Shown here: one piece after another, positions 1 to 64,000 of the stretch
Numbering within the stretch: position 1 is the first letter of the stretch
Layout of the letters: each line of letters opens with the position of its first letter
DNA from: Clostridiaceae bacterium
GTDB lineage: Bacteria > Bacillota > Clostridia > TANB77 > CAG-508
Reading direction: 5' to 3'
Length of the DNA: 64,000 nucleotides
Assembly: GCA_021771025.1 (NCBI GenBank)
Contig: JAETPW010000008.1
Span: 355-64,354, forward strand
Translations under genes and position numbers: made by a program
Notes under the pieces: generated by a model
What the model was told of the DNA's origin: nothing
Database searches by the model: none
Seen by the model: the letters and a program-made list of their open reading frames with translations, nothing else

Positions 1-1
1 T

Positions 2-1099
2 TTTGGTCGTGATTATACGAGAATTATCCATTCAACAGCTTATCGTCGTTTAAAACATAAAACACAAGTATTTTTTTCACCGGCGAATGATCATATTTGT
101 ACTCGCATTGAGCATGTAACTCATGTTGAATCAATTAGTTATACCATTAGTCAAGCTCTTGGATTAAATGGTGAATTGACAAAAGCCATCGCTGTTTCCC
201 ATGATTTAGGGCATAGTCCATTTGGACATGCAGGAGAATATATTTTATCTGATCTTTCTAAAACCTATTTAGGTATACCTTTTTGGCATGAAAAAAATGG
301 TCTTACTTTTGTGGATAATATAGAGTTATTAGAAGATGTGGATATGGGTAAGCAAAATTTGAATTTAACTTATGCTGTTCGTGATGGGATTATCTCTCAT
401 TGTGGCGAAATTGATGAAAATTCTTTACGCCCAAGAGAAGAAGCTATTGATTTGCTTACTTATGAATTTCCTAACCAATTTTCTCCTTATACTTGGGAAG
501 CTTGTGTAGTAAAAATTTCGGATAAGATCTCTTATCTTTGCCGTGATATTGAAGATGCCATTACCTTAGGGGTTATCCCTGCTGATTCTCCTGAATTAGC
601 TACTATTTTGTCTTCTAATCAATTAATTCAGGCAATGAATAATACCAATATGATTCATGCGTTAATTTCAGATTTGTGTGAACATTCTTCTCCTGAAAAT
701 GGATTGTGTTTTTCTGCTCAAGCACTTCATTTGATGGATGAATTAAAAAAATTTAATTATACTTATATTTATCATTCTTCTCGTATTATGCCTTCTACTC
801 ATTATTTTGATTTAGTTCTTCGTGAGATTTTTGAAGTACTAAAAAATGCTTATGAAGGTGTACAAACTCTTTCTCGTTTGAAAGAATTAACGTGTATTTA
901 TCCTCTTTTGGGCAATAGTTTTTCTAAATTTTTATTGAATTATGTAGATTGTGCTGATCGAGAAGCACGTAAATTAAAAAATCGAATTTTATTCTCTTGG
1001 GAAAATGAGGCAGATTATCTTCGTATGATTATTTGCTATATTTCAGGGATGACAGATCATTTTGCTATGGAAATTTATCATGAAATTATTCATTTTTAA
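2..1099 (+). CDS. dGTPase-like HD-domain triphosphohydrolase; the 5' end lies outside the window
   Basis: The frame is open from nt 2 (FGRDYTRIIHSTAYRRLKHKTQVF...). It has the HD signature VSHDLGHSPFGH and the C-terminal ISGMTDHFA. The ORF track shows only the part after an internal TTG at 176. Confidence 0.8.
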   Translation, partial: FGRDYTRIIHSTAYRRLKHKTQVFFSPANDHICTRIEHVTHVESISYTISQALGLNGELTKAIAVSHDLGHSPFGHAGEYILSDLSKTYLGIPFWHEKNGLTFVDNIELLEDVDMGKQNLNLTYAVRDGIISHCGEIDENSLRPREEAIDLLTYEFPNQFSPYTWEACVVKISDKISYLCRDIEDAITLGVIPADSPELATILSSNQLIQAMNNTNMIHALISDLCEHSSPENGLCFSAQALHLMDELKKFNYTYIYHSSRIMPSTHYFDLVLREIFEVLKNAYEGVQTLSRLKELTCIYPLLGNSFSKFLLNYVDCADREARKLKNRILFSWENEADYLRMIICYISGMTDHFAMEIYHEIIHF

Positions 1100-1160
1100 T
1101 TATACCTGTTTTGGTTTAATGATAAGTCAGTATCGTTTATTTTATTAGGAGGTGAAACAA

Positions 1161-2005
1161 ATGGAAAAATTAGCTATTATTTCTGATGTTCATGCTAATC
1201 TAACTGCTTTACATGCGGTATTAGCAGATTGTAAAAAACGTCAAGTTTCTCATATTTTTTGTTTAGGGGACAGCATACTTAAGTGTACGAGGCCTGCTGA
1301 GGTGATGGATTGTTTATTAGGAGTTTGTGATGTGGTTTTGATGGGAAATTCTGATTATGCTATCTGCCGACCAGAGGCGAAAGAAAAACATTTTTGGACA
1401 AGAGAAAAGTTAGGCGAAAAACGTGCTAACCAAATCATGGAATTACCTGTTTTTCATGAGTTTTATTGTAGTGGCCATTTAATTCGTTTGTTTCATGCTT
1501 CTCCTTATGGGCTAGATTATATTTTTAACCCTATGTTTTCGAATAGAAATACGATTTATTCTGGCGTAGAACATATGAATCCTATGGACTTATTTGCTAA
1601 TACTTCTTTTATTGGTAAAACTAGTGAAGATCCTGTTCCTGATGTGGTTGGTTATGGTCATATTCACACTCCTTGTTTATTTCGTTATCAAAATAAGACT
1701 ATTTTAATCCCGGTAGTGTAGGGATTCCTGTGGAGATGATGAATGATAACTTATCAGATGTGAGTAACAAATTTTCTACTCTTGCATCTTATATGATTAT
1801 AGAGGGAAATTATCTTTCATCTGTTTTCGATTCTATTTCTTTTCAGTTGGTTCGTGTTCCCTACGAGATTGAAAAAGAAGTTACTTTACTTGAGGCTTCT
1901 GATATGCCAAATAAAGAGTCTATTATTCGTAGTTTGGTGGGTGCTCTTCCTACTTCTGTGAATAATCAAATAGATGAAAAAAGTGAAGAGGTATCTTATG
2001 AATGA
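1161..2005 (+). pseudogene. YfcE-like metallophosphoesterase split by a 1-nt frame disruption near 1701-1708
   Basis: An SD (AGGAGG) precedes the ATG at 1161. The N-terminus reads MEKLAIISDVHAN and GHIHTP is present. The conserved NPGSVG motif (aat ccc ggt agt gta ggg, from 1706) sits in the frame of the next ORF (1730-2005), which implies one missing base in the T4/A2 run. Confidence 0.7.
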
Positions 2006-3251
2006 TTTATTGTTAAGGGTTAACGAAAAATTAAAAAAGTATGGACAAGAGCATTTATTATGGTTTTATGATGGGCTTTCAGACGAAGAAAAAAACGGTT
2101 TATTGAATCAAATATTATCGATTGATTTCGCTTTTATGGCCAATTTATATGAAAATTCGATGAAAAATGATACTAATGTTTTAGCTAAAGTTACTCCTTT
2201 GTCACATATAGAGAAGGAACGTCTTTCTCAAGAAGAAATTTTTTCTTATACTGCCATTGGAGAAACTGAAATAAAACAAGGAAATTTTGCTGTTGTTACG
2301 ATGGCTGGCGGTCAGGGGACAAGGCTTGGGTATTCAGGTCCTAAAGGGACGTATCCCTTAGCTCTTAAGCCGATTAAAAAATCACTTTTTCAGATCATGG
2401 CCGAAGATATTGAGCGTGCTAATGAGCGTTATCAGGTAACAATTCCTTGGTATATCATGACTAGTCAAGAAAATGATTTGATGACAAAGGCTTTTTTTGA
2501 GGATAATTCTTTTTTTGGCTATCCTTTAGATTCCGTTCATTTTTTTAGGCAAGATAAATTACCGTTAGTTGGCATTGATGGGAATTTTATTTTAGAAGAA
2601 CCTTACCGTATTAAAGAAGGTTCTAATGGAAATGGAAATGTTTTTGCTGCTATGAAAAAAAATGCAATTTTGGGCCATATGAAGTTACATCATATTAAAT
2701 GGATTTCTTTTGGTGGAATTGACAATGTTTTACTTAAGAATGTTGATCCTTTGTTTTTGGGTATGATGGTTAAGCATGGTCAGGTAACCGCTTCTAAGAC
2801 AATTTTTAAACAAGAGCCTTTGGAGAAGACAGCTGTGTACTGTAGGAAGAATGGAAAACCTGCTATTTTGGATTATGATGTTATTGATTTAGCTCTTTCG
2901 GAAGAAAAGGATGAGTCTGGTTTATATGTGTATCGTGAAGCGAATATGCTATCTCATTTGATGAGTTTTGAGGCTATAGATTATATTGCTGATATTCAGT
3001 TACCTTATCACCGTGCTTTTAAGAAAAATGCTTTTGTTAATTCTGAGGGAGTTAAACAGGTTCCTGATAAGGCTAATACGTTTAAGTTTGAGAATTTTAT
3101 TTTTGATGCTTTTTCTTTCTTTGATGATTTGCTTTTGCTTCGTGTGAGTGCGGATGAGGAGTTTGCTCCGATTAAGGATTTTAGGGGGATGTATAATCCG
3201 GATACGGCTAGGGAGAAGTATGAGAGGTTTTGGAATTTGAGGGGTGATTAG
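1998..3251 (+). CDS. UDP-sugar / UDP-N-acetylhexosamine pyrophosphorylase (UDPGP family)
   Basis: It has the MAGGQGTRLG nucleotide-binding loop and is UDPGP-like throughout. I prefer the in-frame ATG at 1998, which follows GAAGAGG, over the track start at 1974. Confidence 0.75.
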   Translation: MNDLLLRVNEKLKKYGQEHLLWFYDGLSDEEKNGLLNQILSIDFAFMANLYENSMKNDTNVLAKVTPLSHIEKERLSQEEIFSYTAIGETEIKQGNFAVVTMAGGQGTRLGYSGPKGTYPLALKPIKKSLFQIMAEDIERANERYQVTIPWYIMTSQENDLMTKAFFEDNSFFGYPLDSVHFFRQDKLPLVGIDGNFILEEPYRIKEGSNGNGNVFAAMKKNAILGHMKLHHIKWISFGGIDNVLLKNVDPLFLGMMVKHGQVTASKTIFKQEPLEKTAVYCRKNGKPAILDYDVIDLALSEEKDESGLYVYREANMLSHLMSFEAIDYIADIQLPYHRAFKKNAFVNSEGVKQVPDKANTFKFENFIFDAFSFFDDLLLLRVSADEEFAPIKDFRGMYNPDTAREKYERFWNLRGD

Positions 3252-3287
3252 TTGTTCTTTGGGGTGGTTGAATTTGGTGTTTTTGTG

Positions 3288-3317
3288 GTTATTTATTAAG
3301 TATATTAGAATTTAAAG
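3288..3317 (+). repeat. Degenerate copy of the CRISPR repeat in the opposite orientation to the main array
   Basis: gttatttattaagtatattagaatttaaag matches the crRNA-sense repeat GTTATTATATAAATATATTAGAATTTAAAG at 26/30 positions, but on the plus strand. It lies beyond the trailer end of the array. Confidence 0.6.
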
Positions 3318-3354
3318 TTATTTTTTATTGTATTGTTTTGTGTTAACTCCCAGT

Positions 3355-4821
3355 TATTATATAAATATAATAACTGAACAATAAAAAGAATACAAACGAT
3401 TAGTTTTACACTTTAAATTCTAATATATTTATATAATAACTTTATACTTTTTAACTTGCTCATATCTCCATGATTTTCTTTAATATATAATAACATCTAG
3501 CCTCTTGTATTTTATACACATTAAATACCTTTAAATTCTAATATATTTATATAATAACTAATTAATAAAAGAAATATTGATATTATGTCAATTTTGCTTT
3601 AAATTCTAATATATTTATATAATAACCCAATCCAGCCTAATCGTAGTATTGCAAAACTTATTTGCTTTAAATTCTAATATATTTATATAATAACGAAATC
3701 GCAAAATTTATTTTTGAAGAAATGGAAAAAACTTTAAATTCTAATATATTTATATAATAACTCAACAATGTCTAATGCGTCATAAGTTAACCCTACCTTT
3801 AAATTCTAATATATTTATATAATAACTGTGCTAACAATTTTAAATTCGTACAATATGCTTTGTCTTTAAATTCTAATATATTTATATAATAACTACAACA
3901 GGATAAGCAAACAAAAACAAAACAGGTTACCTTTAAATTCTAATATATTTATATAATAACATTATAGTTACTGTTCTTTTTGTTGCCATTTGACGCTTTA
4001 AATTCTAATATATTTATATAATAACTCCTTATGAGGAATGTGACTGTTTCGGGGTCTTCAACTTTAAATTCTAATATATTTATATAATAACGAAGACAAT
4101 GATACTTATATTGTTAATGTTTAAGAAACTTTAAATTCTAATATATTTATATAATAACGATCATTCACGCTAGAATACATTCTGTCTTTCCATCCTTTAA
4201 ATTCTAATATATTTATATAATAACCATTTGTATTGTGCAAAAAGTTCCAAGGGGACTACTTTAAATTCTAATATATTTATATAATAACTGAATTGCTAGA
4301 AGATACGGAAGCAATAGTATACGTGCTTTAAATTCTAATATATTTATATAATAACTTTGTATATTTTAGCATAAATTACAAAGATAAGCAAGCTTTAAAT
4401 TCTAATATATTTATATAATAACCATTTACATACCTCTTTCAACATTTCCTCTAATTTTTCTTTAAATTCTAATATATTTATATAATAACTTTACATACCT
4501 CTTTCAACATTTCCTCTAATTTTTCTTTAAATTCTAATATATTTATATAATAACGTTGATAATTCTTTGGTTAAGTCAGATCCCCATTTGCCTTTAAATT
4601 CTAATATATTTATATAATAACGACAATCTATTTTAATCTCATGTCCATTGCTATGGCACTTTAAATTCTAATATATTTATATAATAACATATTTATGCAA
4701 CTGAGTATTATAAAGCGAATGAATTCTTTAAATTCTAATATATTTATATAATAACACTTAAGTCCAAATATCCTCCTACCGTTAAATTGTCCTTTAAATT
4801 CTAATATATTTATATAATAAC
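3355..4821 (-). CRISPR. CRISPR array with 21 identical 30-nt repeats plus 2 decayed trailer repeats; spacers are 34-38 nt
   Basis: The plus-strand repeat is ctttaaattctaatatatttatataataac. Perfect copies start at 3411, 3529, 3597, 3665, 3732, 3797, 3864, 3931, 3996, 4062, 4129, 4195, 4259, 4326, 4393, 4460, 4525, 4592, 4659, 4726 and 4792. The copy at 3478-3494 has a 13-nt internal deletion. At 3355-3374 only the 3' 20 nt are recognisable. In minus-strand sense the repeat is GTT...TTTAAAG, so the array is co-oriented with the cas genes. Decay at the low-coordinate end places the leader at 4822+. Confidence 0.97.
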
Positions 4822-4999
4822 AGGTCACTAAAATACCCTTGATATTTAAGCTTTCTACTAACCTATTCTGTCGTTCACCAATTATTTTATAACAATCTTC
4901 TACTTTTATAAATGCTTTTTCCAAAATTCATTGAAAATTCAGCCTTTGTGTCGTCTGTCGTACCCCCAGCTTTTTTACATTATTACCGGTCGACAGATT
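4822..4999 (-). promoter_or_regulatory. CRISPR leader (between the cas2 stop and the first repeat)
   Basis: This is a 178-nt non-coding stretch between cas2 and the perfect-repeat end of the array. I did not pinpoint a promoter. Confidence 0.6.
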
Positions 5000-5284
5000 T
5001 TACAAAAAATTATCTGTTTTGTCATCTTCAATCATACCTAAAAATTCTTTATCTAACCATCGTTGATGTCTACTTTTAAAAACTATTACACTATCTTTGT
5101 CTTGCCTTATATGTTTATCTAACTCTACTTGTAGTTTTGCCATTTGTGATTCTAGTAGTTCCCCTTCAAATACAGAGTTTTGAATATGGACTAGATATTT
5201 CTTACATGTTTTGAAAACATTTCTTAATACTTTTTGCCCTTCTTTTTCTTCTAAATTGATATCGTAAACTAAAATGACGTACAT
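5000..5284 (-). CDS. cas2: CRISPR-associated endoribonuclease Cas2
   Basis: MYVILVYDI... is a canonical Cas2 N-terminus. The start is placed at the ATG that sits 1 nt after the cas1 stop (TAAtATG). Confidence 0.9.
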   Translation of the reverse strand: MYVILVYDINLEEKEGQKVLRNVFKTCKKYLVHIQNSVFEGELLESQMAKLQVELDKHIRQDKDSVIVFKSRHQRWLDKEFLGMIEDDKTDNFL

Positions 5285-5285
5285 A

Positions 5286-6278
5286 TTACCACCACATTTT
5301 AAACCCTTCATATGGAATATCTTCTGTTAAATGTTTGATTAGTTTATAGATTTCTAGTCTTATTAAGTATTCATAACTAACTTCTCTATCTAATGTTTTG
5401 TGCTTAATGGTTGTTTGTAATTTCATGTCTAGTTGTTTGGTAAGTTCTTTTCTGGCTTTTTCTTTGATATAGAGAAAGTTTAGTCCTTCTTCAAAGTCTT
5501 TTTCTGTAATTTGATTTTTGTTTAACATTGAGAAGATAAGTCTATCGCCAATAATAGGTTTAAAAATTTCAGCTATGTCTAAACATAATGAAAATCTTCT
5601 TTCCGATGGTTCATGTAGATAACTGATTGTTGGGTTTAATTGTGTTTTATATATTTCGCTTAATACTCGTGTGTAGATCATCGTATTAACGTAAGAAATC
5701 AATGAATTTATGGCATTATCTGGTGGATTTTTTACTCTTTTTTCGAAGGCTATATCTTGATTGATTATTCTGTTCCAACAGTCATAGTAGACTTTCCTGA
5801 TGTTTCCTTCTATTCCCATTAGTTCTTGTACATTTTGACATAAATTAATTTGTTTTCGTAAATATTCAATTTCTTTTTTCTCTTCTGTTAATTCTTTTCC
5901 TCTATTTTGGTAATACGTTAAGTTGCGATAAATGTTGTAAGAAGCAGCATCAATAAAAGCTTTTGCTATCGTTAATCTTTGTTCTTGATTTGTATAGTGT
6001 TCTACTTGTTTAACTAAGAGTTTTCCTGATACTAATGACTCTTTTGGATAGTAACTTCCTGTGTAAAATCCATAGTAATTGAAAAAGTGCACGTTGATTC
6101 CGTATTTTCCTAAGAAATTGATTAGTTTTGTATTGAAGTCAAATTCTGTCATGACATAAATGTCGTCTACTCGTTCAATGGGGATCGTTTTTTTGGTGTT
6201 GTCTTGGTAAACAATTTCTAAGGTATTGTCTTTTCTTTGGATTCTTCCACTTTTGTATAAATAATAGGATTGCTTCAT
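5286..6278 (-). CDS. cas1: CRISPR-associated integrase Cas1
   Basis: 330 aa, with a Cas1-like core (YLHEPSERRFSLCLDIAEIFKP). It lies directly upstream of cas2. Confidence 0.92.
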   Translation of the reverse strand: MKQSYYLYKSGRIQRKDNTLEIVYQDNTKKTIPIERVDDIYVMTEFDFNTKLINFLGKYGINVHFFNYYGFYTGSYYPKESLVSGKLLVKQVEHYTNQEQRLTIAKAFIDAASYNIYRNLTYYQNRGKELTEEKKEIEYLRKQINLCQNVQELMGIEGNIRKVYYDCWNRIINQDIAFEKRVKNPPDNAINSLISYVNTMIYTRVLSEIYKTQLNPTISYLHEPSERRFSLCLDIAEIFKPIIGDRLIFSMLNKNQITEKDFEEGLNFLYIKEKARKELTKQLDMKLQTTIKHKTLDREVSYEYLIRLEIYKLIKHLTEDIPYEGFKMWW

Positions 6279-6473
6279 GTTTGCTATCCTTCCTTTCTTT
6301 GGAAAATAGTCTAAATGCTACGATAGTATCAGACCCCATCGGTTCATGAATCAACTGACCCATTTCCTCCTCTGGCTCCACTAGTTTTTGTTGAATTTTG
6401 ATTATAGTATGGGCTTGAAACGCTAAACTGGTAGTCTTTGGTTCACTAGCTTTTATTGAATCTTTTTTACTGT

Positions 6474-6962
6474 CTATACATAACATAAGTCATAATAAGC
6501 ACATTTTTTACAAATTTTGTTTTCTAGTGTTTTGGGTGGTTTTTCTTGTTTTCCTATTTCTTCTATTGTTTGGATGACGTTTTCTAGAATTTTGGTGTCT
6601 TCTTTTTCTAAGTTTATTTCTTTTGTTTCGCGAAGAAGCGGAAAGTCTATTTTGGCTTGTACATTTTTTACTCCTCTTTTTTGTAGATAGTACATATAGT
6701 ATTTTATTTGCCAGATTCCCGCTTCTTCTATGGCTTTAGTCTTTTTTACTTCATGAAGCACTGCTCCGTTATTGATAAAGTCTATGTTTATGGTGTTGTC
6801 GATTAGGATTTCTTTCTTTTCCCTACTGTAACTTGTTTCGTCTAACAGTTTTCCTAGTGAGACTAGTTCACTGTTTTGCTCCATATTGATTTCGTTGATA
6901 AAGTACCATAGTTTTCTGGGGCATATGAAATAGTAATAAATCATTACTCCTGTTATTTTCAT
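6474..6962 (-). CDS. cas4: Cas4 RecB-like nuclease
   Basis: 162 aa, with an N-terminal Cys (YFICPRKLWYF) and a C-terminal CKKCAYYDLC cluster, which is the Cas4 4-Cys pattern. Its position upstream of cas1 fits. Confidence 0.88.
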   Translation of the reverse strand: MKITGVMIYYYFICPRKLWYFINEINMEQNSELVSLGKLLDETSYSREKKEILIDNTINIDFINNGAVLHEVKKTKAIEEAGIWQIKYYMYYLQKRGVKNVQAKIDFPLLRETKEINLEKEDTKILENVIQTIEEIGKQEKPPKTLENKICKKCAYYDLCYV

Positions 6963-6985
6963 TTTTATTTCATCTCTTTCCTATA

Positions 6986-7018
6986 TAGGGAAGAAAAGGG
7001 CGTCCCCTTTTTTCCCTA
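6986..7018. repeat. GC-rich palindromic intergenic repeat (REP-like hairpin), copy 1, between cas3 and cas4
   Basis: tagggaagaaaagggcgtcccctttttt-cccta. This is the same unit found at 15136, 17562 (inverted), 17639 and 61019. Confidence 0.85.
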
Positions 7019-7026
7019 TTCCTATG

Positions 7027-9213
7027 TTAATCTGCAAAACGTTCGTGTAGTTCATATTCTTCGTCTTTTTTTAATAGTAGCCCTATTTCATTATCGTATT
7101 TTAAGTCGGCGATCCATAGTTCTTTTAGGTAAGGACATATTGTTAATCTGTCTTGTATTTTCCATTTTTGGGATTGATTGATGGAAATGGATAATTGATT
7201 AATTTTTCTTCTTAATTCGTTTCTGGTTTTTAAGTCTTTCTCTTTTTCATATTGATTGAATAATTCCAAGTTTTTATCGTAAATTGTTTTTGGTATGATT
7301 GTTATATTGTCTATATTTCTTAGTAGTTTCTGTGCTTCTTTTTTGCTTGTGTCGTAGTCTATAATGGTGTCTAAGAAAGTAATGCTTTGTTGGAATTTTT
7401 GGTAAAACTTAGTGTTTTTTAATTGTTCTTCTGAGTATAATTCGTCTACTAAATCTATTTTTGCTTGTTCTTCTAGTATTTGGTTATTGTATTTTTTTAA
7501 TAATGTGATGCTTTTTTGATGGATTTCTTCATCATAAACACTTCCTATTCCAGTTGCTTCTTTTTCATATATCCATATATTTGGTGTGTCTCTTTTATAT
7601 TCTCTACTTCTGTAGCATCTTCCTAATCGTTGAAATAGGCTATCTAATGTTGACATTTCGGTAAATAGATAGTCAAAATCTATGTCTAATGATGCTTCAA
7701 CAATTTGGGTTGTGATCCAAATTCCAGGTTCATTTTCAGTTTGAGAGAATTCTTTTATTTTATTTTCTTTGTTATTTCGGTCAAGTTGTGTGAATCTTGA
7801 GTGTAGCACATTGGCTTTTATTCCTTTTTCTTTTAGTTTTTGTTGTATTTCAATTGATTGATTGATGGTGTTTGTGATAATTAGTACTTTATGCTTTTTT
7901 CCTTTTTCAATTATTTGATTTATGTCTTCTTTTATGGATTTTTCTTGCAGATTTATCCAGTGTCTTTGGGTGGGTTTTAAAAATTCTCCATATTGGACTT
8001 TAATTCCTCTTTTTTGTAATTCTTCTCGGTAAATTCTAGGAAGAGTTGCTGTCATTACCATGAATTTTCCTCCTATTTGGTGAATCATTTCTAATCCTTT
8101 TAAAATGATGGCTACTATCTCAGGAGAATAGGCTTGGATTTCGTCGATAATTATTTTTGAATAACTTAATGTGGCATAGATTTTTTCATAGCCTCTATAC
8201 TTAAATACGAAAGGGAAAATCTGGTCAATGGTGCAAGTTGTTATTTTTTGGGTTAGATTTTTGCTTTGTTCGTATATTTCTTCTTCATTTTCAATTTCTT
8301 GTTTTTCTTCTAGGTAATCTATTGCTGTTGAATGTAGAAGCCCAACATGATGATAGTTTATATCTGAATTAATTCGGTCATAAATGGCATTTATACTGAT
8401 TCTAATTGGTAGAGTGAAAAATGTTTTATCTTTTTTACTCCATAATAATGCTGCTTCTGTTTTTCCCATCCCTGTTGAACCAATGACTAAGACATTTTCT
8501 TCTGTGTTTTTTTGAGCAAATTTTTGGAGTTCGTTTAGGTTATATTTTTTTCCCTTCATGAATTCGTGAACATAGGATTGTATTTCTTCTTTTGTTTGAT
8601 CTTCTACCATTAACCCGGCTGAACTACTATGATCTAAACGATGTAGCAAGCCTTTTAGTAAGCAATATTCTGGGTAAATGGTATCTTTGGGCGTAATTCT
8701 TTTTCCTTCTCCTACCTTTTTTAAGTAATTTGTTGTTAAATTTTCTTCTAGTTCTATTCCTAGTTGGTTTTTTATTTCTTCTAACTTTGGTAAAATGTCC
8801 TCTTGTATAATCTCTTTAATGTGTTGTGGCTCTACTCTTTCTTCTTTTCTTTCGTGATGATAGTAAATTGCTTGATACACTAACTTTTTTTCTTCTTTTG
8901 ATAGCCCTAATTTTTCTACAGGAATGAATATTGGCGAAAGCTGTTCATGTTTAACAGCATCGTAATTAAACTTTGTTTTGATCGGTTCTAGTTTTAATTT
9001 TTGTCTGATGATGTTTTGAAACGGGGTATATACTTTTCCTATATCATGGTATTTACAGATAATCTTTAATAAATACCAGAATCTACTTTGATCGATTTTG
9101 ATTATTTTATTGATGGTGTCCTTATATGTTTCTTTTAATTTTTTTAAATTATCTAATAGTTCATTTGTGTGCTCTGTTATCGATTGTTCTGGGTTTGATT
9201 TAGCATAGAACAT
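7027..9213 (-). CDS. cas3: Cas3 HD nuclease / DEXH helicase fusion
   Basis: It has an N-terminal HD motif (KYHDIGK), Walker A (GSTGMGKTEAAL) and DEIQ (IIDEIQAY). 728 aa. Confidence 0.92.
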   Translation of the reverse strand: MFYAKSNPEQSITEHTNELLDNLKKLKETYKDTINKIIKIDQSRFWYLLKIICKYHDIGKVYTPFQNIIRQKLKLEPIKTKFNYDAVKHEQLSPIFIPVEKLGLSKEEKKLVYQAIYYHHERKEERVEPQHIKEIIQEDILPKLEEIKNQLGIELEENLTTNYLKKVGEGKRITPKDTIYPEYCLLKGLLHRLDHSSSAGLMVEDQTKEEIQSYVHEFMKGKKYNLNELQKFAQKNTEENVLVIGSTGMGKTEAALLWSKKDKTFFTLPIRISINAIYDRINSDINYHHVGLLHSTAIDYLEEKQEIENEEEIYEQSKNLTQKITTCTIDQIFPFVFKYRGYEKIYATLSYSKIIIDEIQAYSPEIVAIILKGLEMIHQIGGKFMVMTATLPRIYREELQKRGIKVQYGEFLKPTQRHWINLQEKSIKEDINQIIEKGKKHKVLIITNTINQSIEIQQKLKEKGIKANVLHSRFTQLDRNNKENKIKEFSQTENEPGIWITTQIVEASLDIDFDYLFTEMSTLDSLFQRLGRCYRSREYKRDTPNIWIYEKEATGIGSVYDEEIHQKSITLLKKYNNQILEEQAKIDLVDELYSEEQLKNTKFYQKFQQSITFLDTIIDYDTSKKEAQKLLRNIDNITIIPKTIYDKNLELFNQYEKEKDLKTRNELRRKINQLSISINQSQKWKIQDRLTICPYLKELWIADLKYDNEIGLLLKKDEEYELHERFAD

Positions 9214-9361
9214 GATTATTACTCCTTTTTTCTTTTTTTCTACTTAGGTGGTCGATGTACGATGCTCAATACTCCGATAAGGTCAGACCCTCTTGTAGCA
9301 CTTTTTCTTCATGAGTTTTACCCTATTAGCGCATTTATTTGCCTGACTATATTAGCCACAC

Positions 9362-10036
9362 TTATCTTAAGTGTGGCATTTCTTTCGTATAAAAAAACAC
9401 ATAATCTCCTTCTTCGTCTTGCAGTGCTTTATCTAGGTCTATGTCTGAGTGTTTTTCTACATATTTGACTTCTACCTTGTTCCATTTTCTTAATTGGTTT
9501 TCTATGGTATAGGTCGTACATAGTCGATAATTGATTCCTTGTATTTCGTCATTTTCTTCGTCTATGGGAATGTAGGCATTGTATTTGACATTTTCTAGTT
9601 TGTATTCTTGTATTGTTGGTTCGTTAATGATGTGGATTGAGTCAATTCTTACTAAGTCTTCATTTCTTCCTAAGGTGAATGTTTCTTTGCCTTGGGTGAT
9701 GTTTTTATAGAGTTTATCAATAATTTCGTCTTCTGCTTTTACGTGTATTATTAGATAAATGTCTAACAATTGGTGTACATTTCTTGGCATTGCTGTTACT
9801 TGATCTTTTCCTTTGAACATTCTTAAATTTTGATAGTTGCTGAAAATACTGCTATATTCTCCTTGAACGGATACATTCATAGGAAAGTACTCTCCTGGCT
9901 TTGCTTGAATAATTTTGTGTAACATTCCAATTACGGTAGAATAAGGAGGCAATGGGTATGTTTCGGCTACTTTATAGGCAAATGGCTTTTTGTAGCATGC
10001 TGTTTCTTGAAAAAGTTGTAATTTTAGATATTTCAT
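9362..10036 (-). CDS. cas5: Cas5 (type I-B)
   Basis: The N-terminus CYKKPFAYKVAETYPLPPYSTVIGMLH is typical of Cas5, and the gene sits between cas7 and cas3. Confidence 0.85.
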   Translation of the reverse strand: MKYLKLQLFQETACYKKPFAYKVAETYPLPPYSTVIGMLHKIIQAKPGEYFPMNVSVQGEYSSIFSNYQNLRMFKGKDQVTAMPRNVHQLLDIYLIIHVKAEDEIIDKLYKNITQGKETFTLGRNEDLVRIDSIHIINEPTIQEYKLENVKYNAYIPIDEENDEIQGINYRLCTTYTIENQLRKWNKVEVKYVEKHSDIDLDKALQDEEGDYVFFYTKEMPHLR

Positions 10037-10050
10037 GTTATATCCCCTTT

Positions 10051-10962
10051 CTAATTATTGGGATTTTCATAATAAGCTTTAACTTCGTTTTCTAATTTTT
10101 CAAAGAATGTTTGGATGTTGCTTACTTTGTCAGTGAATATTTCTTCTATTTCTTTTTCATTTTGGAATACGCCTTTTACCATTCCTATTTTGGTATCTTC
10201 TTCAATTGTGTTATCTCCTATTTTTAGGCTTAATGTATCTTTTAGGATATCTGCATCAATAGCGAACTTTCCTTCTTTTCCTGTTAGTTTAATTCTTCCT
10301 AAGAAAAATGGTGAGTTTAGGGTATAGATTCCTCCAATAATAAATAATGGACTTAAGTTTTCTTCTCTACCGCGTATTTCTCTGTTTAATACTTTGATGA
10401 TTTCTAATAATTCGGTGACTCTTTGTTTTCTGATTTCATTGGTTAATTCTGTTTCTCCGTCTTTTCCAATTTTGGTTAAGTCTATGGTTATGGTATAGGT
10501 GTAATAGCTTAGATGTTGCTCTATGTTTGCTAGATTAGGGTAATCATTAATTCTGTCTGCTAGTCCTTTATTGTTTAAGAATTCTATGTCACTTTTATAG
10601 TCTTCTAAAGAAATCGCATTACTTAGTCTTACTGCTGCACTACGTACATTTGATCCTTCGTTTTTGGTTGTTTTCATGTAACCAAATAGATCCATTTCTT
10701 GTGAGTCTTCAATGCTTAATTTGTCTTTGAATTGAATGGTTCCTTTTGTTTTGTCTACTACCTCTAAATTCCAATTAAACATTTTGTTTCCTAGTCTTAC
10801 GATGTCATATCTTAATGCTTGCCTAGAAGCAAAAGTGTATACACTCCCATCTCCTCTTGATAATTTTTTTAATTCTGATATGTTTCCGATTCCTTCTCCA
10901 TAGTTTAAGCTCTGTGCTTTGAAGATCATGGTTATTGTTAAACCGTTTTTATTCATTTTCAT
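10051..10962 (-). CDS. cas7: Cas7 (Cst2/DevR-type backbone subunit)
   Basis: 303 aa and Cst2/DevR-like (SLNYGEGIGNISELKKL...ASRQALRYDI). The gene order cas8b-cas7-cas5 supports the call. Confidence 0.85.
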   Translation of the reverse strand: MKMNKNGLTITMIFKAQSLNYGEGIGNISELKKLSRGDGSVYTFASRQALRYDIVRLGNKMFNWNLEVVDKTKGTIQFKDKLSIEDSQEMDLFGYMKTTKNEGSNVRSAAVRLSNAISLEDYKSDIEFLNNKGLADRINDYPNLANIEQHLSYYTYTITIDLTKIGKDGETELTNEIRKQRVTELLEIIKVLNREIRGREENLSPLFIIGGIYTLNSPFFLGRIKLTGKEGKFAIDADILKDTLSLKIGDNTIEEDTKIGMVKGVFQNEKEIEEIFTDKVSNIQTFFEKLENEVKAYYENPNN

Positions 10963-12811
10963 TTTCCTCCTTATTTTTTACATATTTCGCTTGTGTTAAT
11001 CCTGCTATGAAACTATGTCCTATTTCTTTCCAATCTACTTCTTCATTTTTGGTTACTAATAACTCTGGGATGTCTTTGCCAGCTAGCCATATGACTCTCA
11101 TGGCTACATCTGTAAATTCTTCTTTTCTGTTGCCTTTAATGCTATTTAACATTTTGTAGATATAGCTGTCTAATTTATTTTCATTGTTTTCTGCTCTTAA
11201 TTTTTCGTATATTTCATTTCCTAATGTAAACATGACGTGTATTTTTGCATTTGCACTTTTCATTTTTTCTCCCACATCTTGTCCCTCCTTTTTATATAAT
11301 TCTAAATCTGTTTTTGCTTTTATGGCTAATAGATGGTTAATTCCACTTCTTCTGTCTTTTCGTAATTCTTCTCTTAGCCTTTCATTAATAATCATGGTAA
11401 TGTCTTTGTCTTTTAAGATATAATCTACTAAATTTAGTCGATAGCGGTAATCACTAATTTTAGTTAAGGTAGATTCTGCTTGTTCTTTGAAAAATTTGGC
11501 TACATGGCGTTTTATGTTAAAGTATTCCATTCGACTATAAGCTAGATATTCACTTTCAAATTCAACAACAAATATGTTTTGTAGTTGCCATTCACTTATT
11601 TTTTTGTCTTGTTCTACAATGTTCATAATTAAGTCTGTATAGGGGTTTGTTGGTGTATTATGATCTCGTTTGGCTTTGCTACCAAAATAATCATTTGTTC
11701 TTAGTAATGTGTCTACATCTGTATCGAAGTTGATGAAGCTATAGACCTCTTTTTCTTGATAGACTATCCCATTCATGGAATTTTCTTTGACTGTTTTGGT
11801 AATGCTGGTTATTCCTGCTGGGGTACAAAATAGCATTAATTTGCATAGTTCACAAATGGGTAGGTTTGCATTTTGGTTCCAGAAAAAGTTACTCATATTG
11901 TCGTTACTGACTGCTAAAGGAATAAATTTACTTTCTGAATAGTTACATGTTATTTGTTTTTCCTGTTCACATAATTGACAGTGCGATAATACTTTTTCGT
12001 TTAGATATTGTGTTATTTTTTCTATACTTTTACCTTTTTCTAGTTGTTTATTGATATTGGTATATACTTTTAGTATTTCATTGCTTAGTTGTGCTTTTTG
12101 TAATTTTTCTTCCATCTTAATTTTTAGTTCTTGTTCTTGATATTTTCCCTCTACTATTTCTTGTAAGAAATTATTTTCGATGATGTTACTAAGGTAATCT
12201 CTATACATAATTTCTTGTTGTTCTTCAAAAGATAATGCTGTTTTGACTACGTTTAGGAAACTTGGTTGGCCAAAATAATTCTTACTTAAAATACTTTTAA
12301 AAAAGTTCATGGTTAATCGTTTATTTATTTTTTCTTGTTGTATCATTTGTATGATTTGATTAGTTATTTGTTCTAATTTTTCTAGATCTTCTGGACTTTT
12401 GATGGAATCAATTTCATTATAGGCATTTAGTATATTTTGATAGGAGTCTTCTTCAAATTTTTTGATCTTATCCATTTGGTTTTTAATGGTTGTTTTTAAG
12501 TATTTCTTTTCTGTTTTTAACTTATCTTGATTTTTTTTGGTTTCTTCTTTGTTTTCTGTTTTATTTGTGATTAAATTTTCTATTTTTCCTTTTGCTTTTT
12601 CTATTCTCTCTTTGGTTTTATTTCCAATATTATAGGTGTCATAGAAGTATTGGAAGTAATAGTGATGAAAGTTTTGTAACTGATCTGTATCGAATTCTAT
12701 GTAATTTTGTTTTTTGTCGGTAAAATCATCTCCATTATGTTTTAATATTCTGATAAATCCAATAATTCCTGCATTTAAGAACCATTCTCCTAAATAAATT
12801 CTTGTTTTCAC
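10949..12811 (-). CDS. cas8b: Cas8b / Cst1 large subunit
   Basis: The N-terminus GEWFLNAGIIGFIRIL and paired CXXC motifs (CQLCEQE, CELCKLM) are typical of Cst1-type large subunits. 620 aa. Confidence 0.8.
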   Translation of the reverse strand: MKTRIYLGEWFLNAGIIGFIRILKHNGDDFTDKKQNYIEFDTDQLQNFHHYYFQYFYDTYNIGNKTKERIEKAKGKIENLITNKTENKEETKKNQDKLKTEKKYLKTTIKNQMDKIKKFEEDSYQNILNAYNEIDSIKSPEDLEKLEQITNQIIQMIQQEKINKRLTMNFFKSILSKNYFGQPSFLNVVKTALSFEEQQEIMYRDYLSNIIENNFLQEIVEGKYQEQELKIKMEEKLQKAQLSNEILKVYTNINKQLEKGKSIEKITQYLNEKVLSHCQLCEQEKQITCNYSESKFIPLAVSNDNMSNFFWNQNANLPICELCKLMLFCTPAGITSITKTVKENSMNGIVYQEKEVYSFINFDTDVDTLLRTNDYFGSKAKRDHNTPTNPYTDLIMNIVEQDKKISEWQLQNIFVVEFESEYLAYSRMEYFNIKRHVAKFFKEQAESTLTKISDYRYRLNLVDYILKDKDITMIINERLREELRKDRRSGINHLLAIKAKTDLELYKKEGQDVGEKMKSANAKIHVMFTLGNEIYEKLRAENNENKLDSYIYKMLNSIKGNRKEEFTDVAMRVIWLAGKDIPELLVTKNEEVDWKEIGHSFIAGLTQAKYVKNKEENENE

Positions 12812-12825
12812 CTTTTCACCTCCTT

Positions 12826-13605
12826 TTATTTGATTTCGAATACGCCAAACCCGCTACTTCTTTTACTTCCTATACCTGCTTGATATAAGTATTTTAGTAA
12901 TTCTTTGTCTGCTGTTATTTGAAAGGTTCCAATGGATGTTTCTATTTTCTTTTCGTAGAATTTTATGATTATTTTTTTGGCTTGTATTGGTTGGATCGAT
13001 AAACTATCTACTAATTCTGGTGATATATTTGTGATTTTTAATTGTTCTTTTATGTTTATTTTTAAAGTATCTAAAAATTCTTGATGTTCGAATGAATAAT
13101 AAAAGTCTTTTCTGTTTTCTCTGCTTCTAGCGACTAATGGAGATAAAAATTTAATTTGAAGGCTTGTTTCACTAATTTGTTTTTCTGGTATCATACTGAT
13201 GTTTTGTAGTGTCCAAGCATTATGGTGAATAGGGAATTTCTTTCCTTTTTGATGATTAAAGCTGTTGTATAATGCTACAGCTATTTCTGGTTCTGCAATG
13301 GTGAATAGTATTTCGAATCGTTTTTCTTTGAGAGTGATGGTGTCTTGCTCGAATTTTTCACTGCTAAATAATGTGGCAAAGGCATATGGCTTTATGATAT
13401 TGTCTTTGGCATGATAGAGTTTTTCGTAATAGTTTTGGTTGTATTCTGTTAATGATAATTTAATGAAACTCATGATGTTTCTGTGATATTGTATGGGAAA
13501 TTGGTTGTTTTCTAAGGTAAAATATAGTTTGAGTCTCACTTTTTTCACCTCCTTGTTAGGTTTATCTAGTTCTTTTGTTATTATTTTATATGGCAAGTAT
13601 ATCAT
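12826..13605 (-). CDS. cas6: Cas6 crRNA endoribonuclease
   Basis: It has the C-terminal glycine-rich loop GIGSKRSSGFGVFEI and is the first gene of the cas operon. Confidence 0.85.
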   Translation of the reverse strand: MIYLPYKIITKELDKPNKEVKKVRLKLYFTLENNQFPIQYHRNIMSFIKLSLTEYNQNYYEKLYHAKDNIIKPYAFATLFSSEKFEQDTITLKEKRFEILFTIAEPEIAVALYNSFNHQKGKKFPIHHNAWTLQNISMIPEKQISETSLQIKFLSPLVARSRENRKDFYYSFEHQEFLDTLKINIKEQLKITNISPELVDSLSIQPIQAKKIIIKFYEKKIETSIGTFQITADKELLKYLYQAGIGSKRSSGFGVFEIK

Positions 13606-13658
13606 TTTGTTTTCATTTTAGCAACAATTATCTTTATTTTTCGACTTTATTTTTTGAT

Positions 13659-13712
13659 ATACTATAATTATAGTATGTTAGTGAATAATATTAATTGTAA
13701 ATATTATTTACA
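13659..13712 (-). promoter_or_regulatory. Two perfect palindromes upstream of cas6 (candidate operator sites)
   Basis: ATACTATAATTATAGTAT (13659-13676, 18 bp) and TGTAAATA-T-TATTTACA (13696-13712) lie 54-107 nt upstream of the cas6 start. Confidence 0.3.
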
Positions 13713-13757
13713 TTGGTCTTAAAAGGATCAAACCCGTGTAGACGCCGAGCGTCGCAG

Positions 13758-13786
13758 AGGTCATTTTGAAGAAAATGACCTTTTTT
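13758..13786 (+). terminator. Intrinsic-terminator-like hairpin (10-bp stem, GAAG loop, T6)
   Basis: aggtcatttt-gaag-aaaatgacct is followed by tttttt on the plus strand. It overlaps the stop of the 13785-14090 ORF and lies upstream of the cas operon. Confidence 0.45.
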
Positions 13787-14090
13787 AAATTCTTTTGTTT
13801 CTTAATTGTCTTTCTATTCCTAATATATCTTTTATACTAAAAAAATACTGTTCCGCCTTTGTTAAAGGAATATTATTTTTATGTTTATATATAATCTTAT
13901 CTATAAATGTTAACATGTCAGACACTTGAAATAATCTTTTTTTAGTATGATCAAACTCAATTCTTCTTTCTATATTGTTTCTTGTTGCTAACACGTTATC
14001 TATTATTTTCCCTAAGGCTTCTTGTCCATTATCATAATAAACTACTACTCTTTCAAACTCATCTACGTAATCTGACAAATAAGTAAACAT
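13785..14090 (-). CDS. Hypothetical protein, possibly a 5'-truncated remnant
   Basis: 101-aa ORF. The frame stays open for a further ~53 codons upstream (to ~14250) without a canonical start. I recognised no motif. Confidence 0.35.
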   Translation of the reverse strand: MFTYLSDYVDEFERVVVYYDNGQEALGKIIDNVLATRNNIERRIEFDHTKKRLFQVSDMLTFIDKIIYKHKNNIPLTKAEQYFFSIKDILGIERQLRNKRI

Positions 14091-14261
14091 ATTAGTTATT
14101 TCTGAATTTAATTCTTTTACTAATTGGCTCTTTTGGTTCTTAAATTTCTTATCTACAATGATTGTATTAAGCTTTACATTTACTCTTTTTAAAAAATAAA
14201 AGATCGCCCAAAATATTTCTTTTCTTTGTTTTAGTGTAAATGACTATTTATATTCAATTTT

Positions 14262-14894
14262 TCATGGCTTACACTTACTACAAGCCCCATACCCACTCGA
14301 TTTAGCCGCTCCTAATGTAGTTTGTATACAACTCTTTTTCAAATACTGGCATCCACTTCGATGATATTTCCCTCCTGTTTTGGTAATATACACTACTTGT
14401 GAATTACTCTGATTATTGTTATTTGCTGTTGTTGTTTTTTGTTTGGTAGAAGTTGTTGTCGAACTTGATGATTGTTTAGTAGTTGATGTACTTGTTTTCC
14501 CTGAATTTTGACTTGCTCGTTTTTGTGCTTCTTGTTGTTTTTGTTCTTCCTCTTTCCTTTTTGCCTCTTCTGCTGCTACTCTTTGTTTTTCTTCTTCTTG
14601 TTTTTGTAATTCTTCTTGTTTTGCTTTTTCCTCTTCTGCTTTTTTTATTTCTTCTTGTTTGGCTTTTTCTTCTTCCGCCTTCTTTTGTTCCTCTTGTTTT
14701 ATTTTTTCTTCTGCTATTTGTTTTTCCTTTTCTTCATCTATTTGTTTCGTTTGTGTTGCTTCTTTTAAGTTTGCTTCTTTGGTTTGAACATCATTTGTTT
14801 GTCCTATTGATGAGAACATTAAAATAGCAATCACTAAGATTGTCCAAAACCACCACTTTTGATAAATTCGTTTTGTTTTTTTCTCTTTCCCCAT
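14262..14894 (-). CDS. Membrane-anchored Lys/Glu-rich repeat protein with a C-terminal Cys-rich (zinc-ribbon-like) domain
   Basis: The SD GGGGG precedes the internal ATG at 14894. It has one TM segment (WWFWTILVIAILMF), KAEEEKAKQEE tandem repeats and the C-terminus GKYHRSGCQYLKKSC...GYGACSKCKP. Confidence 0.6.
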   Translation of the reverse strand: MGKEKKTKRIYQKWWFWTILVIAILMFSSIGQTNDVQTKEANLKEATQTKQIDEEKEKQIAEEKIKQEEQKKAEEEKAKQEEIKKAEEEKAKQEELQKQEEEKQRVAAEEAKRKEEEQKQQEAQKRASQNSGKTSTSTTKQSSSSTTTSTKQKTTTANNNNQSNSQVVYITKTGGKYHRSGCQYLKKSCIQTTLGAAKSSGYGACSKCKP

Positions 14895-15135
14895 TTTCTT
14901 TTCCCCCTTTGTTTTCCCTTCTATTGTACTATCTTGTTTCGATAAAAGCAACTATTTTCTCTGTTTTTCCTTTTTATCGACTTCTTTCGATTTTTGTTTT
15001 TTTTCATATCTTATGGTATACTTGGTAGTTATTTGGTTTATTCTTTCTTCTTTTATGTGAAATCATTAATTTAATCGACATGAGAATACCCTCAAAAGCA
15101 ACTATTGATTAGTTCTTTTGAGGGTATTGGCTAAA

Positions 15136-15169
15136 TAGGGAAGAAAAGGGCGTCCCTTTTATTTCCCTA
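15136..15169. repeat. REP-like GC-rich palindrome, copy 2
   Basis: tagggaagaaaagggcgtcccttttatttcccta. Its right arm supplies the last three codons and the stop codon (I G K *) of the 15159-15698 gene. Confidence 0.85.
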
Positions 15170-15698
15170 TTCCATATCTCTCTGTTTCTGGGTCTTTCCA
15201 TAGGTTTACTTTGGGTGGATAATAGGTAAATACGATAAAACTAATAAAGAAAAATAGTAAAATGATTCCTGACAGTATTTTGGTTGTTATGGTAGATTCA
15301 TTTCCTAATTTCATGATTCGGTAGGCTACCCATTCTCCTAATAGAATACTGATGATAAAGGTTAGTATGTCAACTAGTAAAAAGTGGTATCCTAATATGC
15401 CGGTGTAAGTGTAATAAAATACGATAACAAAACAAATGGCTGTAAATATTCCTATTGTTTTTGCTTCTAAGTATTGGTTGCTTTCTTTTCTTATCCAGAT
15501 GTATTCGATGATTCCTGCTAATAGCATAGGGAAGAATATTAGTTTTAGGTGTTCCCATATGCTTTCATTTACTGCACTAAAGCTTCCTACGATGGCATTT
15601 TGCCCTGACCACTCATATGTGAAGTGTAATAGTGTTCCTAAAATAAGGCTAAATATAACTGCCCCTATTTGGGCTAGTATTAATTTATTTGTTTTCAT
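15159..15698 (-). CDS. Polytopic membrane protein (DUF6512-like?)
   Basis: 179 aa with about 5 hydrophobic segments and an NESIWEHLKLIFFP motif. The family assignment is from memory only. Confidence 0.55.
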   Translation of the reverse strand: MKTNKLILAQIGAVIFSLILGTLLHFTYEWSGQNAIVGSFSAVNESIWEHLKLIFFPMLLAGIIEYIWIRKESNQYLEAKTIGIFTAICFVIVFYYTYTGILGYHFLLVDILTFIISILLGEWVAYRIMKLGNESTITTKILSGIILLFFFISFIVFTYYPPKVNLWKDPETERYGIGK

Positions 15699-15874
15699 AG
15701 ACTTATTCCTCCTAATTCATGTATATGATTTTTTAGGTGTTTTATTCTTTTCTTTTATACTAGTCAAAAATCAGTCTATGTTGTCTCTATCACTTACTTT
15801 GCTTTATTCTTGTGTATCATAAAAAGACTTGGGAAATGAATTTTTTTATTTATCTTATCATTATAGGAGAATGG

Positions 15875-15923
15875 AAAAATAGAGAATATGCTGCACTTGA
15901 TGAGTGAACTATTCTCTATTTTT
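15875..15923 (-). terminator. Terminator hairpin downstream of the DEAD-box helicase gene
   Basis: The 14-nt arms are aaaaatagagaata / tattctctattttt, with A and T runs on either side. The same arms recur at 17975-18036. Confidence 0.6.
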
Positions 15924-15987
15924 TTGGAATGGGATATCCTTTTTTTATCAACTAAATACAGGATACCCTCTGTTTTTATTTATTATT

Positions 15988-17544
15988 TTATCCATTGGCT
16001 ACTTCAATGTTGACATCTTTTCCTTTAATTTGCTTTTCTTTCATGCTTTCGATTACTTCTTCTACTTTATCTGCTGCGACGTCGACAAATGAAAATTTGT
16101 CTAATAAATTGACCCTTCCTATTTCTTCTCCAGAAATGGCACAATTAGCAATCATACTTCCTATGATGTCTTTTACCATGATATTATCTTTTTTTCCTAA
16201 ACTTAAAAATAATCTGACATTTCCATTTTCGTCTGGATTTATGTCTTGTTTTTCCACTTTCTTTTCTTTTCTTGTGGATAAAATTGTCATTAATGCTTTG
16301 GCTATGGTTTCCATGTCGTTTCCTTTTTGTTTTAGTTCTTCTAAGATTGCTGTATTTTGGAAACTTCCTTCTTCAATAATGGATTCAATTTTGCTAACTA
16401 TTTTTTGGTTTTTGATTTGTTCTACCTCTTTTAGTGTTGGAATTGTTCCTGTTTTGATTTTGGTGTGAGCAAATCGTTCTATGTCTTTTAGTTTAAAGCG
16501 TTCTTTTCCTGTATATAAAGTATAGGCTACTCCACTGGTTCCATTTCTACCGGTTCTTCCGATACGGTGCACATAGTATTCTTGTTCTTGAGGAATATCG
16601 TAGTTGATGACTAGGTCTAGGTCTTTGATGTCGATTCCTCTTGCTGCTACGTCTGTTGCCACTAACATTTGGATTTGTCCAGCTTTGATTTTTTTCATGA
16701 TACGATTTCTTTGTGTTTGTTTGATATCCCCATGCAGACTCTCTGCTTTAAATCCTTTGTTTTTTAAGTTTTCGATCAGTTCATCTACTTTTTTCTTGGT
16801 ATTGCAAAATACGATGGCTTTTTTGGGTTGTAATACTTCTACTAAACGGATAACGGCTTCGTCTTTCATTTTTCCTTTTACTTCTAAGGATATTTGTTTG
16901 ATGTTATCTACGGTTAGTTCTTCTGCTTTGATTTTAATGTTTTTTGGATTGCGTAAATATTTTTTGGTTATTGCCATGATTCTCGCATTCATGGTTGCAG
17001 AGAATAGTAGGGTTTGTCTTTCTTCTGGTACTTCTTTTAGGATGGTTTCGATATCTTCTTCAAATCCCATGTTAAGCATTTCGTCTGATTCGTCTAAAAT
17101 GACCATGTTGACTTGTTCTAGTTTGATGGTTTTTCTTCTCATGTGATCCATGATTCTTCCTGGTGTTCCTACAATGATTTGAACTCCTTTTTTTAGTGCT
17201 AGAATTTGTCGTTCAATGGATTCTCCTCCATAGATAGCTAAACATTTAATGTTTTCTTGGTATTTTAAAAATTTTCTTAATTCTTCCGCTACTTGCACGG
17301 CTAATTCTCTGGTTGGGCATAGAATGATGGATTGTGTTTTTTTGGAACTTGGATTGATTTTTTCAATCATTGGTAGCCCATAAGAGGCTGTTTTTCCTGT
17401 TCCTGTTTTGGATTGCCCAATTACATCTCTCCCCTCTAATACATAAGGGATGGCTTTTTCTTGGATTTCTGTTGTCTCCACATACCCATAATCTTCTAGT
17501 GCTTTTTTCACCTTTGGTGATAATGATAATTCTTCGAATTTCAA
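15988..17544 (-). CDS. DEAD-box ATP-dependent RNA helicase with a DbpA-type C-terminal RNA-binding domain
   Basis: It has a Q motif, GTGKT, PTRELA, SAT and HRIGRTGR. Motif II reads DESD (17083-17094) rather than DEAD. The start is TTG, preceded by AGGAG. Confidence 0.9.
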   Translation of the reverse strand: MKFEELSLSPKVKKALEDYGYVETTEIQEKAIPYVLEGRDVIGQSKTGTGKTASYGLPMIEKINPSSKKTQSIILCPTRELAVQVAEELRKFLKYQENIKCLAIYGGESIERQILALKKGVQIIVGTPGRIMDHMRRKTIKLEQVNMVILDESDEMLNMGFEEDIETILKEVPEERQTLLFSATMNARIMAITKKYLRNPKNIKIKAEELTVDNIKQISLEVKGKMKDEAVIRLVEVLQPKKAIVFCNTKKKVDELIENLKNKGFKAESLHGDIKQTQRNRIMKKIKAGQIQMLVATDVAARGIDIKDLDLVINYDIPQEQEYYVHRIGRTGRNGTSGVAYTLYTGKERFKLKDIERFAHTKIKTGTIPTLKEVEQIKNQKIVSKIESIIEEGSFQNTAILEELKQKGNDMETIAKALMTILSTRKEKKVEKQDINPDENGNVRLFLSLGKKDNIMVKDIIGSMIANCAISGEEIGRVNLLDKFSFVDVAADKVEEVIESMKEKQIKGKDVNIEVANG

Positions 17545-17561
17545 TAGTTTCTCCTTCCTTA

Positions 17562-17595
17562 TAGGGAAATAAAGGGGACGCCCTTTTTTTCCCTA
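17562..17595. repeat. REP-like GC-rich palindrome, copy 3 (inverted orientation)
   Basis: tagggaaataaaggggacgcccttttttt-cccta is the reverse complement of the unit at 17639. Confidence 0.85.
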
Positions 17596-17623
17596 TTCTC
17601 TTTTTTATTTTATTTTGGTAATA

Positions 17624-17671
17624 TAGGGAATTTTCGGATAGGGAAGAAAAGGGCGTCCCCTTTATTTCCCT
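17624..17671. repeat. REP-like GC-rich palindrome, copy 4, with a 5' extension
   Basis: tagggaattttcggatagggaagaaaagggcgtcccctttatttccct. The extended form is shared with the copy at 61004-61051. Confidence 0.85.
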
Positions 17672-17974
17672 CTTTTTGCCTACTCTTTTTCCTTTTACTA
17701 CCTATTTGGCACAAAAAAATACCTAAAAACAAATATAGAAATCTGTTTTTAGGCAATGTTATGACTTTTTTTCGACACCATTTGGGACTTGAGTAAAATC
17801 TTTTTCTCACTTAAACAAATTTTATATATGTTTCTTCTCTTTTTGCTTTTGGTATTATATCATAGATTTGTTTGAATTGCAAATCGAGATCATTTTCCCG
17901 AATTTATTTTAACTACTACTTTTGTCTGCGTTACTATTATTACTATTCGCAGCTTGCTAAAAATGGTAACCGTG

Positions 17975-18036
17975 AAAAATAGAGAATAATTCACTGATAA
18001 AGGGTGTACTTTAAAGTGAAATATTCTCTATTTTTT
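17975..18036 (-). terminator. Terminator hairpin downstream of the Bce-type permease gene
   Basis: aaaaatagagaataattcact ... agtgaaatattctctatttttt is a long AT-rich stem followed by a T run. Confidence 0.6.
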
Positions 18037-18124
18037 GATTAATTTTGCTTTAAACGTTGTACTTAACTTGTAGCAATTTTTTTAGGGGACTTATTTATTT
18101 TCTTAAAAATGATTTTAGTTATTT

Positions 18125-20203
18125 TTATTCTTCCTTTATAATGGCTTTACTTCCATAATAAGTGGCTAAGAAATACGCTCCATAGATCAGTACGATAAAT
18201 CCTGCCGTGATAGCAATGGAAGTAACCAAATCTTGCTTTCCAAACATGGCTAAAATGATACTACATACTTTGATCCCAAATATAGAGTGAACAACAGCTA
18301 AAGATAATGGAATTAGATAAAAAATTCCAATTTGCTTGAATAGTGCTTTGTTGATCATTTTTTCGTCGGCTCCTATTTTTCGTAAGATTTTGTATCTTTC
18401 TTTGTTGTCTGAACTTTCGGATAATTCTTTTAGGGCTAAAATGGCACTACTAGAGATTAAGAATACTATGCCTAAGTATAATCCAATAAAGGTTACGGTA
18501 GCTGCTAGCCCTTTACTTGCATCGTATATGGATGTTCTCGTATAAGCACTTAAATTGGAAAGTGTTATTTCATTTGCTGCTCCATTTCTATCTGATAGAT
18601 TAGCTATTTTTTGTTCTATTTTGGCTTTTTCTTGTGGTGTGGTTCCTTGATAATTGACATGTAGGTATTCTAGTGTTTTCCCTTCTTCTGGTAAGGCATC
18701 ATCTGGTAAAATGTAGGTTCCTGCTTCCATTGGTTGTGCAGATATAGAATAAAATGCGTTTTGACATTCTAACTTTTTAGGTACATAAGTTTTTCCATTT
18801 ATTTCAATGGTTAGCCCTTTTTGTAATGCTTCATTTCTTAAGTTTTTAATTTCGTCATAATTACAGATGACAACAAATTCGTTGTCTTTTAACGTTAATG
18901 GTTCATTTCCATAAAGTGGAGCAATTTTATTGTATTCTGATAGTTTCATGATCGGTTCTTTGCTAGTTAAGTCTACTGCAGAATAATCTTTTTTTATTTT
19001 TGCTTCTATTGGTTTAAACGAGTCAATTTGTTTTAATGTGTCTGTGGTATACACATAGGTAGTAATGGCTTCTGAGAAGTCTTGATTTACGTCTATTCCG
19101 GCTTGCTGCAGGCTATCTTTTATGCTTATTTTTGCGTTTTCGGCTTCTTGTTTACTATACGTTCCTGTATATGGCTTTTTTTCTCCTTCTGCTATGTTTA
19201 CTCTTTTATTGAAGGTCGCATCAATTGGGGTATATGTTTTTAGTTGGGTGGTTAATGTGTTGTTGATGGACATGGCTGAGGAAAATATACAGATGGTTAA
19301 AAATAGTAGTACACAAATCACGCTCATGGAAAATACAGTAGTATTAATTTTGCTGTCTATTTGCCTAAGGACAAACATATTTAGGTCTTTTTGATAGATT
19401 TTCTTTCTGGTTTGGATTATTTTTAACATAAACCCAGATAAAGAATAGAAAAAGAGAAATGTTCCTATACAGCCTAATCCAATGGCTAGAAAGATTGGTA
19501 GAATATCTGCTTGTGTTATCTTGGTAATGGCTAAATAATAGGCAGATCCTAAAATTCCTATTGATAGGATAAAGATGATGACCGAGATGATTGGGCTTTT
19601 GATTTTGATTTTTTCGTTTTTATTTTTGGCTGTGATTAGGTCGATTAGTTTGTATTTTGAGGTGGCAAATACATTAATCACCATAACACATAGATAGATG
19701 ATAGCAAAATAGACTAGTGTTTTGATTAAGGCATCTTGTGAAAAGATGAATTGGTAATTGCTCATGTCTGCTTCAAACATTTTGGATACTAGTATAGACA
19801 TGAGTTGTGAGGCAAATATTCCGATGACTAATCCTATAGCTAAAGAAAAGATTCCTACTAATAGTGTTTCTAATAAGAGAATTTTAGAAATTTTTCCTTT
19901 TCCCATTCCTAGTAACATATATAGTCCAAATTCTTTTTTTCTACGTTTGATTAAGAAATTATTCGCATACACAATTAAGAATCCTAGAACAAATGAAATG
20001 AATACAGATACTCCTCCTAAGACTTGTGTCATTAAGTCCATGATTTGTTGTTTTGACTCTGACATCTTCATCATGGCTTGTTGGCTATCCATACTGTTGA
20101 AGATGTAAAAGATAGCTACCCCTAGAACCAAAGTGAGAAAGTAGATCACGTAGTCCTTCATGTTTTTTTTCATGCTTTTGAAGGCTAGTTTAAATGACAT
20201 CAT
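18125..20203 (-). CDS. BceB-type (FtsX-domain) ABC transporter permease
   Basis: 692 aa. It has an N-terminal FtsX-like TM bundle, a large central extracytoplasmic domain and a second TM bundle. It overlaps the upstream ATPase gene. Confidence 0.8.
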   Translation of the reverse strand: MMSFKLAFKSMKKNMKDYVIYFLTLVLGVAIFYIFNSMDSQQAMMKMSESKQQIMDLMTQVLGGVSVFISFVLGFLIVYANNFLIKRRKKEFGLYMLLGMGKGKISKILLLETLLVGIFSLAIGLVIGIFASQLMSILVSKMFEADMSNYQFIFSQDALIKTLVYFAIIYLCVMVINVFATSKYKLIDLITAKNKNEKIKIKSPIISVIIFILSIGILGSAYYLAITKITQADILPIFLAIGLGCIGTFLFFYSLSGFMLKIIQTRKKIYQKDLNMFVLRQIDSKINTTVFSMSVICVLLFLTICIFSSAMSINNTLTTQLKTYTPIDATFNKRVNIAEGEKKPYTGTYSKQEAENAKISIKDSLQQAGIDVNQDFSEAITTYVYTTDTLKQIDSFKPIEAKIKKDYSAVDLTSKEPIMKLSEYNKIAPLYGNEPLTLKDNEFVVICNYDEIKNLRNEALQKGLTIEINGKTYVPKKLECQNAFYSISAQPMEAGTYILPDDALPEEGKTLEYLHVNYQGTTPQEKAKIEQKIANLSDRNGAANEITLSNLSAYTRTSIYDASKGLAATVTFIGLYLGIVFLISSSAILALKELSESSDNKERYKILRKIGADEKMINKALFKQIGIFYLIPLSLAVVHSIFGIKVCSIILAMFGKQDLVTSIAITAGFIVLIYGAYFLATYYGSKAIIKEE

Positions 20204-20957
20204 TTAACTCACCTCCCAGTAGAGTAACCACTTCTATGATTTTACTAAAGAATTCTTTTCTGGTGTTACTTCCTCGTTTTAGTTCATTGAAGATTTTTCC
20301 GTCTTTGATGAATAAAATTCGGCTGGCATAGCTTGCGGTAAAGGCATCATGGGTTACCATTAATATGGTAGCTCCTAAGGTTTTGTTTAAGTATTCAAAG
20401 TTTTCTAATAATTGTCTTGCTGATTTTGAATCTAAGGCTCCTGTTGGCTCGTCAGCCAATACTAATTTTGGATTGGTGATAATTGCTCTACTAGAGGCTA
20501 TACGTTGTTTTTGCCCTCCTGATATTTGGTAAGGGTATTTTTTGAGAATCTCTTTTATGCCTAATTTGTCAGCAATTTCCTCTACTCTTTTTTTGATTTC
20601 TTTGGGATTTACTTTTTGGATGGTTAAGGCTAATGCAATATTTTCGTAGCAGGTTAAAGTATCTAATAAATTAAAATCTTGGAAGATAAATCCTAATTCT
20701 TCTCTTCTGAATTGATTTAATTTGTTTCCTTTTAATTTGGTAATGTCTTGATTATTGATATAGATATTTCCCGCAGTTACTCTGTCTATGGTGGAAATAC
20801 AATTTAATAACGTTGTTTTTCCGCTTCCTGATGCTCCCATGATTCCCACAAATTCTCCACTTTCCACGGTGAAGGAAATGTTATCTATGGCTTTGGTAAT
20901 GTTTCCTTTGTTTCCATAGTATTTTTCAATTTGTTTCACTTCTAATATTTTTTCCAT
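20190..20957 (-). CDS. BceA-type ABC transporter ATP-binding protein
   Basis: It has Walker A (GASGSGKTT), the signature ISGGQKQR and Walker B (LADEPTGALD). The start is placed at MEKILEV after AGGAG. Confidence 0.88.
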   Translation of the reverse strand: MEKILEVKQIEKYYGNKGNITKAIDNISFTVESGEFVGIMGASGSGKTTLLNCISTIDRVTAGNIYINNQDITKLKGNKLNQFRREELGFIFQDFNLLDTLTCYENIALALTIQKVNPKEIKKRVEEIADKLGIKEILKKYPYQISGGQKQRIASSRAIITNPKLVLADEPTGALDSKSARQLLENFEYLNKTLGATILMVTHDAFTASYASRILFIKDGKIFNELKRGSNTRKEFFSKIIEVVTLLGGELNDVI

Positions 20958-21011
20958 GTTAAAAACTCCTTTTTTCTTTTTGGTTATCGATAAACCTTTA
21001 ACTTTATTTTT

Positions 21012-21076
21012 ATTATACACGGAGTTTTGTTTTAGTACAATTGATTTATCTTACTGATTTCTTACAGTTTTGTAAG
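21012..21076 (-). promoter_or_regulatory. Candidate Bce operon promoter with an upstream inverted-repeat box
   Basis: On the minus strand I read TTGTAC (21035-21040), a 17-nt spacer, then TATAAT (21012-21017). The palindrome CTTACA-N4-TGTAAG lies at 21061-21076, 20 nt upstream of the -35. It resembles the TNACA-N4-TGTAA boxes I recall for BceR-type regulators. Confidence 0.45.
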
Positions 21077-21088
21077 ATTGATCTTTTC

Positions 21089-21283
21089 CTATATCATGAT
21101 TTCATGGCTATTTTCTTTTAGCCATTGATCAATTTCTCGGTAGTTTGGGATAAATTTTTCTACTAGTTGGTAGAACTCTTTTTGGTGATTGGGATAAATC
21201 ATGTGGCAAAGTTCGTGTACGATGATGGCATCGATTTTATCTTTGGGTAGTACGATTAGTCGATTACTGAATGGCAGTTTTTA
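21089..21283 (-). pseudogene. Orphan 3' fragment of a DUF45/YgjP-like metallohydrolase gene
   Basis: 21090-21250 is 160/161 identical to 28159-28319, after which identity decays over ~33 nt. It encodes ...IDAIIVHELCHMIYPNHQKEFYQLVEKFIPNYREIDQWLKENSHEIMI* with no N-terminal part. Confidence 0.9.
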
Positions 21284-21426
21284 TCTTTGAGATATTACTT
21301 TTACGGTTTTATTTTTCCAATATTTTCCTATATATGCTTGACAAAAGAACGTAAAAGTATTAACATAATGTATATTATATGTATTTGCCACATATTTCAT
21401 AGTATGATAACACAAGGAGGTATAAC

Positions 21427-22689
21427 ATGAAAAAAATGTCTTACAAAGATAGTATTATAACAGCAAAACAATTTTCAGCAGTAGATATGAAAACCGGAAA
21501 AACAATATGGTTTTCACGTTCACGGTCTCCACAACATCTTTACCCTTTAACAGAGAAGGATTATTGTGAAGCAATTAAGTATGCAGTTCAACATGGAGTG
21601 GATCAAATTCCTATCCTTTCGGTGAGCGCAAAAGATTACCCTTATTGCGATTTCGATTGTAAGGATTGTTTGGCTTGCCCAAGCAGAAAATGGGCTATTA
21701 AAGATAATCATATCAAATATCCTATTATTCCTCTTAATAAATACAAAAAAATTTTAAAAGAAATTTCCGCTTACTCCACTAGACGTGGATTTAATTCTGT
21801 TAGATTTGAAGTTTGTGGAGAAGGAAATCCAGACTTATATAAGGATAGGATTAAAATGTTAGAATATGCCAATCAAAACTGTAATATGGGAATTGTTTAT
21901 GTGAGTACTGGCAGTCAAATATCTGATGATTTATTAGATTGTTTGGTAAATAATGTTGCCTTTATTAGAATTAGTTTTCCAGGAATTTCATCAGAAGCTT
22001 ACCAATTATATGCTAATCAAAAATCTCGAGAACATAATTTCACTTTTGATGATGCGATTCGTTTGTTAGATAAACTCTGCAATGCAAGAGCAAAATTTGG
22101 AAGAGAAGATTCTTTATTAATTGGTACCAGAACATGTATTAGACCACTAAATTCTGGTTACTACGATAAGTTCATTAGTACTATTGCTACAATTGGTGTA
22201 GATGTATTTCAAGGCGTAAAAGTTCTTATTCCCGATTTTGAAAGTGTTAAAGATGAGATTGTTTCTCAAGAAGTTATCGAAGAGCTGGTAGCCCTTAAAG
22301 AAACCTCTTATTCTTATGGACTTAAAGATTATCAAATTCCTAATGACTTGAATACTATTTATAATAATAGGGCGATGGTAGAAAGAGAAAAACCCACAAA
22401 ATGTTGGAGTTCTCTTATTTCTCCTCCATTATATGGTACGAATCTTATGTGCTGTGTACTTTGGGATAGAATTACAGATCTCAATTACCACTATGGCATA
22501 TTGGAGGGAAAAGAATATGAACTCGAAGAGTTAATGCATGGTGAAAGAGCAAAATTTATTATGGAGAATTGTCCTAAAAATTGTACAGAATGTTGTTCTT
22601 TCAAAGACAATAGTTTTATGGAAAGTTTGTGGCGCGTATTGAGAATTCATGAAGACTTGAATTCTGTGAAATTTATCACAAATTACTAA
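21427..22689 (+). CDS. Radical SAM enzyme with a C-terminal SPASM/twitch-like Cys motif
   Basis: The SD AAGGAGG is present. It has CX3CX2C (C74, C78, C81: CDFDCKDC), a GEGNP SAM-binding motif, C326-X10-G-X4-C342 and C382-X3-C-X2-CC. Confidence 0.8.
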   Translation: MKKMSYKDSIITAKQFSAVDMKTGKTIWFSRSRSPQHLYPLTEKDYCEAIKYAVQHGVDQIPILSVSAKDYPYCDFDCKDCLACPSRKWAIKDNHIKYPIIPLNKYKKILKEISAYSTRRGFNSVRFEVCGEGNPDLYKDRIKMLEYANQNCNMGIVYVSTGSQISDDLLDCLVNNVAFIRISFPGISSEAYQLYANQKSREHNFTFDDAIRLLDKLCNARAKFGREDSLLIGTRTCIRPLNSGYYDKFISTIATIGVDVFQGVKVLIPDFESVKDEIVSQEVIEELVALKETSYSYGLKDYQIPNDLNTIYNNRAMVEREKPTKCWSSLISPPLYGTNLMCCVLWDRITDLNYHYGILEGKEYELEELMHGERAKFIMENCPKNCTECCSFKDNSFMESLWRVLRIHEDLNSVKFITNY

Positions 22690-22709
22690 TCTAATCAATA
22701 CGTATAATC

Positions 22710-22736
22710 GAGTATGTTCTAGTATAGAACATACTC
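22710..22736. terminator. Bidirectional hairpin between the convergent radical SAM and HIT-like genes
   Basis: gagtatgttcta-gta-tagaacatactc is a 12-bp perfect stem. Confidence 0.6.
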
Positions 22737-22741
22737 TTCTC

Positions 22742-23221
22742 TTATTTAAAATTTTCTTTTATTATATCAATACAGTTTAATACTTCCTCTCTGTAATGAC
22801 TACTTACATTGAGAATGTTTTTAGCGTAGATCCCCATTTGGCTAAAATCAGAATGAAATTGATATGTCCATTCGTGCTTTGGTATAAAATTAATATGTAA
22901 ATATCCTGAACTTGATTCATCTTGATAAATCATTACTTTTTTAAATCCAGATTTATGCATTGATTCTAACAATCTACTTGATAAATCAATCAATTTGTTC
23001 CTTTCTGCTTCTGTTAAATCTGTTATTGTGTGGATAGGCTTATTTATTGCTAAAATCATATATCCTTTTATAGGAATTTCAGGATCTGTTGCTATATTAA
23101 AAAGTCCATCATCATATACATAACTCCCTGGAAAGTTTGTTATTTCATGGTTAGCAATAGCATAACTCAAATTCCCTTCAAATTCCATAAATTCCCCTAA
23201 CCAATTCAAAATTTTGTTCAT
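22742..23221 (-). CDS. HIT-superfamily-like protein with a degenerate histidine triad
   Basis: It has a HIT-like core (IPIKGYMILAINKPIHTITDLTEAE...), but the triad position reads YLHINFIPK, so one His is retained. It is a paralogue of the C-terminal half of 26397-27143. Confidence 0.55.
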   Translation of the reverse strand: MNKILNWLGEFMEFEGNLSYAIANHEITNFPGSYVYDDGLFNIATDPEIPIKGYMILAINKPIHTITDLTEAERNKLIDLSSRLLESMHKSGFKKVMIYQDESSSGYLHINFIPKHEWTYQFHSDFSQMGIYAKNILNVSSHYREEVLNCIDIIKENFK

Positions 23222-23764
23222 CTATTTAACTCCTTTTCTATTTTGTATAAAATCTTTTAAACAATTTAATTCAAACTCAAATTCATATCTTGTAAATGTG
23301 GTATTTTTTTTATTATTTTCCCCAATAGAATGTATAATATATTTGTTACAATTATTTAATATACCCCTATATATAGGATTTTGTATTGCAGATATATATA
23401 ATTCATCTACTAATAATTTGTATTCCTCGCTATCTCTTTCTATCTCTTTTCCTTGCCAATAAATTATTCCTTTTTCTTTCCAGTCATAATTTGTGGCAGC
23501 CTTTACATGAACTGCTTGTGTACCATAATATGAAAATATATAGTTCTGTACCTTTTTATCCTTAAATTTAATGCCTTGAAAAAAGTTTTCAATACTTCTC
23601 AACTTCTTTCTTCGGAACTTAAAATCATAAGGAAATAAATTCGATAACATTTGAGCAAAATCACCTTTATTTTTATACCCAACATCAACCCAATTTTCAG
23701 TTTCACTAATTCTATTACCGTTCACTATCCTGTAGTATTTCATTATTACAATATATACATCCAT
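23222..23764 (-). CDS. NADAR (YbiA/DUF1768)-like protein
   Basis: LSNLFPYDFKFRRKKLRSIENFFQGIKFKD ... DWKEKG resembles the NADAR signature (LSNF..F....SxEhxFQaxKF). The stop abuts the next start (TAGATG). Whether the start is M1 or M8 is uncertain. Confidence 0.45.
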   Translation of the reverse strand: MDVYIVIMKYYRIVNGNRISETENWVDVGYKNKGDFAQMLSNLFPYDFKFRRKKLRSIENFFQGIKFKDKKVQNYIFSYYGTQAVHVKAATNYDWKEKGIIYWQGKEIERDSEEYKLLVDELYISAIQNPIYRGILNNCNKYIIHSIGENNKKNTTFTRYEFEFELNCLKDFIQNRKGVK

Positions 23765-23841
23765 CCTTTTGAGTTAATTCTTTTTGTATGAATTTATAAT
23801 TAGTCTTAAACTCTAAAAAATCCTTCAATTCTCTTTTTATT

Positions 23842-25485
23842 TTATTCATCTCTACCTCTATCCTGAAATGGTATATCCCTAATTATTTCTTTAATCTGTT
23901 CTTTTAGTTTTATACATAAAAATGCTGAACTTTTTTTTATTTTTTCACCAGTCATATCATATAAATTGATACCTGAATCTTTTGAATATTTCTCTGCTAG
24001 TTGCAATAATACTTGAATGTCCTGAGTCTCAGCTTGTCTAAGTCCTTCTTGTTTCATCATTTTAACATAAGCATCTCCATTTTTTTCTTTTAAGGCATTA
24101 ATAGAATCCCTCATAATCCAATATCCCGGATCATCTAAAATTGTTAAAAAATCAACTGTTTTGACATCAAAAGTAGAATGATCCAGTTTTCCATGTTTTA
24201 CTTGATTATAGAAATCCCAATTATATTTAATTGCACCATATTTACAAGACCTACCCCTTTTTTCTAGTTCTTGCCTAAGAGTATTCATTGTATTGCAAGA
24301 AGCAACATTATCATCAATAAGTACAATCTCATTTTCTGTAGTATTCCATAAGTTATTGCTACACAAGTCTTCAAAATTTTTTTCATCAGAGATATTTCTT
24401 AATTTTTCATCTTTAGAATATAAGCTAAATAATATATTGGTATAATCAAAACCATACATACTTTTTAATATTGGTCCTACAAAAATTGAGCCTAGTCCTG
24501 GGGTTAGTATGTGTTTTTGTTTGCTAAATTTCAAGTTTGAACAGAATATATATAAAATTTGTTTATTATCCATTTCAATATGTCTTTCCAAAATTTTACT
24601 ATCACCTTCTGGCAAATCATATAATGGTTTTTGTAATGGTTCATTGTTAAATAATCTTACTAAATTTTCGCAATCTTCTTCAAAGCATTTTTGTGCAGCA
24701 ACAACATTATTTTCTTTCTTCTCTATCATTCTTTTTAGCTCTTCAAAATAGACTTTGCCAGATGCATTAGATAAGTATTCAAGTATTACAAAGTTTCTTT
24801 TTGAATCATCTTCAGTTAAAATTCTTCCTAAATTCTTTCTTTCACAAGCAAGCTCGGAATATGACTTTGCTTTATAATATGATGCATTTCTTGATAAATA
24901 CTTTCCATTGCTTAATGGCTCTACTAAATTTTCAACTCCAGTATTATCTTCTAAATCAATTAAACCATTTGAATCAAATTCATATAGATGAACTTTTTGA
25001 TTTTCTTTTATAATTTCCTCTGTTTTGTATAAAACATCTCTTCCCTCATCTTGATAAAAAACTGTATATTTACAATTTTTTTTATAATCTTTAATTATTA
25101 AATTCCCGTTTTCTATTTTATATGAAATATTTCTATCTTTAATTTTAGTATATATTACACCATCTCGAATTGAAATATTGTTATTTATAATGTCTTCTAA
25201 CGTTTGCCCTGTACTTAATAAGTATTTTTCAAATTTGCTAAACTGCTTTAAAAATTCATGATTATGAAGTGTATTTCTGTCTGCACCTTTACTTTTTAAA
25301 TATTTCAATAGTTTTACAGAATATTGTGGTTTTACAAAAATATTATTATTTTCAACAATTTTTTTCCATTTTTCATCATCATATTCTTGTGAGTCAGGAG
25401 CTAATGAAATAATATAATTTTTTTTATCAAATTTTATACATATACCTCTTTTTCTATCTTCTTTTTCTTTAAATATTTTTCTCAA
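23842..25485 (-). CDS. 547-aa protein with an unknown N-terminal region and a C-terminal phosphoribosyltransferase-like motif
   Basis: ILTPGLGSIFVGPIL ... NEIVLIDDNVASCNTMNTL resembles a PRPP-binding loop (hydrophobic run-DD-x-x-x-x-x-T). The start is TTG. I did not recognise the N-terminal ~320 aa. Confidence 0.4.
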   Translation of the reverse strand: MRKIFKEKEDRKRGICIKFDKKNYIISLAPDSQEYDDEKWKKIVENNNIFVKPQYSVKLLKYLKSKGADRNTLHNHEFLKQFSKFEKYLLSTGQTLEDIINNNISIRDGVIYTKIKDRNISYKIENGNLIIKDYKKNCKYTVFYQDEGRDVLYKTEEIIKENQKVHLYEFDSNGLIDLEDNTGVENLVEPLSNGKYLSRNASYYKAKSYSELACERKNLGRILTEDDSKRNFVILEYLSNASGKVYFEELKRMIEKKENNVVAAQKCFEEDCENLVRLFNNEPLQKPLYDLPEGDSKILERHIEMDNKQILYIFCSNLKFSKQKHILTPGLGSIFVGPILKSMYGFDYTNILFSLYSKDEKLRNISDEKNFEDLCSNNLWNTTENEIVLIDDNVASCNTMNTLRQELEKRGRSCKYGAIKYNWDFYNQVKHGKLDHSTFDVKTVDFLTILDDPGYWIMRDSINALKEKNGDAYVKMMKQEGLRQAETQDIQVLLQLAEKYSKDSGINLYDMTGEKIKKSSAFLCIKLKEQIKEIIRDIPFQDRGRDE

Positions 25486-25511
25486 ATCATTATTCTTTAA
25501 ATCTTTTTCAT

Positions 25512-26336
25512 CTACAAAAAAATTGTAAACACTAATTTTTTTTGTTCTTCTTTTGTAAATACACTTTGTATCACATTTTTAGTAAACATAAAAAGATCTA
25601 CAATTCCATTTATATTTTTTCTATTATTTAGGTATTTGCATATAAATTTTAATTTTAAATCAGTTCTTTGATTATCATTAATTCCTTCTCCATTATATCT
25701 TGTTCCTAACAGTTTAATTGCAGTTTTTTGATCTTTTTGTAATATTTCTTCAGTATTTTCTAATTTTATTTTTAGTAAATTCAAGAAATCATCTAGATAT
25801 ATACCATCACTCTTATAACCAATACTATCATCGATTTGTTCTAATTCTTTATCATTTATAAAACTAATATTTTTTACTTTTCCAGCATAAAGTTTATCAT
25901 AATACTTTTTTGAAGCAAAATTATTTGTTCTCAATCCTACTTGCATTTCTACTAAATCTGTTAACGGATCAACAATATATGAATTACCTTTTTTAGTTTT
26001 TATCATCAAATCAATATGTTTAAATTCATCATTAAAAGGTGATATTAACTCAGAATCTATATCAAAATTCTTTTTTAATAGTTCTTTAATTATATTGCAA
26101 TAACTTTTACAAACAATATTAAAGTCTTGTATATTACTTAAATCAATTTTCTTGTTATATATATCATTTCTAGCTTTTACATTCTCTTTATCTAGAAAAA
26201 ATGTATAATCTCGATAAAAGATCTTAGAAGTCTGTTTTATGACATATCTTACAATTGCCATTTCATGTATGTCTCCACTAAATTTTTGTATTTTATTCAT
26301 ATTTACATTTTCTTTGCAAAATTCAAATAAATTCAT
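25512..26336 (-). CDS. Hypothetical protein, possibly with a Cys-His-Asp (transglutaminase/papain-like) core
   Basis: 274 aa. NIVCKSYCNIIKELL ... FKHIDLMIKT ... NSYIVDPL fits a C...H...D spacing. This is a weak, motif-only call. Confidence 0.25.
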   Translation of the reverse strand: MNLFEFCKENVNMNKIQKFSGDIHEMAIVRYVIKQTSKIFYRDYTFFLDKENVKARNDIYNKKIDLSNIQDFNIVCKSYCNIIKELLKKNFDIDSELISPFNDEFKHIDLMIKTKKGNSYIVDPLTDLVEMQVGLRTNNFASKKYYDKLYAGKVKNISFINDKELEQIDDSIGYKSDGIYLDDFLNLLKIKLENTEEILQKDQKTAIKLLGTRYNGEGINDNQRTDLKLKFICKYLNNRKNINGIVDLFMFTKNVIQSVFTKEEQKKLVFTIFL

Positions 26337-26396
26337 GTTATCTATATCCTTTTTTATAAAGTCTAAGGGAGAATATAGTATCCTCCCTTTTTTTAG

Positions 26397-27143
26397 CTAA
26401 TTAGACTCAAAGAAACTTCTTACTTTTTCTGCAAATAATAGACATTCCTTTTTTTGTTTATCTGTCATATTTTTCTTTGCATACATTGTAATTTTCTTAA
26501 GATTTTTCCCTCTTCCAAATTGGAACATCCAATCATCAGAAGGAATAATCCATCTCCTATAGTGCTCTGAAAAACCATCTTCAAACAGAAGAATATTTTT
26601 GGCTCCTAAATATTCTAATGCTAGTTTTACTCTATTGGTAATATCTTCTATTTGAATTCTTTCACCTCGTGTAAGTTCGGTTGTAGTAGATATATGTTTT
26701 TTTATTCCTATAACAATAAATCCAATAATTGGAACTTCTGGGTCTATCGTTACATTAATAAAATTATCTTCATATAGATATCCACCAGGTAAATTTGTAA
26801 TTGTATGATTTCCTATGGCACAACTTTTACAGCCTTCAAAAACCATCTCTTCGTTTAAGAAGTTAGTAACAGCTACTTCTTCTCCTTTTTGATTTAAGTA
26901 GCATTTTTTTCCTTCCTTCTCAACAACTCCCAGTCTATTTTGGAAATCATCAGCTTTATCATATCTTATTTCGCATATTTGTTTTCCTTTTTGATTGATA
27001 TATCCCCATTTATTTTTTATCCTAACTGCTGCAACATTTTCGCAAAAATCCCGTACTTCATCATAGATAAAATCACAAATAGGTTCATCATTCTCATTTA
27101 CAAATGCCCATTTCCCTGATATTTCTTTTTTCCTGTATAACAT
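26397..27143 (-). CDS. WG-repeat domain fused to a degenerate HIT-like domain
   Basis: The N-terminus has KWAF/KWGYINQKG repeats (WG-containing repeat type). The C-terminus has CKSCAI plus a HIT-like core, but the triad position reads HYRRWIIPS. A strong SD (AAGGAGG) is present. Confidence 0.5.
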   Translation of the reverse strand: MLYRKKEISGKWAFVNENDEPICDFIYDEVRDFCENVAAVRIKNKWGYINQKGKQICEIRYDKADDFQNRLGVVEKEGKKCYLNQKGEEVAVTNFLNEEMVFEGCKSCAIGNHTITNLPGGYLYEDNFINVTIDPEVPIIGFIVIGIKKHISTTTELTRGERIQIEDITNRVKLALEYLGAKNILLFEDGFSEHYRRWIIPSDDWMFQFGRGKNLKKITMYAKKNMTDKQKKECLLFAEKVRSFFESN

Positions 27144-27237
27144 AGATTGACCTCCTTATGGTACTTTGAAAGATAAAATAAGAGTTAATTAGCTAAAAAT
27201 AGTAAAACTATGCACTTATTATACTACGTATATCGTT

Positions 27238-28020
27238 TTATGTCAATTTCCTAAAATTTAATTTCTTAATCATTTTTTCTCCAATAATTTCTATTTCATC
27301 TGGTTTCATATGATGTTTCATATTTTTTATTTCCATAAGTTCTATTTCTGGTCTATCTTTTATAAATTTATATGTATCTTTAATTGGTGCAGTATCATCT
27401 AAAGAACCTTGAATAATAAGTATTTTCCTTTTTTCATGATAAGTATTATATAAATCATTTTTTACTAAATCTTCGTAAAAAGAATAGGGAACTTCTATTT
27501 TTCCATTATGTCCAGATTTAGCTTTTTTATCGTTTCTATATTGTGTAAATGGTTCTTTCAATAAACTATTTATGAAAATATCTTTCATGTTAAATGCAGG
27601 AGATCTTAATATTATATTTTCATAATCTGACTTATCTCCTATTAGTTTGTTTAATAATATATATGCTCCAAAACTAATGGCAAAAAAAGAGATTCTTATA
27701 TTGGAGCTATATTTATTTTTTATATAATCAATAACATTATTAATATAAGAAATACATACATCTACTGTCAATTTATCTGTTCCTTGAACACTATCAATAT
27801 GCCCAGGAAAATCAAAAGAGATCGATTCTATACCATACTGTAATAATTTTTCTGCAACTATTTTGATTGAATTACTGCTTTTCCCACTGCAAAACCCATG
27901 ACAAAATATAAAAATTTGATTATTCATTTTTTTTCCATCATCATAAAATATCTTACCTTTTATCATACATTTTTCTTTTTTATTATAAATATCTATATTT
28001 TTTTCCATTCTTGCTATCAT
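27238..28020 (-). CDS. Alpha/beta-fold hydrolase
   Basis: It has IFCHGFCSG (oxyanion region), the nucleophile elbow AISFGA, IIQGSLDDTAP (acid) and MKHHM (His). Confidence 0.65.
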   Translation of the reverse strand: MIARMEKNIDIYNKKEKCMIKGKIFYDDGKKMNNQIFIFCHGFCSGKSSNSIKIVAEKLLQYGIESISFDFPGHIDSVQGTDKLTVDVCISYINNVIDYIKNKYSSNIRISFFAISFGAYILLNKLIGDKSDYENIILRSPAFNMKDIFINSLLKEPFTQYRNDKKAKSGHNGKIEVPYSFYEDLVKNDLYNTYHEKRKILIIQGSLDDTAPIKDTYKFIKDRPEIELMEIKNMKHHMKPDEIEIIGEKMIKKLNFRKLT

Positions 28021-28157
28021 TCCTTCCTTGCTATATTTTCAAAGGCATAAATTATTTTTTCTGCCTTAGTTCCTACTATTAATAAAGCTAAAAAATTTAC
28101 ATGTAATTCCATGTTTGCCTTAGTACTTGATTTTAATTACTTTTATTCTCTTTTTTG

Positions 28158-28913
28158 TTATATCATGATTTCATGGCTATTTTCTTTTAGCCATTGATCA
28201 ATTTCTCGGTAGTTTGGGATAAATTTTTCTACTAGATGGTAGAACTCTTTTTGGTGATTGGGATAAATCATGTGGCAAAGTTCGTGTACGATGATGGCAT
28301 CGATTTTATCTTTGGGTAGCATGATTAATCGATTACTAAATTGGAGTGTTTTTTTCTTGGGGATACAACTACCAAATTTACTAGTAGCGTCTCTTACCTG
28401 AAATGACTGATAGGGTATTTGCGTTTTTTTGCTCCAATAAGGTACTCTAATTATTAACCATTCTTTTGTTTTTCTTTGCCATAGTTTTTTTATGTTTTTG
28501 TCAATTTGTCGTTTTCTTTCTTCTTGGGATATGGTAGAAAAAATTAGAGGTAGTGATAGTTTTATGGTTTTTTGGGTTTCCTGAATTTCAATTTTCAGGC
28601 TATTTTTAGGGAAGTCTTCTACTAGAATTCGGTACGTTTCCCCTTGATATAACATTTTTTCTCCTGTATACCAATGTTTTATGGTTTGATTTTCTTTTTG
28701 GTTGATTTTCTCGTATTGCTCACTTATTGTTTCCTTATTTTGTTCGATGATTTTTAGTAATTCTTTTTGTTTCATTCTTGCTGGTTTACTGATGTTTAGT
28801 GTATTTCCTTTGAAGTACATTTTTAGTGTGCAAGAGTTTTGGTAGTTTCTTACGATGATGGGAATCTGTTTTCCTTTTATTGGTAGATAATATTTAGCCT
28901 CTCCCATGTTCAT
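28158..28913 (-). CDS. DUF45 / YgjP-like zinc metallohydrolase (full-length copy)
   Basis: It has the HELCH (HExxH) motif and the C-terminus NHQKEFYHLVEKFIPNYREIDQWLKEN. I prefer the start at MNMGEAKYY after AGGAG. Confidence 0.75.
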   Translation of the reverse strand: MNMGEAKYYLPIKGKQIPIIVRNYQNSCTLKMYFKGNTLNISKPARMKQKELLKIIEQNKETISEQYEKINQKENQTIKHWYTGEKMLYQGETYRILVEDFPKNSLKIEIQETQKTIKLSLPLIFSTISQEERKRQIDKNIKKLWQRKTKEWLIIRVPYWSKKTQIPYQSFQVRDATSKFGSCIPKKKTLQFSNRLIMLPKDKIDAIIVHELCHMIYPNHQKEFYHLVEKFIPNYREIDQWLKENSHEIMI

Positions 28914-28968
28914 TTTCTCCTTTTTCTCTTTTTTCTTTTTCTCTTTTTTCATTAAAAGCATTTAAAAT

Positions 28969-29013
28969 GGGCAGACCATCATGGGAGCAATGTTGCTCTT
29001 TGTTGGTCTGACC
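28969..29013 (-). terminator. Two-tier GC-rich hairpin downstream of the TPM gene
   Basis: The outer stem is gggcagacca/tggtctgaccc (9 of 10 bp) and the inner stem is gagcaa/ttgctc. On the minus strand it is followed by AUUUUAAAUGCUUUU. Confidence 0.4.
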
Positions 29014-29140
29014 CCACTAATACTTATTTTTTTATTTTTCCCCTTTGATTTTTGTTCTTTATTTTTATTTTTGCTCTTTTTTGTTCTTTGATTTTTTCTT
29101 TATCTTTTTTCCTTTAATTCTTTTTCTTTCTGCTTTTTTC

Positions 29141-30070
29141 TTAAAAACTTCTTGAACTTCCTCCTCCACCAGAAGAACCTCCGCCTCCGTGGAATCCGCC
29201 GTCCTCCGCCTGAGAAGCCTCCTCCAGAGAATCCGCCTCCACCGGAAACCTCCTCCTCCGTAGAAGCCTCCGTCCGCCAAACCCGATGAATCCTCCAAAG
29301 TTCACTAAGATTAGGTTAACGACGAAGATGACGATTCCTGTTATTATGCTTTGCGTTAAGAAATAGGTTAGTCCTGCTATAGCAATTAGATAAATCATCT
29401 TACCTATTTTACCTTTTTTCTTTCCTAATCGAGCAATAAGAGAAGAAAATACTATGCTGACAATAAATATACTCGAAAAGGCAGATGTGCCAGCTGTTTG
29501 TTTCGTTGGTTTTACTTGTTCTGCTCCTTCAATTGTTACTTGGTACTCGCCCGCAATTTCTTGTAATAGGGCATTAAATCCCTTTTTTAGTCCGTCATTA
29601 TAGTTATCGTTTTTTAGATCGGGTACCATGTATTCGTCTTGAATTCTTCCTGTTTTTCCATCGGTTAGTCTTCCTTCTAGTCCATAACCAACTTCAATTC
29701 TAAGTTTTCTTTCCCCTGTTGAACATAGGATGAGAACTCCATTGTTTTTTCCTTCTTGCCCAATTTCATAGGCACGGAATACTTCATTAGCATATTCTTC
29801 TACCGTTTTTCCTTCTAGGCTTTTAACGGTTACTACTGCGATTTGTGCTTGTGTTTTTTCTTCTAGTTTTTGGGCCATTTGAATCATGTATTGCTTTGTT
29901 TCTTGCTTTAATACTCCTGCTTGGTCGTTTACGTACTTCTCACTAGTCGATGGAGCAGGAAAAGCTTGGGCTGTAGATGTTAGAAAAAAAATTGATAATA
30001 TACCCATTATGACAATGGCACATAAAATTCCTCGTAAAAATTTTGTTTTTGTCCTAATCAAATTGGACAT
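29141..30070 (-). CDS. TPM-domain (YgcG-like) membrane protein with a Gly-rich tail
   Basis: It has a signal/TM segment, a TPM core (VNDQAGVL...AVVTV...GVLIL...RIEVGYGLEG), two TM segments and a Gly-rich C-terminus. The start is at MSNLIRT after AGGAGG. 29201-29272 appears to be read out of frame (see findings). Confidence 0.8.
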   Translation of the reverse strand: MSNLIRTKTKFLRGILCAIVIMGILSIFFLTSTAQAFPAPSTSEKYVNDQAGVLKQETKQYMIQMAQKLEEKTQAQIAVVTVKSLEGKTVEEYANEVFRAYEIGQEGKNNGVLILCSTGERKLRIEVGYGLEGRLTDGKTGRIQDEYMVPDLKNDNYNDGLKKGFNALLQEIAGEYQVTIEGAEQVKPTKQTAGTSAFSSIFIVSIVFSSLIARLGKKKGKIGKMIYLIAIAGLTYFLTQSIITGIVIFVVNLILVNFGGFIGFGGRRLLRRRRFPVEADSLEEASQAEDGGFHGGGGSSGGGGSSRSF

Positions 30071-30620
30071 TTGGAACCTCCTTGCTTCCTTCTGAAGCTT
30101 CAAAATAATCTTTTTGTTCATAGCCAAACATGCCTGCAATTAAATTTGTTGGGAATTTTTTTACTTTTACGTTGTAAGTATTAACGGCATCATTGTAATC
30201 TTTTCTGGCTACTGCTATTCTATTTTCTGTTCCTTCTAATTCATCAGCTAATTGAGCAAAGTTTTGTGATGATTTTAAATCTGGATAATTTTCAACCACA
30301 ATCATTAAACGATTTAATGCACTGGTTAATTCTCCATCTGCCTCTGACTTTTCAGCAACCGTTCCTGCTCCTGCTAATTTTGCTCTTGCTTCAGTTACTG
30401 AATCAATAACCTCTTTTTCTTGGCTAGCATATCCTTTTACGGTATTGACTAAATTTGGAATTAAATCTGCTCTTCTTTGTAACATCGTATCAATCGTGGC
30501 AAATTTGTTATCCACTTCCTCTGATTTAGAGACGATTCCATTGTAACTAATTCCTAACATTCCAATAATAAGCACAATAATTACTGCTATTACTAGAATG
30601 ATGATAGTAGATTTTTTCAT
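30054..30620 (-). CDS. lemA: LemA family protein
   Basis: 188 aa with an N-terminal TM segment and LemA-like sequence throughout (LQRRADLIPNLVNTVKGYA..E). It overlaps the TPM start, which is the classic LemA-TPM pairing. Confidence 0.85.
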   Translation of the reverse strand: MKKSTIIILVIAVIIVLIIGMLGISYNGIVSKSEEVDNKFATIDTMLQRRADLIPNLVNTVKGYASQEKEVIDSVTEARAKLAGAGTVAEKSEADGELTSALNRLMIVVENYPDLKSSQNFAQLADELEGTENRIAVARKDYNDAVNTYNVKVKKFPTNLIAGMFGYEQKDYFEASEGSKEVPNVQFD

Positions 30621-30762
30621 GATTATTTCCTCCTTTTCCTCAAGGTTTTTTGAGGGCTTTTTTTCGTTACCTTGGTGTGATTATATAATTTTTTTCTTTA
30701 AATTGCAAGGGTTCGGTTAAACTCTTGGTTAGCAACTCCCAGATCGCTCCCAGATCAAATTT

Positions 30763-30850
30763 CCAAATCAAACTCCCAAATTGGGGACGGGGTAAAAAAT
30801 GGTAAAATTACCATTTTTTACCCCGTCCCCAATTTGGGAGTTTGATTTGG
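30763..30850. repeat. 88-bp perfect palindrome (43-bp arms, 2-nt centre)
   Basis: ccaaatcaaactcccaaattggggacggggtaaaaaatggtaa-aa-ttaccattttttaccccgtccccaatttgggagtttgatttgg. It ends 5 nt from the histidine kinase stop. Confidence 0.95.
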
Positions 30851-30855
30851 GAAAA

Positions 30856-31866
30856 TTATAATTGATAAAAACTACTTTGTGGAAAGATTAGGGTTATGGT
30901 GGTTCCTTTTCCTTCTTGCGATTGTATGGTGATTTGGTGGCCTAATCGATTGGCTAGTTTTTGGCATAGATATAGACCTATTCCTGTTGATTTTTGTGTG
31001 TTTCTTCCGTTGGTTCCGGTGAAGCCTTTTTCAAATACGCGGTCTATTTCTGCTGCTTTTATTCCTATTCCGTTGTCATGTATGATTAACTCTGTGTTTT
31101 CTTTGTTTGTGTTACTTTTGATGGTTATGGTTGCTTCTTCCTCTTTTTTGTATTTTATGCTATTCATCATGATTTGATTTATGATAAATTCAATCCATTT
31201 GCTGTCTGTGTATACAATTTCTTCTGTGAGATTTAGTTCTATTTTGATTTTTTGTTCGATTAGTTGCTTTTTGTTTTTTACGATTACGTTTCCTACGATG
31301 TCTTTTAGTTTTGTTTCCTTGATTAAGTAGTCTTTTTCGGTGTGATTGCTTCTGGCATAAAATAGGGCTTGTTCAATGAAGATGTCTATTTTGTCTATTT
31401 CTTCTTCGATGTCGTTTGTGATTTCGTTTCGGTGGTTTTCGATGATCATTTTGCTGACAGCGATTGGTGTTTTTATTTCGTGTATCCATAATTCGATGTA
31501 TTCTTTATATTCTTCTTGGTTTCTTTTAAATGAGTTGACGTGTTCTGTCATGGATTTTCCTACTTCTTGTAGTATACTTTTTAATAGCTTTCCTTCGATG
31601 AATGATGGATCTTTCATCATTTCTGGTAAAAGATATTTGTCTTCTAATTGTTCTAGGCTACCCATTATTTCTTGATAGTATTTGTTTTTTTGCCAATATT
31701 CTATTACGATTCCTATGGTATAACATACAATTAGTCCAATTCCAATATAAAGATGGATAAATAGTCGGTCATCAATTAATAGTAAAAATATTTCCGCACT
31801 AAAGAGAAAAAAGAGAAGAAGGATGATGGATGGTATTTTTTCTTTGATAAAACTACTGAATTTCAT
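30856..31866 (-). CDS. Intramembrane-sensing histidine kinase (BceS-like)
   Basis: It has two N-terminal TM segments with almost no loop, an H-box (HEIKTPIAV), an N-box (NSIKY) and G-boxes (DNGIGI, GIGLYLC). Confidence 0.85.
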   Translation of the reverse strand: MKFSSFIKEKIPSIILLLFFLFSAEIFLLLIDDRLFIHLYIGIGLIVCYTIGIVIEYWQKNKYYQEIMGSLEQLEDKYLLPEMMKDPSFIEGKLLKSILQEVGKSMTEHVNSFKRNQEEYKEYIELWIHEIKTPIAVSKMIIENHRNEITNDIEEEIDKIDIFIEQALFYARSNHTEKDYLIKETKLKDIVGNVIVKNKKQLIEQKIKIELNLTEEIVYTDSKWIEFIINQIMMNSIKYKKEEEATITIKSNTNKENTELIIHDNGIGIKAAEIDRVFEKGFTGTNGRNTQKSTGIGLYLCQKLANRLGHQITIQSQEGKGTTITLIFPQSSFYQL

Positions 31867-31974
31867 GTTTATTTTCCTCCTTTTCTATTTGTCGTTTTGT
31901 GTCCTTTTGGGGACATTTCTGTTTTGGACATCTAGCTACTTCTAAACGGGGAGAGGCATGTTTTAGCTATTTTG

Positions 31975-32655
31975 TTATGGAGCTAATAGTAGCAGATAGC
32001 CTTGTCCTCGTTTGGTTTCGATTTTGTTGGGAAGCCCTAGCTCTTCTAGTTTGTTTCGTAATCTTGTCATGTTAACGGTTAGGGTGTTGTCGTCTACGAA
32101 CATTTGACTATCCCATAGGTAAGTCATGATTTCTTCTCGTGAGACGATTTGGTTTTGGTGTTTTAGCAATAGGTAGAGTATTTTGAGTTCGTTTTTGGTT
32201 AGTTCTTGTTTTCTTTCTCCTACTTGGATAGTGCTTTGGGATATGTCTAGTGTGAATTCTTTGGTTTCAATTTTTGTTTGGTTTTTGTCGCTTGGCTTCG
32301 TTCTTTTTAGGATGGCTGCTATTCTGGCAAGTAAGATTTGGGGGTTGAATGGCTTAGGGATAAAGTCATCTGCTCCATAATTCATGCTAATTAGTTCGTC
32401 CATTTCATTATTTCTGCTGGTCATTATGGCTATCGGTATATCTGATGTTTTTCGGATTTCTTTGCAGATGTACTCACCATCAAACTTTGGTAAGTTGATG
32501 TCTAATAAGACTAGGTCACATTGACAGGCGATAATGTCTTCTATAGGATGCTTGAAGTCTTCTAGTGTTTTGACTTCATATCCATTTTTGGTGAGAAAAA
32601 TGGATAGTTCTTTTCTTAGTTTTTCATCGTCTTCTACCATTAGTATTGTTTGCAT
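31975..32655 (-). CDS. OmpR-family response regulator (BceR-like)
   Basis: It has a receiver domain (MVEDDEKL...LVLLDINLP) and a winged-helix output domain (LTKNELKILYLLL...RGQGY). Confidence 0.88.
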   Translation of the reverse strand: MQTILMVEDDEKLRKELSIFLTKNGYEVKTLEDFKHPIEDIIACQCDLVLLDINLPKFDGEYICKEIRKTSDIPIAIMTSRNNEMDELISMNYGADDFIPKPFNPQILLARIAAILKRTKPSDKNQTKIETKEFTLDISQSTIQVGERKQELTKNELKILYLLLKHQNQIVSREEIMTYLWDSQMFVDDNTLTVNMTRLRNKLEELGLPNKIETKRGQGYLLLLAP

Positions 32656-32812
32656 GATTGCCTCCTTTTTTTATTTTGGATTTATTGGTATTTGTAAAAC
32701 TATACCAAATATTGAACTAAATGTACTTTTTAATACAACATCTGCTATGCTTTATCTGCTTAGATTATATGTATAGTGCGACAAAACAGGCTAAGTATTA
32801 CCTAATTTAATT

Positions 32813-33370
32813 TTAGCTAATTGACTTGATAACTTTGCACGGGTTACCTACAGCTACTACATTTGCTGGTATACTTTTGGTGACTATACTTCCTGCTCCA
32901 ATGACAGTGTTGTCTCCTATGGTTACTCCTTGTAAAATGACGCTATTTCCCCCTATCCATACATTGTTGCCTATGGTGATTGGTTTTACTTGTTCAATTC
33001 CTTCGTTTCTTTTTTCTTTGTCTAGTGGATGGTTTGTGGTATAGAACCCACAGTTTGGACCAATGAAAACATTGGCTCCAAACGTAATTTTGGCTCCGTC
33101 TAATAAAACTAAGTTGTGATTGGCGTAGAAATTTTCTCCTATTTCTAGGTTATAGCCATAGTCACAAAAAAATGGTTGTTCAATAAGAAATTTTTTTCCT
33201 GTTTTTTTGAGTAATTTTCTGATGATTTCTTCTCTTTTGGTTTCGTTGGAAGGATTGGTTTGATTGTAGGCAAAACAAAGTTCTTTTGCTTGTTTTCTTT
33301 CTTCGATTAGTTCAGGATCGAAATTTGGGTTATAGGGCAATCCTGCTTGCCCTTTTTCTTTTTCGGTCAT
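32813..33370 (-). CDS. maa: Maltose/galactoside O-acetyltransferase (hexapeptide repeat)
   Basis: It has an N-terminal Mac domain (LPYNPNFDPELIEERKQAKELCFAYNQT) and left-handed beta-helix hexapeptide repeats. Confidence 0.85.
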   Translation of the reverse strand: MTEKEKGQAGLPYNPNFDPELIEERKQAKELCFAYNQTNPSNETKREEIIRKLLKKTGKKFLIEQPFFCDYGYNLEIGENFYANHNLVLLDGAKITFGANVFIGPNCGFYTTNHPLDKEKRNEGIEQVKPITIGNNVWIGGNSVILQGVTIGDNTVIGAGSIVTKSIPANVVAVGNPCKVIKSIS

Positions 33371-33523
33371 TTGATGTCCTTTCTTTATTCTATTATCCCT
33401 TGGTTATTATTCTTTTTTGTAAATATTTTGTTTTTTCGGAATTATTGTGGTATAATTATGTTTAGGAACTGTTGACCATAGCGAATTGTTTATTAATTCG
33501 CTTTTTCTTGAAAGGAGGCATAT

Positions 33524-33634
33524 ATGTTTATGTCTAATGCAAGGCGCAGAAGATTTCAGCATTTAGTAAATGTTGGGTATTCTGTGTCTCAGGCACTTGA
33601 TATTCTTCTATTTGACGATTTTTTTATTGATTAA
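33524..33634 (+). CDS. 36-aa small protein (MFMSNARRRRFQHLVNVGYSVSQALDILLFDDFFID)
   Basis: A strong SD (AAGGAGG, 6-nt spacing) and its own terminator are present. An extended -10 (TGgTATAAT, 33448-33456) lies upstream. SQALDIL faintly recalls the Spo0E-family SQxLDxLI motif. Confidence 0.4.
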   Translation: MFMSNARRRRFQHLVNVGYSVSQALDILLFDDFFID

Positions 33635-33644
33635 AGGTCGTCCG

Positions 33645-33670
33645 CCCTGTTTGATAACAGGGTGTTTTTT
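33645..33670 (+). terminator. Intrinsic terminator of the small ORF
   Basis: ccctgtt-tgat-aacaggg followed by tgtttttt. Confidence 0.65.
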
Positions 33671-33888
33671 ATGTGTTATGGAAAGGTGCTCTAAAACGCC
33701 ATAATATTTGGCGAACTGCTCAGCCTATAATGTTTAGCTATTATGGCATGAGAAGATATTTCATTTTTAACTCTAATATATTTAAATTAGAATTAATGAC
33801 AAATACTCTTAATTACATATCACTTTACATTTTATGTCTAATTTAAAATCTTTAGTTTAATTATAGTTTATTAACTGATAGATTCATT

Positions 33889-35196
33889 TTATTTTTTTAG
33901 TGCTCTAGCTATTGCTTTAGATAATAACGGCGGTACTGCATTTCCTACTTGAGTATATTGAGCGGTTCTGGGGCCTTCAAACAAATAGTTATCAGGAAAG
34001 CTTTGAATTCTGGCTGCTTCTCTTACGGTTAATGCTCTACATTGTCGTATGTCTGGATGTATGTTGTAGTGTCCGTCTTTACTAATGTGTGCTACAATTG
34101 TATGCGGTATTTCATACATTCCATGTACTTTAAATCTATCTGAAAATTGTTTCTCATTTTTATGTGTTTTTAAGTTTGGTGGTAATTCGTCATAGTATAG
34201 TTTTTGGTTTTTGTTTGCCTTTTCTATAGCTAGTTGATAAATTTCTTTATCTCTATCATTTAATTTTCTAGCTTTATGATTTACTATCCCTATGCTATCT
34301 TTTCTTAAGTATTCTTCATATTTGGATTGTGGCTTAGTTTTGTATTTTACCAATTTTCGATCATGACCTTCCCCTTCTTTTAATTTATTTAAATCCAAAA
34401 TCGCATTTTTTGTGTTTATTTCTTCGTTAAATTTTTCAGCATATTTAGTAAAATCGGGATATTCATAATCTAAATCTTTTCTTACCCCGAATAATATTAC
34501 TCTTTTTCTTGTTTGATATACACTATAGTTTACTGCCTCTTGTAAATTTTCTTTTCTTTCTTCTTTGTTCCCCACTTTAAGTTCATAACCAATTTTACTA
34601 AATTCTATAGATATCTCATCAAATATTTTTCCATCTTGGGCAGAAAATATTCCTGGTACATTTTCAAAAATAAACATTTTGGGTTTATACTTTTTAACCA
34701 TATCTCTATAGTAGTAGAATAAATAATTTCTTTCATCTTCTCTTACTTTTTCTTTCATTCTACTTCTTCCAATAATTGAGTATGCTTGACATGGTGGGCC
34801 TCCGATGATTAGGTCTATTTTTTTTTCGTTAAAAAATTCCATTGATAAATTGATCAACTTGATAATTTCTTTTATATCAGTTGCCTTTTGATCCTTTTTT
34901 GTGTTTCCAAACTTTTTATTTAATACTGTTTTATTTAATATTTCTTTCAATTCTGGATATTTTCCAAAAACTATTTCTCGGTTTTTCTCAATATCATGAT
35001 AGTGATTAGCGGATAATAAATATTTGTTATACATTTCTAGATCATTTTTTTCCCTTAGATAGTAATACATTATTCTTGTTTTCAATGTTTCACAAGCCCA
35101 ATATTCTTTTTCGATATGTGCTATAAATTTATATCCTTCACTTAAAAAACCTTCTGTTAGTCCTCCTGCTCCTGAAAATAAATCAATTACTACCAT
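33889..35196 (-). CDS. DNA (cytosine-5) methyltransferase
   Basis: It has motif I (DLFSGAGG), motif IV (GGPPCQAYS), motif VI (ENVPG) and motif X (QVGNAVPP). Confidence 0.92.
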   Translation of the reverse strand: MVVIDLFSGAGGLTEGFLSEGYKFIAHIEKEYWACETLKTRIMYYYLREKNDLEMYNKYLLSANHYHDIEKNREIVFGKYPELKEILNKTVLNKKFGNTKKDQKATDIKEIIKLINLSMEFFNEKKIDLIIGGPPCQAYSIIGRSRMKEKVREDERNYLFYYYRDMVKKYKPKMFIFENVPGIFSAQDGKIFDEISIEFSKIGYELKVGNKEERKENLQEAVNYSVYQTRKRVILFGVRKDLDYEYPDFTKYAEKFNEEINTKNAILDLNKLKEGEGHDRKLVKYKTKPQSKYEEYLRKDSIGIVNHKARKLNDRDKEIYQLAIEKANKNQKLYYDELPPNLKTHKNEKQFSDRFKVHGMYEIPHTIVAHISKDGHYNIHPDIRQCRALTVREAARIQSFPDNYLFEGPRTAQYTQVGNAVPPLLSKAIARALKK

Positions 35197-35213
35197 TTTT
35201 CTCTCCTATTTTT

Positions 35214-36908
35214 TTATTTACTACATAAAATATACAGTAATAATTTTGCCCTTGATATAGCTACATAATTTAATATGTTTGTGTTTATATTATCCTCTTT
35301 GTTATCTACATCGCATAGTATGACGATTTTTGCTTCTAACCCTTTAAAACTATGTATTGTTGAAAATGTTATGCAGTCTCCTCTTTCTTTTTCTTTATAC
35401 TCTATGATATTTTTTACTTTTGCTATTTCACTTAAAAAATTATTTCCTTTAAATACACTATCTTCATAACTATGTTTTGATAATATGGTAATATCACTGT
35501 CTTGTATGCCATTCATTTTTAGTCTTTTTACTATTTTTTTTATTTCTCTTCTTTGTGAAGCTTCATCATTATAGGTTATGATTTCTACTTCTTCTCCTAT
35601 TGCTTCGTTATTTATACTTTGCATAATACCTGTTATTTTTTGATTTGTAATTGAAATTTGCTTGGTATTTCTGCAATTTTTAGTTAATTTTGTTATACTT
35701 GGTCTTATCTCTTCTAATAATAATTCAAATAACTCATTAAATTCAGTATTGTAGATATTTTGATTTTCATCTAAAGCCATATACCAATTTCCATGTTTAA
35801 TTCCTTTTTCTAAAATTTTATCTAGACATTCTATATACTGCATTTTAATTAGATCTTGTGCTTCATCTATTACCATTGCTTCATAGGGTTCTATATTTGT
35901 ATTGAGGAAGTCTTTTGGTAATGTACTCTCGAAGAATTCTTTTGTATTTTGTGCTCTATACTCAGTATTTTCTTTTTTAACTTGTTCTAACAGATATGCA
36001 TGCAAATTGATTATTTTTATGTTTCTTTTTATTTCTTCATTTTCTTCTTTTAATCTATTATTTAAATGTTTGCTTAGTGTTTTATTATAACAGATAAATA
36101 TTACTTTTTTTCCTAATGCAGCTAATTTTAACGTTTGCTCGTATAGTAATACCGTTTTTCCTGTTCCTCCTGTCCCTTTAATAACTACTCTTTTATTATC
36201 TTCCATCGATTCTAAGATTTGTTTTTGTTCTTCAGTTAATTTGATTAATATTTTTTCAGTTTCCTTTAAGTCTGATGATAGGCTTTGTGAATAACCAAAA
36301 TCACCTCTTATTATGGTTAGTATTTTACTTATATTTGAATGAGTTAGTAATATTTTTGTTTTATGATACTTTTCAAAAAATTTGCTTTTATGATAATCAA
36401 AGATTTCATCAATTATGGTTTTTATTTCTTTATTTTCTAATTTAGGTCTATCTATTGTTATTTTTTCTTCTACATCTATCCCCTGCCAATTAAATTCTAT
36501 ATCGGGAAACGCTACTGCATAGGCAAATTGTATTGTTCCTATATTGATGGTATCATTTTTTATCTTTTTTTTCATATATTCTATTAAGGAATACATATTT
36601 TTACTTACTTGTTCATATGGTCCTTCTATTTTTTTGTATTGTTTTTCTTGTCTATCAGTAAATATCCATATTCCTTCTCTTCTTTCGACTCTCCCCCCTT
36701 TAACTTCAATACATAAAATTCCTTTGGGGCATAGGATGACAAAATCAATTTCTCCTTCTACTTTTTCTATATGTTCTAACATATTTAATGAGTGCATTAC
36801 GATATACTCATCAGGCAGATTTTTTAATCGTTCAAATATTTTTTTCTCCCCTGTGCTACTGTCTTTTGCTATTTGATTTGGTATCATTTTAGCCATATTT
36901 CCTATCAC
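35214..36908 (-). CDS. NERD-domain nuclease fused to an SF1 (UvrD/AAA_30-like) helicase
   Basis: It has an N-terminal NERD-like region (GEIDFVILCPKGILCIEVKGG), Walker A (GTGGTGKT), VIDEAQD and a C-terminal UvrD_C-like region (TIHSFKGLEAKIVIL...ISRAK). The stop lies 17 nt from the methyltransferase start. Confidence 0.7.
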   Translation of the reverse strand: MIGNMAKMIPNQIAKDSSTGEKKIFERLKNLPDEYIVMHSLNMLEHIEKVEGEIDFVILCPKGILCIEVKGGRVERREGIWIFTDRQEKQYKKIEGPYEQVSKNMYSLIEYMKKKIKNDTINIGTIQFAYAVAFPDIEFNWQGIDVEEKITIDRPKLENKEIKTIIDEIFDYHKSKFFEKYHKTKILLTHSNISKILTIIRGDFGYSQSLSSDLKETEKILIKLTEEQKQILESMEDNKRVVIKGTGGTGKTVLLYEQTLKLAALGKKVIFICYNKTLSKHLNNRLKEENEEIKRNIKIINLHAYLLEQVKKENTEYRAQNTKEFFESTLPKDFLNTNIEPYEAMVIDEAQDLIKMQYIECLDKILEKGIKHGNWYMALDENQNIYNTEFNELFELLLEEIRPSITKLTKNCRNTKQISITNQKITGIMQSINNEAIGEEVEIITYNDEASQRREIKKIVKRLKMNGIQDSDITILSKHSYEDSVFKGNNFLSEIAKVKNIIEYKEKERGDCITFSTIHSFKGLEAKIVILCDVDNKEDNINTNILNYVAISRAKLLLYILCSK

Positions 36909-36932
36909 ATGTTAGCTTTCAAAGCCAACATA

Positions 36933-37016
36933 TTTCCCCTTTCTTCATATTAGTAAACTTTGAAATCTTTTTTAGAATGGATGGGTGATAATTATTTTTC
37001 ATCCTTTTGCTATAGA
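36933..37016 (-). repeat. Conserved leader element, copy upstream of the NERD-helicase gene
   Basis: About 70 percent identical over 84 nt to 38893-38976, and about 80 percent over the central 50 nt, including taaactttgaaa and gtgataatta. Confidence 0.75.
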
Positions 37017-37115
37017 TTGACTTTTGGCTAATCTACTTTTCTTTTCTTGCTATTTGTTTTAAGGCTTATTTAATTTAGACATTTTCATTTTTTATTCTTT
37101 ATTCATATAGTCTAT

Positions 37116-38882
37116 TTATCTTTTTTCATTTTCATAGAATTCATTAAAAAAACCAATTTCTAGATTGTCTAGTTTTCCTCTTATTGCTGCTCTGTCTAGC
37201 AAAATATTTCTTAATTCACAGCTTGTTTCTGGTATAAGTAGGCAAGCATGACAAGCAGCTAAATTTAAGTTTTTATATCCAGATTGTTCCCTTTCTATAC
37301 ATAATGGATCTGTAGAACACCAAGCTATATTTTCTATGGTTTTTTCTAATATTTTTCTAAAATTTTGCGTTCTTCCTTGTTTTACTAGTCCTCCTAAGCT
37401 ACCATCTGCATCGCTTGATGTTGTATAAATCAATATTCCTGCCATATCAATCGTTCCTTCTTCAAAGGTGGTATAGATTCTCTCTTTTAAGGCGGCTGAG
37501 GAATATCCACATTCAAATGTTAGTTGCCTGATGATGGCATGAGCCAGTGTATGTAATAATATTGTTCTTGGTGCTATTGTCTTTTTTAATCCTTTTAAAT
37601 ATCCTTCTTCTTTTCTTTTTATTATTGAATGATATCTATTGATTACTTGCGATTTATTTTCCCATTTTTGTATTTCTTCTTCATTGAATTCTATAAATAT
37701 ACCTTCCCCTTTTTGGTTTACTCCTGGTAACCATTTTTGATTTATTTTATCGGTTAGTCTTGTGTAGGTATTGCTGTCTGTTAGATCATATTCTGGATTT
37801 ATTCTTTTGAATCCGACTTCTACAATTGTTTCTGTCATTTTTTTGATAAGCATTATTTTACTGATATATTTGTTTATAAATTCTGGTACTACTTCTTCTT
37901 TTGTGATAAATTCGCCTTCATTAGTTTCATTGGCTAATGCTCTATATTCATCTTCTAATAATTCATGATAAGTTAAATCATCTCTATTTTTTTCCTCGAA
38001 AACTGCATCTATGTTTTTCATTGCCATGTCTGTTGTCAGATTATATAGTCTTACTAATCTTTTTATTAGCGGTTTCTTTAATTCTTCTTTTGTCTCATAA
38101 TCTTCTTTGTTGTTTTGGTAGAATTCTTCAATTTCTTGGCTTATTATTTTGCTCCATGGTGGTATTAAGATAGAACTTATTGTTATGGGAAAATACACAG
38201 ATGAAGAAGATCTTTGTAGGGTTGTAGCCCATTCATTACATTCCTCTTGTTTGTCTCCTAACCAAGGTATATCTCCTTGGCATTTAATTACATTTTGGTT
38301 AAATGCTTGCCCCATATTTCTTTTTTTTCCACATTTACATTGTATCACAATGGATTTTAGATCACCTGTTTTTCCAGTATCATAAATTATCATTTTTTGA
38401 CGGCAATCTGTTGCTCCTTCATGTACCCATTCACGATACGGGAAGTCAGATATATGCCCTTTTTCACAGGCTACTACAAATCTTGATGGTATTACTTCTT
38501 TTGCCTTACAAATTTCACTATTGCACACTATTTTTTTCTGGTATAAATCAAATTCTGTATATGGTGCTAATTTTTGACATATTGGACAATAGTACCATTT
38601 AGGAAATCGATAGGCTTCAATATCCTTTGAATAATTCTTATTTTTTTGGTCTTTAGCAAAGGGAGGCATTAAAAAATATTCTTTTCCTAATAAATTTTCT
38701 AATCTAATATTATGTATTTTTAATTCTTCTTTTTTACCATATGTTTCCCATGAGTCTATTCCTGAGATAATCACTGATGCTTCTTTTAAATCAACTATCG
38801 CTCCTGCTCCCATTGTTGTGATTAACTGATTTCTTCTCAGATCCCCTTTTATGTTACCTTCTTGTTTTCTTTCTATTTCCAT
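37116..38882 (-). CDS. DUF1998-type zinc-binding protein (DrmB-like)
   Basis: 588 aa with multiple Cys pairs (CPICQK, CNSEICK, CKCGKK) and the C-terminus AACHACLLIPETSCELRNILLDRA, which is typical of DUF1998. It lies immediately downstream of a large DEXH helicase. Confidence 0.65.
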   Translation of the reverse strand: MEIERKQEGNIKGDLRRNQLITTMGAGAIVDLKEASVIISGIDSWETYGKKEELKIHNIRLENLLGKEYFLMPPFAKDQKNKNYSKDIEAYRFPKWYYCPICQKLAPYTEFDLYQKKIVCNSEICKAKEVIPSRFVVACEKGHISDFPYREWVHEGATDCRQKMIIYDTGKTGDLKSIVIQCKCGKKRNMGQAFNQNVIKCQGDIPWLGDKQEECNEWATTLQRSSSSVYFPITISSILIPPWSKIISQEIEEFYQNNKEDYETKEELKKPLIKRLVRLYNLTTDMAMKNIDAVFEEKNRDDLTYHELLEDEYRALANETNEGEFITKEEVVPEFINKYISKIMLIKKMTETIVEVGFKRINPEYDLTDSNTYTRLTDKINQKWLPGVNQKGEGIFIEFNEEEIQKWENKSQVINRYHSIIKRKEEGYLKGLKKTIAPRTILLHTLAHAIIRQLTFECGYSSAALKERIYTTFEEGTIDMAGILIYTTSSDADGSLGGLVKQGRTQNFRKILEKTIENIAWCSTDPLCIEREQSGYKNLNLAACHACLLIPETSCELRNILLDRAAIRGKLDNLEIGFFNEFYENEKR

Positions 38883-38892
38883 TTTTTAAGCC

Positions 38893-38976
38893 TTTCCCCT
38901 TTTCATCGTATTATAAACTTTGAAAGCTTACCTAGACTGGGTGAGTGATAATTAGTTTTGCACCTTATTACTATAG
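38893..38976 (-). repeat. Conserved leader element, copy upstream of the DrmB-like gene
   Basis: See 36933-37016. The element ends 10 nt before the ATG and contributes its AAGGGGA SD. Confidence 0.75.
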
Positions 38977-39052
38977 GCTAGCTTTCTAAGCGGTCTTTGT
39001 TATCTTTCTAACATGAATCTCTTTTATCTAATCTAATAGCTAGAACTTTTTC

Positions 39053-42000
39053 TTATTCTACCACAAATATATTGGATGTTGTATCTACATTTCTCATTGA
39101 GTTTAATGTGATAAATCCATTTGTACTATTTTCGTTTTCGTCTGTACGTATTAACAAATGCTTTTCCCCATTTGATGAATACGAGTAGGTTAGATTTTCT
39201 CCATCTGTTATTTGTTCCCATTTTTCTATTATTTTTTCTAAATCTTTTTTTGCTTGTTCTGTTTCTTCTTTATCTACTATTTCAATTCTTTTTAGTATTC
39301 TATCTGCTAATGTATATATTTCTTCTATCTTTTCTTTAATTTTTCCAGCGCCTTTTTCTTCTTTCATTTCTGGTATAAACTGTCTGGCTAGGCTAATGAG
39401 TATAGCATGCAATGCTTTATCTCTTGCCATACTGGAAAAAGGTGTTACACTTGTTGCTTCAACGTATTTGTATATATTAGAATGATACGTTATAAATTGT
39501 TCATAATGTGATTTATCTCTTGATTTTGTTGCATTATATAAATTTATCACTATTGATGGTGTTTTTCTTCCTACTCTACTAGATGCTTGTATGTATTCTG
39601 AATTTAATTTAGGTTGTCCATTAATAATCATTACATTTAATCGATCAATATCTATTCCCACTGAAATCATATTTGTTGCTAATACATAATCTTGAGCTCC
39701 TCTTTGTGGATAAGACGTTTCTAATGTATGTAATATTTCATCAATTTCGCCTTTACCTGTATTTCTACTGGTTATCTCTTTCATTTTATCAAAATAGTGT
39801 GTTCTCATTCTATCAGATGACATTATATTTTTAAATTTCTTTGTACATAAATATTTATACCTATCAACAACGTCATTTCTAATTTGTACTACTGCTCCTC
39901 CTAATTCACGTATACTGTTAAAATATCCTACTTCTGTCCAAAAGCTATCTACTACTTTTTCTGAATATCCTTTCTCTTTAAGGTATCTTGTAGCATAAAA
40001 TATTGCTGCATATACCCTTATTAGTAAGGTAACTGGTGATATATTGGTCGATATAGTACCGATATACATTCTTGTGGCTTTTTGTTTTTTATTACCTTCT
40101 TCTGCAAAAAATGAATTGGTAATGTCTTTTATTTGTGTTGGAAATATATTACTTTTACGTGCATAGAGAGATTTTATTTGTTCATCAGCATTTCTGATTG
40201 TTGCTGTTGAGGCTATTATTTTGGGTCTTATCCCTTTGCTTGAACAATATTCATCCACAATTGTTTCATATAGGCCTGATATTGTTCCTAATGGTCCAGC
40301 AATGAGGTGTAATTCATCTTGGATAATTAATTCTGGTGGTAATATTTTTTCATTGTCTAAGCCAAATAGTTTTCCTACTTCTGCTAACCATGGAATTCTT
40401 GCATATTTATCAATTGTACTAATTAGTAATGTAGGTCTTCTTTTATAAATTTCTTCGTCAATTAGATAGATTGGTAGGTATCGCTGTATTTCACATTTGC
40501 CACATCTTATGCCTATTCTATCTTGCTGATTTAAGTCATATTGATCTGGTTTTATTGTTTCCCCACACCATGGGCATCTTTTTATTAAACATGGAGTATT
40601 TTTGTTTCTAAATTTTTTATCTATATAATCTTTTATTTGCCTTTTTCCATTTTCTAGTCGAGTTTCTGTATTTTCTCCTACCCATAGTCCTATAGATATT
40701 TCTTCTTTCCCTAATTTTTCTTCATTTTGTTGTCTTAATAATTCACAGGAACATATTAATGTGGCTGCTCTTTCAAATTGTTGTAAAGTTAATAGTCTTA
40801 ACGTGTATCTCATAATGGCTACTGTTCCTATCTCGCTATTTCCTTTTTGAGTTTGCTCTATTTTTCTTAAAAATATGGTAAACGCTAACACTCCTAAATA
40901 AGCCTCTGTTTTTCCTCCTCCTGTAGGAAACCATAATAAATCCACTATATCTCTATTAGGATCATTTTTGTCAATGATTCCATCTAGGGTTAATAAAATA
41001 AAGGCAAGTTGAAAAGGATACCATTTAGGTGTATCATTTGCTTTCTTCTTTTTGTTCATTTGCCTTAACATGGCTTTGTTCATCAGTTGGAAGGCTTGAA
41101 AAGCTTCTTCTTTTTGATGTAATCTATTAATCGTATTAATGATTCTTTGGTTTACTTGTTTTGCTTTTTGTATATTCTTTTTTAGTATCTCTTTTTCTTT
41201 TTCTGAAAGAGTATCGTCTTTTTCTTGTTCCTTTAACCATTTTTCATATTCTTCTGGAAATTTTTTTAATTCTTTGTAGATCGTGTCTCTATTGCTAATA
41301 GCTAAAAATTCCATTTCTCGATATTGGTTTGTTTGTGTTGTTGTGGGGATCATTTGATTCATTGTATATTCTGGTATTACTTCAGTCCATATTCTATTCG
41401 TTTCTCTTCCTTTTCTTTCCCACATAACCGCTGTATTATTTCCAACAGCTAAATTCGTTTTATTTTTATATAATAAATTTAAGTTTTGTAATTCATCATC
41501 ATCTATTTCACTTACTTTTATTTGTTTTTCAATAAATATATTTGTTCCATCAAGAGAAGCTATTTCCATTTTTACTTGCAAAAATGATTTGTTGCAAATA
41601 GAAGTTGGACTTTCTTCTTTTTCAGCTATATATTTATTGATTAATGATATGGTAGCTGTTTTAGTATGGTCAGTAAAAACTTTGTAGGTAGTTATTCTTA
41701 TTTCCAGTCCTTCATTTACTTTTATTTTACTTCCATTTTTTATCTCTACTTCTTGTTGCCATTCTTTTGGGATTCTTTTCCATTTTCCTTTTTCTTGTTT
41801 GAAATATTGTGCATAAGTTATCTTTATGATTAATTTTTCTATGTTATTTTTTATGTTACAAGATATACCTATAGATGCCTGCCTTTCTGTACTTTCTATG
41901 TTTACACTATCGTTTTCTTTTGCATCATCTTTATTTTCAAGGTTTTCGAATGTTTCATTATTATATTGGCTTACTCCCTGTGGGTACAAAATTCCTAAGC

Positions 42001-42115
42001 TATACGTTTTTATAGGGAGTTCATTTTCAATTATTTCTTCTTCTTCGACTGGGCCAACTAGTTCTTTTTTTAGTAGTTCATATATTTCTTCTCTTGCTCT
42101 GTCATATTCTTCCAT
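39053..42115 (-). CDS. Large DEXH-box helicase (DrmA-like)
   Basis: 1020 aa. It has motif I (FPTGGGKTEAYL), motif II (IIQDELHLI), motif III (STATI) and motif VI (QASSRVGR). The first ~380 aa are unassigned. Its SD lies inside the end of the upstream gene. Confidence 0.7.
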   Translation of the reverse strand: MEEYDRAREEIYELLKKELVGPVEEEEIIENELPIKTYSLGILYPQGVSQYNNETFENLENKDDAKENDSVNIESTERQASIGISCNIKNNIEKLIIKITYAQYFKQEKGKWKRIPKEWQQEVEIKNGSKIKVNEGLEIRITTYKVFTDHTKTATISLINKYIAEKEESPTSICNKSFLQVKMEIASLDGTNIFIEKQIKVSEIDDDELQNLNLLYKNKTNLAVGNNTAVMWERKGRETNRIWTEVIPEYTMNQMIPTTTQTNQYREMEFLAISNRDTIYKELKKFPEEYEKWLKEQEKDDTLSEKEKEILKKNIQKAKQVNQRIINTINRLHQKEEAFQAFQLMNKAMLRQMNKKKKANDTPKWYPFQLAFILLTLDGIIDKNDPNRDIVDLLWFPTGGGKTEAYLGVLAFTIFLRKIEQTQKGNSEIGTVAIMRYTLRLLTLQQFERAATLICSCELLRQQNEEKLGKEEISIGLWVGENTETRLENGKRQIKDYIDKKFRNKNTPCLIKRCPWCGETIKPDQYDLNQQDRIGIRCGKCEIQRYLPIYLIDEEIYKRRPTLLISTIDKYARIPWLAEVGKLFGLDNEKILPPELIIQDELHLIAGPLGTISGLYETIVDEYCSSKGIRPKIIASTATIRNADEQIKSLYARKSNIFPTQIKDITNSFFAEEGNKKQKATRMYIGTISTNISPVTLLIRVYAAIFYATRYLKEKGYSEKVVDSFWTEVGYFNSIRELGGAVVQIRNDVVDRYKYLCTKKFKNIMSSDRMRTHYFDKMKEITSRNTGKGEIDEILHTLETSYPQRGAQDYVLATNMISVGIDIDRLNVMIINGQPKLNSEYIQASSRVGRKTPSIVINLYNATKSRDKSHYEQFITYHSNIYKYVEATSVTPFSSMARDKALHAILISLARQFIPEMKEEKGAGKIKEKIEEIYTLADRILKRIEIVDKEETEQAKKDLEKIIEKWEQITDGENLTYSYSSNGEKHLLIRTDENENSTNGFITLNSMRNVDTTSNIFVVE

Positions 42116-42126
42116 TTTATACTCTC

Positions 42127-43972
42127 CTAATCTTTATTCCATATTAGCTCTCCAAACCCCTCTAGTTCTATTCCTATCCACATTCCTGTTTTAGCGTATA
42201 TGTTTTGTATTTCACTCGGAATAAACTCTTGAAACATTGCCATTGTTGTGGTTCGTTTTATTTTTACTTGTGAATATATTTTGGGTTTAAAGCTCATTTC
42301 TTTTACTTTGTTTAACTCTTTTTGAGCCTTTTCGTATAAATCTTCTATATTCATTTTTCCTATTTTTCTTTTGTTATGATAGATATAATATTGATCCTCT
42401 TCTAGCACTAAATCTACATAATCTCCTTTTTGTACATAATTTTTAAGATATTCTATATTTTCTGTTGCATTTCCAACAATTTTGTCATTGATAAAACTGG
42501 TTGTATCTATGTCTTTTTCTAATCCAATTTCTATTTTTCTAATACTTTTATCCGTCTGCCCTTTTTTCTTTTTCTTGTAAGTATATTCTATATATCTTTC
42601 TTCTTGTAGTATTCGCCTATAATTTCTTTTTTGATTATTATTTTCAAAACTAATTTTATAACAATTTTTCTTTGCTCTTGTTATGGCTACATATAATAAT
42701 TTAGCATAATCGGTAATAATTTCATTATCTCTTCTTTCTTCTATTTCTTTATCTAAATAGGCATTTTCAAATTCTTTTCCCTTGGCTTTGTGTATCGTAG
42801 ATATTACTACTTTTTCATTTTCGTCGCTATTTTTCATTTCCATGTTATCTGAAATTATGATATTTTTGTGCATTTCTTCAATGTCCAAAATTTCTTCTTT
42901 TCCCTTTTCTATTTCTTTGCAATAGTTCCAATAACTATCTATTTTTTCTTGTTCTGTTATCTGTAGTTTGTGAAACACTTTGTTTTCAAAATCTTTTTTT
43001 CCTATTATACTTTTTTCATGATCACTGAATAGATAACCAATCCAACTTGGATAGTTGATGTACTTTTCTGTATTTAATAAATTATGTTTTATGTTTATGC
43101 TTCTTGATATTTCATATGCTTTCCCATTTCTTCTGGTTAAAATTATTCCTTCTTCTATGTCTTCTACTTTTCTAGTTGTGATATTGGTTAATATTTGTTG
43201 AATGAGATAATCCATCATTTTTTCGTCTTTGGATTCTATAGCTGATCTTAGCAATACTGCTTTTTGATCTAATATTGGAGTTAATCTTTTTTGTTCTTTA
43301 TATTTTATTTTTGTTGCTTCACTAAATAATGCCTCTAATATAGAATAAAATTTTTTGGATGACATTTTTTCTGATTGATAGTCATATATTGCTTGGCAGT
43401 TATCTCCTAATAAGGTAAATCCTGCATTATATATATTCAAAATCGTTAATACTAATTCTGCTCTTATCCCGTACAATATCCTGTACTTCGTCTATTATAA
43501 TGTGTTTCATCTTTTTTATTGAATTTTGCAAATTTTGATTATTTTTTATTAACTGCAATACATATTCAATTCTTGTTTCATAGGTTGTATTATTGAAAAT
43601 TTTTTTATAATTTTCTGTTTCTATTTCTTTGATAACCCATGAACAGAATGAGTCTATTGTTCTTATCGTAATTTTCTTTTTTTGTTCTTCTCCTATTTTT
43701 AATTTGCATTTTATTTGTTGTACTGCACTTCTTGAAAAACAAATTACTAATATTTCTTCTAATGGTGCAATTGAGTTTTCTACTATATACTCTATTTTTT
43801 TACGTACTGTATATGTTTTTCCTGTTCCTGGCGGAGCATTGACAATAATTTGTTCATGGATATTTGCTTTTATTACTTTTTCTTGTTCTTTATTTGCTTC
43901 TTCCATTTTCTCTTTCTTTTCTCTTTTTTTCATTATTGTATCATATTGTTTCTTTTTTCTCAACCAATTCAT
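42127..43972 (-). pseudogene. UvrD/Rep-like SF1 helicase interrupted by a 1-nt frame disruption at ~43468-43474
   Basis: The N-terminal ORF carries NAPPGTGKTYTV and IIIDEVQDI. The C-terminal ORF continues with the expected FTLLGDNCQAIYDYQ, TIHKAKGKEFE and VAITRAKK. The frames switch within gtacggg. Confidence 0.7.
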
Positions 43973-44035
43973 GTCATATTTTTGGGTTTTCTGTCAAAAA
44001 AAGTTACCGTTCATAGTTTGCTGAAAATGGTAACT

Positions 44036-44066
44036 AAAAAGTACTGATTAAGTTTCAGTACTTTTT
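44036..44066 (-). terminator. Bidirectional terminator after the GmrSD-like gene
   Basis: aaaaa-agtactga-ttaagtt-tcagtact-tttt. Confidence 0.6.
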
Positions 44067-44093
44067 ATCTTTCTTTTTAAATTGTGCTTTTTA

Positions 44094-45902
44094 CTAAATC
44101 CATCCTTTAGCACGATATTCTTTAATTTTATTCAAATCTTCTTCACTTGGTGTTGTTTCTTTATCCTTTATTTGGTTGTCGTATTCCTTTACCCATTTCG
44201 TTAATATAGTTTGTATAATTTCTGCTATTTTTTCATCTCTAGCATCTATATTTTCGAGTTTCCAATCTTCTTCCTGTATTTTTTCCATGTTCTTTGTGAT
44301 TTGGATATTGGATTTTCGGTAAAATTCTTTTTTCTTTCCAAAATATCCGTTTCCCGCTTCTATGTTCAGCTTTTTTTCGAATGGAATTTTATTTCCGAGA
44401 TGTTCAATTTTGGCTTTTATTTCTTCATCTGTTTTATCTTGATTTTCAAAGTAATTGGCATGCCATTTTTGTGGAAATATATGTTCAATTTCCCATTTTT
44501 CTGGCAGTCTTTCTTCTTGTTCTCTTTCTTGATAGGCTAGTACTTTTAATAACATTCTTACGGTATTGTTGTGAGGTGTTTTTACTCTTTCCTTGAATTC
44601 TGTCGGATTAATTGTTAAGGAGTTAAATTGTGGAATTTCCGTTTTTATCATTTCTGCATTTAGTTTCATGATGTCTGACTTAACGGCATTAATGGTTGGT
44701 ATTTCTAGGTATTTTACGGTTAGAAAAGCAAAAAATCTTCGCAAAAATAGGAGAAATTGATTTTCAAATTCTGGATTTTCTTTATTTTTTAAGTAGTAAG
44801 TGATGACTGGATATTTCCAAAATTCGTTCGGATAGGAATTTAAGGTGTCTAACATTTTTTGTATTTCTAAATTTTCGGACCATTTTTCGTTTTCTATTGT
44901 TTCTCTTTTATTAATGACTATCCAAAGAGTTAAAATTTTGTTTAAATTTTCTAATAAATCTTTTTGATATAGTCTTTCAAATTTCTTTTCTGAAAAGTAT
45001 TTTCTTAATCCCGGTGTTGTGGTTTTGATGTCTCCTTCTACTGCTCTTAAATAGAACATATAATAATAGAATAAATGTTGAATACTTTCTCCTGCTTCTT
45101 GTGCGTTACTGTCTAGTTCCTTCCATTCTTGAATAAATTCTTTTCTTTCCTTTTTGTCTGAAATTTGGTTATAGATTTTTGCTTTGAATATATCGGCATC
45201 TGATAATGGTAGTCCTCGGTTGTTTAGGGTAGAAAATATGGTTAACGCTGTTTCTTGATTGTCTGCACTGATGGGTAGTAGTATAGCTTTGTTTAATAGA
45301 TTAAAAATAAAAGTATATATTTTTAATGGATTTTCTAGAGAAGCTTTTTCGTATAGTTCTAAGAATTTTCGATAGTTTTTGGAATAGTTATCTTTTGCCT
45401 TTTCGTCGGCTTGTCCTGTTTCTAGGATGTGTTTTAATATTTGGTTACCTTCATCATTAATTACGTATGAGGTTAACAATATTTCTGAATAATTTACTTC
45501 TCCTGTTAAATTGTCAGTTTTCCATATGGCTGGTTCTATTTGTTTGATGAAGTTGTTCGCTTCTTTTGTACGGTTTTGTATAGCCATTAATTTGGTATAG
45601 ATTGCTCTTAGTAATAAAAGTAAAGAGGTAATTCTTTGTTGACCGTCAATAATTTCTTGTTCTTTTTTTTCATTTTCAAATGAAACAATACTTCCTAAAA
45701 AATAGGATGTTTGTGTGCTTTCTTCTTCGTTTGTGTTATTGGTAAATTCCCATAAGTCTTCAAATAGTGTTTCTATTTGCTCCTCTGTCCAAGCATAAGG
45801 TCTTTGGTATTCTGGTATGATAAATGGTTTTTCTTTTCCTCCTTCTAATAAACTTTTTACACTTTGTTTACTTACTGATATTTCTGTTGCCATGATTATC
45901 AT
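44094..45902 (-). CDS. GmrSD-like type IV restriction enzyme (DUF262 + DUF1524)
   Basis: The N-terminal DUF262 signature is FIIPEYQRPYAWTEEQ and DGQQR. The C-terminal His-Me finger is WEIEHIFPQKW ... HLGNKIPFEKKLN. Confidence 0.8.
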   Translation of the reverse strand: MIIMATEISVSKQSVKSLLEGGKEKPFIIPEYQRPYAWTEEQIETLFEDLWEFTNNTNEEESTQTSYFLGSIVSFENEKKEQEIIDGQQRITSLLLLLRAIYTKLMAIQNRTKEANNFIKQIEPAIWKTDNLTGEVNYSEILLTSYVINDEGNQILKHILETGQADEKAKDNYSKNYRKFLELYEKASLENPLKIYTFIFNLLNKAILLPISADNQETALTIFSTLNNRGLPLSDADIFKAKIYNQISDKKERKEFIQEWKELDSNAQEAGESIQHLFYYYMFYLRAVEGDIKTTTPGLRKYFSEKKFERLYQKDLLENLNKILTLWIVINKRETIENEKWSENLEIQKMLDTLNSYPNEFWKYPVITYYLKNKENPEFENQFLLFLRRFFAFLTVKYLEIPTINAVKSDIMKLNAEMIKTEIPQFNSLTINPTEFKERVKTPHNNTVRMLLKVLAYQEREQEERLPEKWEIEHIFPQKWHANYFENQDKTDEEIKAKIEHLGNKIPFEKKLNIEAGNGYFGKKKEFYRKSNIQITKNMEKIQEEDWKLENIDARDEKIAEIIQTILTKWVKEYDNQIKDKETTPSEEDLNKIKEYRAKGWI

Positions 45903-46045
45903 TTCTCCTTTTTGCTTTATTTTATTACATTTTTGTTTTTATAGCAATATGGTATTGGTTTTATCTTGAATTACTTTTCAAACTAATTGGTTGAATTACG
46001 AAAAATTCATTTGACAATGCTAAAAAATCATACTATTATATAGTT

Positions 46046-46123
46046 ACATTAAACAATGTACTCTCGTTCGGGGTGTGTTATATTGTTTACCTGTATGTGT
46101 ACCTCAATGCACATACTTTTTTT
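46046..46123 (+). ncRNA. Candidate small RNA (promoter-to-terminator unit of ~78 nt)
   Basis: TTGACA (46011-46016), a 17-nt spacer, then TATTAT (46034-46039). The terminator is gtatgtg-N10-cacatac plus T7 (46093-46123), with an internal 8-bp stem taaacaat/attgttta. No SD-led ORF is present. Confidence 0.3.
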
Positions 46124-46259
46124 ATGTATAGAAATAAAAGAAAAGGAAAGCACCTTCAAATACTTTCCCATTCTGACTATATAATGATACTTTTAGAATA
46201 TTAACTAAATGGAAAAATTATGCCCCTACATATCATAAGTCAATAGTTGGTTAAAGCTT

Positions 46260-46295
46260 AAAAAACAAGGAACTGCAAAATGTGCAATTCCTTGT
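46260..46295 (-). terminator. Terminator downstream of tRNA-fMet
   Basis: The hairpin caaggaattgca/tgcagttccttg has one mismatch and is followed by U6 on the minus strand. Confidence 0.6.
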
Positions 46296-46302
46296 ATAAT
46301 TT

Positions 46303-46378
46303 TGGTTGCGGGGGTAGGACTCGAACCTACGACCTTTGGGTTATGAGCCCAACGAGCTGCCAACTGCTCCACCCCGCG
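46303..46378 (-). tRNA. Initiator tRNA-fMet (CAU)
   Basis: The minus-strand sequence is CGCGGGGUGGAGCAGUUGGCAGCUCGUUGGGCUCAUAACCCAAAGGUCGUAGGUUCGAGUCCUACCCCCGCAACCA. It has the C1xA72 mismatch, three G-C pairs closing the anticodon stem, a CAU anticodon and an encoded CCA. Confidence 0.93.
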
Positions 46379-46539
46379 ATGTATTGACTTTATTATTATA
46401 CCTCTTCATGCTTACTTTTGTCAATACTTTTTGGAAATTTCATGAAAATCGTATCTCTTATAGTATATGTTAAATCTTAAATAAGTATTCCTATTTAGCC
46501 TTATTTTCTTTCATTTCTTTGTTTTCTTAGCCTTTTTGT

Positions 46540-47253
46540 TTAGCACTCTATTTCATCACCATCTTCTTTTAGTAGAATTCTATTGATTGGGTGTTTTTTT
46601 AGTTCTTCTCTAGTAGATTCTCTCAAGTGGGTAGGGATGATAATTCCTTCTTTTTCTGATATTAATTGGGTTAAATCTTTAATTCCCATGTGCTCTTTTG
46701 TACTAGTAATGAGTGAACAGTCCGCAATCATTATTTCTGATTGTTTCCAAATTTTGCTTACTCCTTCTCCTGGTCCAGTGTCTCCTGTTAATCCTATTTT
46801 GTGATTAATACTATATCCATATGCTTCTACTATATCCCCATGTTGCACTCTAATAGGTTCTATTTTATATTTTTCTAACTCTATTGTTTTTCCTTCTTGC
46901 ACTTCTTCAAAATAGAATTCGCCCATTTGTTTTATTTCCTGTTCATTTTCGAAATAGTAAGTTTGGAAAAGTTTAATAATTTGTTCTTTTATCCCTTTTG
47001 GTCCATAAATCGTAATAGGCTGTGTTGATTCTATATGAGATAGATATTTTAAGAGAAATGGTGTATCTGCCATGTGATCTCCATGAAAATGAGTAATTAA
47101 GACTGTTTTGATTTTTTCTGGTTTAAATCCTCGCTTTAATAGTTGTTTTACTGTTCCATTTGGTGTATCAATTAATAAATCATCATTAATTAGGGTACAA
47201 GCACTATGGTATTTGGTGTATATTGCCCCTGTTCCGATTAGTGTTAGTTTCAT
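46540..47253 (-). CDS. MBL-fold metallo-hydrolase
   Basis: HFHGDHMAD (HxHxDH) motif; 237 aa. Confidence 0.8.
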   Translation of the reverse strand: MKLTLIGTGAIYTKYHSACTLINDDLLIDTPNGTVKQLLKRGFKPEKIKTVLITHFHGDHMADTPFLLKYLSHIESTQPITIYGPKGIKEQIIKLFQTYYFENEQEIKQMGEFYFEEVQEGKTIELEKYKIEPIRVQHGDIVEAYGYSINHKIGLTGDTGPGEGVSKIWKQSEIMIADCSLITSTKEHMGIKDLTQLISEKEGIIIPTHLRESTREELKKHPINRILLKEDGDEIEC

Positions 47254-47463
47254 TTTTTTCCTATCTTCTTTCTTGAAATGTTGTTTTTTATTAGGGTAAT
47301 TATAATATATGATAAAATAAAATTCAAGGGATTATAGTGAAAAACTATTGACAGGAATTATAGTGAAAAACATTACAAAATTAAATTACTCTGGAGAGAA
47401 GCCTAACCATACAGTTGTATGATTAGGCTTAGCTGTGTTTATCAAATTGTTATTTAAGTAATA

Positions 47464-48534
47464 TTATTGATGTGTTTCTAAAAACTTATCGATAAATGCT
47501 TGATATTCTTCTTTGGGAAGTTTGCATTCATCTCCGTCATAAAATCTTTTAGAGAAGATTAAACGGCAGTTGTTTTCTTCATTAAATGAAATGATTTGAT
47601 AATGGGCAAAAGTCATGTATCCTGTTTTCTGGGTAGCTAAAAGAACATCGTCTCCTAATCTTAATTCTCTGACTCCTTCTGAGTATTCTTTGTTGTCTGA
47701 TAAGACAGAAAGAGAACGATTAGGCGTATCAAATTCTGTAATGAATAGACTATTTCCTATTTTTTTGGCAGGATATAATGTTCTTATTTTGTTTTCTTGT
47801 TTTTTGTTTGGTCGGTTGCCTTCTGCTTTATATTCTTGTTTGAAATAGTTTACGCATACAGAATACATTCTTGCTTTTAGTGTCATTGTTTTGTCAGAAG
47901 TCCATAAACTTACTTCTTCATGGTGCTCTGCACAATAATTTATGATACATTCATCTGCTGTCTCTTTTGTTTCGTCAATTAATACGTTGTTAAATATTTC
48001 TTCATTTTCGGCTGCTAATCCTAAAACATATCTGGCATTCATGGAACTTAAATCACTGAATGTTTGTATTTTTTCAAGTTCTTTTATGGTTACACTCGTT
48101 AAAATAATCTTTGTTTTACTTTCCATGATATGCGAACATATTTCTTTGAATTCTGCTAAGCCAGTAATGGATGCATCAATTACTATTGATTTGTTTTTTT
48201 CTAAAGTCTCTTTTTTCTTTTCGTTTATGGTTATTTTCTGATTGTTTTCTCCTTCTAGCTGTTTCGGTTTCTGTTGCTGTTCTTTCTTTGGCTCATTTTT
48301 TTGTTGTGTTTTTTTGATTTTTGTTTTGGCTTTTGCCTTTTGGCGATTATTGGCTAATTTTTGTTTTATCCTTTCTTCTGCACCAGTATGTTTAGCTAAT
48401 GTTGTTCTTATTCCTACATAGGATAAATTCATAGCCTCTTGAATTTCTTTCATGGTTTTTGCTTTTTTAGCTATTTCTTTAATTTTTCTAAAGTCCCGTT
48501 CCATTTCTTCTGCGTTTCTTCTTGATTTTTCCAT
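47464..48534 (-). CDS. Hypothetical protein with a Lys-rich linker and a PIN-like domain
   Basis: The start is at MEKSRRN after AAGGAG. It has an N-terminal helical/HTH-like segment. The central part (VIDASITG...TSVTIKELE...ADECIINY...WTSDKT) resembles the acidic residues of a PIN domain. Confidence 0.45.
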   Translation of the reverse strand: MEKSRRNAEEMERDFRKIKEIAKKAKTMKEIQEAMNLSYVGIRTTLAKHTGAEERIKQKLANNRQKAKAKTKIKKTQQKNEPKKEQQQKPKQLEGENNQKITINEKKKETLEKNKSIVIDASITGLAEFKEICSHIMESKTKIILTSVTIKELEKIQTFSDLSSMNARYVLGLAAENEEIFNNVLIDETKETADECIINYCAEHHEEVSLWTSDKTMTLKARMYSVCVNYFKQEYKAEGNRPNKKQENKIRTLYPAKKIGNSLFITEFDTPNRSLSVLSDNKEYSEGVRELRLGDDVLLATQKTGYMTFAHYQIISFNEENNCRLIFSKRFYDGDECKLPKEEYQAFIDKFLETHQ

Positions 48535-48747
48535 GTTTTTTTCTCCTTTTGTTTTCATTTAAGTTAGTTTAATTTCTTGTTTTAGTTTATTACTTAAAAT
48601 TTACTCTCTCCTTTCTGCCTTTTCAGGCAATCTTAACATAATGTGTTATAACTTAAGTATAACATATTTATTTCTATTTGTAAACTTTGTTTCTTTTAGA
48701 AATGTATAAACTATAAAAAAAACACCTTCACGATGTCTTTTTTGGAT

Positions 48748-49134
48748 TTATTTTTTAATTTCTAGCATGGAATTAGCAATTCCTTTACAATAGATTAGAT
48801 ATTCTTGAATCAGTTGTTTATCTTCTAATTCTTCTAATATATTTTTAAATTCGGCTAAGTTTTTGTCTATTTTTATTTCTTTGCTATTGGCTATCATATC
48901 GTCTAACATTAAAAAATCAAAAGATAAATCTAAAACATTTACGATATCTAACATAGTTGGTAAACTAGCAATGCGATTTCCACTTTCTAAGTTACTAATG
49001 TAGGATGGCGTTACATCAATAAGCTCTGCTAATTTTTCTTGAGAGATATTTTTTCGTATACGTTGGTCTTTTATTTTTTTACCAATAGTTTTCATTTCCA
49101 TATTTATCTTCTCAACTCCTTGTTTTAAGTGCAT
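48748..49134 (-). CDS. XRE-family helix-turn-helix transcriptional regulator
   Basis: The HTH is ISQEKLAELIDVTPSYISNLESGNR. Whether the start is M1, M12 or M14 is uncertain. Confidence 0.8.
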   Translation of the reverse strand: MHLKQGVEKINMEMKTIGKKIKDQRIRKNISQEKLAELIDVTPSYISNLESGNRIASLPTMLDIVNVLDLSFDFLMLDDMIANSKEIKIDKNLAEFKNILEELEDKQLIQEYLIYCKGIANSMLEIKK

Positions 49135-49528
49135 TATATCTTTTTCCTAATGGTTTGGGAATAAACTATTTGTTTTTCCTATTTCTGTATGAAATATCCA
49201 TAACTTTTCTATAAGAAAAATTTGGTTCTTTTTTTCTTTTTATTTCCATATATTGAAATGAAACTATTTTCCCCCATTATTAGTATTCTTTTGATGATTA
49301 ATCATGGCTAATGCTTTAGGTAACACTCTTTTTTCTATACTAGTATTTTTATCTTGTTTATGCTATACTTTGTATGTCTTTATTTTTACCCAATTTTAAA
49401 AAATTATGAATACTTTTTGTGATGGTTTAGTTTAACCATTCGATAGAAGGTTAGTTTGAAAGAAAGGTAAAATTCTTTCATTACTAGATATACCTTTAAA
49501 TTAAAACGAGAAAGGAATGGAGGTTTTT

Positions 49529-50200
49529 ATGGAAGAATGTAAAATAAGTAACTTATATGATTTATCGCAAACAATTGCTGCCCCTCTTTTTGAGGGAATA
49601 ACTTATCCATGGGAGGTATTACCAAAGATCAGCGAATTTATTATTGCTTTAGGAAATACTTTGTCGCCTGAAGAATATGACCAACATGAAGACCATGTTT
49701 GGATTGCAAAATCAGCTACTGTTTTTCCTAGTGCGTATATTCATGGGCCTGCTATTATTGACAAAAATGCAGAAGTTAGGCATTGTGCTTTTATTCGTGG
49801 AAATGCTATTGTTGGCGAAGACGCTGTTGTGGGGAATTCTACAGAACTTAAAAATGTCATTTTATTTAATCGTGTGCAAGTTCCTCATTACAATTATGTC
49901 GGTGATTCGATTTTAGGGTATTGTTCTCATATGGGAGCTGGTTCGATTACTTCTAATGTGAAATCAGATAAAAAATTGGTTGTGATTAAAAATGGATCTT
50001 TCTCTTTAGAAACTGGCTTAAAAAAAGTTGGTGCTATGTTAGGTGATCATGTAGAAGTTGGTTGTGGATCGGTGTTAAATCCTGGAACAGTAATTGGTGC
50101 AAATACCAACATTTACCCATTATCTTCGGTTCGTGGTGTTATTCCTAAGGCTTCTATTTATAAAGATGAGCAAAACATTGTTCCAAAAATTATTACTTAG
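49529..50200 (+). CDS. Hexapeptide-repeat (left-handed beta-helix) transferase-like protein
   Basis: Repeated [LIV]-G-x-x-x-x periodicity (IVGEDAVVGNSTELKNVILF..., VGCGSVLNPGTVIGANT). The start is at the ATG following GGAGG. Confidence 0.65.
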   Translation: MEECKISNLYDLSQTIAAPLFEGITYPWEVLPKISEFIIALGNTLSPEEYDQHEDHVWIAKSATVFPSAYIHGPAIIDKNAEVRHCAFIRGNAIVGEDAVVGNSTELKNVILFNRVQVPHYNYVGDSILGYCSHMGAGSITSNVKSDKKLVVIKNGSFSLETGLKKVGAMLGDHVEVGCGSVLNPGTVIGANTNIYPLSSVRGVIPKASIYKDEQNIVPKIIT

Positions 50201-50294
50201 TCCTAATTATTGTAAAGTAGCATAGTGAGCCTAGGTATTGATTTGCATTTCCCTTTCTTCTATGGTAGAATACAAACCATAAGGAGGAAATACG

Positions 50295-50675
50295 ATGAAA
50301 AATAAATTAATCATTAAAACATGCCACTCATGTGGAGTAACTATCAAAATAATGTCAGAAACCCATTCTTCTCTTCCTTCCCTTCAGTGTTGTGGGGAAG
50401 AAATGACAGAATGTGTTCCTAATTCAGTGGATGCTGCAATAGAGAAACATGTTCCTACTTACGAAAAAGTAGAAGATGAAATTTTTGTTAAAGTAAATCA
50501 TGTTATGGAAAAAGAACATTTCATTGAATGGATTACTCTTGTAGCAGGAGAAAAGGAATATACTGTTACGTTGTATCCTGAACAAAATGCAGAGGTTCGT
50601 TTCCCTTATATTTCTGGCAGTTGCTTATATGCTTATTGCAATAAACATGGACTTTGGAAAAAAGAAGTTAATTAG
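50295..50675 (+). CDS. dfx: Desulfoferrodoxin (superoxide reductase)
   Basis: It has an N-terminal CxxC...CC centre (CHSCG...QCCGEEM) and a C-terminal SOR centre (EKHVP...EHFIEW...CNKHGLW). Confidence 0.85.
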   Translation: MKNKLIIKTCHSCGVTIKIMSETHSSLPSLQCCGEEMTECVPNSVDAAIEKHVPTYEKVEDEIFVKVNHVMEKEHFIEWITLVAGEKEYTVTLYPEQNAEVRFPYISGSCLYAYCNKHGLWKKEVN

Positions 50676-50682
50676 TAAAAAA

Positions 50683-50720
50683 GTTAGTTAGAGAAAGACG
50701 ATTCTCTAACTAACTTTTTT
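50683..50720. terminator. Bidirectional terminator between dfx and the suf genes
   Basis: gttagttagaga-N8-tctctaactaac is flanked by A6 and T6. Confidence 0.75.
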
Positions 50721-50743
50721 CATGTTTTTTCTCTTTTTTTATT

Positions 50744-51676
50744 TTATCGTAAAAATCCATTAATGATTTCTTCTTCCGCTTCTTTTTCACTTAATCCCAA
50801 TGTCATTAATTTGGTAATTTGTTCCCCGGCAATCTTTCCAATTGCTGCTTCATGAATTAAATTAGCATCTACATGATTAGCCGTAATTTCTGGTGTAGCC
50901 GTTACTTTTGCTTCGTCTTTGATGATGGCATCACATTCACTATGGGCAAAACATTCATTGTTTCCATAGATTTTAGAAACAAAAAATTGAGTCGACTGAT
51001 CTGTTGCTACTGATCGAGAAGTAACATGTGTACTTGAATTTTTCCCTTTTAATTCGACATCAAAAATGGTTTTTGCCATTTGAATTCCATTGGTCATAAT
51101 TTTTTCTGATACGACAAAATTGGTGTTGTTCCCTAGTACTCCTTTTGTTTCACGAATGGTAGAATCTACCCCTTTAATTTGAGCACTTTGCATTTCCATA
51201 CTGCTTCCATCTTTTAAGTACACTTCTGTTACTGGATTTAAAATTCGTTTTCCGTCGCCTATTCCTTCTCCATAATGTTTCTCTATATAACGTACTTTTG
51301 CCCCTTCTTCTAAGAAAAAGCGGTGAATTCCATCATGTTTGGAATCTTGATGGTGATCATTATGGATTCCACATCCTGCTACAATGATCACATTTGCATT
51401 TTTTCCAATGTAAAAGTCGTTGTACACTAAATCGTTTAAACCACTTTCTGTTAAAATAACGGGAATATGAACAAATTCAAATTTGGTGTTTTCTTTCACG
51501 TATATGTTAATACCAGGTTTATCGGTTTTCGTCATGATATTAATATTTTCTGTTACTTTTCGCTCTATTCCTTTTCCATTTTTACGAATGTTATAGGCTC
51601 CTTTTTTGATTTGATCAAAATCGGATATTTCGTTTAGCAAACTTTGGTCTAATTGGTTAATTTGGTTTTCTTCCAT
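50744..51676 (-). CDS. SufB/SufD-family Fe-S cluster assembly protein
   Basis: 310 aa with a SufBD beta-helix-like C-terminus (ANLIHEAAIGKIAGEQITKLMTLGLSEKEAEEEIINGF). It lies downstream of sufC. Confidence 0.75.
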   Translation of the reverse strand: MEENQINQLDQSLLNEISDFDQIKKGAYNIRKNGKGIERKVTENINIMTKTDKPGINIYVKENTKFEFVHIPVILTESGLNDLVYNDFYIGKNANVIIVAGCGIHNDHHQDSKHDGIHRFFLEEGAKVRYIEKHYGEGIGDGKRILNPVTEVYLKDGSSMEMQSAQIKGVDSTIRETKGVLGNNTNFVVSEKIMTNGIQMAKTIFDVELKGKNSSTHVTSRSVATDQSTQFFVSKIYGNNECFAHSECDAIIKDEAKVTATPEITANHVDANLIHEAAIGKIAGEQITKLMTLGLSEKEAEEEIINGFLR

Positions 51677-51848
51677 ACTTTTAGCATAGGCTAACTAAAA
51701 GGCTAGCCTATTTCTCCTTTCTTCCTATTGGTAATCTTTTAAGCTTTATCTTAACTAGGTATTATCATTTATCTTTTCCTTTGTGCAAATGATCTATTAC
51801 TGTAATGTTCCTATAGTTAAGTTGCTGCGTAATAGCTTTTTTACTTTT

Positions 51849-52553
51849 TTATCGTTTTAATTTGCAACATTGTGCTGCTTTGATGTGTTCATTAAGGATT
51901 TCTTCACTGGTTCCTATTTTTTCAATTTTGCCTGCTTTCATGAGAATAATTTGATCGGCTATGGTTAATATTCTTTCTTGGTGGGAAATGATTAAGGTTG
52001 TCCCTTTGATCATGTTTCTCATGCTTTCAAAAATTTCAATTAAGTTATTAAAACTCCATAAATCAATTCCTGCTTCTGGTTCATCGAAAATAGTTAAGGT
52101 GGTTTCTCGTACCGCTACTGTGGCAATTTCAATACGTTTTAATTCTCCTCCTGATAAGGAGCCATTTACTTCCCTATCTACGTATTCATTAGCACAAAGT
52201 CCTACTTTAGATAATATTTCACAGGCTTGTTTTTTGTTTATCTCTTTTTTTGAGGCTATTTTTAGTAAGTCATAAACTGTGATTCCTTTGAATTTTACTG
52301 GTTGCTGAAATGCAAAACTAATGCCTAAATTAGCTCTTTCATGAATACTTAATGAAGTTATTTCTTTTCCTTGCCATATAATTTTTCCTGAATCTGGTTT
52401 CTCTATTCCCATAATAATTTTAACGAGGGTAGATTTACCTGATCCATTTGGTCCAGTAATGGCAATAAATTGGTCAGTATCTAAGTTTAAGTTAATGTTG
52501 TCTAAAATTTTTCTGTTTTCCCTTTCAAAGCAAATATTTTCTAATTCTAACAT
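51849..52553 (-). CDS. sufC: SufC-like Fe-S assembly ATPase
   Basis: It has Walker A (GPNGSGKST), the signature SGGELKR and Walker B (IFDEPEAGID). Confidence 0.8.
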   Translation of the reverse strand: MLELENICFERENRKILDNINLNLDTDQFIAITGPNGSGKSTLVKIIMGIEKPDSGKIIWQGKEITSLSIHERANLGISFAFQQPVKFKGITVYDLLKIASKKEINKKQACEILSKVGLCANEYVDREVNGSLSGGELKRIEIATVAVRETTLTIFDEPEAGIDLWSFNNLIEIFESMRNMIKGTTLIISHQERILTIADQIILMKAGKIEKIGTSEEILNEHIKAAQCCKLKR

Positions 52554-52631
52554 ATTCGTTCCTTTCTTTTGGTTTAATTTATTGTATTTTGTATAGTTTA
52601 ACTTGATAGAGTTTTTTGGTAGATTTATTAT

Positions 52632-53135
52632 TTACGGTTTAAATGGGAGGTCTAAATTGGTTTGATTTTGCTTCTTTTTTAAACGATTTCTTGCTGTAAT
52701 TTTTACACAATGTCTGCATTTTTCGTTATTGCTATCATATCCGCAGTCTAAGTCTCCCAAATCTAATACTTTATGAATATAGGCTTCTAGTTTTTCTTCT
52801 GTTTCTACCGATAAGGCATGTTTCATTGCTTTTGCTTCTTTTTCTGCTTGTTCATCTTCTATTTCTAACACTTCTGTTAAAAACATTTTGACAATGTCAT
52901 GCTTTTTTAAAATTTTTTGTGCTGTTTGTTTGCCTAAATTGGTTAATGTGATCTCTCCGTAACTTTCATAATTGACTAACCCTTTATCAGCTAAATGATG
53001 AATGGCACGATTAACACTGGGTTTGGTGATTTTTAAACGTTTGGCAATATCGGTTACTCGTATTTCTTTTTCTGTATTAGCTAATATGTACATTGTTTTT
53101 AGGTATTCTTCTTGCGAATTACTTAATTCTACCAT
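52632..53135 (-). CDS. DtxR/MntR-family metal-dependent repressor
   Basis: EEYLKTMYIL...VTDIAKRLKITKPSVNRAIHHLADKGLV is the classic DtxR N-terminal HTH. Confidence 0.82.
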   Translation of the reverse strand: MVELSNSQEEYLKTMYILANTEKEIRVTDIAKRLKITKPSVNRAIHHLADKGLVNYESYGEITLTNLGKQTAQKILKKHDIVKMFLTEVLEIEDEQAEKEAKAMKHALSVETEEKLEAYIHKVLDLGDLDCGYDSNNEKCRHCVKITARNRLKKKQNQTNLDLPFKP

Positions 53136-53202
53136 TTATTTTCTCCTTTTGTTAGCTTTCGCTAACATTATACTTTCTTTTTTTTCTTTTGTCAATACTT
53201 TT

Positions 53203-53904
53203 TTATTTAATACAAATATAATCCTTTACTTTTTCAAACTTACTCTCCCCAATTCCCTTTACTTCTTTTATTTGTTCAATTTGAGTAAATTTTCCCTTTT
53301 CTTTACGATAATCAATAATTCTTTGTGCTATGGCAGGTCCAATTCCTGGTAATTCATCTAATTCATTTAAGCCCGCCGTATTCAAATTAATTTTTCTGTT
53401 TTTCTTCGTGGTATCATTTTGTTTTTCTTCACTTTCTTGACTCGTTTCCTTAGTTCCACTTTCTTTTGTTATCCATTTGCTTTGTTTACTTTCATTTTCC
53501 TCACTATTTTCTGGAGAAGCTTTCTCGTCTTCCCCTTGAAAGGGAATTCTAATTTTCATGCCATCCTCCAATTGATAAGCTAAATTAATTAACTCAATAT
53601 CGGCATTTTCAGCTAATCCTCCGGCTTTTTCTATAGCATCTGAAATTCTGCTAGTTAACTTTAATGAATAAACTCCCTCTTGCTTAACAGCTCCTGTCAC
53701 GTATACAACGATCTCTTCCTCTACTGCCTTCCTTTCCTCTTGGGTTTCCTTTTCTTGAACCGCCAAATTATCATTAGAACTAAACTCTTCACCATTTATA
53801 CCATTTGTATGTTTATACCAAACGATTCCTCCTACCAATATACAAATTCCTATGCCAATTAAACACTTTTGTTTATAATTCAATTGATTCATCATTTTCC
53901 TCAT
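53203..53904 (-). CDS. comEA: ComEA-like DNA receptor (SLBB + helix-hairpin-helix)
   Basis: It has a TM anchor, an SLBB-like region (VVYVTGAVKQEGVY) and the C-terminus INLNTAGLNELDELPGIGPAIAQRII. Confidence 0.85.
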   Translation of the reverse strand: MRKMMNQLNYKQKCLIGIGICILVGGIVWYKHTNGINGEEFSSNDNLAVQEKETQEERKAVEEEIVVYVTGAVKQEGVYSLKLTSRISDAIEKAGGLAENADIELINLAYQLEDGMKIRIPFQGEDEKASPENSEENESKQSKWITKESGTKETSQESEEKQNDTTKKNRKINLNTAGLNELDELPGIGPAIAQRIIDYRKEKGKFTQIEQIKEVKGIGESKFEKVKDYICIK

Positions 53905-54155
53905 CCTTTCTTATTATTTTTTAGTTAAACTTATCAATCCAGTTACTTCCCTCCCCCAGTAACTACTCAGATGGTCTTCCTATAGAGTAGCGGAAAAATC
54001 AATAACTATATCCCCTTGAGAGCGGACTAGATTTATGCACCATCTGAGTAGTTACCTCCCACAAATTTTCTCCGGCAAAAAATCCCCCAACTCTCTTGAA
54101 AAAAACGCCAAAATACGATATAGTATCATTTAACAAAATAACAAAGGAGAAACCC

Positions 54156-55452
54156 ATGAACACGCCAAAATATACAAAAAAACTATTTCTTATCTTGATC
54201 TTATTTATCCTTATCTTCTCATTTTTCACTAGCGTTCAAGCAGAAAGTACTATTTCCATTTCACTTGATTTACTAGCAGAATCTGCCATTCTCATCGACG
54301 GTTCCTCTGGAAAAGTACTCTACGACAAAAATGCAGAACAAAAAATGTATCCTGCCAGTACCACAAAAATCTTAACAGCTATCCTCACACTTGAGCACTG
54401 CCGTTTAAATGACGTGGTCACTGTTCCCTACGATGCCATTCGTATAATCCCTGCCGGTTATGCAGTAGCTGCACTTCAGGCCCGGAGAAGAACTCACCGT
54501 TGGTCAACTCCTAAAATTAATGATGGTTCACTCTGCCAATGATGCAGCCAATGTATTAGCCTTCCATATATCCGGATCTATCGAAAGTTTCGCTGATCTA
54601 ATGAATGAAAAACTAACGGAAATAGGACTAACTCATACTCACTTCACCAATCCAAGTGGTATGCATAATGAGAACCATTACAGCACCGCCCATGATTTAG
54701 CACTCCTTATGCAATATGGGATGAAAGACAACACTTTTCGTAATTTTGCTGGTTTGAAATCTTGTACTATACCAGCAACCAATAAATACGAAGAAAGAGT
54801 ATTCAACACAACAAATGAATTACTACTAAAAGACACGAGAAATGTAGCTAGTAACTATTACTATCCTTACGCCATTGCTGGAAAAACTGGCTATACCAGT
54901 CAAGCCAAAAATTGTCTAGTTTCGGTAGCTAATAAAGATGGATTTGAATTAATTAGTGTTGTTTTAGGGGAAGGTTTATATGATAACGGATTAAGTGCTA
55001 AATTTATCGAATCAAAGTCTTTATTTGAATACGGGTACCAAACCTATACGATCCAAAAAATTCGTGAACAAGGGGCTATTGGTACGCAAATGGATGTACT
55101 AAATGGAACAAAAGAAACTAGGTCTTTAGATTTAATTTTATCACAAGATATAATTGTTTTAGTGAAACAATCAGATATGAATGAAGAGAGAACTCCTACG
55201 ATTACCCTCTCTGAAAATTTAATAGCGCCAATCGCTCAAGGGCAAAAAGTAGGAACGATTTGTTATGAAATTGATGGTATTAACTATTCTTCTGATTTAG
55301 TTGCTGCTCATACTGTTGAAGCTTCTAGTGTTTTTCCTATTGTCGTTCAAATTGGTCTTTTGATTATTGTTCTTGTCTTGCTTTATTTTTTAATTTCTTC
55401 TGGTCGCAAAAAAGGAAAAAAGAGGAAGAAAAAAGTTCATCGTTTATTTTAA
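54156..55452 (+). pseudogene. D-alanyl-D-alanine carboxypeptidase (PBP5/S11 family) with a 1-nt frame disruption at 54480-54483
   Basis: The signal peptide and STTK box are in the first frame. SAND (SxN) and KTG are in the second. The 4-nt gccc junction lies between ...ALQ and GEELTVGQLL. Confidence 0.75.
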
Positions 55453-55560
55453 TTTTTAGGAATGGACTAAACGTTATTGCGTTACTTTTTGTAACTTTTC
55501 TACTTGTCTGTTGATTTTTACTAGATAAACAAAAAAAGGGGATCTGATTTCCCCCTTTTT

Positions 55561-56940
55561 TTATTCAAAATCTTTTCCGATTACTATGGTAACATGGACT
55601 TTGCTTGTTGATGTTTTATTATTCGATATACTCCCTAAGCCTAGTGTATTTTTGATTTCTTTTACGTCTTCGTCTTCTAATCCTTTTTTATTGGTGATAA
55701 TTGTTTTGGAAATGGTTGATGTGTTCCCTGTTTTAGATACATTGTATCCAGCAGTTTTTAACGTTTCAACTGCTTTTTCTAGTTTTGCTTTACTTCCGCT
55801 TCCATTTAATACTTCTATTTTTATGTCTGCTTTACTTTTCGTTTGACTACCAGCAGATGTACTGGTTGATGTTGTATTGCTACTTGTATTACTGGTATTG
55901 GTCGTATTTGTATCTTCTCCTTCTTGTGTTTGACTAAAAAATAGTTTTTGAATGATAGCGTTCATTTCTTTTTCATTTGGGAAGAAGAACCATAGGTTGT
56001 TTGCTTTGTCATTAACTCCCGGTACGGTATCTGTTTGTAAGTTTTCTGTGTTAAATTCTACTGCATAAGGAACATAGTCTTTTAGGTAACCAATTTCTAG
56101 ATTAGTTTCTACGTTTTGGTTAGCAATATCTAAGATTTCTCCTATTTTGAAAATGTTTTCTGGTTTTAAGGTTTGTTGCAATGTTGCAGTGATAAATTCT
56201 CTTTGTGTTCTCATTCTTCCTGTGTCATTATCCCCATACTCTTCTGGGTAAGTTGTCATTACTCCATTTTTGTCTGGATTGCTATGCCTAAAACGTAATA
56301 ATTGTTCTGCCTTATCACCATCAATTACTTGCTCTCCTGCTTTTAAGTTGATGTGTAGATCTTGGGTTGGGTCATCGTATTTCATATCAATTGGTACATT
56401 AAAGGTTACTCCTCCGATGGCATCGACTAGTTTGATTAGCGCTTCTGTTTTTACTACTACATAATATTGTATGTCTAATCCTGTTAGGTCATTGACTGCT
56501 TTTAGCGTATCTTCTGGTTTTCTATGTATGTTATATACACTGTTGATTTTGTCAAACCCTGTTGCTTTGTTTCTGTTTTTCCCAATATAGGTATCTCTTG
56601 GAATTGATAATAGACTTGCTTTTTGTTCTTTAGGGTTATAAGAAGCTACCATTATCGTATCTGTTAATTCAGAGTCTAAGTCAGTACTAACTCCTAATAA
56701 CAAAACTTTAAGTTCAGGTAAATTCTTCTTTGTATTCTCATCATGTCCTACTACAGTTGCTAACATTCCACTTAGTCCCCAACCATTTTTATACGTTCGG
56801 TAAGTAAACCATCCCGCAAAGGCTAAAAGCAAGAGTAAAATGACAATTAATACTTTTTTCCAAGTTTTCATTTTTTTCTTTCTATTTCTATCTTTTTGAT
56901 TTGCCTTTTCTTGTCCTTCATTTGTTCTTTTATTCAACAT
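55561..56940 (-). CDS. LytR-CpsA-Psr (LCP) family protein with a LytR_C domain
   Basis: The start is at MLNKRTN after AAGGAG. It has a TM anchor, an LCP core (TDTIMVASYNP...LLSIPRDTY) and a C-terminal IKIEVLNGSG. Confidence 0.85.
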   Translation of the reverse strand: MLNKRTNEGQEKANQKDRNRKKKMKTWKKVLIVILLLLLAFAGWFTYRTYKNGWGLSGMLATVVGHDENTKKNLPELKVLLLGVSTDLDSELTDTIMVASYNPKEQKASLLSIPRDTYIGKNRNKATGFDKINSVYNIHRKPEDTLKAVNDLTGLDIQYYVVVKTEALIKLVDAIGGVTFNVPIDMKYDDPTQDLHINLKAGEQVIDGDKAEQLLRFRHSNPDKNGVMTTYPEEYGDNDTGRMRTQREFITATLQQTLKPENIFKIGEILDIANQNVETNLEIGYLKDYVPYAVEFNTENLQTDTVPGVNDKANNLWFFFPNEKEMNAIIQKLFFSQTQEGEDTNTTNTSNTSSNTTSTSTSAGSQTKSKADIKIEVLNGSGSKAKLEKAVETLKTAGYNVSKTGNTSTISKTIITNKKGLEDEDVKEIKNTLGLGSISNNKTSTSKVHVTIVIGKDFE

Positions 56941-57244
56941 TATCCACTCCTTAAAAATATGATAATAGTATAACAAAAATGTTTTGAAAACGCAACAAAT
57001 AATGACAAATTTTTGTAAAGTTAAGATTTTCCATTTTTAATTTTTTCATATTACGTTTTTGTTTCTATTTTATTACATTATTTTATTGTGGGCTATGAAT
57101 ACTAACTAAAAATTGACCAAAAGTAAAAAAATGTAATTTTTTAAGTAGACATTTTTCTACAAATATGTTAGTATAAACAAAGATAAGCAGGTAATATTTA
57201 TCTAATTATAGGGGATTTGTTTACGAAAAAATGGAGCTAAGTAG

Positions 57245-57343
57245 ATGAATAAAAGAGTTTTTAAACGGATAATTGCTTTTTTAATTGCAACTACTATGAT
57301 TTTTGATTCTATCGTTTTGATATTTGCAGCAGTTAAAGACTAA
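57245..57343 (+). CDS. 32-aa hydrophobic small protein (MNKRVFKRIIAFLIATTMIFDSIVLIFAAVKD)
   Basis: A GGAG sequence lies 8 nt upstream of the ATG. The ORF ends 24 nt before the ABC-2 operon. It is not in the ORF track because it is under 60 aa. Confidence 0.35.
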   Translation: MNKRVFKRIIAFLIATTMIFDSIVLIFAAVKD

Positions 57344-57367
57344 TATATACAAAAATAGGAGAAAATA

Positions 57368-58345
57368 ATGATCAAACTAATTCAAAATGAATTTATTAAA
57401 ATATTGAAAAGAAGAAATATATACATACTGATTTGTTTTATTATTCTTATTATGTTAGGCTATAACTTCTACGGTAAATATACTAATACAAACGAACTAA
57501 ACATTCATGAACAGTATAAAAAAGCCTATCATCAAGATCAATTATATTTAGAAACCTACGATTCTCTAGATACAAAAGAAAAATATACAGATATTCTAGA
57601 ACGTGTCAAATTAGAGAAATACGCAATAGACCATAATATTTCATCTAACTTATTCGTAAATACAGAAAATAAAAATGTATTGTTACCACTAGATGCTAGA
57701 ATAGCTTTTATGCGCGTGTTTAACAATTTTGATATGTTAATTATTATTTTTGTTCTTTATATCACAAGTACTATTATTTCTGAAGAGTATAGTAAAGGAA
57801 CAATCAAAACGTTATTGGTAAAACCACATAAAAAAAGTAGTATTTTATTGGCTAAAATGCTAACTTGTTTTTTCATGACTGTTTTGATTTTTTTATTTGT
57901 TCTTATTTTTCAATATATTATTGGTGGTTTACTGTTTGGTTTTGAAAGCTATTCATTAGAAGCACTTAGGTATAACCATCTATCTGATCAAATAGATCAT
58001 ATGCCATTAATTAATTATATGGGAATTATGTTTGTGGCGAAAATGCCATTATATGTAGTAATTAGTTTGATTAGTTTATTACTTGGAGTGATGACTAACA
58101 ATATAGCTATTAATATACTAATTTCTTTTGCAACCTATAGTTTGTTTACTACTGATTTATGGGTAAATAGCATAGCAGAAAAATGGCCAATCAGTAACTT
58201 AGATTTAAGCCAACATCTATTTGGCGGTATGGCTCAGGCAAGTGCTGAGGCTATTTCTTTACTGGTGATAATGTTAAGTGCTATCATCATGGTATTGTTG
58301 ATTTTAGTTATACATTTATTTAATCAAAAGGAAGTTATGAATTAA
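57368..58345 (+). CDS. ABC-2 type transporter permease
   Basis: The N-terminus is MIKLIQNEFIKILKRRN, followed by an extracytoplasmic loop and multiple TM segments. The EEYSKGTIKTLLVKPHKKSSIL motif is shared with 59265-60860. Confidence 0.7.
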   Translation: MIKLIQNEFIKILKRRNIYILICFIILIMLGYNFYGKYTNTNELNIHEQYKKAYHQDQLYLETYDSLDTKEKYTDILERVKLEKYAIDHNISSNLFVNTENKNVLLPLDARIAFMRVFNNFDMLIIIFVLYITSTIISEEYSKGTIKTLLVKPHKKSSILLAKMLTCFFMTVLIFLFVLIFQYIIGGLLFGFESYSLEALRYNHLSDQIDHMPLINYMGIMFVAKMPLYVVISLISLLLGVMTNNIAINILISFATYSLFTTDLWVNSIAEKWPISNLDLSQHLFGGMAQASAEAISLLVIMLSAIIMVLLILVIHLFNQKEVMN

Positions 58346-58366
58346 TAATAGTAGGAGATATGAATA

Positions 58367-59272
58367 ATGGAAATTTTAAGTTGTAAAAATCTAAAAAAAC
58401 AGGTAAATCATAAGGTAATTGTAGATAATCTTTCTTTTTCTATCAATAAGGGGGATGTAGTAGGTTTTATTGGACCCAATGGTGCAGGGAAGACAACTAC
58501 CATAAAGCTTATTTTAGGTTTGATTAAATTAACCGAAGGTAAAGTATATATTAATGGGTATGATATTGAAAGAGAATACCTTAAAGCCATTGAGAAAGTA
58601 GGAGCAATTGTAGAGACACCTGATTCGTATCTTTATTTATCTGGCTATGATAATTTAAAGATAATAGCTAATAATTATAAAAATATTAAAAAAGATAGAA
58701 TTGATGAAGTAGTAAAAATAGTAGGATTAGAAAATAGAATCAAAGATGAAGTTTCTACGTATTCTTTAGGAATGAGGCAAAGGCTAGGAATTGCAGAAGC
58801 CATAATTAATCGCCCTGAATTATTGATTTTAGATGAACCTACTAATGGATTAGATATAGAAGGAATAATTGAAATAAGGGAACTTATCCAACAGTTATCT
58901 CATCAAGGAATTGCTATTTTAATTTCTAGCCATAATTTAACAGAAATTGATCATCTATGTAATAGAATTATTGCCATAAAAAAAGGAAAACTGGTTACAG
59001 ATGATTCAATAGAGAATTTTAAAAAAGCTACTCACGAAATTGCCTATCTGTTAGAGTTGGATCGTACCAATCAGTTAAAGCAAATCTTAGTCGAAGAAAA
59101 ATATGAAATAATTGATCAAACTAAGCTTAGAATATACGTTACAAAAGAAAAGATATCTTCAATCTTGGAGAAATTGTTAGAAAATCATTATCAAATTTAC
59201 TCTGTACAACAAGAAAAATTAACTTCTGAGCAAGCTTTTATTCAAAAGGTAGGTGAGAATAAAATTGAGTAA
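58367..59272 (+). CDS. ABC transporter ATP-binding protein
   Basis: It has Walker A (GPNGAGKTTT), the signature SLGMRQR and Walker B (ILDEPTNGLD). Confidence 0.88.
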   Translation: MEILSCKNLKKQVNHKVIVDNLSFSINKGDVVGFIGPNGAGKTTTIKLILGLIKLTEGKVYINGYDIEREYLKAIEKVGAIVETPDSYLYLSGYDNLKIIANNYKNIKKDRIDEVVKIVGLENRIKDEVSTYSLGMRQRLGIAEAIINRPELLILDEPTNGLDIEGIIEIRELIQQLSHQGIAILISSHNLTEIDHLCNRIIAIKKGKLVTDDSIENFKKATHEIAYLLELDRTNQLKQILVEEKYEIIDQTKLRIYVTKEKISSILEKLLENHYQIYSVQQEKLTSEQAFIQKVGENKIE

Positions 59273-60860
59273 ATTAATAAAAAATGAATTGATAAAAATT
59301 TTTAAAAGAAAAAGTCTATATGTATTATTTTTTCTTTCTTTTGTTGTTATTCTTTTTTATCAAATGATAAATCCGGATCAAAATCAGCAAATTAAAGGAT
59401 ATGATACATTTGATAAAAATATTGATTTATTGGAAATTAGTCTCGAAGGGATAAAACAAGTAAGTGACGTAACAATAACAAAGGTAGAGCCTAGTACTGA
59501 CGAATCATCAGATTTACAAAACTACTTACATGAATTAAATGAAGCAAATACGGCTAAAGAACAATATAAAGAATTAAAAACAGAAATTGATTTTGCTTAT
59601 TTATACAATCAATATCCACAAAATTCATGGCAACGTTATGCCCTTAATGAAGAAACGAGAACTATAGTTGTAGGAGAAAATGGAGTTGATTTTAGTCATT
59701 TAGTGGAAAAACAGTTAGCCATTATAAATGACTATGAATTAGCTAATACCTCAACTACTTCTTTAGCAGAATATCAATCTGCTAAAATGAAATATACTCA
59801 GTATAAAGAAGCACTATCCATGAACGATTCGCAGAAATTTGTCGAGTTAAAAATAAATGATCTTAAACAACGAAAAGAAGACATAAACCTAACAGAGGTT
59901 CAACAGAAATTAATGGATATACAAATTGATACCTACCAATTACGTTTAACTAACCAAATAGAATATACAAATGATTTTCTTAATCAATATTTACAAGAAT
60001 ATGAAGAAAAATCATGCTTTTTGCTCAATTATGAAACACAAGAAAGAGAAGATGCTTTATATAAACAAGAAATAGCTATGTCCAAAGCAGAAATAGCATT
60101 GACGAAATATGCCGTTGAACATAAAATTAATCAAGACATATCTCCAGTAGAATTTAATTTGACCATTAATAATAAAATAGATGCTAGGAATTCTTTAGTT
60201 AGAACCTTTCAGCATTTTGATTTAATTATTGTAATTGTGGCTATTTATTTATCCTGTACTATTGTTACCGAAGAAGTTAATAAAGGAACCATTAAAAATT
60301 TGGTAACCAAACCCCATAAAAGAAGTACGATTTTATTTGCTAAAATGATGGCTTGCCTAATCACAATCGTAGTAACTATGGTGTTTGTGTCCATTTCACA
60401 GTTTATGATTGGTGGGCTGGTTTTTGGATTCGAGAGTTATTCATTAGATTTTATTGGATATGATTATACTAGTGGTCAGGTATTTACCATGAACTTAATG
60501 AACTATTTATTGATTGTGGGATTAGCTAAGTTACCAATGTATCTTTTCCTTATTGTCTTTTGCATGTGGATTGGTATAAGTAATAATCATATTTCCATGT
60601 CAATGATAATTTCCCTATTATTATTTTTAATCTTTAGTACAATTATTACGGAATGGTCAAAAAATGAACAATTTTCTCTCATAGCGAGATATTTTATTAC
60701 AAATAACTGGGATTTTAGTGTGTACTTATTTGGTCAAGGATCAAATATAGATGGATTGACTATGACGGTTTCTATGTTTATTTATGTAACATATTTAATT
60801 GCTTTTGGAGGAATAGGGATTTATCAGTTTAACCATAAAGAGATAAATAATGTTTCCTAA
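59265..60860 (+). CDS. ABC-2 type transporter permease with a large coiled-coil loop (paralogue of 57368-58345)
   Basis: I prefer the TTG at 59265, after AGGTGAG, which gives MSKLIKNELIKIFKRK in parallel with the paralogue's N-terminus. The track start is the GTG at 59253. Confidence 0.7.
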   Translation: MSKLIKNELIKIFKRKSLYVLFFLSFVVILFYQMINPDQNQQIKGYDTFDKNIDLLEISLEGIKQVSDVTITKVEPSTDESSDLQNYLHELNEANTAKEQYKELKTEIDFAYLYNQYPQNSWQRYALNEETRTIVVGENGVDFSHLVEKQLAIINDYELANTSTTSLAEYQSAKMKYTQYKEALSMNDSQKFVELKINDLKQRKEDINLTEVQQKLMDIQIDTYQLRLTNQIEYTNDFLNQYLQEYEEKSCFLLNYETQEREDALYKQEIAMSKAEIALTKYAVEHKINQDISPVEFNLTINNKIDARNSLVRTFQHFDLIIVIVAIYLSCTIVTEEVNKGTIKNLVTKPHKRSTILFAKMMACLITIVVTMVFVSISQFMIGGLVFGFESYSLDFIGYDYTSGQVFTMNLMNYLLIVGLAKLPMYLFLIVFCMWIGISNNHISMSMIISLLLFLIFSTIITEWSKNEQFSLIARYFITNNWDFSVYLFGQGSNIDGLTMTVSMFIYVTYLIAFGGIGIYQFNHKEINNVS

Positions 60861-60955
60861 TGTTAGAACTATTGACCAAACTTCCCTTTTTTCCCGATTA
60901 CCACGCTAAGCGATCTATCGATTGTTTCTTCGAGTTTACTTTCTTAACTTACAAA

Positions 60956-60994
60956 AGCAATCAAGTAAAATAAATTTTTGCTTGATTGCTTTTT
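60956..60994 (+). terminator. Terminator of the ABC-2 operon
   Basis: agcaatcaag-N15-cttgattgct followed by tttt. Confidence 0.6.
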
Positions 60995-61003
60995 ACTTCC
61001 CTA

Positions 61004-61051
61004 TAGGGAATTTTTCGGTAGGGAAAAAAAGGGCGTCCCTTTATTTCCCTA
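61004..61051. repeat. REP-like GC-rich palindrome, copy 5 (extended form)
   Basis: tagggaatttttcggtagggaaaaaaagggcgtccctttatttcccta. It lies between the convergent ABC-2 operon and cvpA. Confidence 0.85.
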
Positions 61052-61061
61052 CCTACTTGCT

Positions 61062-61757
61062 TTAATGAATTAGGGTTTCTAACAAATTGTGTTCGTACAT
61101 TTCTTTTCCTAATATTGAACTTTGTATTGCTTGGTGAACCTGATTTTGCGGATTAATTTGTCCGACAAATTGAACAATGAAGAGAACAACTAAAATGACT
61201 AGTACCCCTCTGATTAATCCATAAATTAGTCCCCCCGCTTTATTGAATTGTTTGATGATGGGTAGTTTGGCAATTAAGTTGGCGATTGCTGTGACAAAAC
61301 GTAAGGCAATCTTGATGGCGATGAATAGAATTAGCATTACTCCAAATTGGATGATCTGAATGGATAGTTCTTTAGCTGCTTCTGGTAACATGGTTTGTGT
61401 GATTTCTTGCCCTACTTGTTTGGTTACTCCTTCTAGTAATCCGTTTTCTTGATTATCTTGTTTTGCTGTTGATTTTGATTCTTCTTTTTGTTCTGTTTCT
61501 GTTCTTGATTCTGTTTGTTCACCTGTTTTTGTTTCTTCTGGGTTGATTTGGTTTAGTATAGCATTTTGAATTGTTTCATCTAACTCAGTATGTTCAATAA
61601 TGGTGTTTGCGATTGGTTTATAGAGAATAAGAGTTATGACTAATGCAATAACAAATGCACACAAGCGTATGGATAATTCAATTAATCCTTTTCGATACCC
61701 TAAATAAACCGATAGACAAATGATTAGGATAATTCCTAAATCTATCATTATACCCAT
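61062..61757 (-). CDS. cvpA: CvpA-family membrane protein
   Basis: The N-terminus IDLGIILIICLSVYLGYRKGLI is typical of CvpA. There are TM segments at both ends and an acidic/polar insert. The SD AAGGAGGG is present. Confidence 0.8.
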   Translation of the reverse strand: MGIMIDLGIILIICLSVYLGYRKGLIELSIRLCAFVIALVITLILYKPIANTIIEHTELDETIQNAILNQINPEETKTGEQTESRTETEQKEESKSTAKQDNQENGLLEGVTKQVGQEITQTMLPEAAKELSIQIIQFGVMLILFIAIKIALRFVTAIANLIAKLPIIKQFNKAGGLIYGLIRGVLVILVVLFIVQFVGQINPQNQVHQAIQSSILGKEMYEHNLLETLIH

Positions 61758-61809
61758 GATGATCCCTCCTTACTTTTTTGTTACTAGTTAATAGTTTTAC
61801 ACTAAAGTA

Positions 61810-61995
61810 GCTCTAAGCCCAAGTCATCTGTAGTATTTTTCAGATAAATTTACGTTTGACAGTTCCCCAAGACCCGCGTTAGACTTAAAACCCGATTACC
61901 AGCTTCCTTGTTAGGGACTTAAGGGTTTTAAATTGACCCTGCTATGGAAGACTAAATTTATCTGAAAAATACTACAGATGACTTGGGTTTAGAGC
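61810..61995. repeat. 186-bp element with 43-bp terminal inverted repeats (42/43) around a 100-bp GC-richer core
   Basis: The left arm is 61810-61852 and the right arm is 61953-61995. The single mismatch would be a G-U pair if the plus strand is read as RNA. The core contains the 9-bp stem ttaaaaccc/gggttttaa. Confidence 0.9.
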
Positions 61996-62075
61996 GGACT
62001 CATTCCTCAAAACCATTAACCAGTAATTCTTTTTTTGTTTGCTTTTTCTCCTTGATAGTTTATCTCTTCTTGTTT

Positions 62076-63258
62076 TTACAGGTTGACAATTTCAATTCGA
62101 TCACGATAGATGATTCCTGCTAGGTTACCTGACATGGTGATTTGTGTGATTTCTTGTTTGGCAAGGTAGCGTTTGACTAACCATCCTGATGTATTGATAA
62201 ATTCGATTTCTGTTCCTAGGTTTAAGGCGATAATGTCATGATTTGTGTAGATTTCTTTTGTGACTGAGTCTGCTGCATAGGTGGTAGTGTTTTTGTTTTC
62301 TGTGTTGGTTATGGTGACAATGGAATCGGCTGTAAATAGGCCTGATGATTTTTCTTCTACTGTGACAATATGATCATTTAGTTCGATGGCTTGGAAGGTG
62401 ATTTTTTTGGTTTGATTTTCGGATAATGTTTCTACTTTTTCGTCCATCGTAATTCTGGTTATTTTATCTGGGTAGAGGCACACTAATTGATTTTTCGTTT
62501 GGTATTTGATGTTGGTGACAAGTTCGTTTTTTTCTCCTGTATAGGTATTTACGATATAGTTGTCTGGATCTGTTTTGGCTTTATCGATGGATACGATTTT
62601 GATGTTAGATTCAATCATCGTGCCTGAAGTATCAATTTCTGCAATGGCTAGGTATTTGTTGTCACTGGAAATGGCGATGTCTCCTACACGATTGAAGGAT
62701 ACGTATATGTTGAATAATTCTTCTCCATGAGGATCATACATGGCGATAACTGTTTTATGGATTGTCCCAGTTATGGCTACGGCTACGTAGCCATTTTTAT
62801 TGACATGAACTTGAGAGATTTCTCCTTCTATTGTTTTTTCCCAAGCAATGTCTTTATCTTCCATTAAATATAGTTTTTTTCCTTTGTTTTCTCCTATGGC
62901 TAAGTAGCGATTTTCTGAGTCAAATAAGGGATTGGTGATTTCTAGTGTGACTGTTTTTTCTTCTTTTCCTGTATTGTTATATAAGGAAAATTCATTTTTG
63001 TTTAATACTCCTATGGTTTGGTTGAAAGCATAGACGATTGGATTTTCTCCTTCTTTTAGTTCAATGGTTGCTAAATTATCTTGCTTAACTTCTTTGCGAA
63101 AAATGGTTTTGTCAGTCCATTCTCTAAATTGAGTATTTTGAACATAAAAAACACCTATCACAATTCCGTGCTATTATAAGTAAACTAATGATAATCGTAA
63201 TGATGATTTTTTTTCGATTGACGGTTTTTTTTTCTTCTTCGCTCCAATAATCTTTCAT
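62076..63258 (-). pseudogene. Membrane-anchored beta-propeller-like protein (DUF5711-like?) whose N-terminal TM segment is in another frame
   Basis: The ATG at 63258 gives MKDYWSEEEKKTVNRKKIIITIIISLLIIA. The main ORF (GTG at 63161) continues with IGVFYVQNTQF. The frames join if one base of cgga (63166-63169) is removed. Confidence 0.55.
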
Positions 63259-63269
63259 TTGCTTTTCTC

Positions 63270-64000
63270 CTATCTTTTGTTATCTATGTTATACCAGTTT
63301 TTTCGCTTTTTTGCAATATTTTTTAGGCAAATAATCAAAATCTGAAAAAATCCTAGATAACCAAAAATAGGGTATAAAAATTCTACTAAGTTAGAAAAAC
63401 CAAATTGCGAAACTCCAACAGATATTATGCACAATATGGTCACTAATTGTGGATAACTCTTTGGCTGTTTACTGATATTTTGTAAAAAGCTATTTCCTAG
63501 TGAAATGGCTGTGGTAAATATGGCTGCTAATAACACAAACCCATAGGCTAATTTTAATGAAGGAAATGCTTGTGAGATTAGGTATACTGCTGGCATTTCT
63601 ACTTTGCTAATATCGATTTCAATGGGAATGAGCAATGTATAAACTAAAAAGGCTAGGCTAATGACCACTAGTGTTGTGATTATGGTAATGATCGAGATAT
63701 GTTTTTCTTTTTTTAGGTAATTTTTTAAGGTTATTAGGACAGGGATGAGTAAAATACTGTTATAACTACTGTAAAGTAGTCCACTCATCAGCCAATTGGT
63801 TGAGTTTGTTTGAACGATGTAATGATCTAGTTCTTGCCAATGAAGGTTGGGGAGATTAGCAATTCCTACTATAGTGATAAATGCGATTAAGAATGGCACA
63901 ATTATTCCACTTGCTTTGACTACTCCTTGGCTTTGTTTTTGAAGAATCCACCAGCAAATTACGGCAAGAATGGTACTACCAATATACGATGGTATTCCAA
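63270..64000 (-). CDS. Polytopic membrane protein (YkvI-like?); the 5' end lies outside the window
   Basis: The frame remains open from 63899 to the window edge (...GIPSYIGSTILAVICWWILQKQSQGVVKASGII-VPFLIAF...). It has multiple TM segments. Confidence 0.6.
   Translation of the reverse strand, partial: GIPSYIGSTILAVICWWILQKQSQGVVKASGIIVPFLIAFITIVGIANLPNLHWQELDHYIVQTNSTNWLMSGLLYSSYNSILLIPVLITLKNYLKKEKHISIITIITTLVVISLAFLVYTLLIPIEIDISKVEMPAVYLISQAFPSLKLAYGFVLLAAIFTTAISLGNSFLQNISKQPKSYPQLVTILCIISVGVSQFGFSNLVEFLYPIFGYLGFFQILIICLKNIAKKRKNWYNIDNKR

Follow-up and report, generated by a model that had tools for sequence, protein, structure and literature searches.

A six-gene cassette bracketed by duplicated 3' ends of a DUF45 gene in an uncultured Clostridiaceae bacterium

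We show here that a 6.9 kb segment separating a DUF45/YgjP-like gene from bceA, in the 64,000-nt stretch of Clostridiaceae DNA that we analysed (the window), is a true insertion, because empty sites in which DUF45 directly adjoins bceA exist. The inserted segment is bounded by two copies of the DUF45 3' end. Our preferred explanation, to which we give an even chance, is that a Campbell-type insertion-duplication left this repeat as its scar: the cassette would have entered by homologous recombination, without a recombinase of its own, and the copies would later have exchanged sequence. The footprint itself is a known kind of event, and fairly ordinary.

All relevant genes of the locus except the radical SAM gene lie on the minus strand, in the order response regulator, histidine kinase, LemA, TPM, DUF45, seven cargo ORFs (28020 down to 21427), orphan DUF45 3' end, bceA promoter, bceA and bceB. 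This bears out the layout of intact gene, 6.9 kb of cargo and orphan 3' end proposed in an earlier note on this DNA; the orphan is 5'-truncated and sits beside the bceA promoter. The features outside the cargo are as follows.

31975-32655, minus strand: BceR-like response regulator.
30856-31866, minus strand: BceS-like kinase.
30054-30620, minus strand: LemA.
29141-30139, minus strand: TPM-domain protein.
28158-28961, minus strand: intact DUF45/YgjP-like metallopeptidase-like gene, given as the longest ORF (Pfam YgjP-like, 7.8e-44).
28153-28351, minus strand: repeat copy B, which forms the 3' end of the intact DUF45 gene and contains the HELCH motif; its near-identical core is 28159-28319.
21089-21290, minus strand: orphan 5'-truncated DUF45 3' end (repeat copy A, 21084-21282), with its stop codon TAG at 21089-21091.
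21012-21076, minus strand: native bceA promoter, with a BceR-box-like inverted repeat CTTACAAAACTGTAAG (21061-21076) and a -10 element TATAAT (21012-17).
18125-20957, minus strand: bceA (20190-20957; Pfam ABC_tran) and bceB (18125-20203); an FtsX-type permease follows in related loci.

Gene callers place the start of the DUF45 gene at 28913 or 28952, and the same DUF45 protein is called on contigs L011, L012 and L119. The bceA and bceB genes are the native downstream neighbors of DUF45. Their promoter, which the insertion left intact, is conserved in the empty sites, in a sister species and in relatives whose BceA proteins are 85% identical. The neighborhood is rich in defence genes, with a CRISPR array and type I-B-like cas genes, a Dcm methylase, a NERD helicase, an MZB-domain protein, other helicases and GmrSD.

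The search for empty sites that the earlier note proposed returned an uninterrupted DUF45-bceA junction in three contigs that belong to the species of the window (L004, L119 and L120) and in the three sister-species contigs (L121-L123). L119 and L120 carry the arrangement LemA-TPM-DUF45-bceA-bceB with a DUF45 protein 100% identical to that of the window, and the flanks of L119 are 99.4-99.6% identical to the window at the DNA level. The empty site contains exactly one copy of the repeat. Both states are represented within one study, in which SRR10090140 and SRR10090122 are empty and SRR10090142 and SRR10090148 occupied. In the sister species, whose DUF45 protein has 67% amino acid identity, the cargo is absent and DUF45 abuts bceA within the order RR-HK-LemA-TPM-DUF45-bceAB-DEAD helicase...Cas6. 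Since the whole synteny is present there without the cargo, the empty state is ancestral. Further afield, a scan of a genome collection with DUF45 recovered only relatives at no more than 53% identity, with no synteny. A metagenome scan with BceA recovered relatives at no more than 86% identity, none with DUF45 or cargo and none from the species of the window; most of these have a BceS-like kinase gene ~100-250 nt upstream of bceA. This uncultured species is poorly sampled.

A repeat search of the window finds a two-copy direct repeat (21084-21282 and 28153-28351, spacing 7,069 nt); apart from the CRISPR array, the 64 kb contain no other long direct repeat. The two-copy repeat comprises the terminal ~180 nt of the DUF45/YgjP-like gene, which it matches colinearly as one contiguous piece of the target. 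Pairwise alignment of the core, 21090-21250 against 28159-28319, gives 160/161 identical positions (99.4%) with a sole mismatch at 21167/28236, exactly as the earlier note had reported. At the gene-distal border identity ends at the third base of the stop codon, which is TAA in the intact gene (28158-28160) and TAG in the orphan (21089-21091). The intact gene thus terminates in ...ATGATATAA, followed by cargo DNA, and the orphan in ...ATGATATAG, followed by the bceA promoter. At the gene-internal border there are three differences within 21251-21259, next to which comes a stretch of ~20 nt where similarity is patchy (13/20 matches in register; p~0.001 by comparison with random positions in the window). 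In the orphan this stretch carries an in-frame stop; past ~21290 the similarity of orphan and intact gene is not clearly above background. The ~33-nt decay of identity described earlier is thus real but composite. Comparison rules out the DUF45 allele of the sister species as the source of the divergent 5' patch of the orphan.

The length of the repeat (~180 nt), its identity (160/161 in the core) and its nature as a gene end count in favor of insertion-duplication, and the repeat is long and identical enough for RecA-type recombination. In Campbell-type integration a non-replicating circular DNA carrying a gene fragment enters by a single homologous crossover, a process used experimentally for insertion-duplication mutagenesis in streptococci and other Firmicutes. 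The locus shares with such integrants direct repeats of homology-segment size that flank the insert, and the lack of a dedicated recombinase. In both, too, a 3'-end fragment leaves one intact and one 5'-truncated copy, and the original site would be regained if the repeats recombined with each other. The polarity of the copies is also that of a Campbell product, the complete copy with TAA joining the cargo and the 5'-truncated copy with TAG joining the bceA promoter. It differs from Campbell mutagenesis in being a natural event that brought in a 7-kb accessory operon, and in a homology arm with an extra ~20-nt patchy segment that would stem from an earlier illegitimate join.

We infer a sequence of three steps involving a circular intermediate and RecA. 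An illegitimate join at microhomology near DUF45 codon ~190 would first have linked the ~7-kb foreign cassette to a DUF45 3' piece of ~180-200 nt running through the stop codon; the Campbell model needs such a prior join, and the patchy similarity at the cargo-orphan junction (13/20) is as expected for one. The joined molecule, most simply a circle, would then have entered by a single RecA-type, Campbell-like crossover in the DUF45 3' end. The outcome would be an intact DUF45 gene whose extreme 3' end and TAA were supplied by the entering molecule. Beyond the cargo would lie the 5'-truncated orphan, with the original TAG and an undisturbed bceA promoter. The ~180-nt repeats could subsequently serve for gene conversion between the copies and for exchange with the alleles of other strains, and probably also for pop-out of the 7,069-bp unit between them, restoring the empty DUF45-bceA site. 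The insertion would be selectively tolerated because neither DUF45 nor the regulation of bceAB is damaged. Selection may likewise account for the apparent "design" of the locus, an insertion being harmless only if the DUF45 frame is kept and the site falls within the ~13 nt between the stop codon and the BceR box.

The cargo meets its surroundings at two junctions, J1 on the side of the intact gene and J2 on the side of the orphan, each with a short flank on the cargo side.

28021-28157, minus strand: J1 cargo-side flank, 137 nt, starting at the third base of the stop codon.
21283-21337, no strand assigned: J2 cargo-side flank, about 55-58 nt, unique to the occupied locus of this species.

The J1 flank is unrelated in alignments both to the empty site and to the cassette flanks of other species, and a scan of it (28021-28157) gave no clear promoter or terminator. 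Together, ~190 nt of non-cassette, non-DUF45 DNA accompany the conserved cassette in the window. Both flanks are 100% identical across all occupied contigs and are absent elsewhere in the retrieved material. These shared junctions show that the occupied loci have a single origin.

The two outcomes that the earlier note named as fatal to its interpretation, the lack of any empty junction and an assembly duplication, are not what we find: empty sites exist, and the junctions are independently spanned. Short-read unitigs do split at the repeat, as expected, and this could speak for a repeat that was collapsed or doubled in assembly, or for two strains joined into a chimera. Both novel junctions nevertheless recur in independent samples and assemblers, J2 (cargo-orphan-bceA) in L001 (ENA, mouse gut) and L005 and J1 (DUF45-cargo) in L011, L012 and L016. 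The copies also have copy-specific SNPs and different stop codons, and an assembly artefact is accordingly a negligible prospect. One Logan contig, L111 (7,070 nt, 18 samples), has a length suggestive of a circle, a candidate that we rejected since a shared segment of 59 nt, at which the unitigs break, accounts for this length. The cassette contigs, L111 included, have no terminal overlaps. Neither a circular form nor an excision junction turned up in the available unitigs, which end at the repeat.

The junctions also bear on a one-step illegitimate insertion with a long target duplication. Here copying of DUF45 would switch into foreign DNA at the stop codon, continue for ~6.9 kb and return ~180 nt upstream, whether by microhomology-mediated template switching or by double illegitimate end-joining across sister chromosomes, and later allele exchange would produce the SNP mosaic described below. 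Both junctions do have short patchy similarity, 13/20 at J2 and only TATA plus AAAAGA at J1. The identical junctions in all occupied loci indicate a single event, no recombinase is present, and the occurrence of the cassette at unrelated sites elsewhere implies that illegitimate insertion is its usual route. Copies made in this way should, however, begin identical, yet the orphans carry allele-like third-position differences, so that additional recombination is needed; moreover, the other cassette sites have no duplication of any length. We regard one-step insertion as unlikely, if the strongest of the competing explanations. A related route is homology-facilitated illegitimate recombination (HFIR) in naturally transformable bacteria, which likewise imports foreign DNA without mobility genes through one homologous anchor and one microhomology join. 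Linear HFIR typically deletes recipient DNA, whereas here the anchor is duplicated, which points to a circular substrate or a sister-chromosome event rather than to linear HFIR.

Sequence variation among occupied loci provides a record of exchange after insertion. There are two orphan types with the same J2, type W (the window, L005 and L013/14) and type M (L001, L111, L114 and L115). Type W differs from the intact copy by a synonymous TTA>CTA change, a conservative ATG>GTA change and the CAA/CAT site at 21167. In type M, which differs from the intact copy at other sites than type W, 5/6 single-base differences are at third codon positions (p~0.02 by our own calculation), and there is in addition one GAG>TTT codon change. 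Because the differences are mostly at third positions (M) or are synonymous or conservative (W), the orphan sequences appear to derive from functional DUF45 alleles, and not from pseudogene decay in situ. Relative to the window, the type M contig L111 has 86 SNPs, all within 21149-26508, and none in 26509-28188; SNPs make up about 10% of the positions in the orphan part and 1.6% of those in the cargo. An M-type sample is 99.94% identical to the window in its bceAB flank. The SNP tracts of L111 indicate that the locus is a mosaic of homologous-recombination tracts, in which another DUF45 sequence has replaced that of the orphan on one or more occasions.

The diagnostic SNP in the core offers a further link between empty and occupied alleles. 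In the window the intact copy combines T (28236) with TAA and the orphan A (21167) with TAG, and the empty allele of L119 combines T with TAG. The single DUF45 3' end of L119 and L120 is of the intact type through the diagnostic T (equivalent to 28236), followed by TAG and the bceA promoter. One reciprocal crossover between the SNP and the stop codon would produce this configuration, with the L119-type allele as either its precursor or its product. The same configuration can also arise by later recombination under the competing models.

The cargo itself is a conserved six-gene cassette that appears as seven ORFs in the window, one gene being split.

27238-28020, minus strand: gene 1, alpha/beta hydrolase (Pfam Hydrolase_4 and Abhydrolase_1).
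26397-27143, minus strand: gene 2, WG repeats (Pfam WG_beta_rep) and a C-terminal HIT-like domain.
23842-26336, minus strand: gene 3, 831-aa protein with a predicted type I PRTase-fold domain (AlphaFold2 pLDDT 89; Foldseek matches APRT and HGPRT).
23222-23764, minus strand: gene 4, phage-type NADAR (T4 gp30.3/AdfN family), 180 aa (Pfam Phage_30_3).
22742-23221, minus strand: gene 5, HIT-like protein of 159 aa, paralogous to the C-terminal domain of gene 2.
21427-22689, plus strand: gene 6, radical SAM enzyme, transcribed divergently, whose C-terminal Cys cluster is SPASM/twitch-like.
21338-21366, plus strand: radical SAM promoter, TTGACA-17-TAACAT, from an alignment across 6 loci and a promoter scan.

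With a GC content of 21-28%, against 31-38% in the flanks, the cargo has the composition of foreign DNA. The start of the hydrolase is probably MEKNIDIY at ~28008, which is conserved across loci. The C-terminal domain of gene 2 and the paralogous 159-aa protein (p159) are both weakly HIT-like, with weak PDB HIT-family matches. The 831-aa protein, which has no match in a Pfam search, is predicted from its model to carry a type I PRTase-fold domain, and its family members are nearly always 830-831 aa long. In the window the gene is split into ORFs of 274 and 547 aa by an A8 run (25536-25543) that is A9 in intact alleles; the same change is present in L011 and L013, the latter with a second frameshift, and L014 and L111 are intact. 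The 180-aa protein matches Phage_30_3 at 3.4e-24 (85.6 bits against a cutoff of 36), by which it can be assigned to the phage gp30.3/AdfN NADAR subfamily; gp30.3 is a NADAR/AdfN protein (PMC11125620; bioRxiv 10.1101/2024.07.11.602962). PDB sequence searches with four of the cargo proteins gave no match.

The radical SAM protein has a conserved CxxxCxxC motif at C74/C78/C81 plus C-terminal cysteines, and weak matches to Radical_SAM and viperin models that all fall below their cutoffs. In its AlphaFold2 model (pLDDT 93) it resembles SPASM/twitch-type enzymes, the nearest structures being DesII, SkfB and anSME at a TM of about 0.5. Its homologues form a small, wholly unannotated family. An identification as prokaryotic viperin (pVip) was rejected, as the NCBIfam viperin score is 29.9 bits against a cutoff of 180, the PADLOC match is limited to the radical SAM core, and the model is nearer to SPASM/twitch. 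Apart from this weak viperin-type match, the cassette matches no PADLOC model.

No integrase, recombinase or transposase is found among the cargo ORFs with Pfam, NCBIfam, PADLOC or PHROGs, and the ORFs are so tightly packed that there is no space for a further gene, which upholds the earlier remark that the cargo lacks such enzymes. The other window ORFs that were examined likewise yielded no integrase. Two kinds of mobile element could be set aside directly. An IS or transposon does not fit, there being no inverted repeats at the cargo ends, no transposase, and a duplication of ~180 nt. For an IMEX (Xer/dif) element, a Bacillus-type dif query (one consensus, at most 3 mismatches allowed) had 0 matches in the window, and the repeat is coding sequence and not dif-like.

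The same six-gene cassette occupies at least four further sites in other gut Clostridia, likewise uncultured, with 52-87% amino acid identity per protein.

L109/L110: cassette between cysS and a PNP_UDP_1 gene.
L105/L106: cassette adjoining the adenylate kinase gene (ADK).
L116/L117: cassette between a polysaccharide deacetylase gene and dapB.
L102: cassette adjoining RepA_N and NUDIX genes.

Across species, conservation extends only from the hydrolase RBS and start codon to the radical SAM promoter, and this conserved promoter marks the boundary of the cassette on the J2 side. Comparison of DNA and of translations reveals no flanking direct repeats at the other loci, nor is there a recombinase inside the cassette or a DUF45 gene. 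The cassette is portable and sporadically distributed in gut Clostridia. The proposed search for the same cargo at DUF45 genes in other taxa came back empty, with no DUF45 beside the cassette at other-species loci, and no donor locus with the cargo beside DUF45 was found outside this species. An origin from a prophage or plasmid was rejected on the lack of cargo relatives in IMG/VR, GenBank phages and PLSDB plasmids, yet the L102 cassette does adjoin a RepA_N gene.

These observations are difficult to reconcile with the proposal that an element integrates at the gene 3' end, if this is taken to mean site-specific targeting of DUF45. Such a model would make the locus the remnant of an att-flanked island that has lost its integrase, comparable to a CIME, or that is mobilised in trans, with the ~180-nt repeat as attL and attR and an element-borne replacement 3' end. 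Phage 21 and e14 at icd, and ICESt1 and ICESt3 at fda, integrate into gene 3' ends and bring a replacement end. The locus has the same classical order of intact gene, element and orphan 3' end with the function of the target preserved, its empty sites are precise, and its type M orphan differs from the intact end by synonymous changes, as phage-borne replacement ends may. Those elements, however, use a tyrosine integrase and cross over in a short core, whereas here an integrase is absent from the cargo in >25 samples and from the window ORFs examined, and the identity block of ~180 nt is much larger than usual att cores. The cargo is also found at unrelated sites (the four or more loci above) that lack att-like repeats, DUF45 and recombinases; only those ~190 nt of non-cassette DNA lie beside the conserved cassette; and there are no phage, plasmid or viral-contig matches. 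Of the hallmarks of integrative elements, the locus thus has flanking direct repeats and precise empty sites, and has no tyrosine or serine recombinase or DDE transposase.

CIMEs are att-flanked, ICE-derived islands without recombination genes found in Streptococcus thermophilus and are likewise non-autonomous segments between direct repeats at a gene 3' end. They coexist with cognate integrase-bearing ICEs on the same att site, whereas no such partner was found in the DUF45 contexts retrieved (L004, L119-L123 and L018-L020), in the window or in viral, phage and plasmid searches, the species and its relatives being poorly sampled. Overall, a site-specific island remnant strikes us as improbable. 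Of the fallback options in the earlier note, movement of the cassette by homologous recombination fits best, and "decayed" applies only in part, to the 1-nt frameshift in the largest gene.

Returning to insertion-duplication by homologous recombination, the movement of compact accessory or defence operons between chromosomal sites without mobility genes is poorly documented, and most such insertions are scarless. Here a clean scar survives, and it can be set against a matched empty site from the same strain background (flanks 99.4-99.6% identical) and against the ancestral empty arrangement of a sister species. These matched empty and occupied alleles make the mechanism of gain and loss directly testable: homologous recombination predicts crossovers spread over the repeat, and a site-specific mechanism predicts a single position.

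Defence-system cassettes occur in chromosomal hotspots and defence islands without mobility genes of their own. The cassette resembles them in being a compact, sporadic, low-GC operon, close to CRISPR-Cas, GmrSD, methylase and helicase genes, that occupies differing loci in different species; a defence role here is, by comparison, only a candidate one, PADLOC giving one weak viperin-type match. The radical SAM/NADAR/PRTase operon is a reasonable candidate for a nucleotide-based immunity system or a toxin/antidote system. A bolder reading, which we consider quite doubtful, would make the cassette a homology-driven mobile unit and also a new nucleotide/ADP-ribose anti-phage system. The captured 3' end of a host gene would then be a portable homology arm with which a 7,069-bp circle re-enters similar DUF45 alleles and leaves the gene unharmed. 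The system would comprise the SPASM radical SAM enzyme, the PRTase-domain protein, the NADAR and the HIT-like proteins, and would possibly be switched by the A8/A9 run. The cargo is in any case a conserved, uncharacterised operon that unites a radical SAM enzyme, a phage-type NADAR and a PRTase-domain protein, and the locus illustrates one route by which accessory, possibly anti-phage, cassettes without a recombinase of their own may enter and leave a chromosome.

An A8 homopolymer at window positions 25536-25543 splits the cassette's 831-aa gene, which encodes a protein with a PRTase-fold domain (23842-26336, minus strand); intact alleles carry A9. The same A8 change is found in two contigs with the cassette at the occupied locus, L011 and L013, the latter of which has a second frameshift in the gene, and the gene is unbroken in two others, L014 and L111. 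The A8 tract could represent decay of the gene or a slippage-prone tract that switches it on and off. Elsewhere in the cargo, the 159-aa protein (22742-23221) and the C-terminal domain found in the WG-repeat protein (26397-26870) are paralogues, 35-37% identical. Both weakly match HIT proteins in a PDB profile search (E 0.2-0.7), and in both the histidine-triad motif is degenerate (LHINFIP and HYRRWIIP).

In three contexts a host gene precedes the five-gene arm of the cassette in the same orientation.

Host genes upstream of the five-gene arm
PNP_UDP_1, L109:16499-17209, stop and start overlap
dapB, L116:7376-8119, 20-nt gap
DUF45, window, gap at 28021-28157

Neither a promoter nor a terminator was detected when both were looked for in the gap between DUF45 and the cassette. 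The cassette operon may rely on read-through out of the upstream host gene. One further species has this cassette next to a NUDIX hydrolase and a RepA_N-family gene (L102:9150-10722), an arrangement hinting that a plasmid or some other element carries it there.

The window also contains a CRISPR array, with a 30-nt repeat (CTTTAAATTCTAATATATTTATATAATAAC), adjoining type I-B-like cas genes (3386-4832 and 5286-13605). Cas1 and Cas6 were confirmed by Pfam; the identities of the remaining cas genes we infer from position and size. A cluster of defence-type genes lies at 33889-45902.

Defence-type genes within window 33889-45902
C5 cytosine methylase
NERD + SF1 helicase
MZB-domain protein
1,020-aa helicase
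42127-43365 and 43427-43972, UvrD-like gene split into two ORFs
GmrSD

GC-rich palindromic elements of ~49 nt each (pattern GGGAAG..GGGCGTCCCC..) form an intergenic family.

Palindromic elements in the window
6973-7021
15123-15171
17550-17598
17626-17674
61006-61054

A hairpin at 30760-30853 (46+46 nt, 98% complementary), flanked by the BceS-like kinase gene and LemA, has a core (GGGGACGGGG) that resembles theirs, and all may be REP-like elements or terminators.

LemA, TPM and DUF45 sit between bceRS and bceAB in the window lineage (28158-32655) and in the sister species with the empty site (L121-L123). We compared the bceS-bceA gap across 80 relatives (loci L022-L101) with BceA proteins 70-86% identical, in most of which a BceS-like kinase gene is found upstream of bceA, within ~100-250 nt. 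In a few, 1-9 kb of other DNA separates bceA from the nearest BceS-like kinase gene, and the gap may therefore be a recurrent insertion site.

Follow-up and report, generated by a model that had tools for sequence, protein, structure and literature searches.

PRTase-like proteins are known as defence effectors in ShosTA and Retron-Eco11 (type III-A3). ShosT has been shown to be a toxin; it perturbs purine metabolism and must bind PRPP in order to be toxic. NADAR proteins serve as antitoxins to DarT1 and YarT, and the gp30.3 protein of phage T4 is active in vitro. Both kinds of protein meet in DS-32 (DefensePredictor), in which the PRTase WP_000097610 and the NADAR WP_032260665 of E. coli have been shown experimentally to protect this host from phage. 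Finally, pVips are radical SAM enzymes that make antiviral nucleotide analogues.

The window analysed here, a 64,000-nt stretch of a Clostridiaceae contig, carries a cassette in which a PRTase-like and a NADAR gene are joined by four others. This cassette is a real, horizontally mobile six-gene enzyme block of uncultured gut Clostridia, with the following features (window positions):

21084..21282, no strand: left copy of a 199-nt direct repeat (repeat search, 95% identity, spacing 7069; pairwise alignment)
21338..21366, plus: promoter-like site TTGACA-17-TAACAT 5' of the radical SAM gene, 10/12 matches (consensus scan only)
21427..22689, plus: radical SAM enzyme, 420 aa (Pfam PF04055, E 6e-4)
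22710..22736, no strand: hairpin with a 12-bp stem between the convergent radical SAM and HIT-like genes (terminator scan)
22742..23221, minus: HIT-like protein, 159 aa (Pfam HIT, E 0.044, below cutoff)
23222..23719, minus: NADAR catalytic core, gp30.3-type (Pfam PF08010; alignment with T4 gp30.3)
23715..23849, minus: NADAR N-terminal extension ORF, 44 codons (sequence and allele comparison)
23845..24996, minus: C-module of the 831-aa protein, residues ~447-831 (AF2 model, Foldseek, family invariants)
24997..26336, minus: N-module of the 831-aa protein, residues 1 to ~446 (AF2 model, family invariants)
26397..27143, minus: WG-repeat (N-terminal half) plus HIT-like domain (C-terminal half), 248 aa (Pfam PF14903, 2.7e-14)
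27218..27246, minus: perfect, operon-internal σ70 promoter TTGACA-17-TATAAT 5' of the WG-HIT gene, 12/12 matches
27238..28020, minus: α/β-hydrolase, 260 aa (Pfam Hydrolase_4 1.5e-8, Abhydrolase_1 1.7e-6)
28153..28351, no strand: right copy of the direct repeat (repeat search; pairwise alignment; Pfam)

The cassette matches no named system, as the first-pass annotation had claimed, PADLOC returning on the window only a sub-threshold pVip match to the radical SAM core and nothing for the other proteins. That claim needs amending in one respect, since the core has an architectural precedent in DS-32, the closest known system, where adjacent overlapping genes encode a PRTase-fold protein and then a NADAR, the order seen in class A cassettes. 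The resemblance is one of architecture alone; no homology was detectable between the DS-32A and window PRTases (hhalign probability 0.06) or between the DS-32B and window NADARs (BLASTP E 21). DS-32A is similar to the retron type III PRTase; DS-32B, unlike the cassette NADAR, is not of the gp30.3 type. Furthermore, DS-32 consists of two genes, whereas in the cassette a 446-aa orphan N-module is joined to the PRTase, and a radical SAM enzyme, two HIT-like proteins and a hydrolase accompany it.

With ShosTA and Retron-Eco11 the cassette has in common a PRTase-fold protein, but it lacks a DprA-like ShosA, a reverse transcriptase and an ncRNA. The ShosT and retron PRTase models of PADLOC gave no match on the window protein, and distant PRTase-like relatives showed only marginal PRPP-loop cross-matches to them (E ~1e-3). 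The C-module shares its fold and PRPP-binding loop motif with type I PRTases such as APRT, HGPRT, OPRT and PurR, but is set apart by its long helical flanks and by the great rarity of its family (125 clusters in 1.84 billion representatives). In DarT1-NADAR and YarT-YbiA, as in the cassette, a NADAR is encoded beside another enzyme, there the one whose product it reverses. That partner, however, is an ADP-ribosyltransferase, and Pfam and fold searches turned up no ART domain in the cassette; its NADAR has a PRTase-fold protein as partner, and ADP-ribosyl-guanine is therefore an unlikely substrate. The NAD/ADP-ribose flavour initially ascribed to the locus is not supported, as nothing in the analysis shows such chemistry. 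As to pVips, the viperin model is the best NCBIfam match for 29 of 30 members of the cassette radical SAM family, but at ~30 bits, where the cutoff is 180, and over the radical SAM core only. The C-terminal half, which holds four invariant Cys, differs, and relatives are linked to GT2 glycosyltransferases. The proposed viperin resemblance is a weak link.

Gene content and interrupted genes

All seven ORFs previously listed were found: 21427-22689 on the plus strand and 22742-23221, 23222-23764, 23842-25485, 25512-26336, 26397-27143 and 27238-28020 on the minus strand. They represent six genes rather than the seven claimed, because the 274-aa and 547-aa ORFs are parts of one 831-aa gene split in the window by a 1-nt deletion; the supposed separate Cys/His/Asp protein is thus the N-terminal domain of the PRTase protein. 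Homologues of the split protein are nearly all 830-831 aa long. The window allele reads GAAGAACAAAAAAAATTAGT, one nucleotide fewer than the GAAGAACAACAAAAAATTAGT of an intact, 98.8% identical allele, which leaves an A8 run at 25536-25543.

The type I PRTase fold of the C-module, with its helical flanks, is confirmed at the fold level by the AF2 model (pLDDT 89.4), for which the top 50 Foldseek matches are almost all type I PRTase-fold proteins (APRT, HGPRT, OPRT, XPRT, PurR), most with probability ~1.0 and E 2e-3 to 8e-2. This bears out the PRTase-like motif noticed earlier. The PRPP loop (LIDDNVASCNTM, 24283-24318, minus strand) is intact, and family invariants include P613/G614/G616, D675/D676/N677/T683 and Y705/N706/W707. 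At the sequence level the C-module matched no PDB chain, and Pfam Pribosyltran gave no match on the window protein. The N-module (pLDDT 89.8) comprises an α/β domain followed by a β-rich domain, with C76 and H107 invariant and D123 near-invariant; fold searches of PDB and BFVD gave no significant match, and from its model it is taken to be a fold-orphan domain.

The NADAR assignment likewise stands (PF08010, 3.4e-24; 85.6 bits, cutoff 36). Aligned with T4 gp30.3, a member of the same Pfam family, it keeps the LSN, ExFxQ, WxG, RxS and QN motifs and the phage-type catalytic His145, and its conserved catalytic positions make activity plausible; the best PDB match is E. coli YbiA (E 0.037). The start of the gene had been mis-set at that of ORF 23222-23764 and lies at 23849, the ATG overlapping the stop of the 831-aa gene (ATGAATAA). 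The gene is broken at 23720 by an additional C, which places the core in the +1 frame relative to its N-terminal extension; the latter for this reason ends at a rare CGG codon (2 of 9,911 codons in window ORFs) followed by a stop. As the frameshift is common to at least five diverged alleles in which the upstream ORF stays open, it may be tolerated or even programmed. At its other end, the gene meets the HIT-like gene in the TAG-ATG junction already described (23221/23222).

The HIT-like calls are weak. The 159-aa protein, whose best PDB profile match is the HIT hydrolase 6d6j (E 0.68), keeps the nucleophile His position in the motif Y-L-H-I-N-F-I-P. It is a paralogue (35-38% identity) of the C-terminal half of the WG-repeat protein, where an Arg replaces the nucleophile in the alignment, so this second domain is probably non-catalytic. 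The WG-HIT family is confined to this cassette family (68 clusters). The radical SAM enzyme has its CX3CX2C motif at C74/C78/C81, and four further Cys that are invariant in the family alignment (C326, C343, C386, C389) suggest an auxiliary cluster; it had no sequence match in PDB. The hydrolase has a serine-nucleophile-like motif, AISFG. No transporter, regulator or precursor gene was found in the block (ORF list, Pfam).

Both central genes of the window copy being frameshifted, it is quite conceivable, if somewhat doubtful, that this copy is an inactive, decaying remnant, whatever the function of the family. Besides the two frameshifts, no Shine-Dalgarno motif is seen upstream of the TTG at 25485 that would start the second part of the central gene, and neither an integrase between the repeats nor a recombinase beside the block is left. 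However, the frameshifted 831-aa allele circulates in 11 samples or more, every other gene being intact there; the A8 run might allow slippage, at least five diverged alleles share the NADAR frameshift, and the promoter is intact.

Distribution, mobility and modular structure

The window cassette is accessory and repeat-bounded, as originally proposed. The right repeat copy is the 3' end of an intact ygjP-like metallopeptidase gene (28158-28961, minus strand; Pfam 7.8e-44); the left one is a fragment duplicated from that end and marks one edge of a 7,069-bp insertion, for which the 3' end of the gene is the apparent integration target. The described position between a CRISPR locus and an island also holds, with a CRISPR array (3732-4554) and type I-B cas genes upstream, and a methylase / NERD-helicase / DUF1998(MZB) / helicase / GmrSD island, termed restriction-type, downstream.

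The six-gene block is kept in about 13 species-level Clostridia MAGs, plus metagenome contigs, at 32-87% amino-acid identity. Even in L018, with its rearranged gene order and its N- and C-modules encoded by separate ORFs, all six genes are present, and the claim that they belong together thus survived the co-occurrence check. Flanks vary between genomes and often carry integrases, relaxases or plasmid replication genes (recurrently serine recombinases, a tyrosine integrase, relaxase/MobC, TnpV and RepA_N), which identifies the cassette as mobile-element cargo; small integrative/mobilisable elements carry it as their only or principal cargo. PADLOC-recognised defence genes are present in only some flanks. 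Degraded alleles (frameshifts, truncations, an internal deletion) recur.

The block splits into two modules. The core pair, formed by the PRTase-like gene and the gp30.3-type NADAR, occurs as adjacent genes without the rest of the block in 25 of 26 further species; no other gene is consistently linked to these pairs, many of which are located among housekeeping genes. The accessory set (radical SAM enzyme, Cys/His/Asp N-module, WG-HIT protein and α/β-hydrolase) occurs elsewhere without the pair and with a GT2 glycosyltransferase instead. Judged by gene content, two such arrangements look like glycoconjugate biosynthesis clusters: L048 (radical SAM, hydrolase, GT2, WG-HIT, N-module, HAD) and L049-51 (N-module, DUF402, polysaccharide pyruvyl transferase, FrhB-like, GT2, radical SAM). 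Because of this setting, a purely immune reading of the cassette is weakened. Fusions to an APH-like kinase and to a HisA/HisF-like barrel are seen in distant PRTase-like relatives, which have a coupled HAD phosphatase and adjoin sugar aminotransferase and oxidoreductase genes.

Possible functions of the cassette

The mobile cassette would act intracellularly on nucleotides or phosphoribosyl compounds, and is tentatively best viewed as a conflict system, either anti-phage/abortive infection or an element-stabilising toxin-antidote. In the logic that we infer, the C-module would transfer phosphoribose from PRPP to a base-like acceptor or, alternatively, drain PRPP or purines in a ShosT-like manner. 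The gp30.3-type NADAR would hydrolyse the resulting N-ribosyl bond, keeping the activity harmless until needed, and the N-module, radical SAM enzyme, two HIT-like proteins and hydrolase might carry out further modification of the nucleotide product or regulate the effector. A role against phage is likewise putative. This reading is favoured by the co-occurrence of the six genes even in L018, the adjacency of PRTase-like and NADAR genes across species, the coupling implied by the overlap of the class A NADAR start with the 831-aa gene stop, and the PRTase fold and PRPP motif beside a catalytically plausible NADAR. It also draws on the precedents of DS-32, ShosT, the Retron-Eco11 effector and NADAR antitoxins, on mobile flanks and the ygjP insertion between CRISPR-Cas and a restriction-type island, on a block lacking transporter, regulator or precursor gene, and on recurrent degraded alleles, which fit a costly or toxic gene. 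Against it stand the missing homology to DS-32 and missing ShosT/retron-PRTase matches, the accessory set found with GT2 in place of the pair, the small-molecule pathway signature of the kinase/HisA-HisF-like fusions and HAD, the stand-alone pairs amid housekeeping genes with defence genes in only some flanks, and the frameshifts in both central genes of the window copy.

A biosynthetic or salvage pathway, in which a ribosylated or nucleotide-like small molecule or a cell-surface glycoconjugate is built or remodelled, is rather unlikely in itself yet ranks as a close rival. The PRTase-like domain would take the sugar-transferase role held by GT2 in the sister clusters, the radical SAM enzyme, N-module (acyl/amide transfer), HIT-like proteins (nucleotidyl/phosphoramidate chemistry) and hydrolase would tailor the product, and the NADAR would recycle or edit N-ribosyl intermediates, as YbiA does for riboflavin intermediates. 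The GT2-containing sister clusters, the fusions and neighbours of distant PRTase-like relatives, the stand-alone pairs in core-genome settings and the YbiA-type N-glycosidase role on record in the literature all agree with such a pathway. It fits less well with a block that has no transporter, regulator or acceptor-specific gene and is carried as main cargo of small elements, with a NADAR of the phage gp30.3 type and with often inactivated alleles; moreover, a PRTase beside an enzyme that undoes N-ribosylation would be a futile pair in a simple pathway.

It is improbable that the cassette is a mobile-element counter-defence or NAD/ADP-ribose housekeeping module, in which NADAR and HIT-like enzymes would destroy nucleotide-derived immune signals or ADP-ribose adducts and the PRTase-like enzyme would rebuild a depleted nucleotide pool, like phage NAD+ reconstitution. 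Cassettes do ride integrative/mobilisable elements, NADARs of the gp30.3 type are a usual feature of T4-like phages, with 777 matching phage records, viral NADARs have been proposed to degrade ADPr-derived signals, and PRPP-dependent enzymes are used in phage NAD+ reconstitution. However, no homologue of the 831-aa protein turned up in 50,697 phage records or in PLSDB plasmids, and IMG/VR gave a single match; the PRTase fold is type I and not NAMPT-like, no component is linked to NAD, and the radical SAM enzyme and N-module are left without a role.

Least probable of all is protein or peptide maturation, with the radical SAM enzyme modifying the N-module (e.g., invariant Cys76) or a small peptide and the papain-like N-domain and α/β-hydrolase as processing peptidases: the radical SAM enzyme and N-module do occur together in all contexts covered, whether or not the PRTase is present, the former has four extra invariant Cys and some family members matching SPASM-type maturase models (one homologue has an AslB-type name), and weak Foldseek matches of the latter include papain-fold proteins (PCAT1 C39 domain, NAT, AvrPphB, UCHL5), but these are all non-significant (probability <=0.14), precursor peptide and exporter are absent, the sole small conserved ORF is the NADAR N-extension, and the best NCBIfam match of the radical SAM family is viperin, a nucleotide-modifying enzyme.

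Regulatory signals

The palindrome reported upstream of the operon (TTACATGTAA) is present at 28097-28106, but it is at chance level and not meaningful, being expected 0.24 times per window and found in 24 of 100 shuffles; diverged relatives lack it upstream of the hydrolase gene. The radical SAM gene is convergent with the minus-strand operon, and the hairpin between them is a candidate bidirectional terminator. The hydrolase gene lies upstream of the internal σ70 promoter; after this promoter come a conserved leader and an AAGGAGG ribosome-binding site. The exact σ70 consensus is found at the corresponding position in L001, L002, L007-L009, L011-L014, L016 and the divergent L018, and L003 has TACAAT in place of TATAAT.

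Gene content and boundaries of the cassette

The region between positions 21284 and 28157 of the window is occupied by a cassette that carries enzymes only, with neither a regulator gene nor a transporter. A plus-strand radical SAM (rSAM) gene (21427-22689) converges on minus-strand genes for an α/β-hydrolase, a 248-aa WG-repeat protein with a HIT-like C-terminal half (WG-HIT), an 831-aa protein, a NADAR-family protein and a 159-aa HIT-like protein. The first-pass annotation had placed this block between a CRISPR locus and a downstream island, which was confirmed, with type I-B cas genes on one side and methylase and helicase genes on the other.

Features of the window in and around the cassette
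3732-4554: CRISPR array, period about 65-67 nt, repeat CTTTAAATTCTAATATATTTATATAATAAC
5286-15698: type I-B-like cas genes adjoining the CRISPR array
7027-9213: Cas3 HD-helicase
10949-12811: Cas8b-type CXXC protein
22710-22736: hairpin with a 12-bp stem, between the convergent rSAM and HIT-like genes
23715-23849, minus strand: 44-codon upstream ORF of the NADAR gene, with an extra C at 23720
27246-27218, minus strand: perfect σ70 consensus promoter TTGACA-17-TATAAT, located where the hydrolase gene ends, with the WG-HIT start 75 nt downstream of it
33889-45902, minus strand: defence island (C5 DNA methylase, NERD-helicase, MZB/DUF1998, 1,020-aa helicase, UvrD-like protein with UvrD_C, GmrSD)

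The seven ORFs originally reported were reproduced in a six-frame ORF list, but they make up six genes and not seven, as the 274-aa and 547-aa ORFs are one gene. Homologues of the 547-aa ORF are nearly all 830-831 aa long, and in them the 274-aa ORF sequence comes first. At the frameshift site, an allele occurring in 18 samples (L138), which is 98.8% identical to the window over the entire 7,070 nt, reads GAAGAACAACAAAAAATTAGT, against GAAGAACAAAAAAAATTAGT in the window and in contigs L001/L002 (11 samples). The window gene has lost one nucleotide; the loss produces eight consecutive A (A8, 25536-25543) and breaks the gene in two. Damage to this gene was seen repeatedly in natural alleles: two alleles (P0067, P0070) are truncated by a frameshift near residue 466 and a third (P0064) lacks residues 436-645 through an internal deletion. 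The window's copy of the cassette may be inactive, whatever the function of the family.

The ORFs lie between two direct copies of a 199-nt repeat, at 21084-21282 and 28153-28351, which are 95% identical and spaced 7,069 nt apart. The right-hand one forms the genuine 3' end of the gene for a YgjP-like metallopeptidase (ygjP, 28158-28961; Pfam 7.8e-44) and the left-hand one is a piece of that gene, so that the cassette resembles a 7-kb insertion in the ygjP 3' end that brings a substitute gene end with it. The exact YgjP protein, used as a query for an empty site, is not on record. The numerous contigs of about 7 kb stem from assembly breaks; their interpretation as circular elements was discarded, since they end within the ygjP-derived repeat and have no terminal overlap. 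Beyond ygjP, a 332-aa minus-strand ORF (29141-30139) has a Gly/Ser/Phe-rich repetitive C-terminus, with DNA repeats at 29162-29271, and is overlapped in a different frame by a 77-aa ORF.

Regarding expression signals, the exact σ70 consensus listed above occurs at the same position in L001, L002, L007-L009, L011-L014, L016 and the divergent L018, while L003 has TACAAT where the others have TATAAT. It is followed by a conserved leader block, reading TAGTTTTACTAT...TTTAGCTAATTAGCT, and by an AAGGAGG ribosome-binding site; promoter and leader span 27144-27246 on the minus strand of the window (L007:9088-9196 and equivalents elsewhere). The leaders of L007, L008 and L012 contain a 12-nt perfect palindrome, AGCTAATTAGCT. 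The TAG-ATG junction noted earlier in the operon is present. So is the palindrome TTACATGTAA (28097-28106), but 0.24 occurrences are expected per window, 24 of 100 shuffles contain one, and upstream of the hydrolase gene in relatives it was found only in the near-identical contig L002. Being at chance level and unconserved, it was rejected as an operator. An Rfam search of 20900-28400 found no riboswitch or other RNA family.

Predicted domains of the cassette proteins

The 831-aa protein comprises an N-module (residues 1 to about 446) and a C-module (about 447-831). An AlphaFold2 model of the C-module, built from a 48-sequence alignment, reached a pLDDT of 89.4 and a pTM of 0.82, and the top 50 Foldseek matches in the PDB were almost all of the type I phosphoribosyltransferase (PRTase) fold (APRT, HGPRT, OPRT, XPRT, PurR). 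The probability was about 1.0 for most of them, with weak E-values (2e-3 to 8e-2) because the query comprised 831 residues. The PRPP-binding loop pattern (hydrophobic run, DD, S/T-G-x-T) reads LIDDNVASCNTM in the window and LLDDNVGTGQTM in stand-alone relatives; D675, D676, N677 and T683 of this loop are invariant, as is a TPGxGS loop. Pfam PF00156 matched neither the window protein nor the protein P0001, and distant relatives scored 17-21 bits, under the cutoff of 26.3. Sequence searches of the PDB gave nothing usable for the 547-aa ORF, the rSAM or the family profiles A1 and A5. The C-module family is very rare: at E ≤ 1e-3, a set of 1.84 billion representatives yielded 125 clusters.

The N-module was also modelled with confidence (pLDDT 89.8, from P0067). 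Cys76 and His107 are invariant and Asp123 nearly so; in the model, C76 is found where a helix begins, at its N-terminus, and the next strands have H107 and D123 beside them. This residue pattern suggests a candidate papain/transglutaminase-like site. A papain-like identity of the module is not asserted, as Foldseek gave no significant match in the PDB or BFVD, and comparison with NAT, C39, AvrPphB and UCHL5 gave probabilities of at most 0.12.

The NADAR protein matches Pfam PF08010 (gp30.3) with 85.6 bits (cutoff 36; E 3.4e-24), its best PDB match is YbiA, and it falls to the gp30.3 subfamily of the NADAR superfamily as defined in PMC11125620. When it is aligned to T4 gp30.3 and a homologue from a Vibrio phage, the motifs of the family are kept, and L40, S41, N42, E59, F61, Q63, W103, G105, R110, S112, Q128, N129 and H145 are invariant, H145 being the phage-type His in the last strand.

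The rSAM protein carries a CX3CX2C motif whose cysteines (C74, C78, C81) are invariant together with four further Cys residues. It matches PF04055 at E 6e-4, a match that is precomputed for many homologues. For 29 of 30 family members the best NCBIfam match was viperin, with scores of about 30 bits where the cutoff is 180.

Matches for the two HIT-like domains are weak but concordant, and both are only tentatively assigned by sequence. The 159-aa protein scores 14.9 bits against PF01230, below the 21.5 cutoff, and its best PDB profile match is a HIT hydrolase (E 0.68). At the HxHxHxx position it reads YLHINFIP, keeping the middle (nucleophile) His, and the WG-HIT counterpart, HYRRWIIP, is without it. 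The two domains are paralogues (35-38% identity).

Distribution, modularity and the NADAR frameshift

When one genome was scanned for each GTDB species, 39 loci were obtained, nearly all titled as metagenome-assembled genomes of uncultured gut Clostridia/Clostridium; the exceptions by title are two Alphaproteobacteria and one given as 'bacterium' only. The cassette, whole or as far as the contig reaches, is present at 13 loci (L007-L018, L022) and on metagenome contigs L003-L006, and is cut or degraded at L010, L012, L015, L017 and L022. Proteins of these relatives are 32-87% identical to those of the window. The order is rearranged in L018 (WG-HIT, rSAM, hydrolase, N-module, C-module, NADAR), where the 831-aa protein is represented by two ORFs of 431 and 380 aa.

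The boundaries of the cassette are constant and its flanks vary among genomes. Families that recur most in these flanks include large serine recombinases, DUF6076, TnpV, RepA_N, DUF6664, relaxase/MobC/NikA and a tyrosine integrase, and the cassette is thus mobile. That the 831-aa protein comes from phages or plasmids was rejected: tblastn found no match in 50,697 phage records (INPHARED) or in PLSDB, and a single edge match in IMG/VR. Defence genes recognised by PADLOC occur in a minority of flanks and include PDC-S01, MADS components and a CARF_ADA-type adenosine deaminase match; one flank protein of the L003/L004/L006 set gives the CARF_ADA match (4.9e-9). On these contigs, the gene for an 843-aa protein immediately precedes the cassette within a mobilisable element (L003:4397-8289). 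The protein has an adenosine-deaminase domain and a C-terminal region that is SLOG/LOG-like by eye, and a DUF6076 protein comes after it. This may be a conflict gene in its own right.

The other 26 species have only a protein of about 380-450 aa, equivalent to residues 447-820 of the 831-aa protein, and in 25 of them a gp30.3-like gene immediately adjoins it. No other family is consistently linked to this stand-alone pair (class B, as opposed to class A, the cassette itself). The rSAM family also reaches beyond the cassette. One sister cluster (L048:7001-13014, 58% identity) encodes rSAM, α/β-hydrolase, a GT2 glycosyltransferase, WG-HIT (66%), N-module (55% and 48%) and HAD, and lacks both the PRTase-like domain and NADAR; its N-module, too, is frameshifted (L048:11009-12350). 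Another (L049-51, 45% identity) encodes a 681-aa N-module-like protein, DUF402, polysaccharide pyruvyl transferase, an FrhB-like protein, GT2 and rSAM, with an NrtR-like regulator close to the L049 cluster (L049:655-8338). GT2 replaces the C-module in the sister clusters. The N-module travels with rSAM, WG-HIT and hydrolase, and the C-module with NADAR; the 831-aa protein is therefore a fusion, which provides Rosetta-stone evidence for the joint working of its two modules.

Certain distant members of the C-module family have an APH-like kinase, a HisA/HisF-like barrel or both as fusion partners, and a coupled HAD phosphatase comes next. In L057-L067 the fusions combine APH-like kinase, PRTase-like domain and HisA/HisF-like TIM barrel with an overlapping HAD phosphatase gene (e.g., L061:4174-6390 and 6383-7021), and constitute a small-molecule pathway without prior description. 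Neighbours in L057 are a GFO/IDH/MocA oxidoreductase, a DegT aminotransferase and a GNAT protein.

The true ATG of the NADAR gene is at position 23849 and shares bases with the codon that ends the 831-aa gene (ATGAATAA), so that the PRTase-fold protein is translationally coupled to NADAR. The NADAR ORF has 203-213 aa in L007, L008, L013-L016 and L018. In the window, L138, L003, L009-L012, L017 and L022, one extra C is found at the same spot (GAN-C-GGA/T-AAT); these represent at least five diverged alleles, in which the ORF stops after 44-45 codons and the NADAR core goes on in the +1 frame. The 44 codons upstream are open and conserved in all interrupted alleles, and neighbour-joining trees built from either flank do not group these alleles as one clade. 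The extra C makes a CGG codon, used twice among the 9,911 codons of window ORFs, which overlaps an abundant GGA/GGT codon and is followed by a stop immediately or one codon on. It may reflect a programmed +1 frameshift, a tolerated split or spread by recombination. An upstream SD-like stimulator was dropped as unconserved, and the 44-aa ORF is no RiPP precursor, being the N-terminal extension of NADAR.

Relation to known systems and possible function

The first-pass statement that the combination corresponds to no named system held when all proteins were run against PADLOC, PHROGs and NCBIfam: no system-level match was obtained, only a sub-threshold pVip match and generic hydrolase matches, and the combination is not described in the literature searched. 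The closest likeness is to DS-32, a validated PRTase and NADAR pair, which has adjacent co-oriented PRTase-fold and NADAR-family genes as in the core pair here (NADAR start over the 831-aa gene stop in class A, adjacency in 25/26 species in class B). However, hhalign of DS-32A against the PRTase alignment A1 gave a probability of 0.06 (E 0.79), and the best BLASTP match of DS-32B to the cassette NADAR had an E of 21, with only the superfamily in common. Homology to either protein was rejected on these results; the core pair has the DS-32 architecture without homology.

Other systems are more distant. The pVip model NF038283 requires 180 bits over the full length, whereas the window rSAM scores 29.9 bits over residues 73-219 only (family-wide best E against the viperin model, 4e-12), and viperin membership was ruled out by score and coverage. 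Unlike ShosTA, the cassette has no DprA-like ShosA and the window protein no PADLOC ShosT match; unlike Retron type III-A3, it has no reverse transcriptase domain among its ORFs and no Rfam RNA; and unlike DarT-NADAR, it has no ART match, the NADAR neighbours being PRTase-like and HIT-like proteins. The cassette is none of these four, whose defining features it lacks. What is new here is a substantial, conserved and undescribed accessory module, one domain of which is without a detectable structural relative.

By analogy with published systems, the cassette possibly has a role in biological conflict, a reading with somewhat less than even odds. It is favoured because PRTase-like effectors (ShosT, Retron-Eco11), NADARs with antitoxin activity and DS-32 provide analogues, because the cassette is cargo of mobile elements, and because its alleles have been inactivated repeatedly. 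The C-module would transfer phosphoribose from PRPP, or consume PRPP, NADAR would reverse the N-ribosyl product, and the accessory enzymes would tailor or control this chemistry. If the conflict reading is true, the recently validated PRTase and NADAR logic of DS-32 would reach an unrelated and much larger architecture in abundant, uncultured Clostridia of human and animal guts, rSAM, HIT-like and orphan Cys/His/Asp domains would become tied to phosphoribosyl chemistry, and the search for new modified nucleotides would gain a defined candidate.

The main competing explanation, a small-molecule or glycoconjugate pathway, is a little less likely and draws on the GT2, HAD and pyruvyl-transferase genes of the sister clusters and on the kinase/HisA-like fusions of PRTase-like relatives. 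Even a metabolic role would leave a very rare PRTase family, a confidently modelled domain without structural relatives and a recurrent +1 frameshift site in NADAR.

A more elaborate version of the conflict role, which appears improbable, would be a new immune system of several enzymes that synthesises an antiviral or toxic nucleotide by itself. The PRTase module would form an unusual N-ribosyl nucleotide from PRPP, the distantly viperin-like rSAM, the active HIT-like protein and the hydrolase would convert it to an antimetabolite, and the phage-type NADAR would be a safety valve, its dosage perhaps set by a +1 ribosomal frameshift at the rare CGG codon. If true, this would be a second, viperin-independent route to antiviral nucleotide analogues, with the fold-orphan N-domain regulatory or catalytic. 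A counter-defence or NAD-related role and a protein-maturation system are minor alternatives.

Follow-up and report, generated by a model that had tools for sequence, protein, structure and literature searches.

Organization of the locus downstream of tRNA-fMet

In the window, that is, the whole 64,000-nt stretch of DNA that was analyzed, the defense genes lie on the minus strand, downstream of a tRNA-Met(CAT) gene (46303 to 46378, minus strand) that was identified with ARAGORN and scored 65.5 bits against the Rfam tRNA model. This tRNA was assigned to the initiator type because a C1xA72 mismatch and a GGG/CCC anticodon stem can be read from its sequence, and a consensus scan placed its promoter at 46424 to 46395 and its terminator at 46295 to 46265. 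The initial annotation had put the defense genes ~400 nt from tRNA-fMet and had treated the site as an insertion hotspot. The distance, 400 nt between the tRNA and the start of the first defense gene, was reproduced, but insertion at this site is unproven since neither an integrase nor an att repeat nor an empty site was found.

The gene closest to the tRNA (44094 to 45902, minus strand) encodes a GmrSD-family type IV restriction endonuclease, with matches to Pfam GmrSD_N (4.4e-38) and GmrSD_C (3.3e-17) and to PADLOC HEC-06 (3.7e-51). The domain pair of the type IV GmrSD enzymes is found in one protein, with DUF262 (GmrSD_N) carrying DGQQR at residue 86 and DUF1524 (GmrSD_C, a His-Me finger) carrying EHIFP at residue 473. 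None of the related loci outside this species matched this gene. On sequence grounds, it is a modification-dependent restriction gene and constitutes a separate, stacked module outside the conserved cassette described below. Between GmrSD and the next gene lies a 13-bp hairpin (44035 to 44067; consensus scan and sequence) that is likely the terminator of GmrSD, in line with the terminator noted earlier at this place; beyond it is a promoter-like site, TTGAGA-17-TACAAT (43963 to 43935; consensus scan and sequence).

The remaining genes form a five-gene minus-strand operon in the order UvrD-like helicase, DrmA, DrmB, NERD+SF1 helicase, and DrmMII-type C5 methyltransferase (MTase). The ORF list, Pfam, and PADLOC together recovered every gene of the initial annotation, each at its position and on the minus strand. 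The locus probably holds two defense modules side by side, GmrSD alone and the five-gene operon.

DrmA, DrmB, and the downstream operon genes

DrmA (39053 to 42115, minus strand) is an SF2 DExH helicase with a zinc-ribbon insert, and it was matched by the PADLOC DrmA model (5.5e-232) and by DrmA of PDB entry 7S9V (4.7e-132). The protein carries the motifs GGGKT and DELH and Pfam Helicase_C (1.7e-8), and it agrees with DISARM drmA in being an SF2 helicase of the DrmA/YprA type with pfam00271; with 918.6 bits, it fell slightly short of the 950-bit cut-off of NCBIfam DISARM_DrmAS. The Shine-Dalgarno sequence of drmA, AGGAGAG, lies inside the end of the UvrD-like gene, as proposed before, and overlaps the stop codon of that gene. 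DrmB (37116 to 38882, minus strand), the DUF1998/MZB zinc-binding partner of DrmA, is encoded directly after drmA as in DISARM. The earlier assignment of DUF1998 to this 588-aa protein was supported by Pfam MZB (PF09369; 4.1e-10), by PADLOC DrmB (8.3e-94), and by NCBIfam DrmB_fam (523 bits versus a cut-off of 240), and a cysteine cluster is present.

Both junctions of drmB contain a copy of a ~150-nt repeated element. Copy 1 occupies the drmA/drmB junction (38883 to 39052, minus strand), which measures only ~15 nt in relatives, and copy 2 occupies the junction between drmB and the NERD-helicase gene (36909 to 37115, minus strand). These two intergenic insertions are confined to this species, and by lengthening the gaps they could perturb operon expression.

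The fourth gene (35214 to 36896, minus strand) encodes a NERD (PD-(D/E)xK) nuclease fused to an SF1 helicase, as judged from Pfam NERD (2.4e-15) and SF1 domain matches. Its start was set to 36896 (ATG), the mechanically called ORF beginning with a GTG at 36908, and the database form of the protein is 560 aa. PADLOC RTasNERD-Hel (1.3e-56) and C3a187 (1.1e-37) matched this protein, and the Nhi model covered residues 200 to 466 only, at 2.7e-8, far weaker than RTasNERD-Hel. Residues D55, E68, and K70, the Walker A motif GTGGTGKT, and DEAQD are invariant across 10 homologues, and the protein, which occupies the DrmC position, is predicted to be the nuclease effector. The previously noted 17-nt gap is present between its stop codon and the last gene, a DrmMII-type C5 cytosine DNA MTase (33889 to 35196, minus strand; PF00145, 3.4e-58; PADLOC DrmMII, 7.1e-176), in which motifs I, IV, VI, and X are intact (FSGAGG, PCQAYS, ENV, and QVGNAVPP) and which supplies the operon with the pfam00145 protein of class 2 DISARM. 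Catalytic motifs are intact in all six island proteins, as are the Walker A and B motifs of all three operon helicases.

The initial annotation had seen neither a PLD-domain DrmC nor DrmE, and profile and motif searches of the island products agreed. No PLD domain (pfam13091, the drmC component of the DISARM core) was matched in the seven ORF products of the island with Pfam or PADLOC, the HxK(x4)D motif occurs in none of these products, and the ORF space in 33889 to 45902 is fully assigned, with no spare room left; nor was a PLD domain concealed within any of the ORFs, a possibility raised beforehand against a DISARM variant. DrmE, an occasional accessory protein of class 2 DISARM, and DrmE_C matched no window protein, even at an E value of ≤1 for the UvrD C-terminal domain and the DrmA N terminus. 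Fragments of the UvrD-like gene matched GajB models of PADLOC at 8e-16; the Gabija pairing with a GajA OLD/TOPRIM nuclease is lacking, with no GajA-like gene within the island by ORF list, Pfam, or PADLOC.

A candidate +1 frameshift site in the UvrD-like gene

The UvrD-like gene consists of two ORFs (43427 to 43972 and 42127 to 43476). The zero-frame, N-terminal part of this SF1A helicase (43472 to 43972, minus strand) matches Pfam UvrD-helicase (4.5e-19) and carries the Walker A motif APPGTGKT and motif II, DEVQD, and its frame continues to a stop at 43427. The true start is likely the ATG at 43906 (M23), given the promoter position and the fact that homologues begin at the M23 equivalent. 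The +1-frame part (42127 to 43470, minus strand; 447 aa) matches Pfam UvrD_C (8.7e-12) and comprises motif III (GDNCQAIY), domain 2A, and a conserved ~170-aa C-terminal domain, the model of which (pLDDT 89) had no fold match in the PDB. The profile of the family matches PcrA at 6e-21.

The two frames meet at GTA-C-GGG (43468 to 43474, minus strand), where an extra C at 43471 creates a zero-frame CGG codon (43471 to 43469) overlapping the Gly codon of the +1 frame (43470 to 43468). The same arrangement, GTN-C-GGN, was found at the same codon in 7 lineages with saturated synonymous divergence, among which the Val codon (GTA, GTT, or GTG) and the Gly codon (GGG, GGA, GGT, or GGC) both vary synonymously. 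Roughly 20 of the 24 90%-identity clusters of the clade have the split gene, as do independent samples of the species, and one sublineage (L011, P0122) has a single-frame gene. Downstream of the site, the ORF is open for 447 to 456 codons in DNA of ~27% GC, and its dN/dS of 0.16 to 0.4 (~0.2; 0.22 at a dS of 0.24 for the pair L123–L126) is the same as in the intact-frame lineage. Codon usage in 42 host ORFs of the window revealed CGG to be the rarest Arg codon (5/425 Arg codons, 0.37 per 1000 codons). No conserved start codon was found near the junction and no conserved Shine-Dalgarno-like stimulator upstream of the shift site, and the P-site Val tRNA is unable to re-pair in the +1 frame.

Thus, the frame interruption seen in the initial annotation is real, but the site is conserved in 7 lineages and does not reflect decay; by its conservation, it is a recoding or split site rather than a pseudogene. 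A shared shift site with a selected downstream frame and a rare zero-frame codon in the A site are features of programmed frameshifting, and the shared extra C, the synonymous variation of its flanks, and the open downstream codons under purifying selection point to a candidate programmed +1 ribosomal frameshift.

Recurrence of the cassette in other genomes

The same five genes occur in the same order in at least ten divergent loci (L001, L002, L005, L011, L012, L030, L091, L123, L126, and L128), with junctions that overlap or span no more than ~70 nt and with NERD-helicases of 51 to 74% identity. Co-occurrence of the NERD-helicase with DrmAB across genomes, suggested earlier as a check, was found to be wide in a sample of 80 NERD-helicase loci, one per species. 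DrmA–DrmB–NERD-helicase was present in 29 to 30 of the 80 loci, and UvrD was present in 25/25 loci of this A type (UvrD–DrmA–DrmB–NERD-helicase) having enough upstream DNA. A second, B-type layout, DrmE-like–NERD-helicase–DrmA–DrmB, accounted for another 18 to 19 loci (DrmE_C matches of 9e-9 in L081 and 1.2e-7 in L060). The NERD-helicase adjoins DrmB or DrmA in ~49 of ~73 informative species-level loci from many phyla, in two fixed orders with overlapping or <20-nt junctions and with the MTase optional, and the four-gene core ranges from Clostridia to a plasmid of Rhizobium rhizogenes. Neither the UvrD-first nor the DrmE-like-first layout was found described in the literature. More distant forms carry an extra Hsp70-like ATPase and a coiled-coil protein.

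The earlier placement of the NERD-helicase in the DrmC slot is upheld by this conservation across many genomes, whereas the proposed core of helicase, DUF1998 protein, and MTase has to be redrawn as UvrD–DrmA–DrmB–NERD-helicase, with the MTase frequent but optional. About half of the A-type loci lack an adjacent MTase (e.g., L016), and the MTase in L020 is part of a separate EcoRII pair; therefore, methylation-based self-marking would not be family-wide. Within the close clade, the MTase gene is invariably the next one after the NERD-helicase gene. DrmAB is not found near the NERD-helicase in 24 to 26 of the 80 loci, and solo homologues of 48 to 52% identity lie among ABC-transporter genes (L013) or beside a serine recombinase (L014), so this protein can probably act alone. 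The related loci have type I RM, AbiE, Mrr, EcoRII, and McrC-like genes as neighbors and are thus defense islands. PLD is absent from every related locus checked, and its absence would thus be ancestral for the branch and not a recent loss. Sporadic breaks occur in drmA (L003, L004) and drmB (L005) of relatives.

The initial annotation had left a choice between a DISARM variant and stacked systems. GmrSD is indeed stacked separately, and the other five genes, judged by their recurrence, are a single conserved unit and not a chance stack, as the variant reading has it. We consider it probable that this operon represents a conserved, unnamed DISARM-family branch with a NERD-helicase in the DrmC position and without DrmE.

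Proposed mechanism and alternative explanations

According to published studies, DISARM can do without DrmC and often lacks it, and where its nuclease activity comes from is unresolved (PMC9142583; bioRxiv 2021.12.28.474362). From the published DISARM work, we infer a mechanism for the five-gene operon in which DrmMII would methylate a host cytosine motif and thereby mark self, and DrmA–DrmB would load on single-stranded or 5′-overhang ends of unmethylated incoming DNA and translocate in an ATP-driven manner. The NERD-helicase would then cut the DNA, an activity that canonical DISARM lacks in convincing form. The UvrD-like SF1A helicase, encoded upstream of drmA where DrmE stands in the second layout, may be an accessory motor that the system requires, in the manner of GajB or ARMADA ArmD. 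Anti-phage defense, methylation, and physical coupling of DrmAB, the NERD-helicase, and UvrD are presumed in this scheme. In the clostridial clade that includes the window, the full-length UvrD-like protein would be made only via a +1 shift at the rare CGG (GUN-C-GGN), which probably holds it at a low, set level.

That the NERD-helicase and the DrmAB genes belong to one system can be questioned, for an autonomous Nhi-like NERD-helicase, with or without an orphan C5 MTase, might simply lie beside a minimal UvrD–DrmAB system with no interdependence. Nhi (nuclease-helicase immunity) is a known single-gene defense, and its PADLOC model matches the helicase region; moreover, the solo homologues, the loci that lack DrmAB, and the constant position of the MTase after the NERD-helicase in the close clade are what stacking would produce. 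However, the fixed-order adjacency to DrmB/DrmA in two layouts, with or without the MTase, and the co-presence of UvrD in every A-type locus that could be scored exceed the expectation of chance stacking, which we regard as rather improbable. Decay of the locus into a nonfunctional DISARM remnant, with a UvrD-like pseudogene, lost DrmC and DrmE, and inserted repeats, would account for the interrupted frame, the two species-specific elements, and the sporadic drmA and drmB breaks in relatives, but it is very improbable in view of the identical single C in 7 lineages, the open and selected downstream codons, the intact motifs of six proteins, and the ancestral absence of PLD. Still less credence is given to the idea that the genes are an MrfA/YprA–MrfB-type module for housekeeping DNA repair and not for defense: repair is the classical function of UvrD-like helicases and the Pfam name of the DUF1998/MZB domain refers to the MrfA repair helicase, yet DrmA and DrmB rather than MrfA are the best matches, the distribution is patchy with one plasmid instance, the neighbors are RM, Abi, and type IV systems, and a C5 MTase and a NERD nuclease are linked in the cassette.

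A further alternative concerns the UvrD-like gene alone, which could be truly split into two polypeptides, an N-fragment bearing motifs I and II and a C-fragment arising by re-initiation or from a non-canonical start, with no frameshift involved. In favor of a split, both ORFs are conserved, the P-site tRNA is unable to slip, no stimulator is seen, and in the window as well as in L002 a +1-frame TTG precedes the Gly codon by two codons. In L001, however, the +1 frame contains no ATG, GTG, or TTG within 35 codons of the junction, and no Shine-Dalgarno sequence is found at proper spacing; in every case the extra nucleotide is C and yields CGG, the rarest Arg codon, which a plain split does not need, and the break separates motif II from motif III within one RecA-like domain, which is unusual for split helicases. 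We judge a true split unlikely and prefer the programmed +1 frameshift.

Taken as a whole, we tentatively propose a distinct, widespread, and unnamed DISARM-family system in which the NERD nuclease would be the effector of DrmAB, together with a bona fide, clade-limited +1 frameshift. If true, a helicase-fused PD-(D/E)xK nuclease would be the long-sought DNA-degrading partner of DrmAB, the UvrD-like gene would be a rare case of bacterial recoding outside prfB, at a hungry CGG codon, and the dosage of a defense protein could depend on the state of the tRNA pool.

Comparison with known recoding sites and defense systems

The candidate shift site resembles the rare-codon +1 sites of glass-sponge mitochondria (CGG_A/UGG_A), yeast Ty3, and bacterial prfB (PMC5009743), with +1 shifting at CGG_A in glass-sponge mitochondria as a precedent. 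As in the known sites, a GGN Gly codon is immediately preceded by a single inserted nucleotide, which gives rise to a very rare CGG codon in the zero frame, and the site is kept while flanking codons drift and the downstream frame is selected. Unlike these sites, the candidate site lies in a bacterial chromosomal defense gene, and unlike prfB it has neither an in-frame stop nor a Shine-Dalgarno stimulator.

Class 2 DISARM of Bacillus paralicheniformis, drmE–drmA–drmB–drmC–drmMII (as given for Ofir et al. 2018 in bioRxiv 10.1101/2021.12.28.474362), shares with the operon a split YprA-type helicase (DrmA plus DrmB/DUF1998) and a DrmMII-type C5 MTase in one operon within a defense island. In contrast to it, the operon has no PLD nuclease DrmC, one of the three defining core genes, and no DrmE, and it places an NERD-SF1 gene after drmB and a UvrD-like gene before drmA; the MTase is optional in the wider family. 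Compared with class 1 DISARM of Serratia sp. SCBI (cryo-EM structures 7S9V/7S9W; PMC9142583), DrmA is homologous over the helicase core (E = 4.7e-132) although it measures 1020 aa versus 1325 aa, DrmB passes the curated family cut-off, and the SNF2 protein DrmD and the N6-adenine MTase DrmMI are absent. In the published model of that system, DrmAB loads on 5′-overhang ssDNA and then recruits "DrmC or other nucleases" (PMC9142583).

With ARMADA type II (ArmA–D; Bell et al. 2025, PMC12458937), the operon has in common a YprA-family helicase, an MTase, and an obligatory GajB/UvrD-like SF1 helicase. ARMADA differs in its single-polypeptide YprA helicase with a fused Vsr nuclease, its PglX-like (N6) MTase, its BrxHII/SNF2 helicase, and the RelE-like domain on its UvrD-like protein (PMC12458937), whereas the operon has DrmA and DrmB split as in DISARM, a C5 MTase, and NERD fused to a second SF1 helicase. 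The order of an N-terminal PD-(D/E)xK-type nuclease followed by an SF1 helicase is shared with Nhi and with PADLOC RTasNERD-Hel and C3a187, and as in the Nhi type, close homologues of the window NERD-helicase exist as solo genes. Unlike the Nhi type, however, the window NERD-helicase and about two-thirds of those in the related loci have DrmAB next to them in a fixed order.

Gene content of the island

Profile searches with Pfam, PADLOC and NCBIfam identified DrmA, DrmB, DrmMII, a NERD-helicase and a GmrSD protein, in agreement with the DISARM-like gene set and minus-strand order proposed in the initial annotation. Seven open reading frames, corresponding to six genes, follow a tRNA-Met gene on the minus strand of the window. 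This tRNA (46303-46378, minus strand) is of the initiator type, as its C1xA72 mismatch and GGG/CCC anticodon stem show, and has a consensus promoter and a terminator of its own. The GmrSD gene (44094-45902, minus strand) encodes the Pfam domains GmrSD_N and GmrSD_C with DGQQR and His-Me motifs, and a hairpin was found after it, where a terminator had been annotated. The UvrD-like gene (42127-43972, minus strand), occupying two frames, encodes an SF1A helicase (Pfam UvrD-helicase, 4.5e-19; UvrD_C, 8.7e-12) whose family profile matches PcrA at 6e-21; a promoter-like site, TTGAGA-17-TACAAT, lies ahead of the ATG at 43906, likely the true start of this gene. The conserved C-terminal domain of the helicase (~170 aa) yielded a confident AF2 model (pLDDT 89), for which Foldseek returned no match in the PDB below E=1.

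The drmA gene (39053-42115, minus strand), whose Shine-Dalgarno sequence indeed overlaps the UvrD-like stop codon, encodes a protein matching PADLOC DrmA at 5.5e-232 and the solved Serratia DrmA (7S9V) at 4.7e-132, with an NCBIfam score of 918.6 bits, slightly below the cut-off of 950. The DUF1998 assignment of DrmB (37116-38882, minus strand) was borne out by Pfam (DUF1998/MZB, 4e-10) and by NCBIfam DrmB_fam (523 bits versus 240). The NERD and SF1 helicase fusion (35214-36908, minus strand) matches Pfam NERD (2.4e-15), PADLOC RTasNERD-Hel (1.3e-56) and PADLOC C3a187 "NERD+UvrD" (1.1e-37), and its NERD residues D55, E68 and K70 do not vary among 10 homologues. The C5 methyltransferase gene (33889-35196, minus strand; PF00145, 3e-58; PADLOC DrmMII, 7e-176) follows after the 17-nt gap noted initially. 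Each of the three helicases retains its Walker A and B motifs, and DrmA carries DELH; the cysteine cluster of DrmB is kept, and motifs I, IV, VI and X of the methyltransferase are all present. As first annotated, neither a PLD-type DrmC nor a DrmE was recovered: Pfam, PADLOC and motif searches revealed no PLD domain or HxK(x4)D motif in any island product, and no product matched DrmE, even when the UvrD C-terminal domain and the DrmA N-terminus were searched at relaxed thresholds.

Two further open reading frames were observed at the edges of the island. At the far end, inside a 518-nt gap and convergent with the methyltransferase gene, lies a 36-aa open reading frame, MFMSNARRRRFQHLVNVGYSVSQALDILLFDDFFID (33524-33634, plus strand), preceded by a strong Shine-Dalgarno sequence (AGGAGG) and followed by an intrinsic terminator (33643-33664). 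Immediately upstream of the tRNA, an MBL-fold protein gene (46540-47253, minus strand) has precomputed Pfam matches including Anti-Pycsar_Apyc1 (PF23023) and a sub-threshold NCBIfam match to a cyclic-nucleotide-degrading phosphodiesterase (5e-13); its product may be either an Apyc1-like enzyme encoded by the host or a relative of RNase Z.

A recurring five-gene cassette

The initial annotation had weighed an undescribed DISARM variant against two or three stacked systems. We collected contigs encoding NERD-helicase homologues at falling identity to the window protein, and the same five genes (UvrD-like, drmA, drmB, NERD-helicase and drmMII), in the same order and with tight junctions, were found in loci L001 (69%), L002-L004 (57%), L005 (51%), L123 (73%) and others. 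Metagenome contig L091, the only close relative revealed by a scan of JGI metagenomes with the UvrD alignment, likewise carries all five. The samples with a locus identical to that of the window include a mouse-gut metagenome. Among the related loci examined, GmrSD was never found beside the cassette outside the window's species, which argues that it is a separately stacked module; stacking therefore applies to GmrSD, while the other five genes form a recurring cassette. The island probably comprises a single functional DISARM-type operon and a separate GmrSD gene. Other neighbors of the cassette in related loci (type I RM, AbiEii, Mrr, EcoRII and DUF2357/McrC-like genes) are typical of defense islands.

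One genome per species was then scanned, and the 80 NERD-helicase loci kept were classed by tblastn with the window proteins; the nearest species-level genomes were uncultured Clostridium MAGs. The order UvrD–DrmA–DrmB–NERD-helicase (layout A) accounted for 29 to 30 of the 80 loci, with UvrD present in all 25 that had enough upstream DNA, and the order NERD-helicase–DrmA–DrmB (layout B) for 18 to 19, from Gemmatimonadota, Pseudomonadota, Actinomycetota and Rhodothermota. DrmAB was not found nearby in 24 to 26 loci, and 7 were too short to judge. The layout A core is also present on a Rhizobium rhizogenes plasmid. These recurrent layouts indicated that the NERD-helicase regularly accompanies DrmAB at a fixed position, as the suggested co-occurrence would have it, and its position in layout A is exactly that of DrmC in canonical DISARM, the slot to which it had been assigned.

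Solo NERD-helicase genes, 48 to 52% identical to the window protein at the amino acid level, were found in loci L013 (10001-11758) and L014 (10001-11761), which qualifies this partnership. These loci suggest that the NERD-helicase module can be autonomous or mobile, and the protein might function by itself. One solo gene lies amid ABC-transporter genes and the other beside genes for a serine recombinase and a Schlafen/AlbA_2 protein.

Layout variants in distant relatives

The picture of a fixed NERD-helicase–DrmAB partnership is also limited by two variations in gene content. The methyltransferase, part of the gene set as first described, was found throughout the window's clade, but it is missing or replaced in roughly half of the distant layout A loci (none in L016; a separate EcoRII pair in L020). 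Distant layout A operons carry two extra upstream genes, encoding an unknown or coiled-coil protein (270 to 430 aa) and an Hsp70-like ATPase (~480 aa; Pfam HSP70, 6e-41), neither of which has a PADLOC model. These operons are those of L006, L016, L021, L023, L031, L052, L061, L062 and L068 (positions ~1-2800) and, in fused form, of L008, L020, L033 and L085 (~200-4940). In these distant loci the UvrD-like protein is longer or fused, reaching 1580 to 1640 aa in some.

In layout B (L043, L058, L060, L064-L066, L076, L078-L084, L087, L089 and L090), a gene for a DrmE_C-domain protein precedes the NERD-helicase gene, a C5 methyltransferase gene lies nearby, and PLD is again absent. L081 encodes a NOV_C/DUF3883 protein after DrmB, and in L060 the adjoining genes include an AIPR/MzaE-like one and one for an AspBHI-like type IV enzyme.

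Sporadic breaks were seen at the strain level: drmA is split (331 + 699 aa) in L003 and L004 versus intact (1035 aa) in L002, drmB is split (148 + 441 aa) in L005 versus intact in L030, and the UvrD-like gene of L011 has an A9 run (391-401). Such breaks could be inactivating mutations or assembly errors; if the former, they would hint at a costly system.

A conserved frame break in the UvrD-like gene

The UvrD-like gene had been described as frameshifted, and the frame break proved real. It lies directly after helicase motif II, in …GAC GAA GTA CAG GAT ATT GTA C GGG ATA AGA…, with the extra C at 43471 (site 43468-43474, minus strand), the zero frame reading DEVQDIV and the +1 frame GIRAELV…. 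Seven lineages share this one-base insertion at the identical codon, in every case a C that produces a zero-frame CGG: the window with L117 and L118 (two independent samples of its species), L001, L002-L004, L091, L123/L124, L126/L127 and L128. These GTN-C-GGN sites lie at 3766-3772 in L001, 3750-3756 in L002, ~10439-10445 in L091, ~3765 in L123, ~2440 in L126 and ~2518 in L128, and their flanking codons vary (Val GTA, GTT or GTG; Gly GGG, GGA, GGT or GGC). In the protein database, ~20 of the 24 clusters of this clade at 90% identity are split in the UvrD-like gene, and the single frame DEVQDIVGIRA was found in one sublineage (L011, P0122-P0125) and in the entire sister clade at 40% identity.

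A plain frameshift mutation does not account for the region downstream of the site. There the +1 frame continues uninterrupted for 447 to 456 codons of AT-rich DNA, with dN/dS of 0.16 to 0.4 (0.22 at dS 0.24 for L123–L126, a pair that is not saturated), which cannot be distinguished from the values obtained against the intact-frame lineage. This purifying selection, read from the sequences, indicated that the C-terminal part is translated. It could be made as a second polypeptide of a genuinely split helicase, the main alternative, which we consider unlikely: the +1 frame of L001 reveals no start codon up to 35 codons from the junction, and no Shine-Dalgarno sequence at the junction is conserved among the lineages compared. 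CGG is, moreover, the rarest Arg codon in the window (5 of 425 Arg codons; 0.37 per 1000 codons). Taken together, the conserved site, the selection, the lack of a nearby start and the rare CGG point to a probable programmed +1 ribosomal frameshift, with a predicted trans-frame product having the junction peptide …IIIDEVQDIVGIRAELVLTILNIYNAGFTLLGDNCQAIYDYQSEK. Sites of the same form, an inserted C directly 5′ of a GGN codon giving a very rare CGG, have been described in glass-sponge mitochondria and interpreted there like yeast Ty3 (PMC5009743).

Very few bacterial cellular genes are known to use a programmed +1 frameshift that is conserved. The site is a clean candidate, attested independently by the sequences of seven lineages and located within a predicted immune gene, and it is a second point of interest, independent of the operon.

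The tRNA-fMet border and intergenic repeats

The adjacency of the island to tRNA-fMet is real, but insertion at this presumed hotspot is not supported. No integrase was found in the island, and neither tRNA 3′-end direct repeats nor att-like repeats were found across 33300-46450. No empty site could be recovered, since the available contigs of this species are all interrupted at the tRNA. The window has ~30% GC, and the island differs slightly (26-30% versus 30-35%). Elsewhere in the window, 23000-28000 has an unusually low GC content (21-28%) and a strongly negative GC skew relative to the remainder.

An element of ~150 nt is present in two copies (~77% identical; minus strand) in the gaps between drmB and the NERD-helicase gene (36909-37115) and between drmA and drmB (38883-39052), junctions that span only ~15 nt in relatives. 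Its core runs AATTATCACYCAYCCAKTCTA…TTTCAAAGTTTA, and its end forms the Shine-Dalgarno sequence of the next gene. It was found only in the window's species, no further copy being detected in the window, in other species' loci or in viral contigs, and it matched no Rfam family and its RNA folding was not significant (z −0.96 and +0.57).

Proposed mechanism and relation to known systems

Displacement of a trigger loop allows DrmAB, an ATP-dependent complex, to load on 5′-overhang ssDNA, and methylation dampens the activity of the complex (PMC9142583; bioRxiv 2021.12.28.474362). DISARM can dispense with DrmC, its sole candidate nuclease; annotated operons often lack the gene, and the protein fails to co-purify with DrmAB, which leaves the DNA-degrading step unexplained. 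The authors propose that DrmAB recruits "DrmC or other nucleases", borrowing nucleases from elsewhere (PMC9142583; bioRxiv 2021.12.28.474362). We infer that, in the cassette, DrmMII would mark self DNA and DrmAB would sense unmethylated invading DNA and translocate on it, with the NERD-SF1 protein as a putative dedicated nuclease effector and the UvrD-like helicase as a presumed obligatory accessory motor, the full-length form of which may be held at a low level by the +1 frameshift. Such an accessory role would parallel that of the GajB-like ArmD of ARMADA type II, another YprA-family system (PMC12458937).

A RecBCD- or AddAB-like arrangement, with two SF1 motors of opposite polarity, was considered for the cassette and dropped: the AF2 model of the NERD-helicase, with a pLDDT of only 67, matches generic SF1 proteins (PcrA, Rep, RecD2, Upf1 and GajB), and the helicase may belong to SF1A or SF1B.

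DISARM is defined by the core genes drmA, drmB and the PLD gene drmC, with class 2 adding drmMII and sometimes drmE (bioRxiv 2021.12.28.474362). The window operon has drmA, drmB and drmMII and lacks drmC and drmE; without drmC it falls outside canonical DISARM, and it is a DISARM-related locus rather than a canonical member. The most relevant recent survey, which describes ARMADA, BRIGADE and TALON, places "many uncharacterized DISARM-like … classes" within the DISARM-like clade; none of these three systems has the gene set of this cassette, and full-text literature searches found no published description of this architecture. This branch of the family always encodes another nuclease, fused to its own motor and adjoining DrmAB, and so opens the DISARM nuclease question to direct genetic and biochemical study. 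It also shows that a sizeable set of DrmAB systems is missed when tools or definitions rely on the drmABC triplet.
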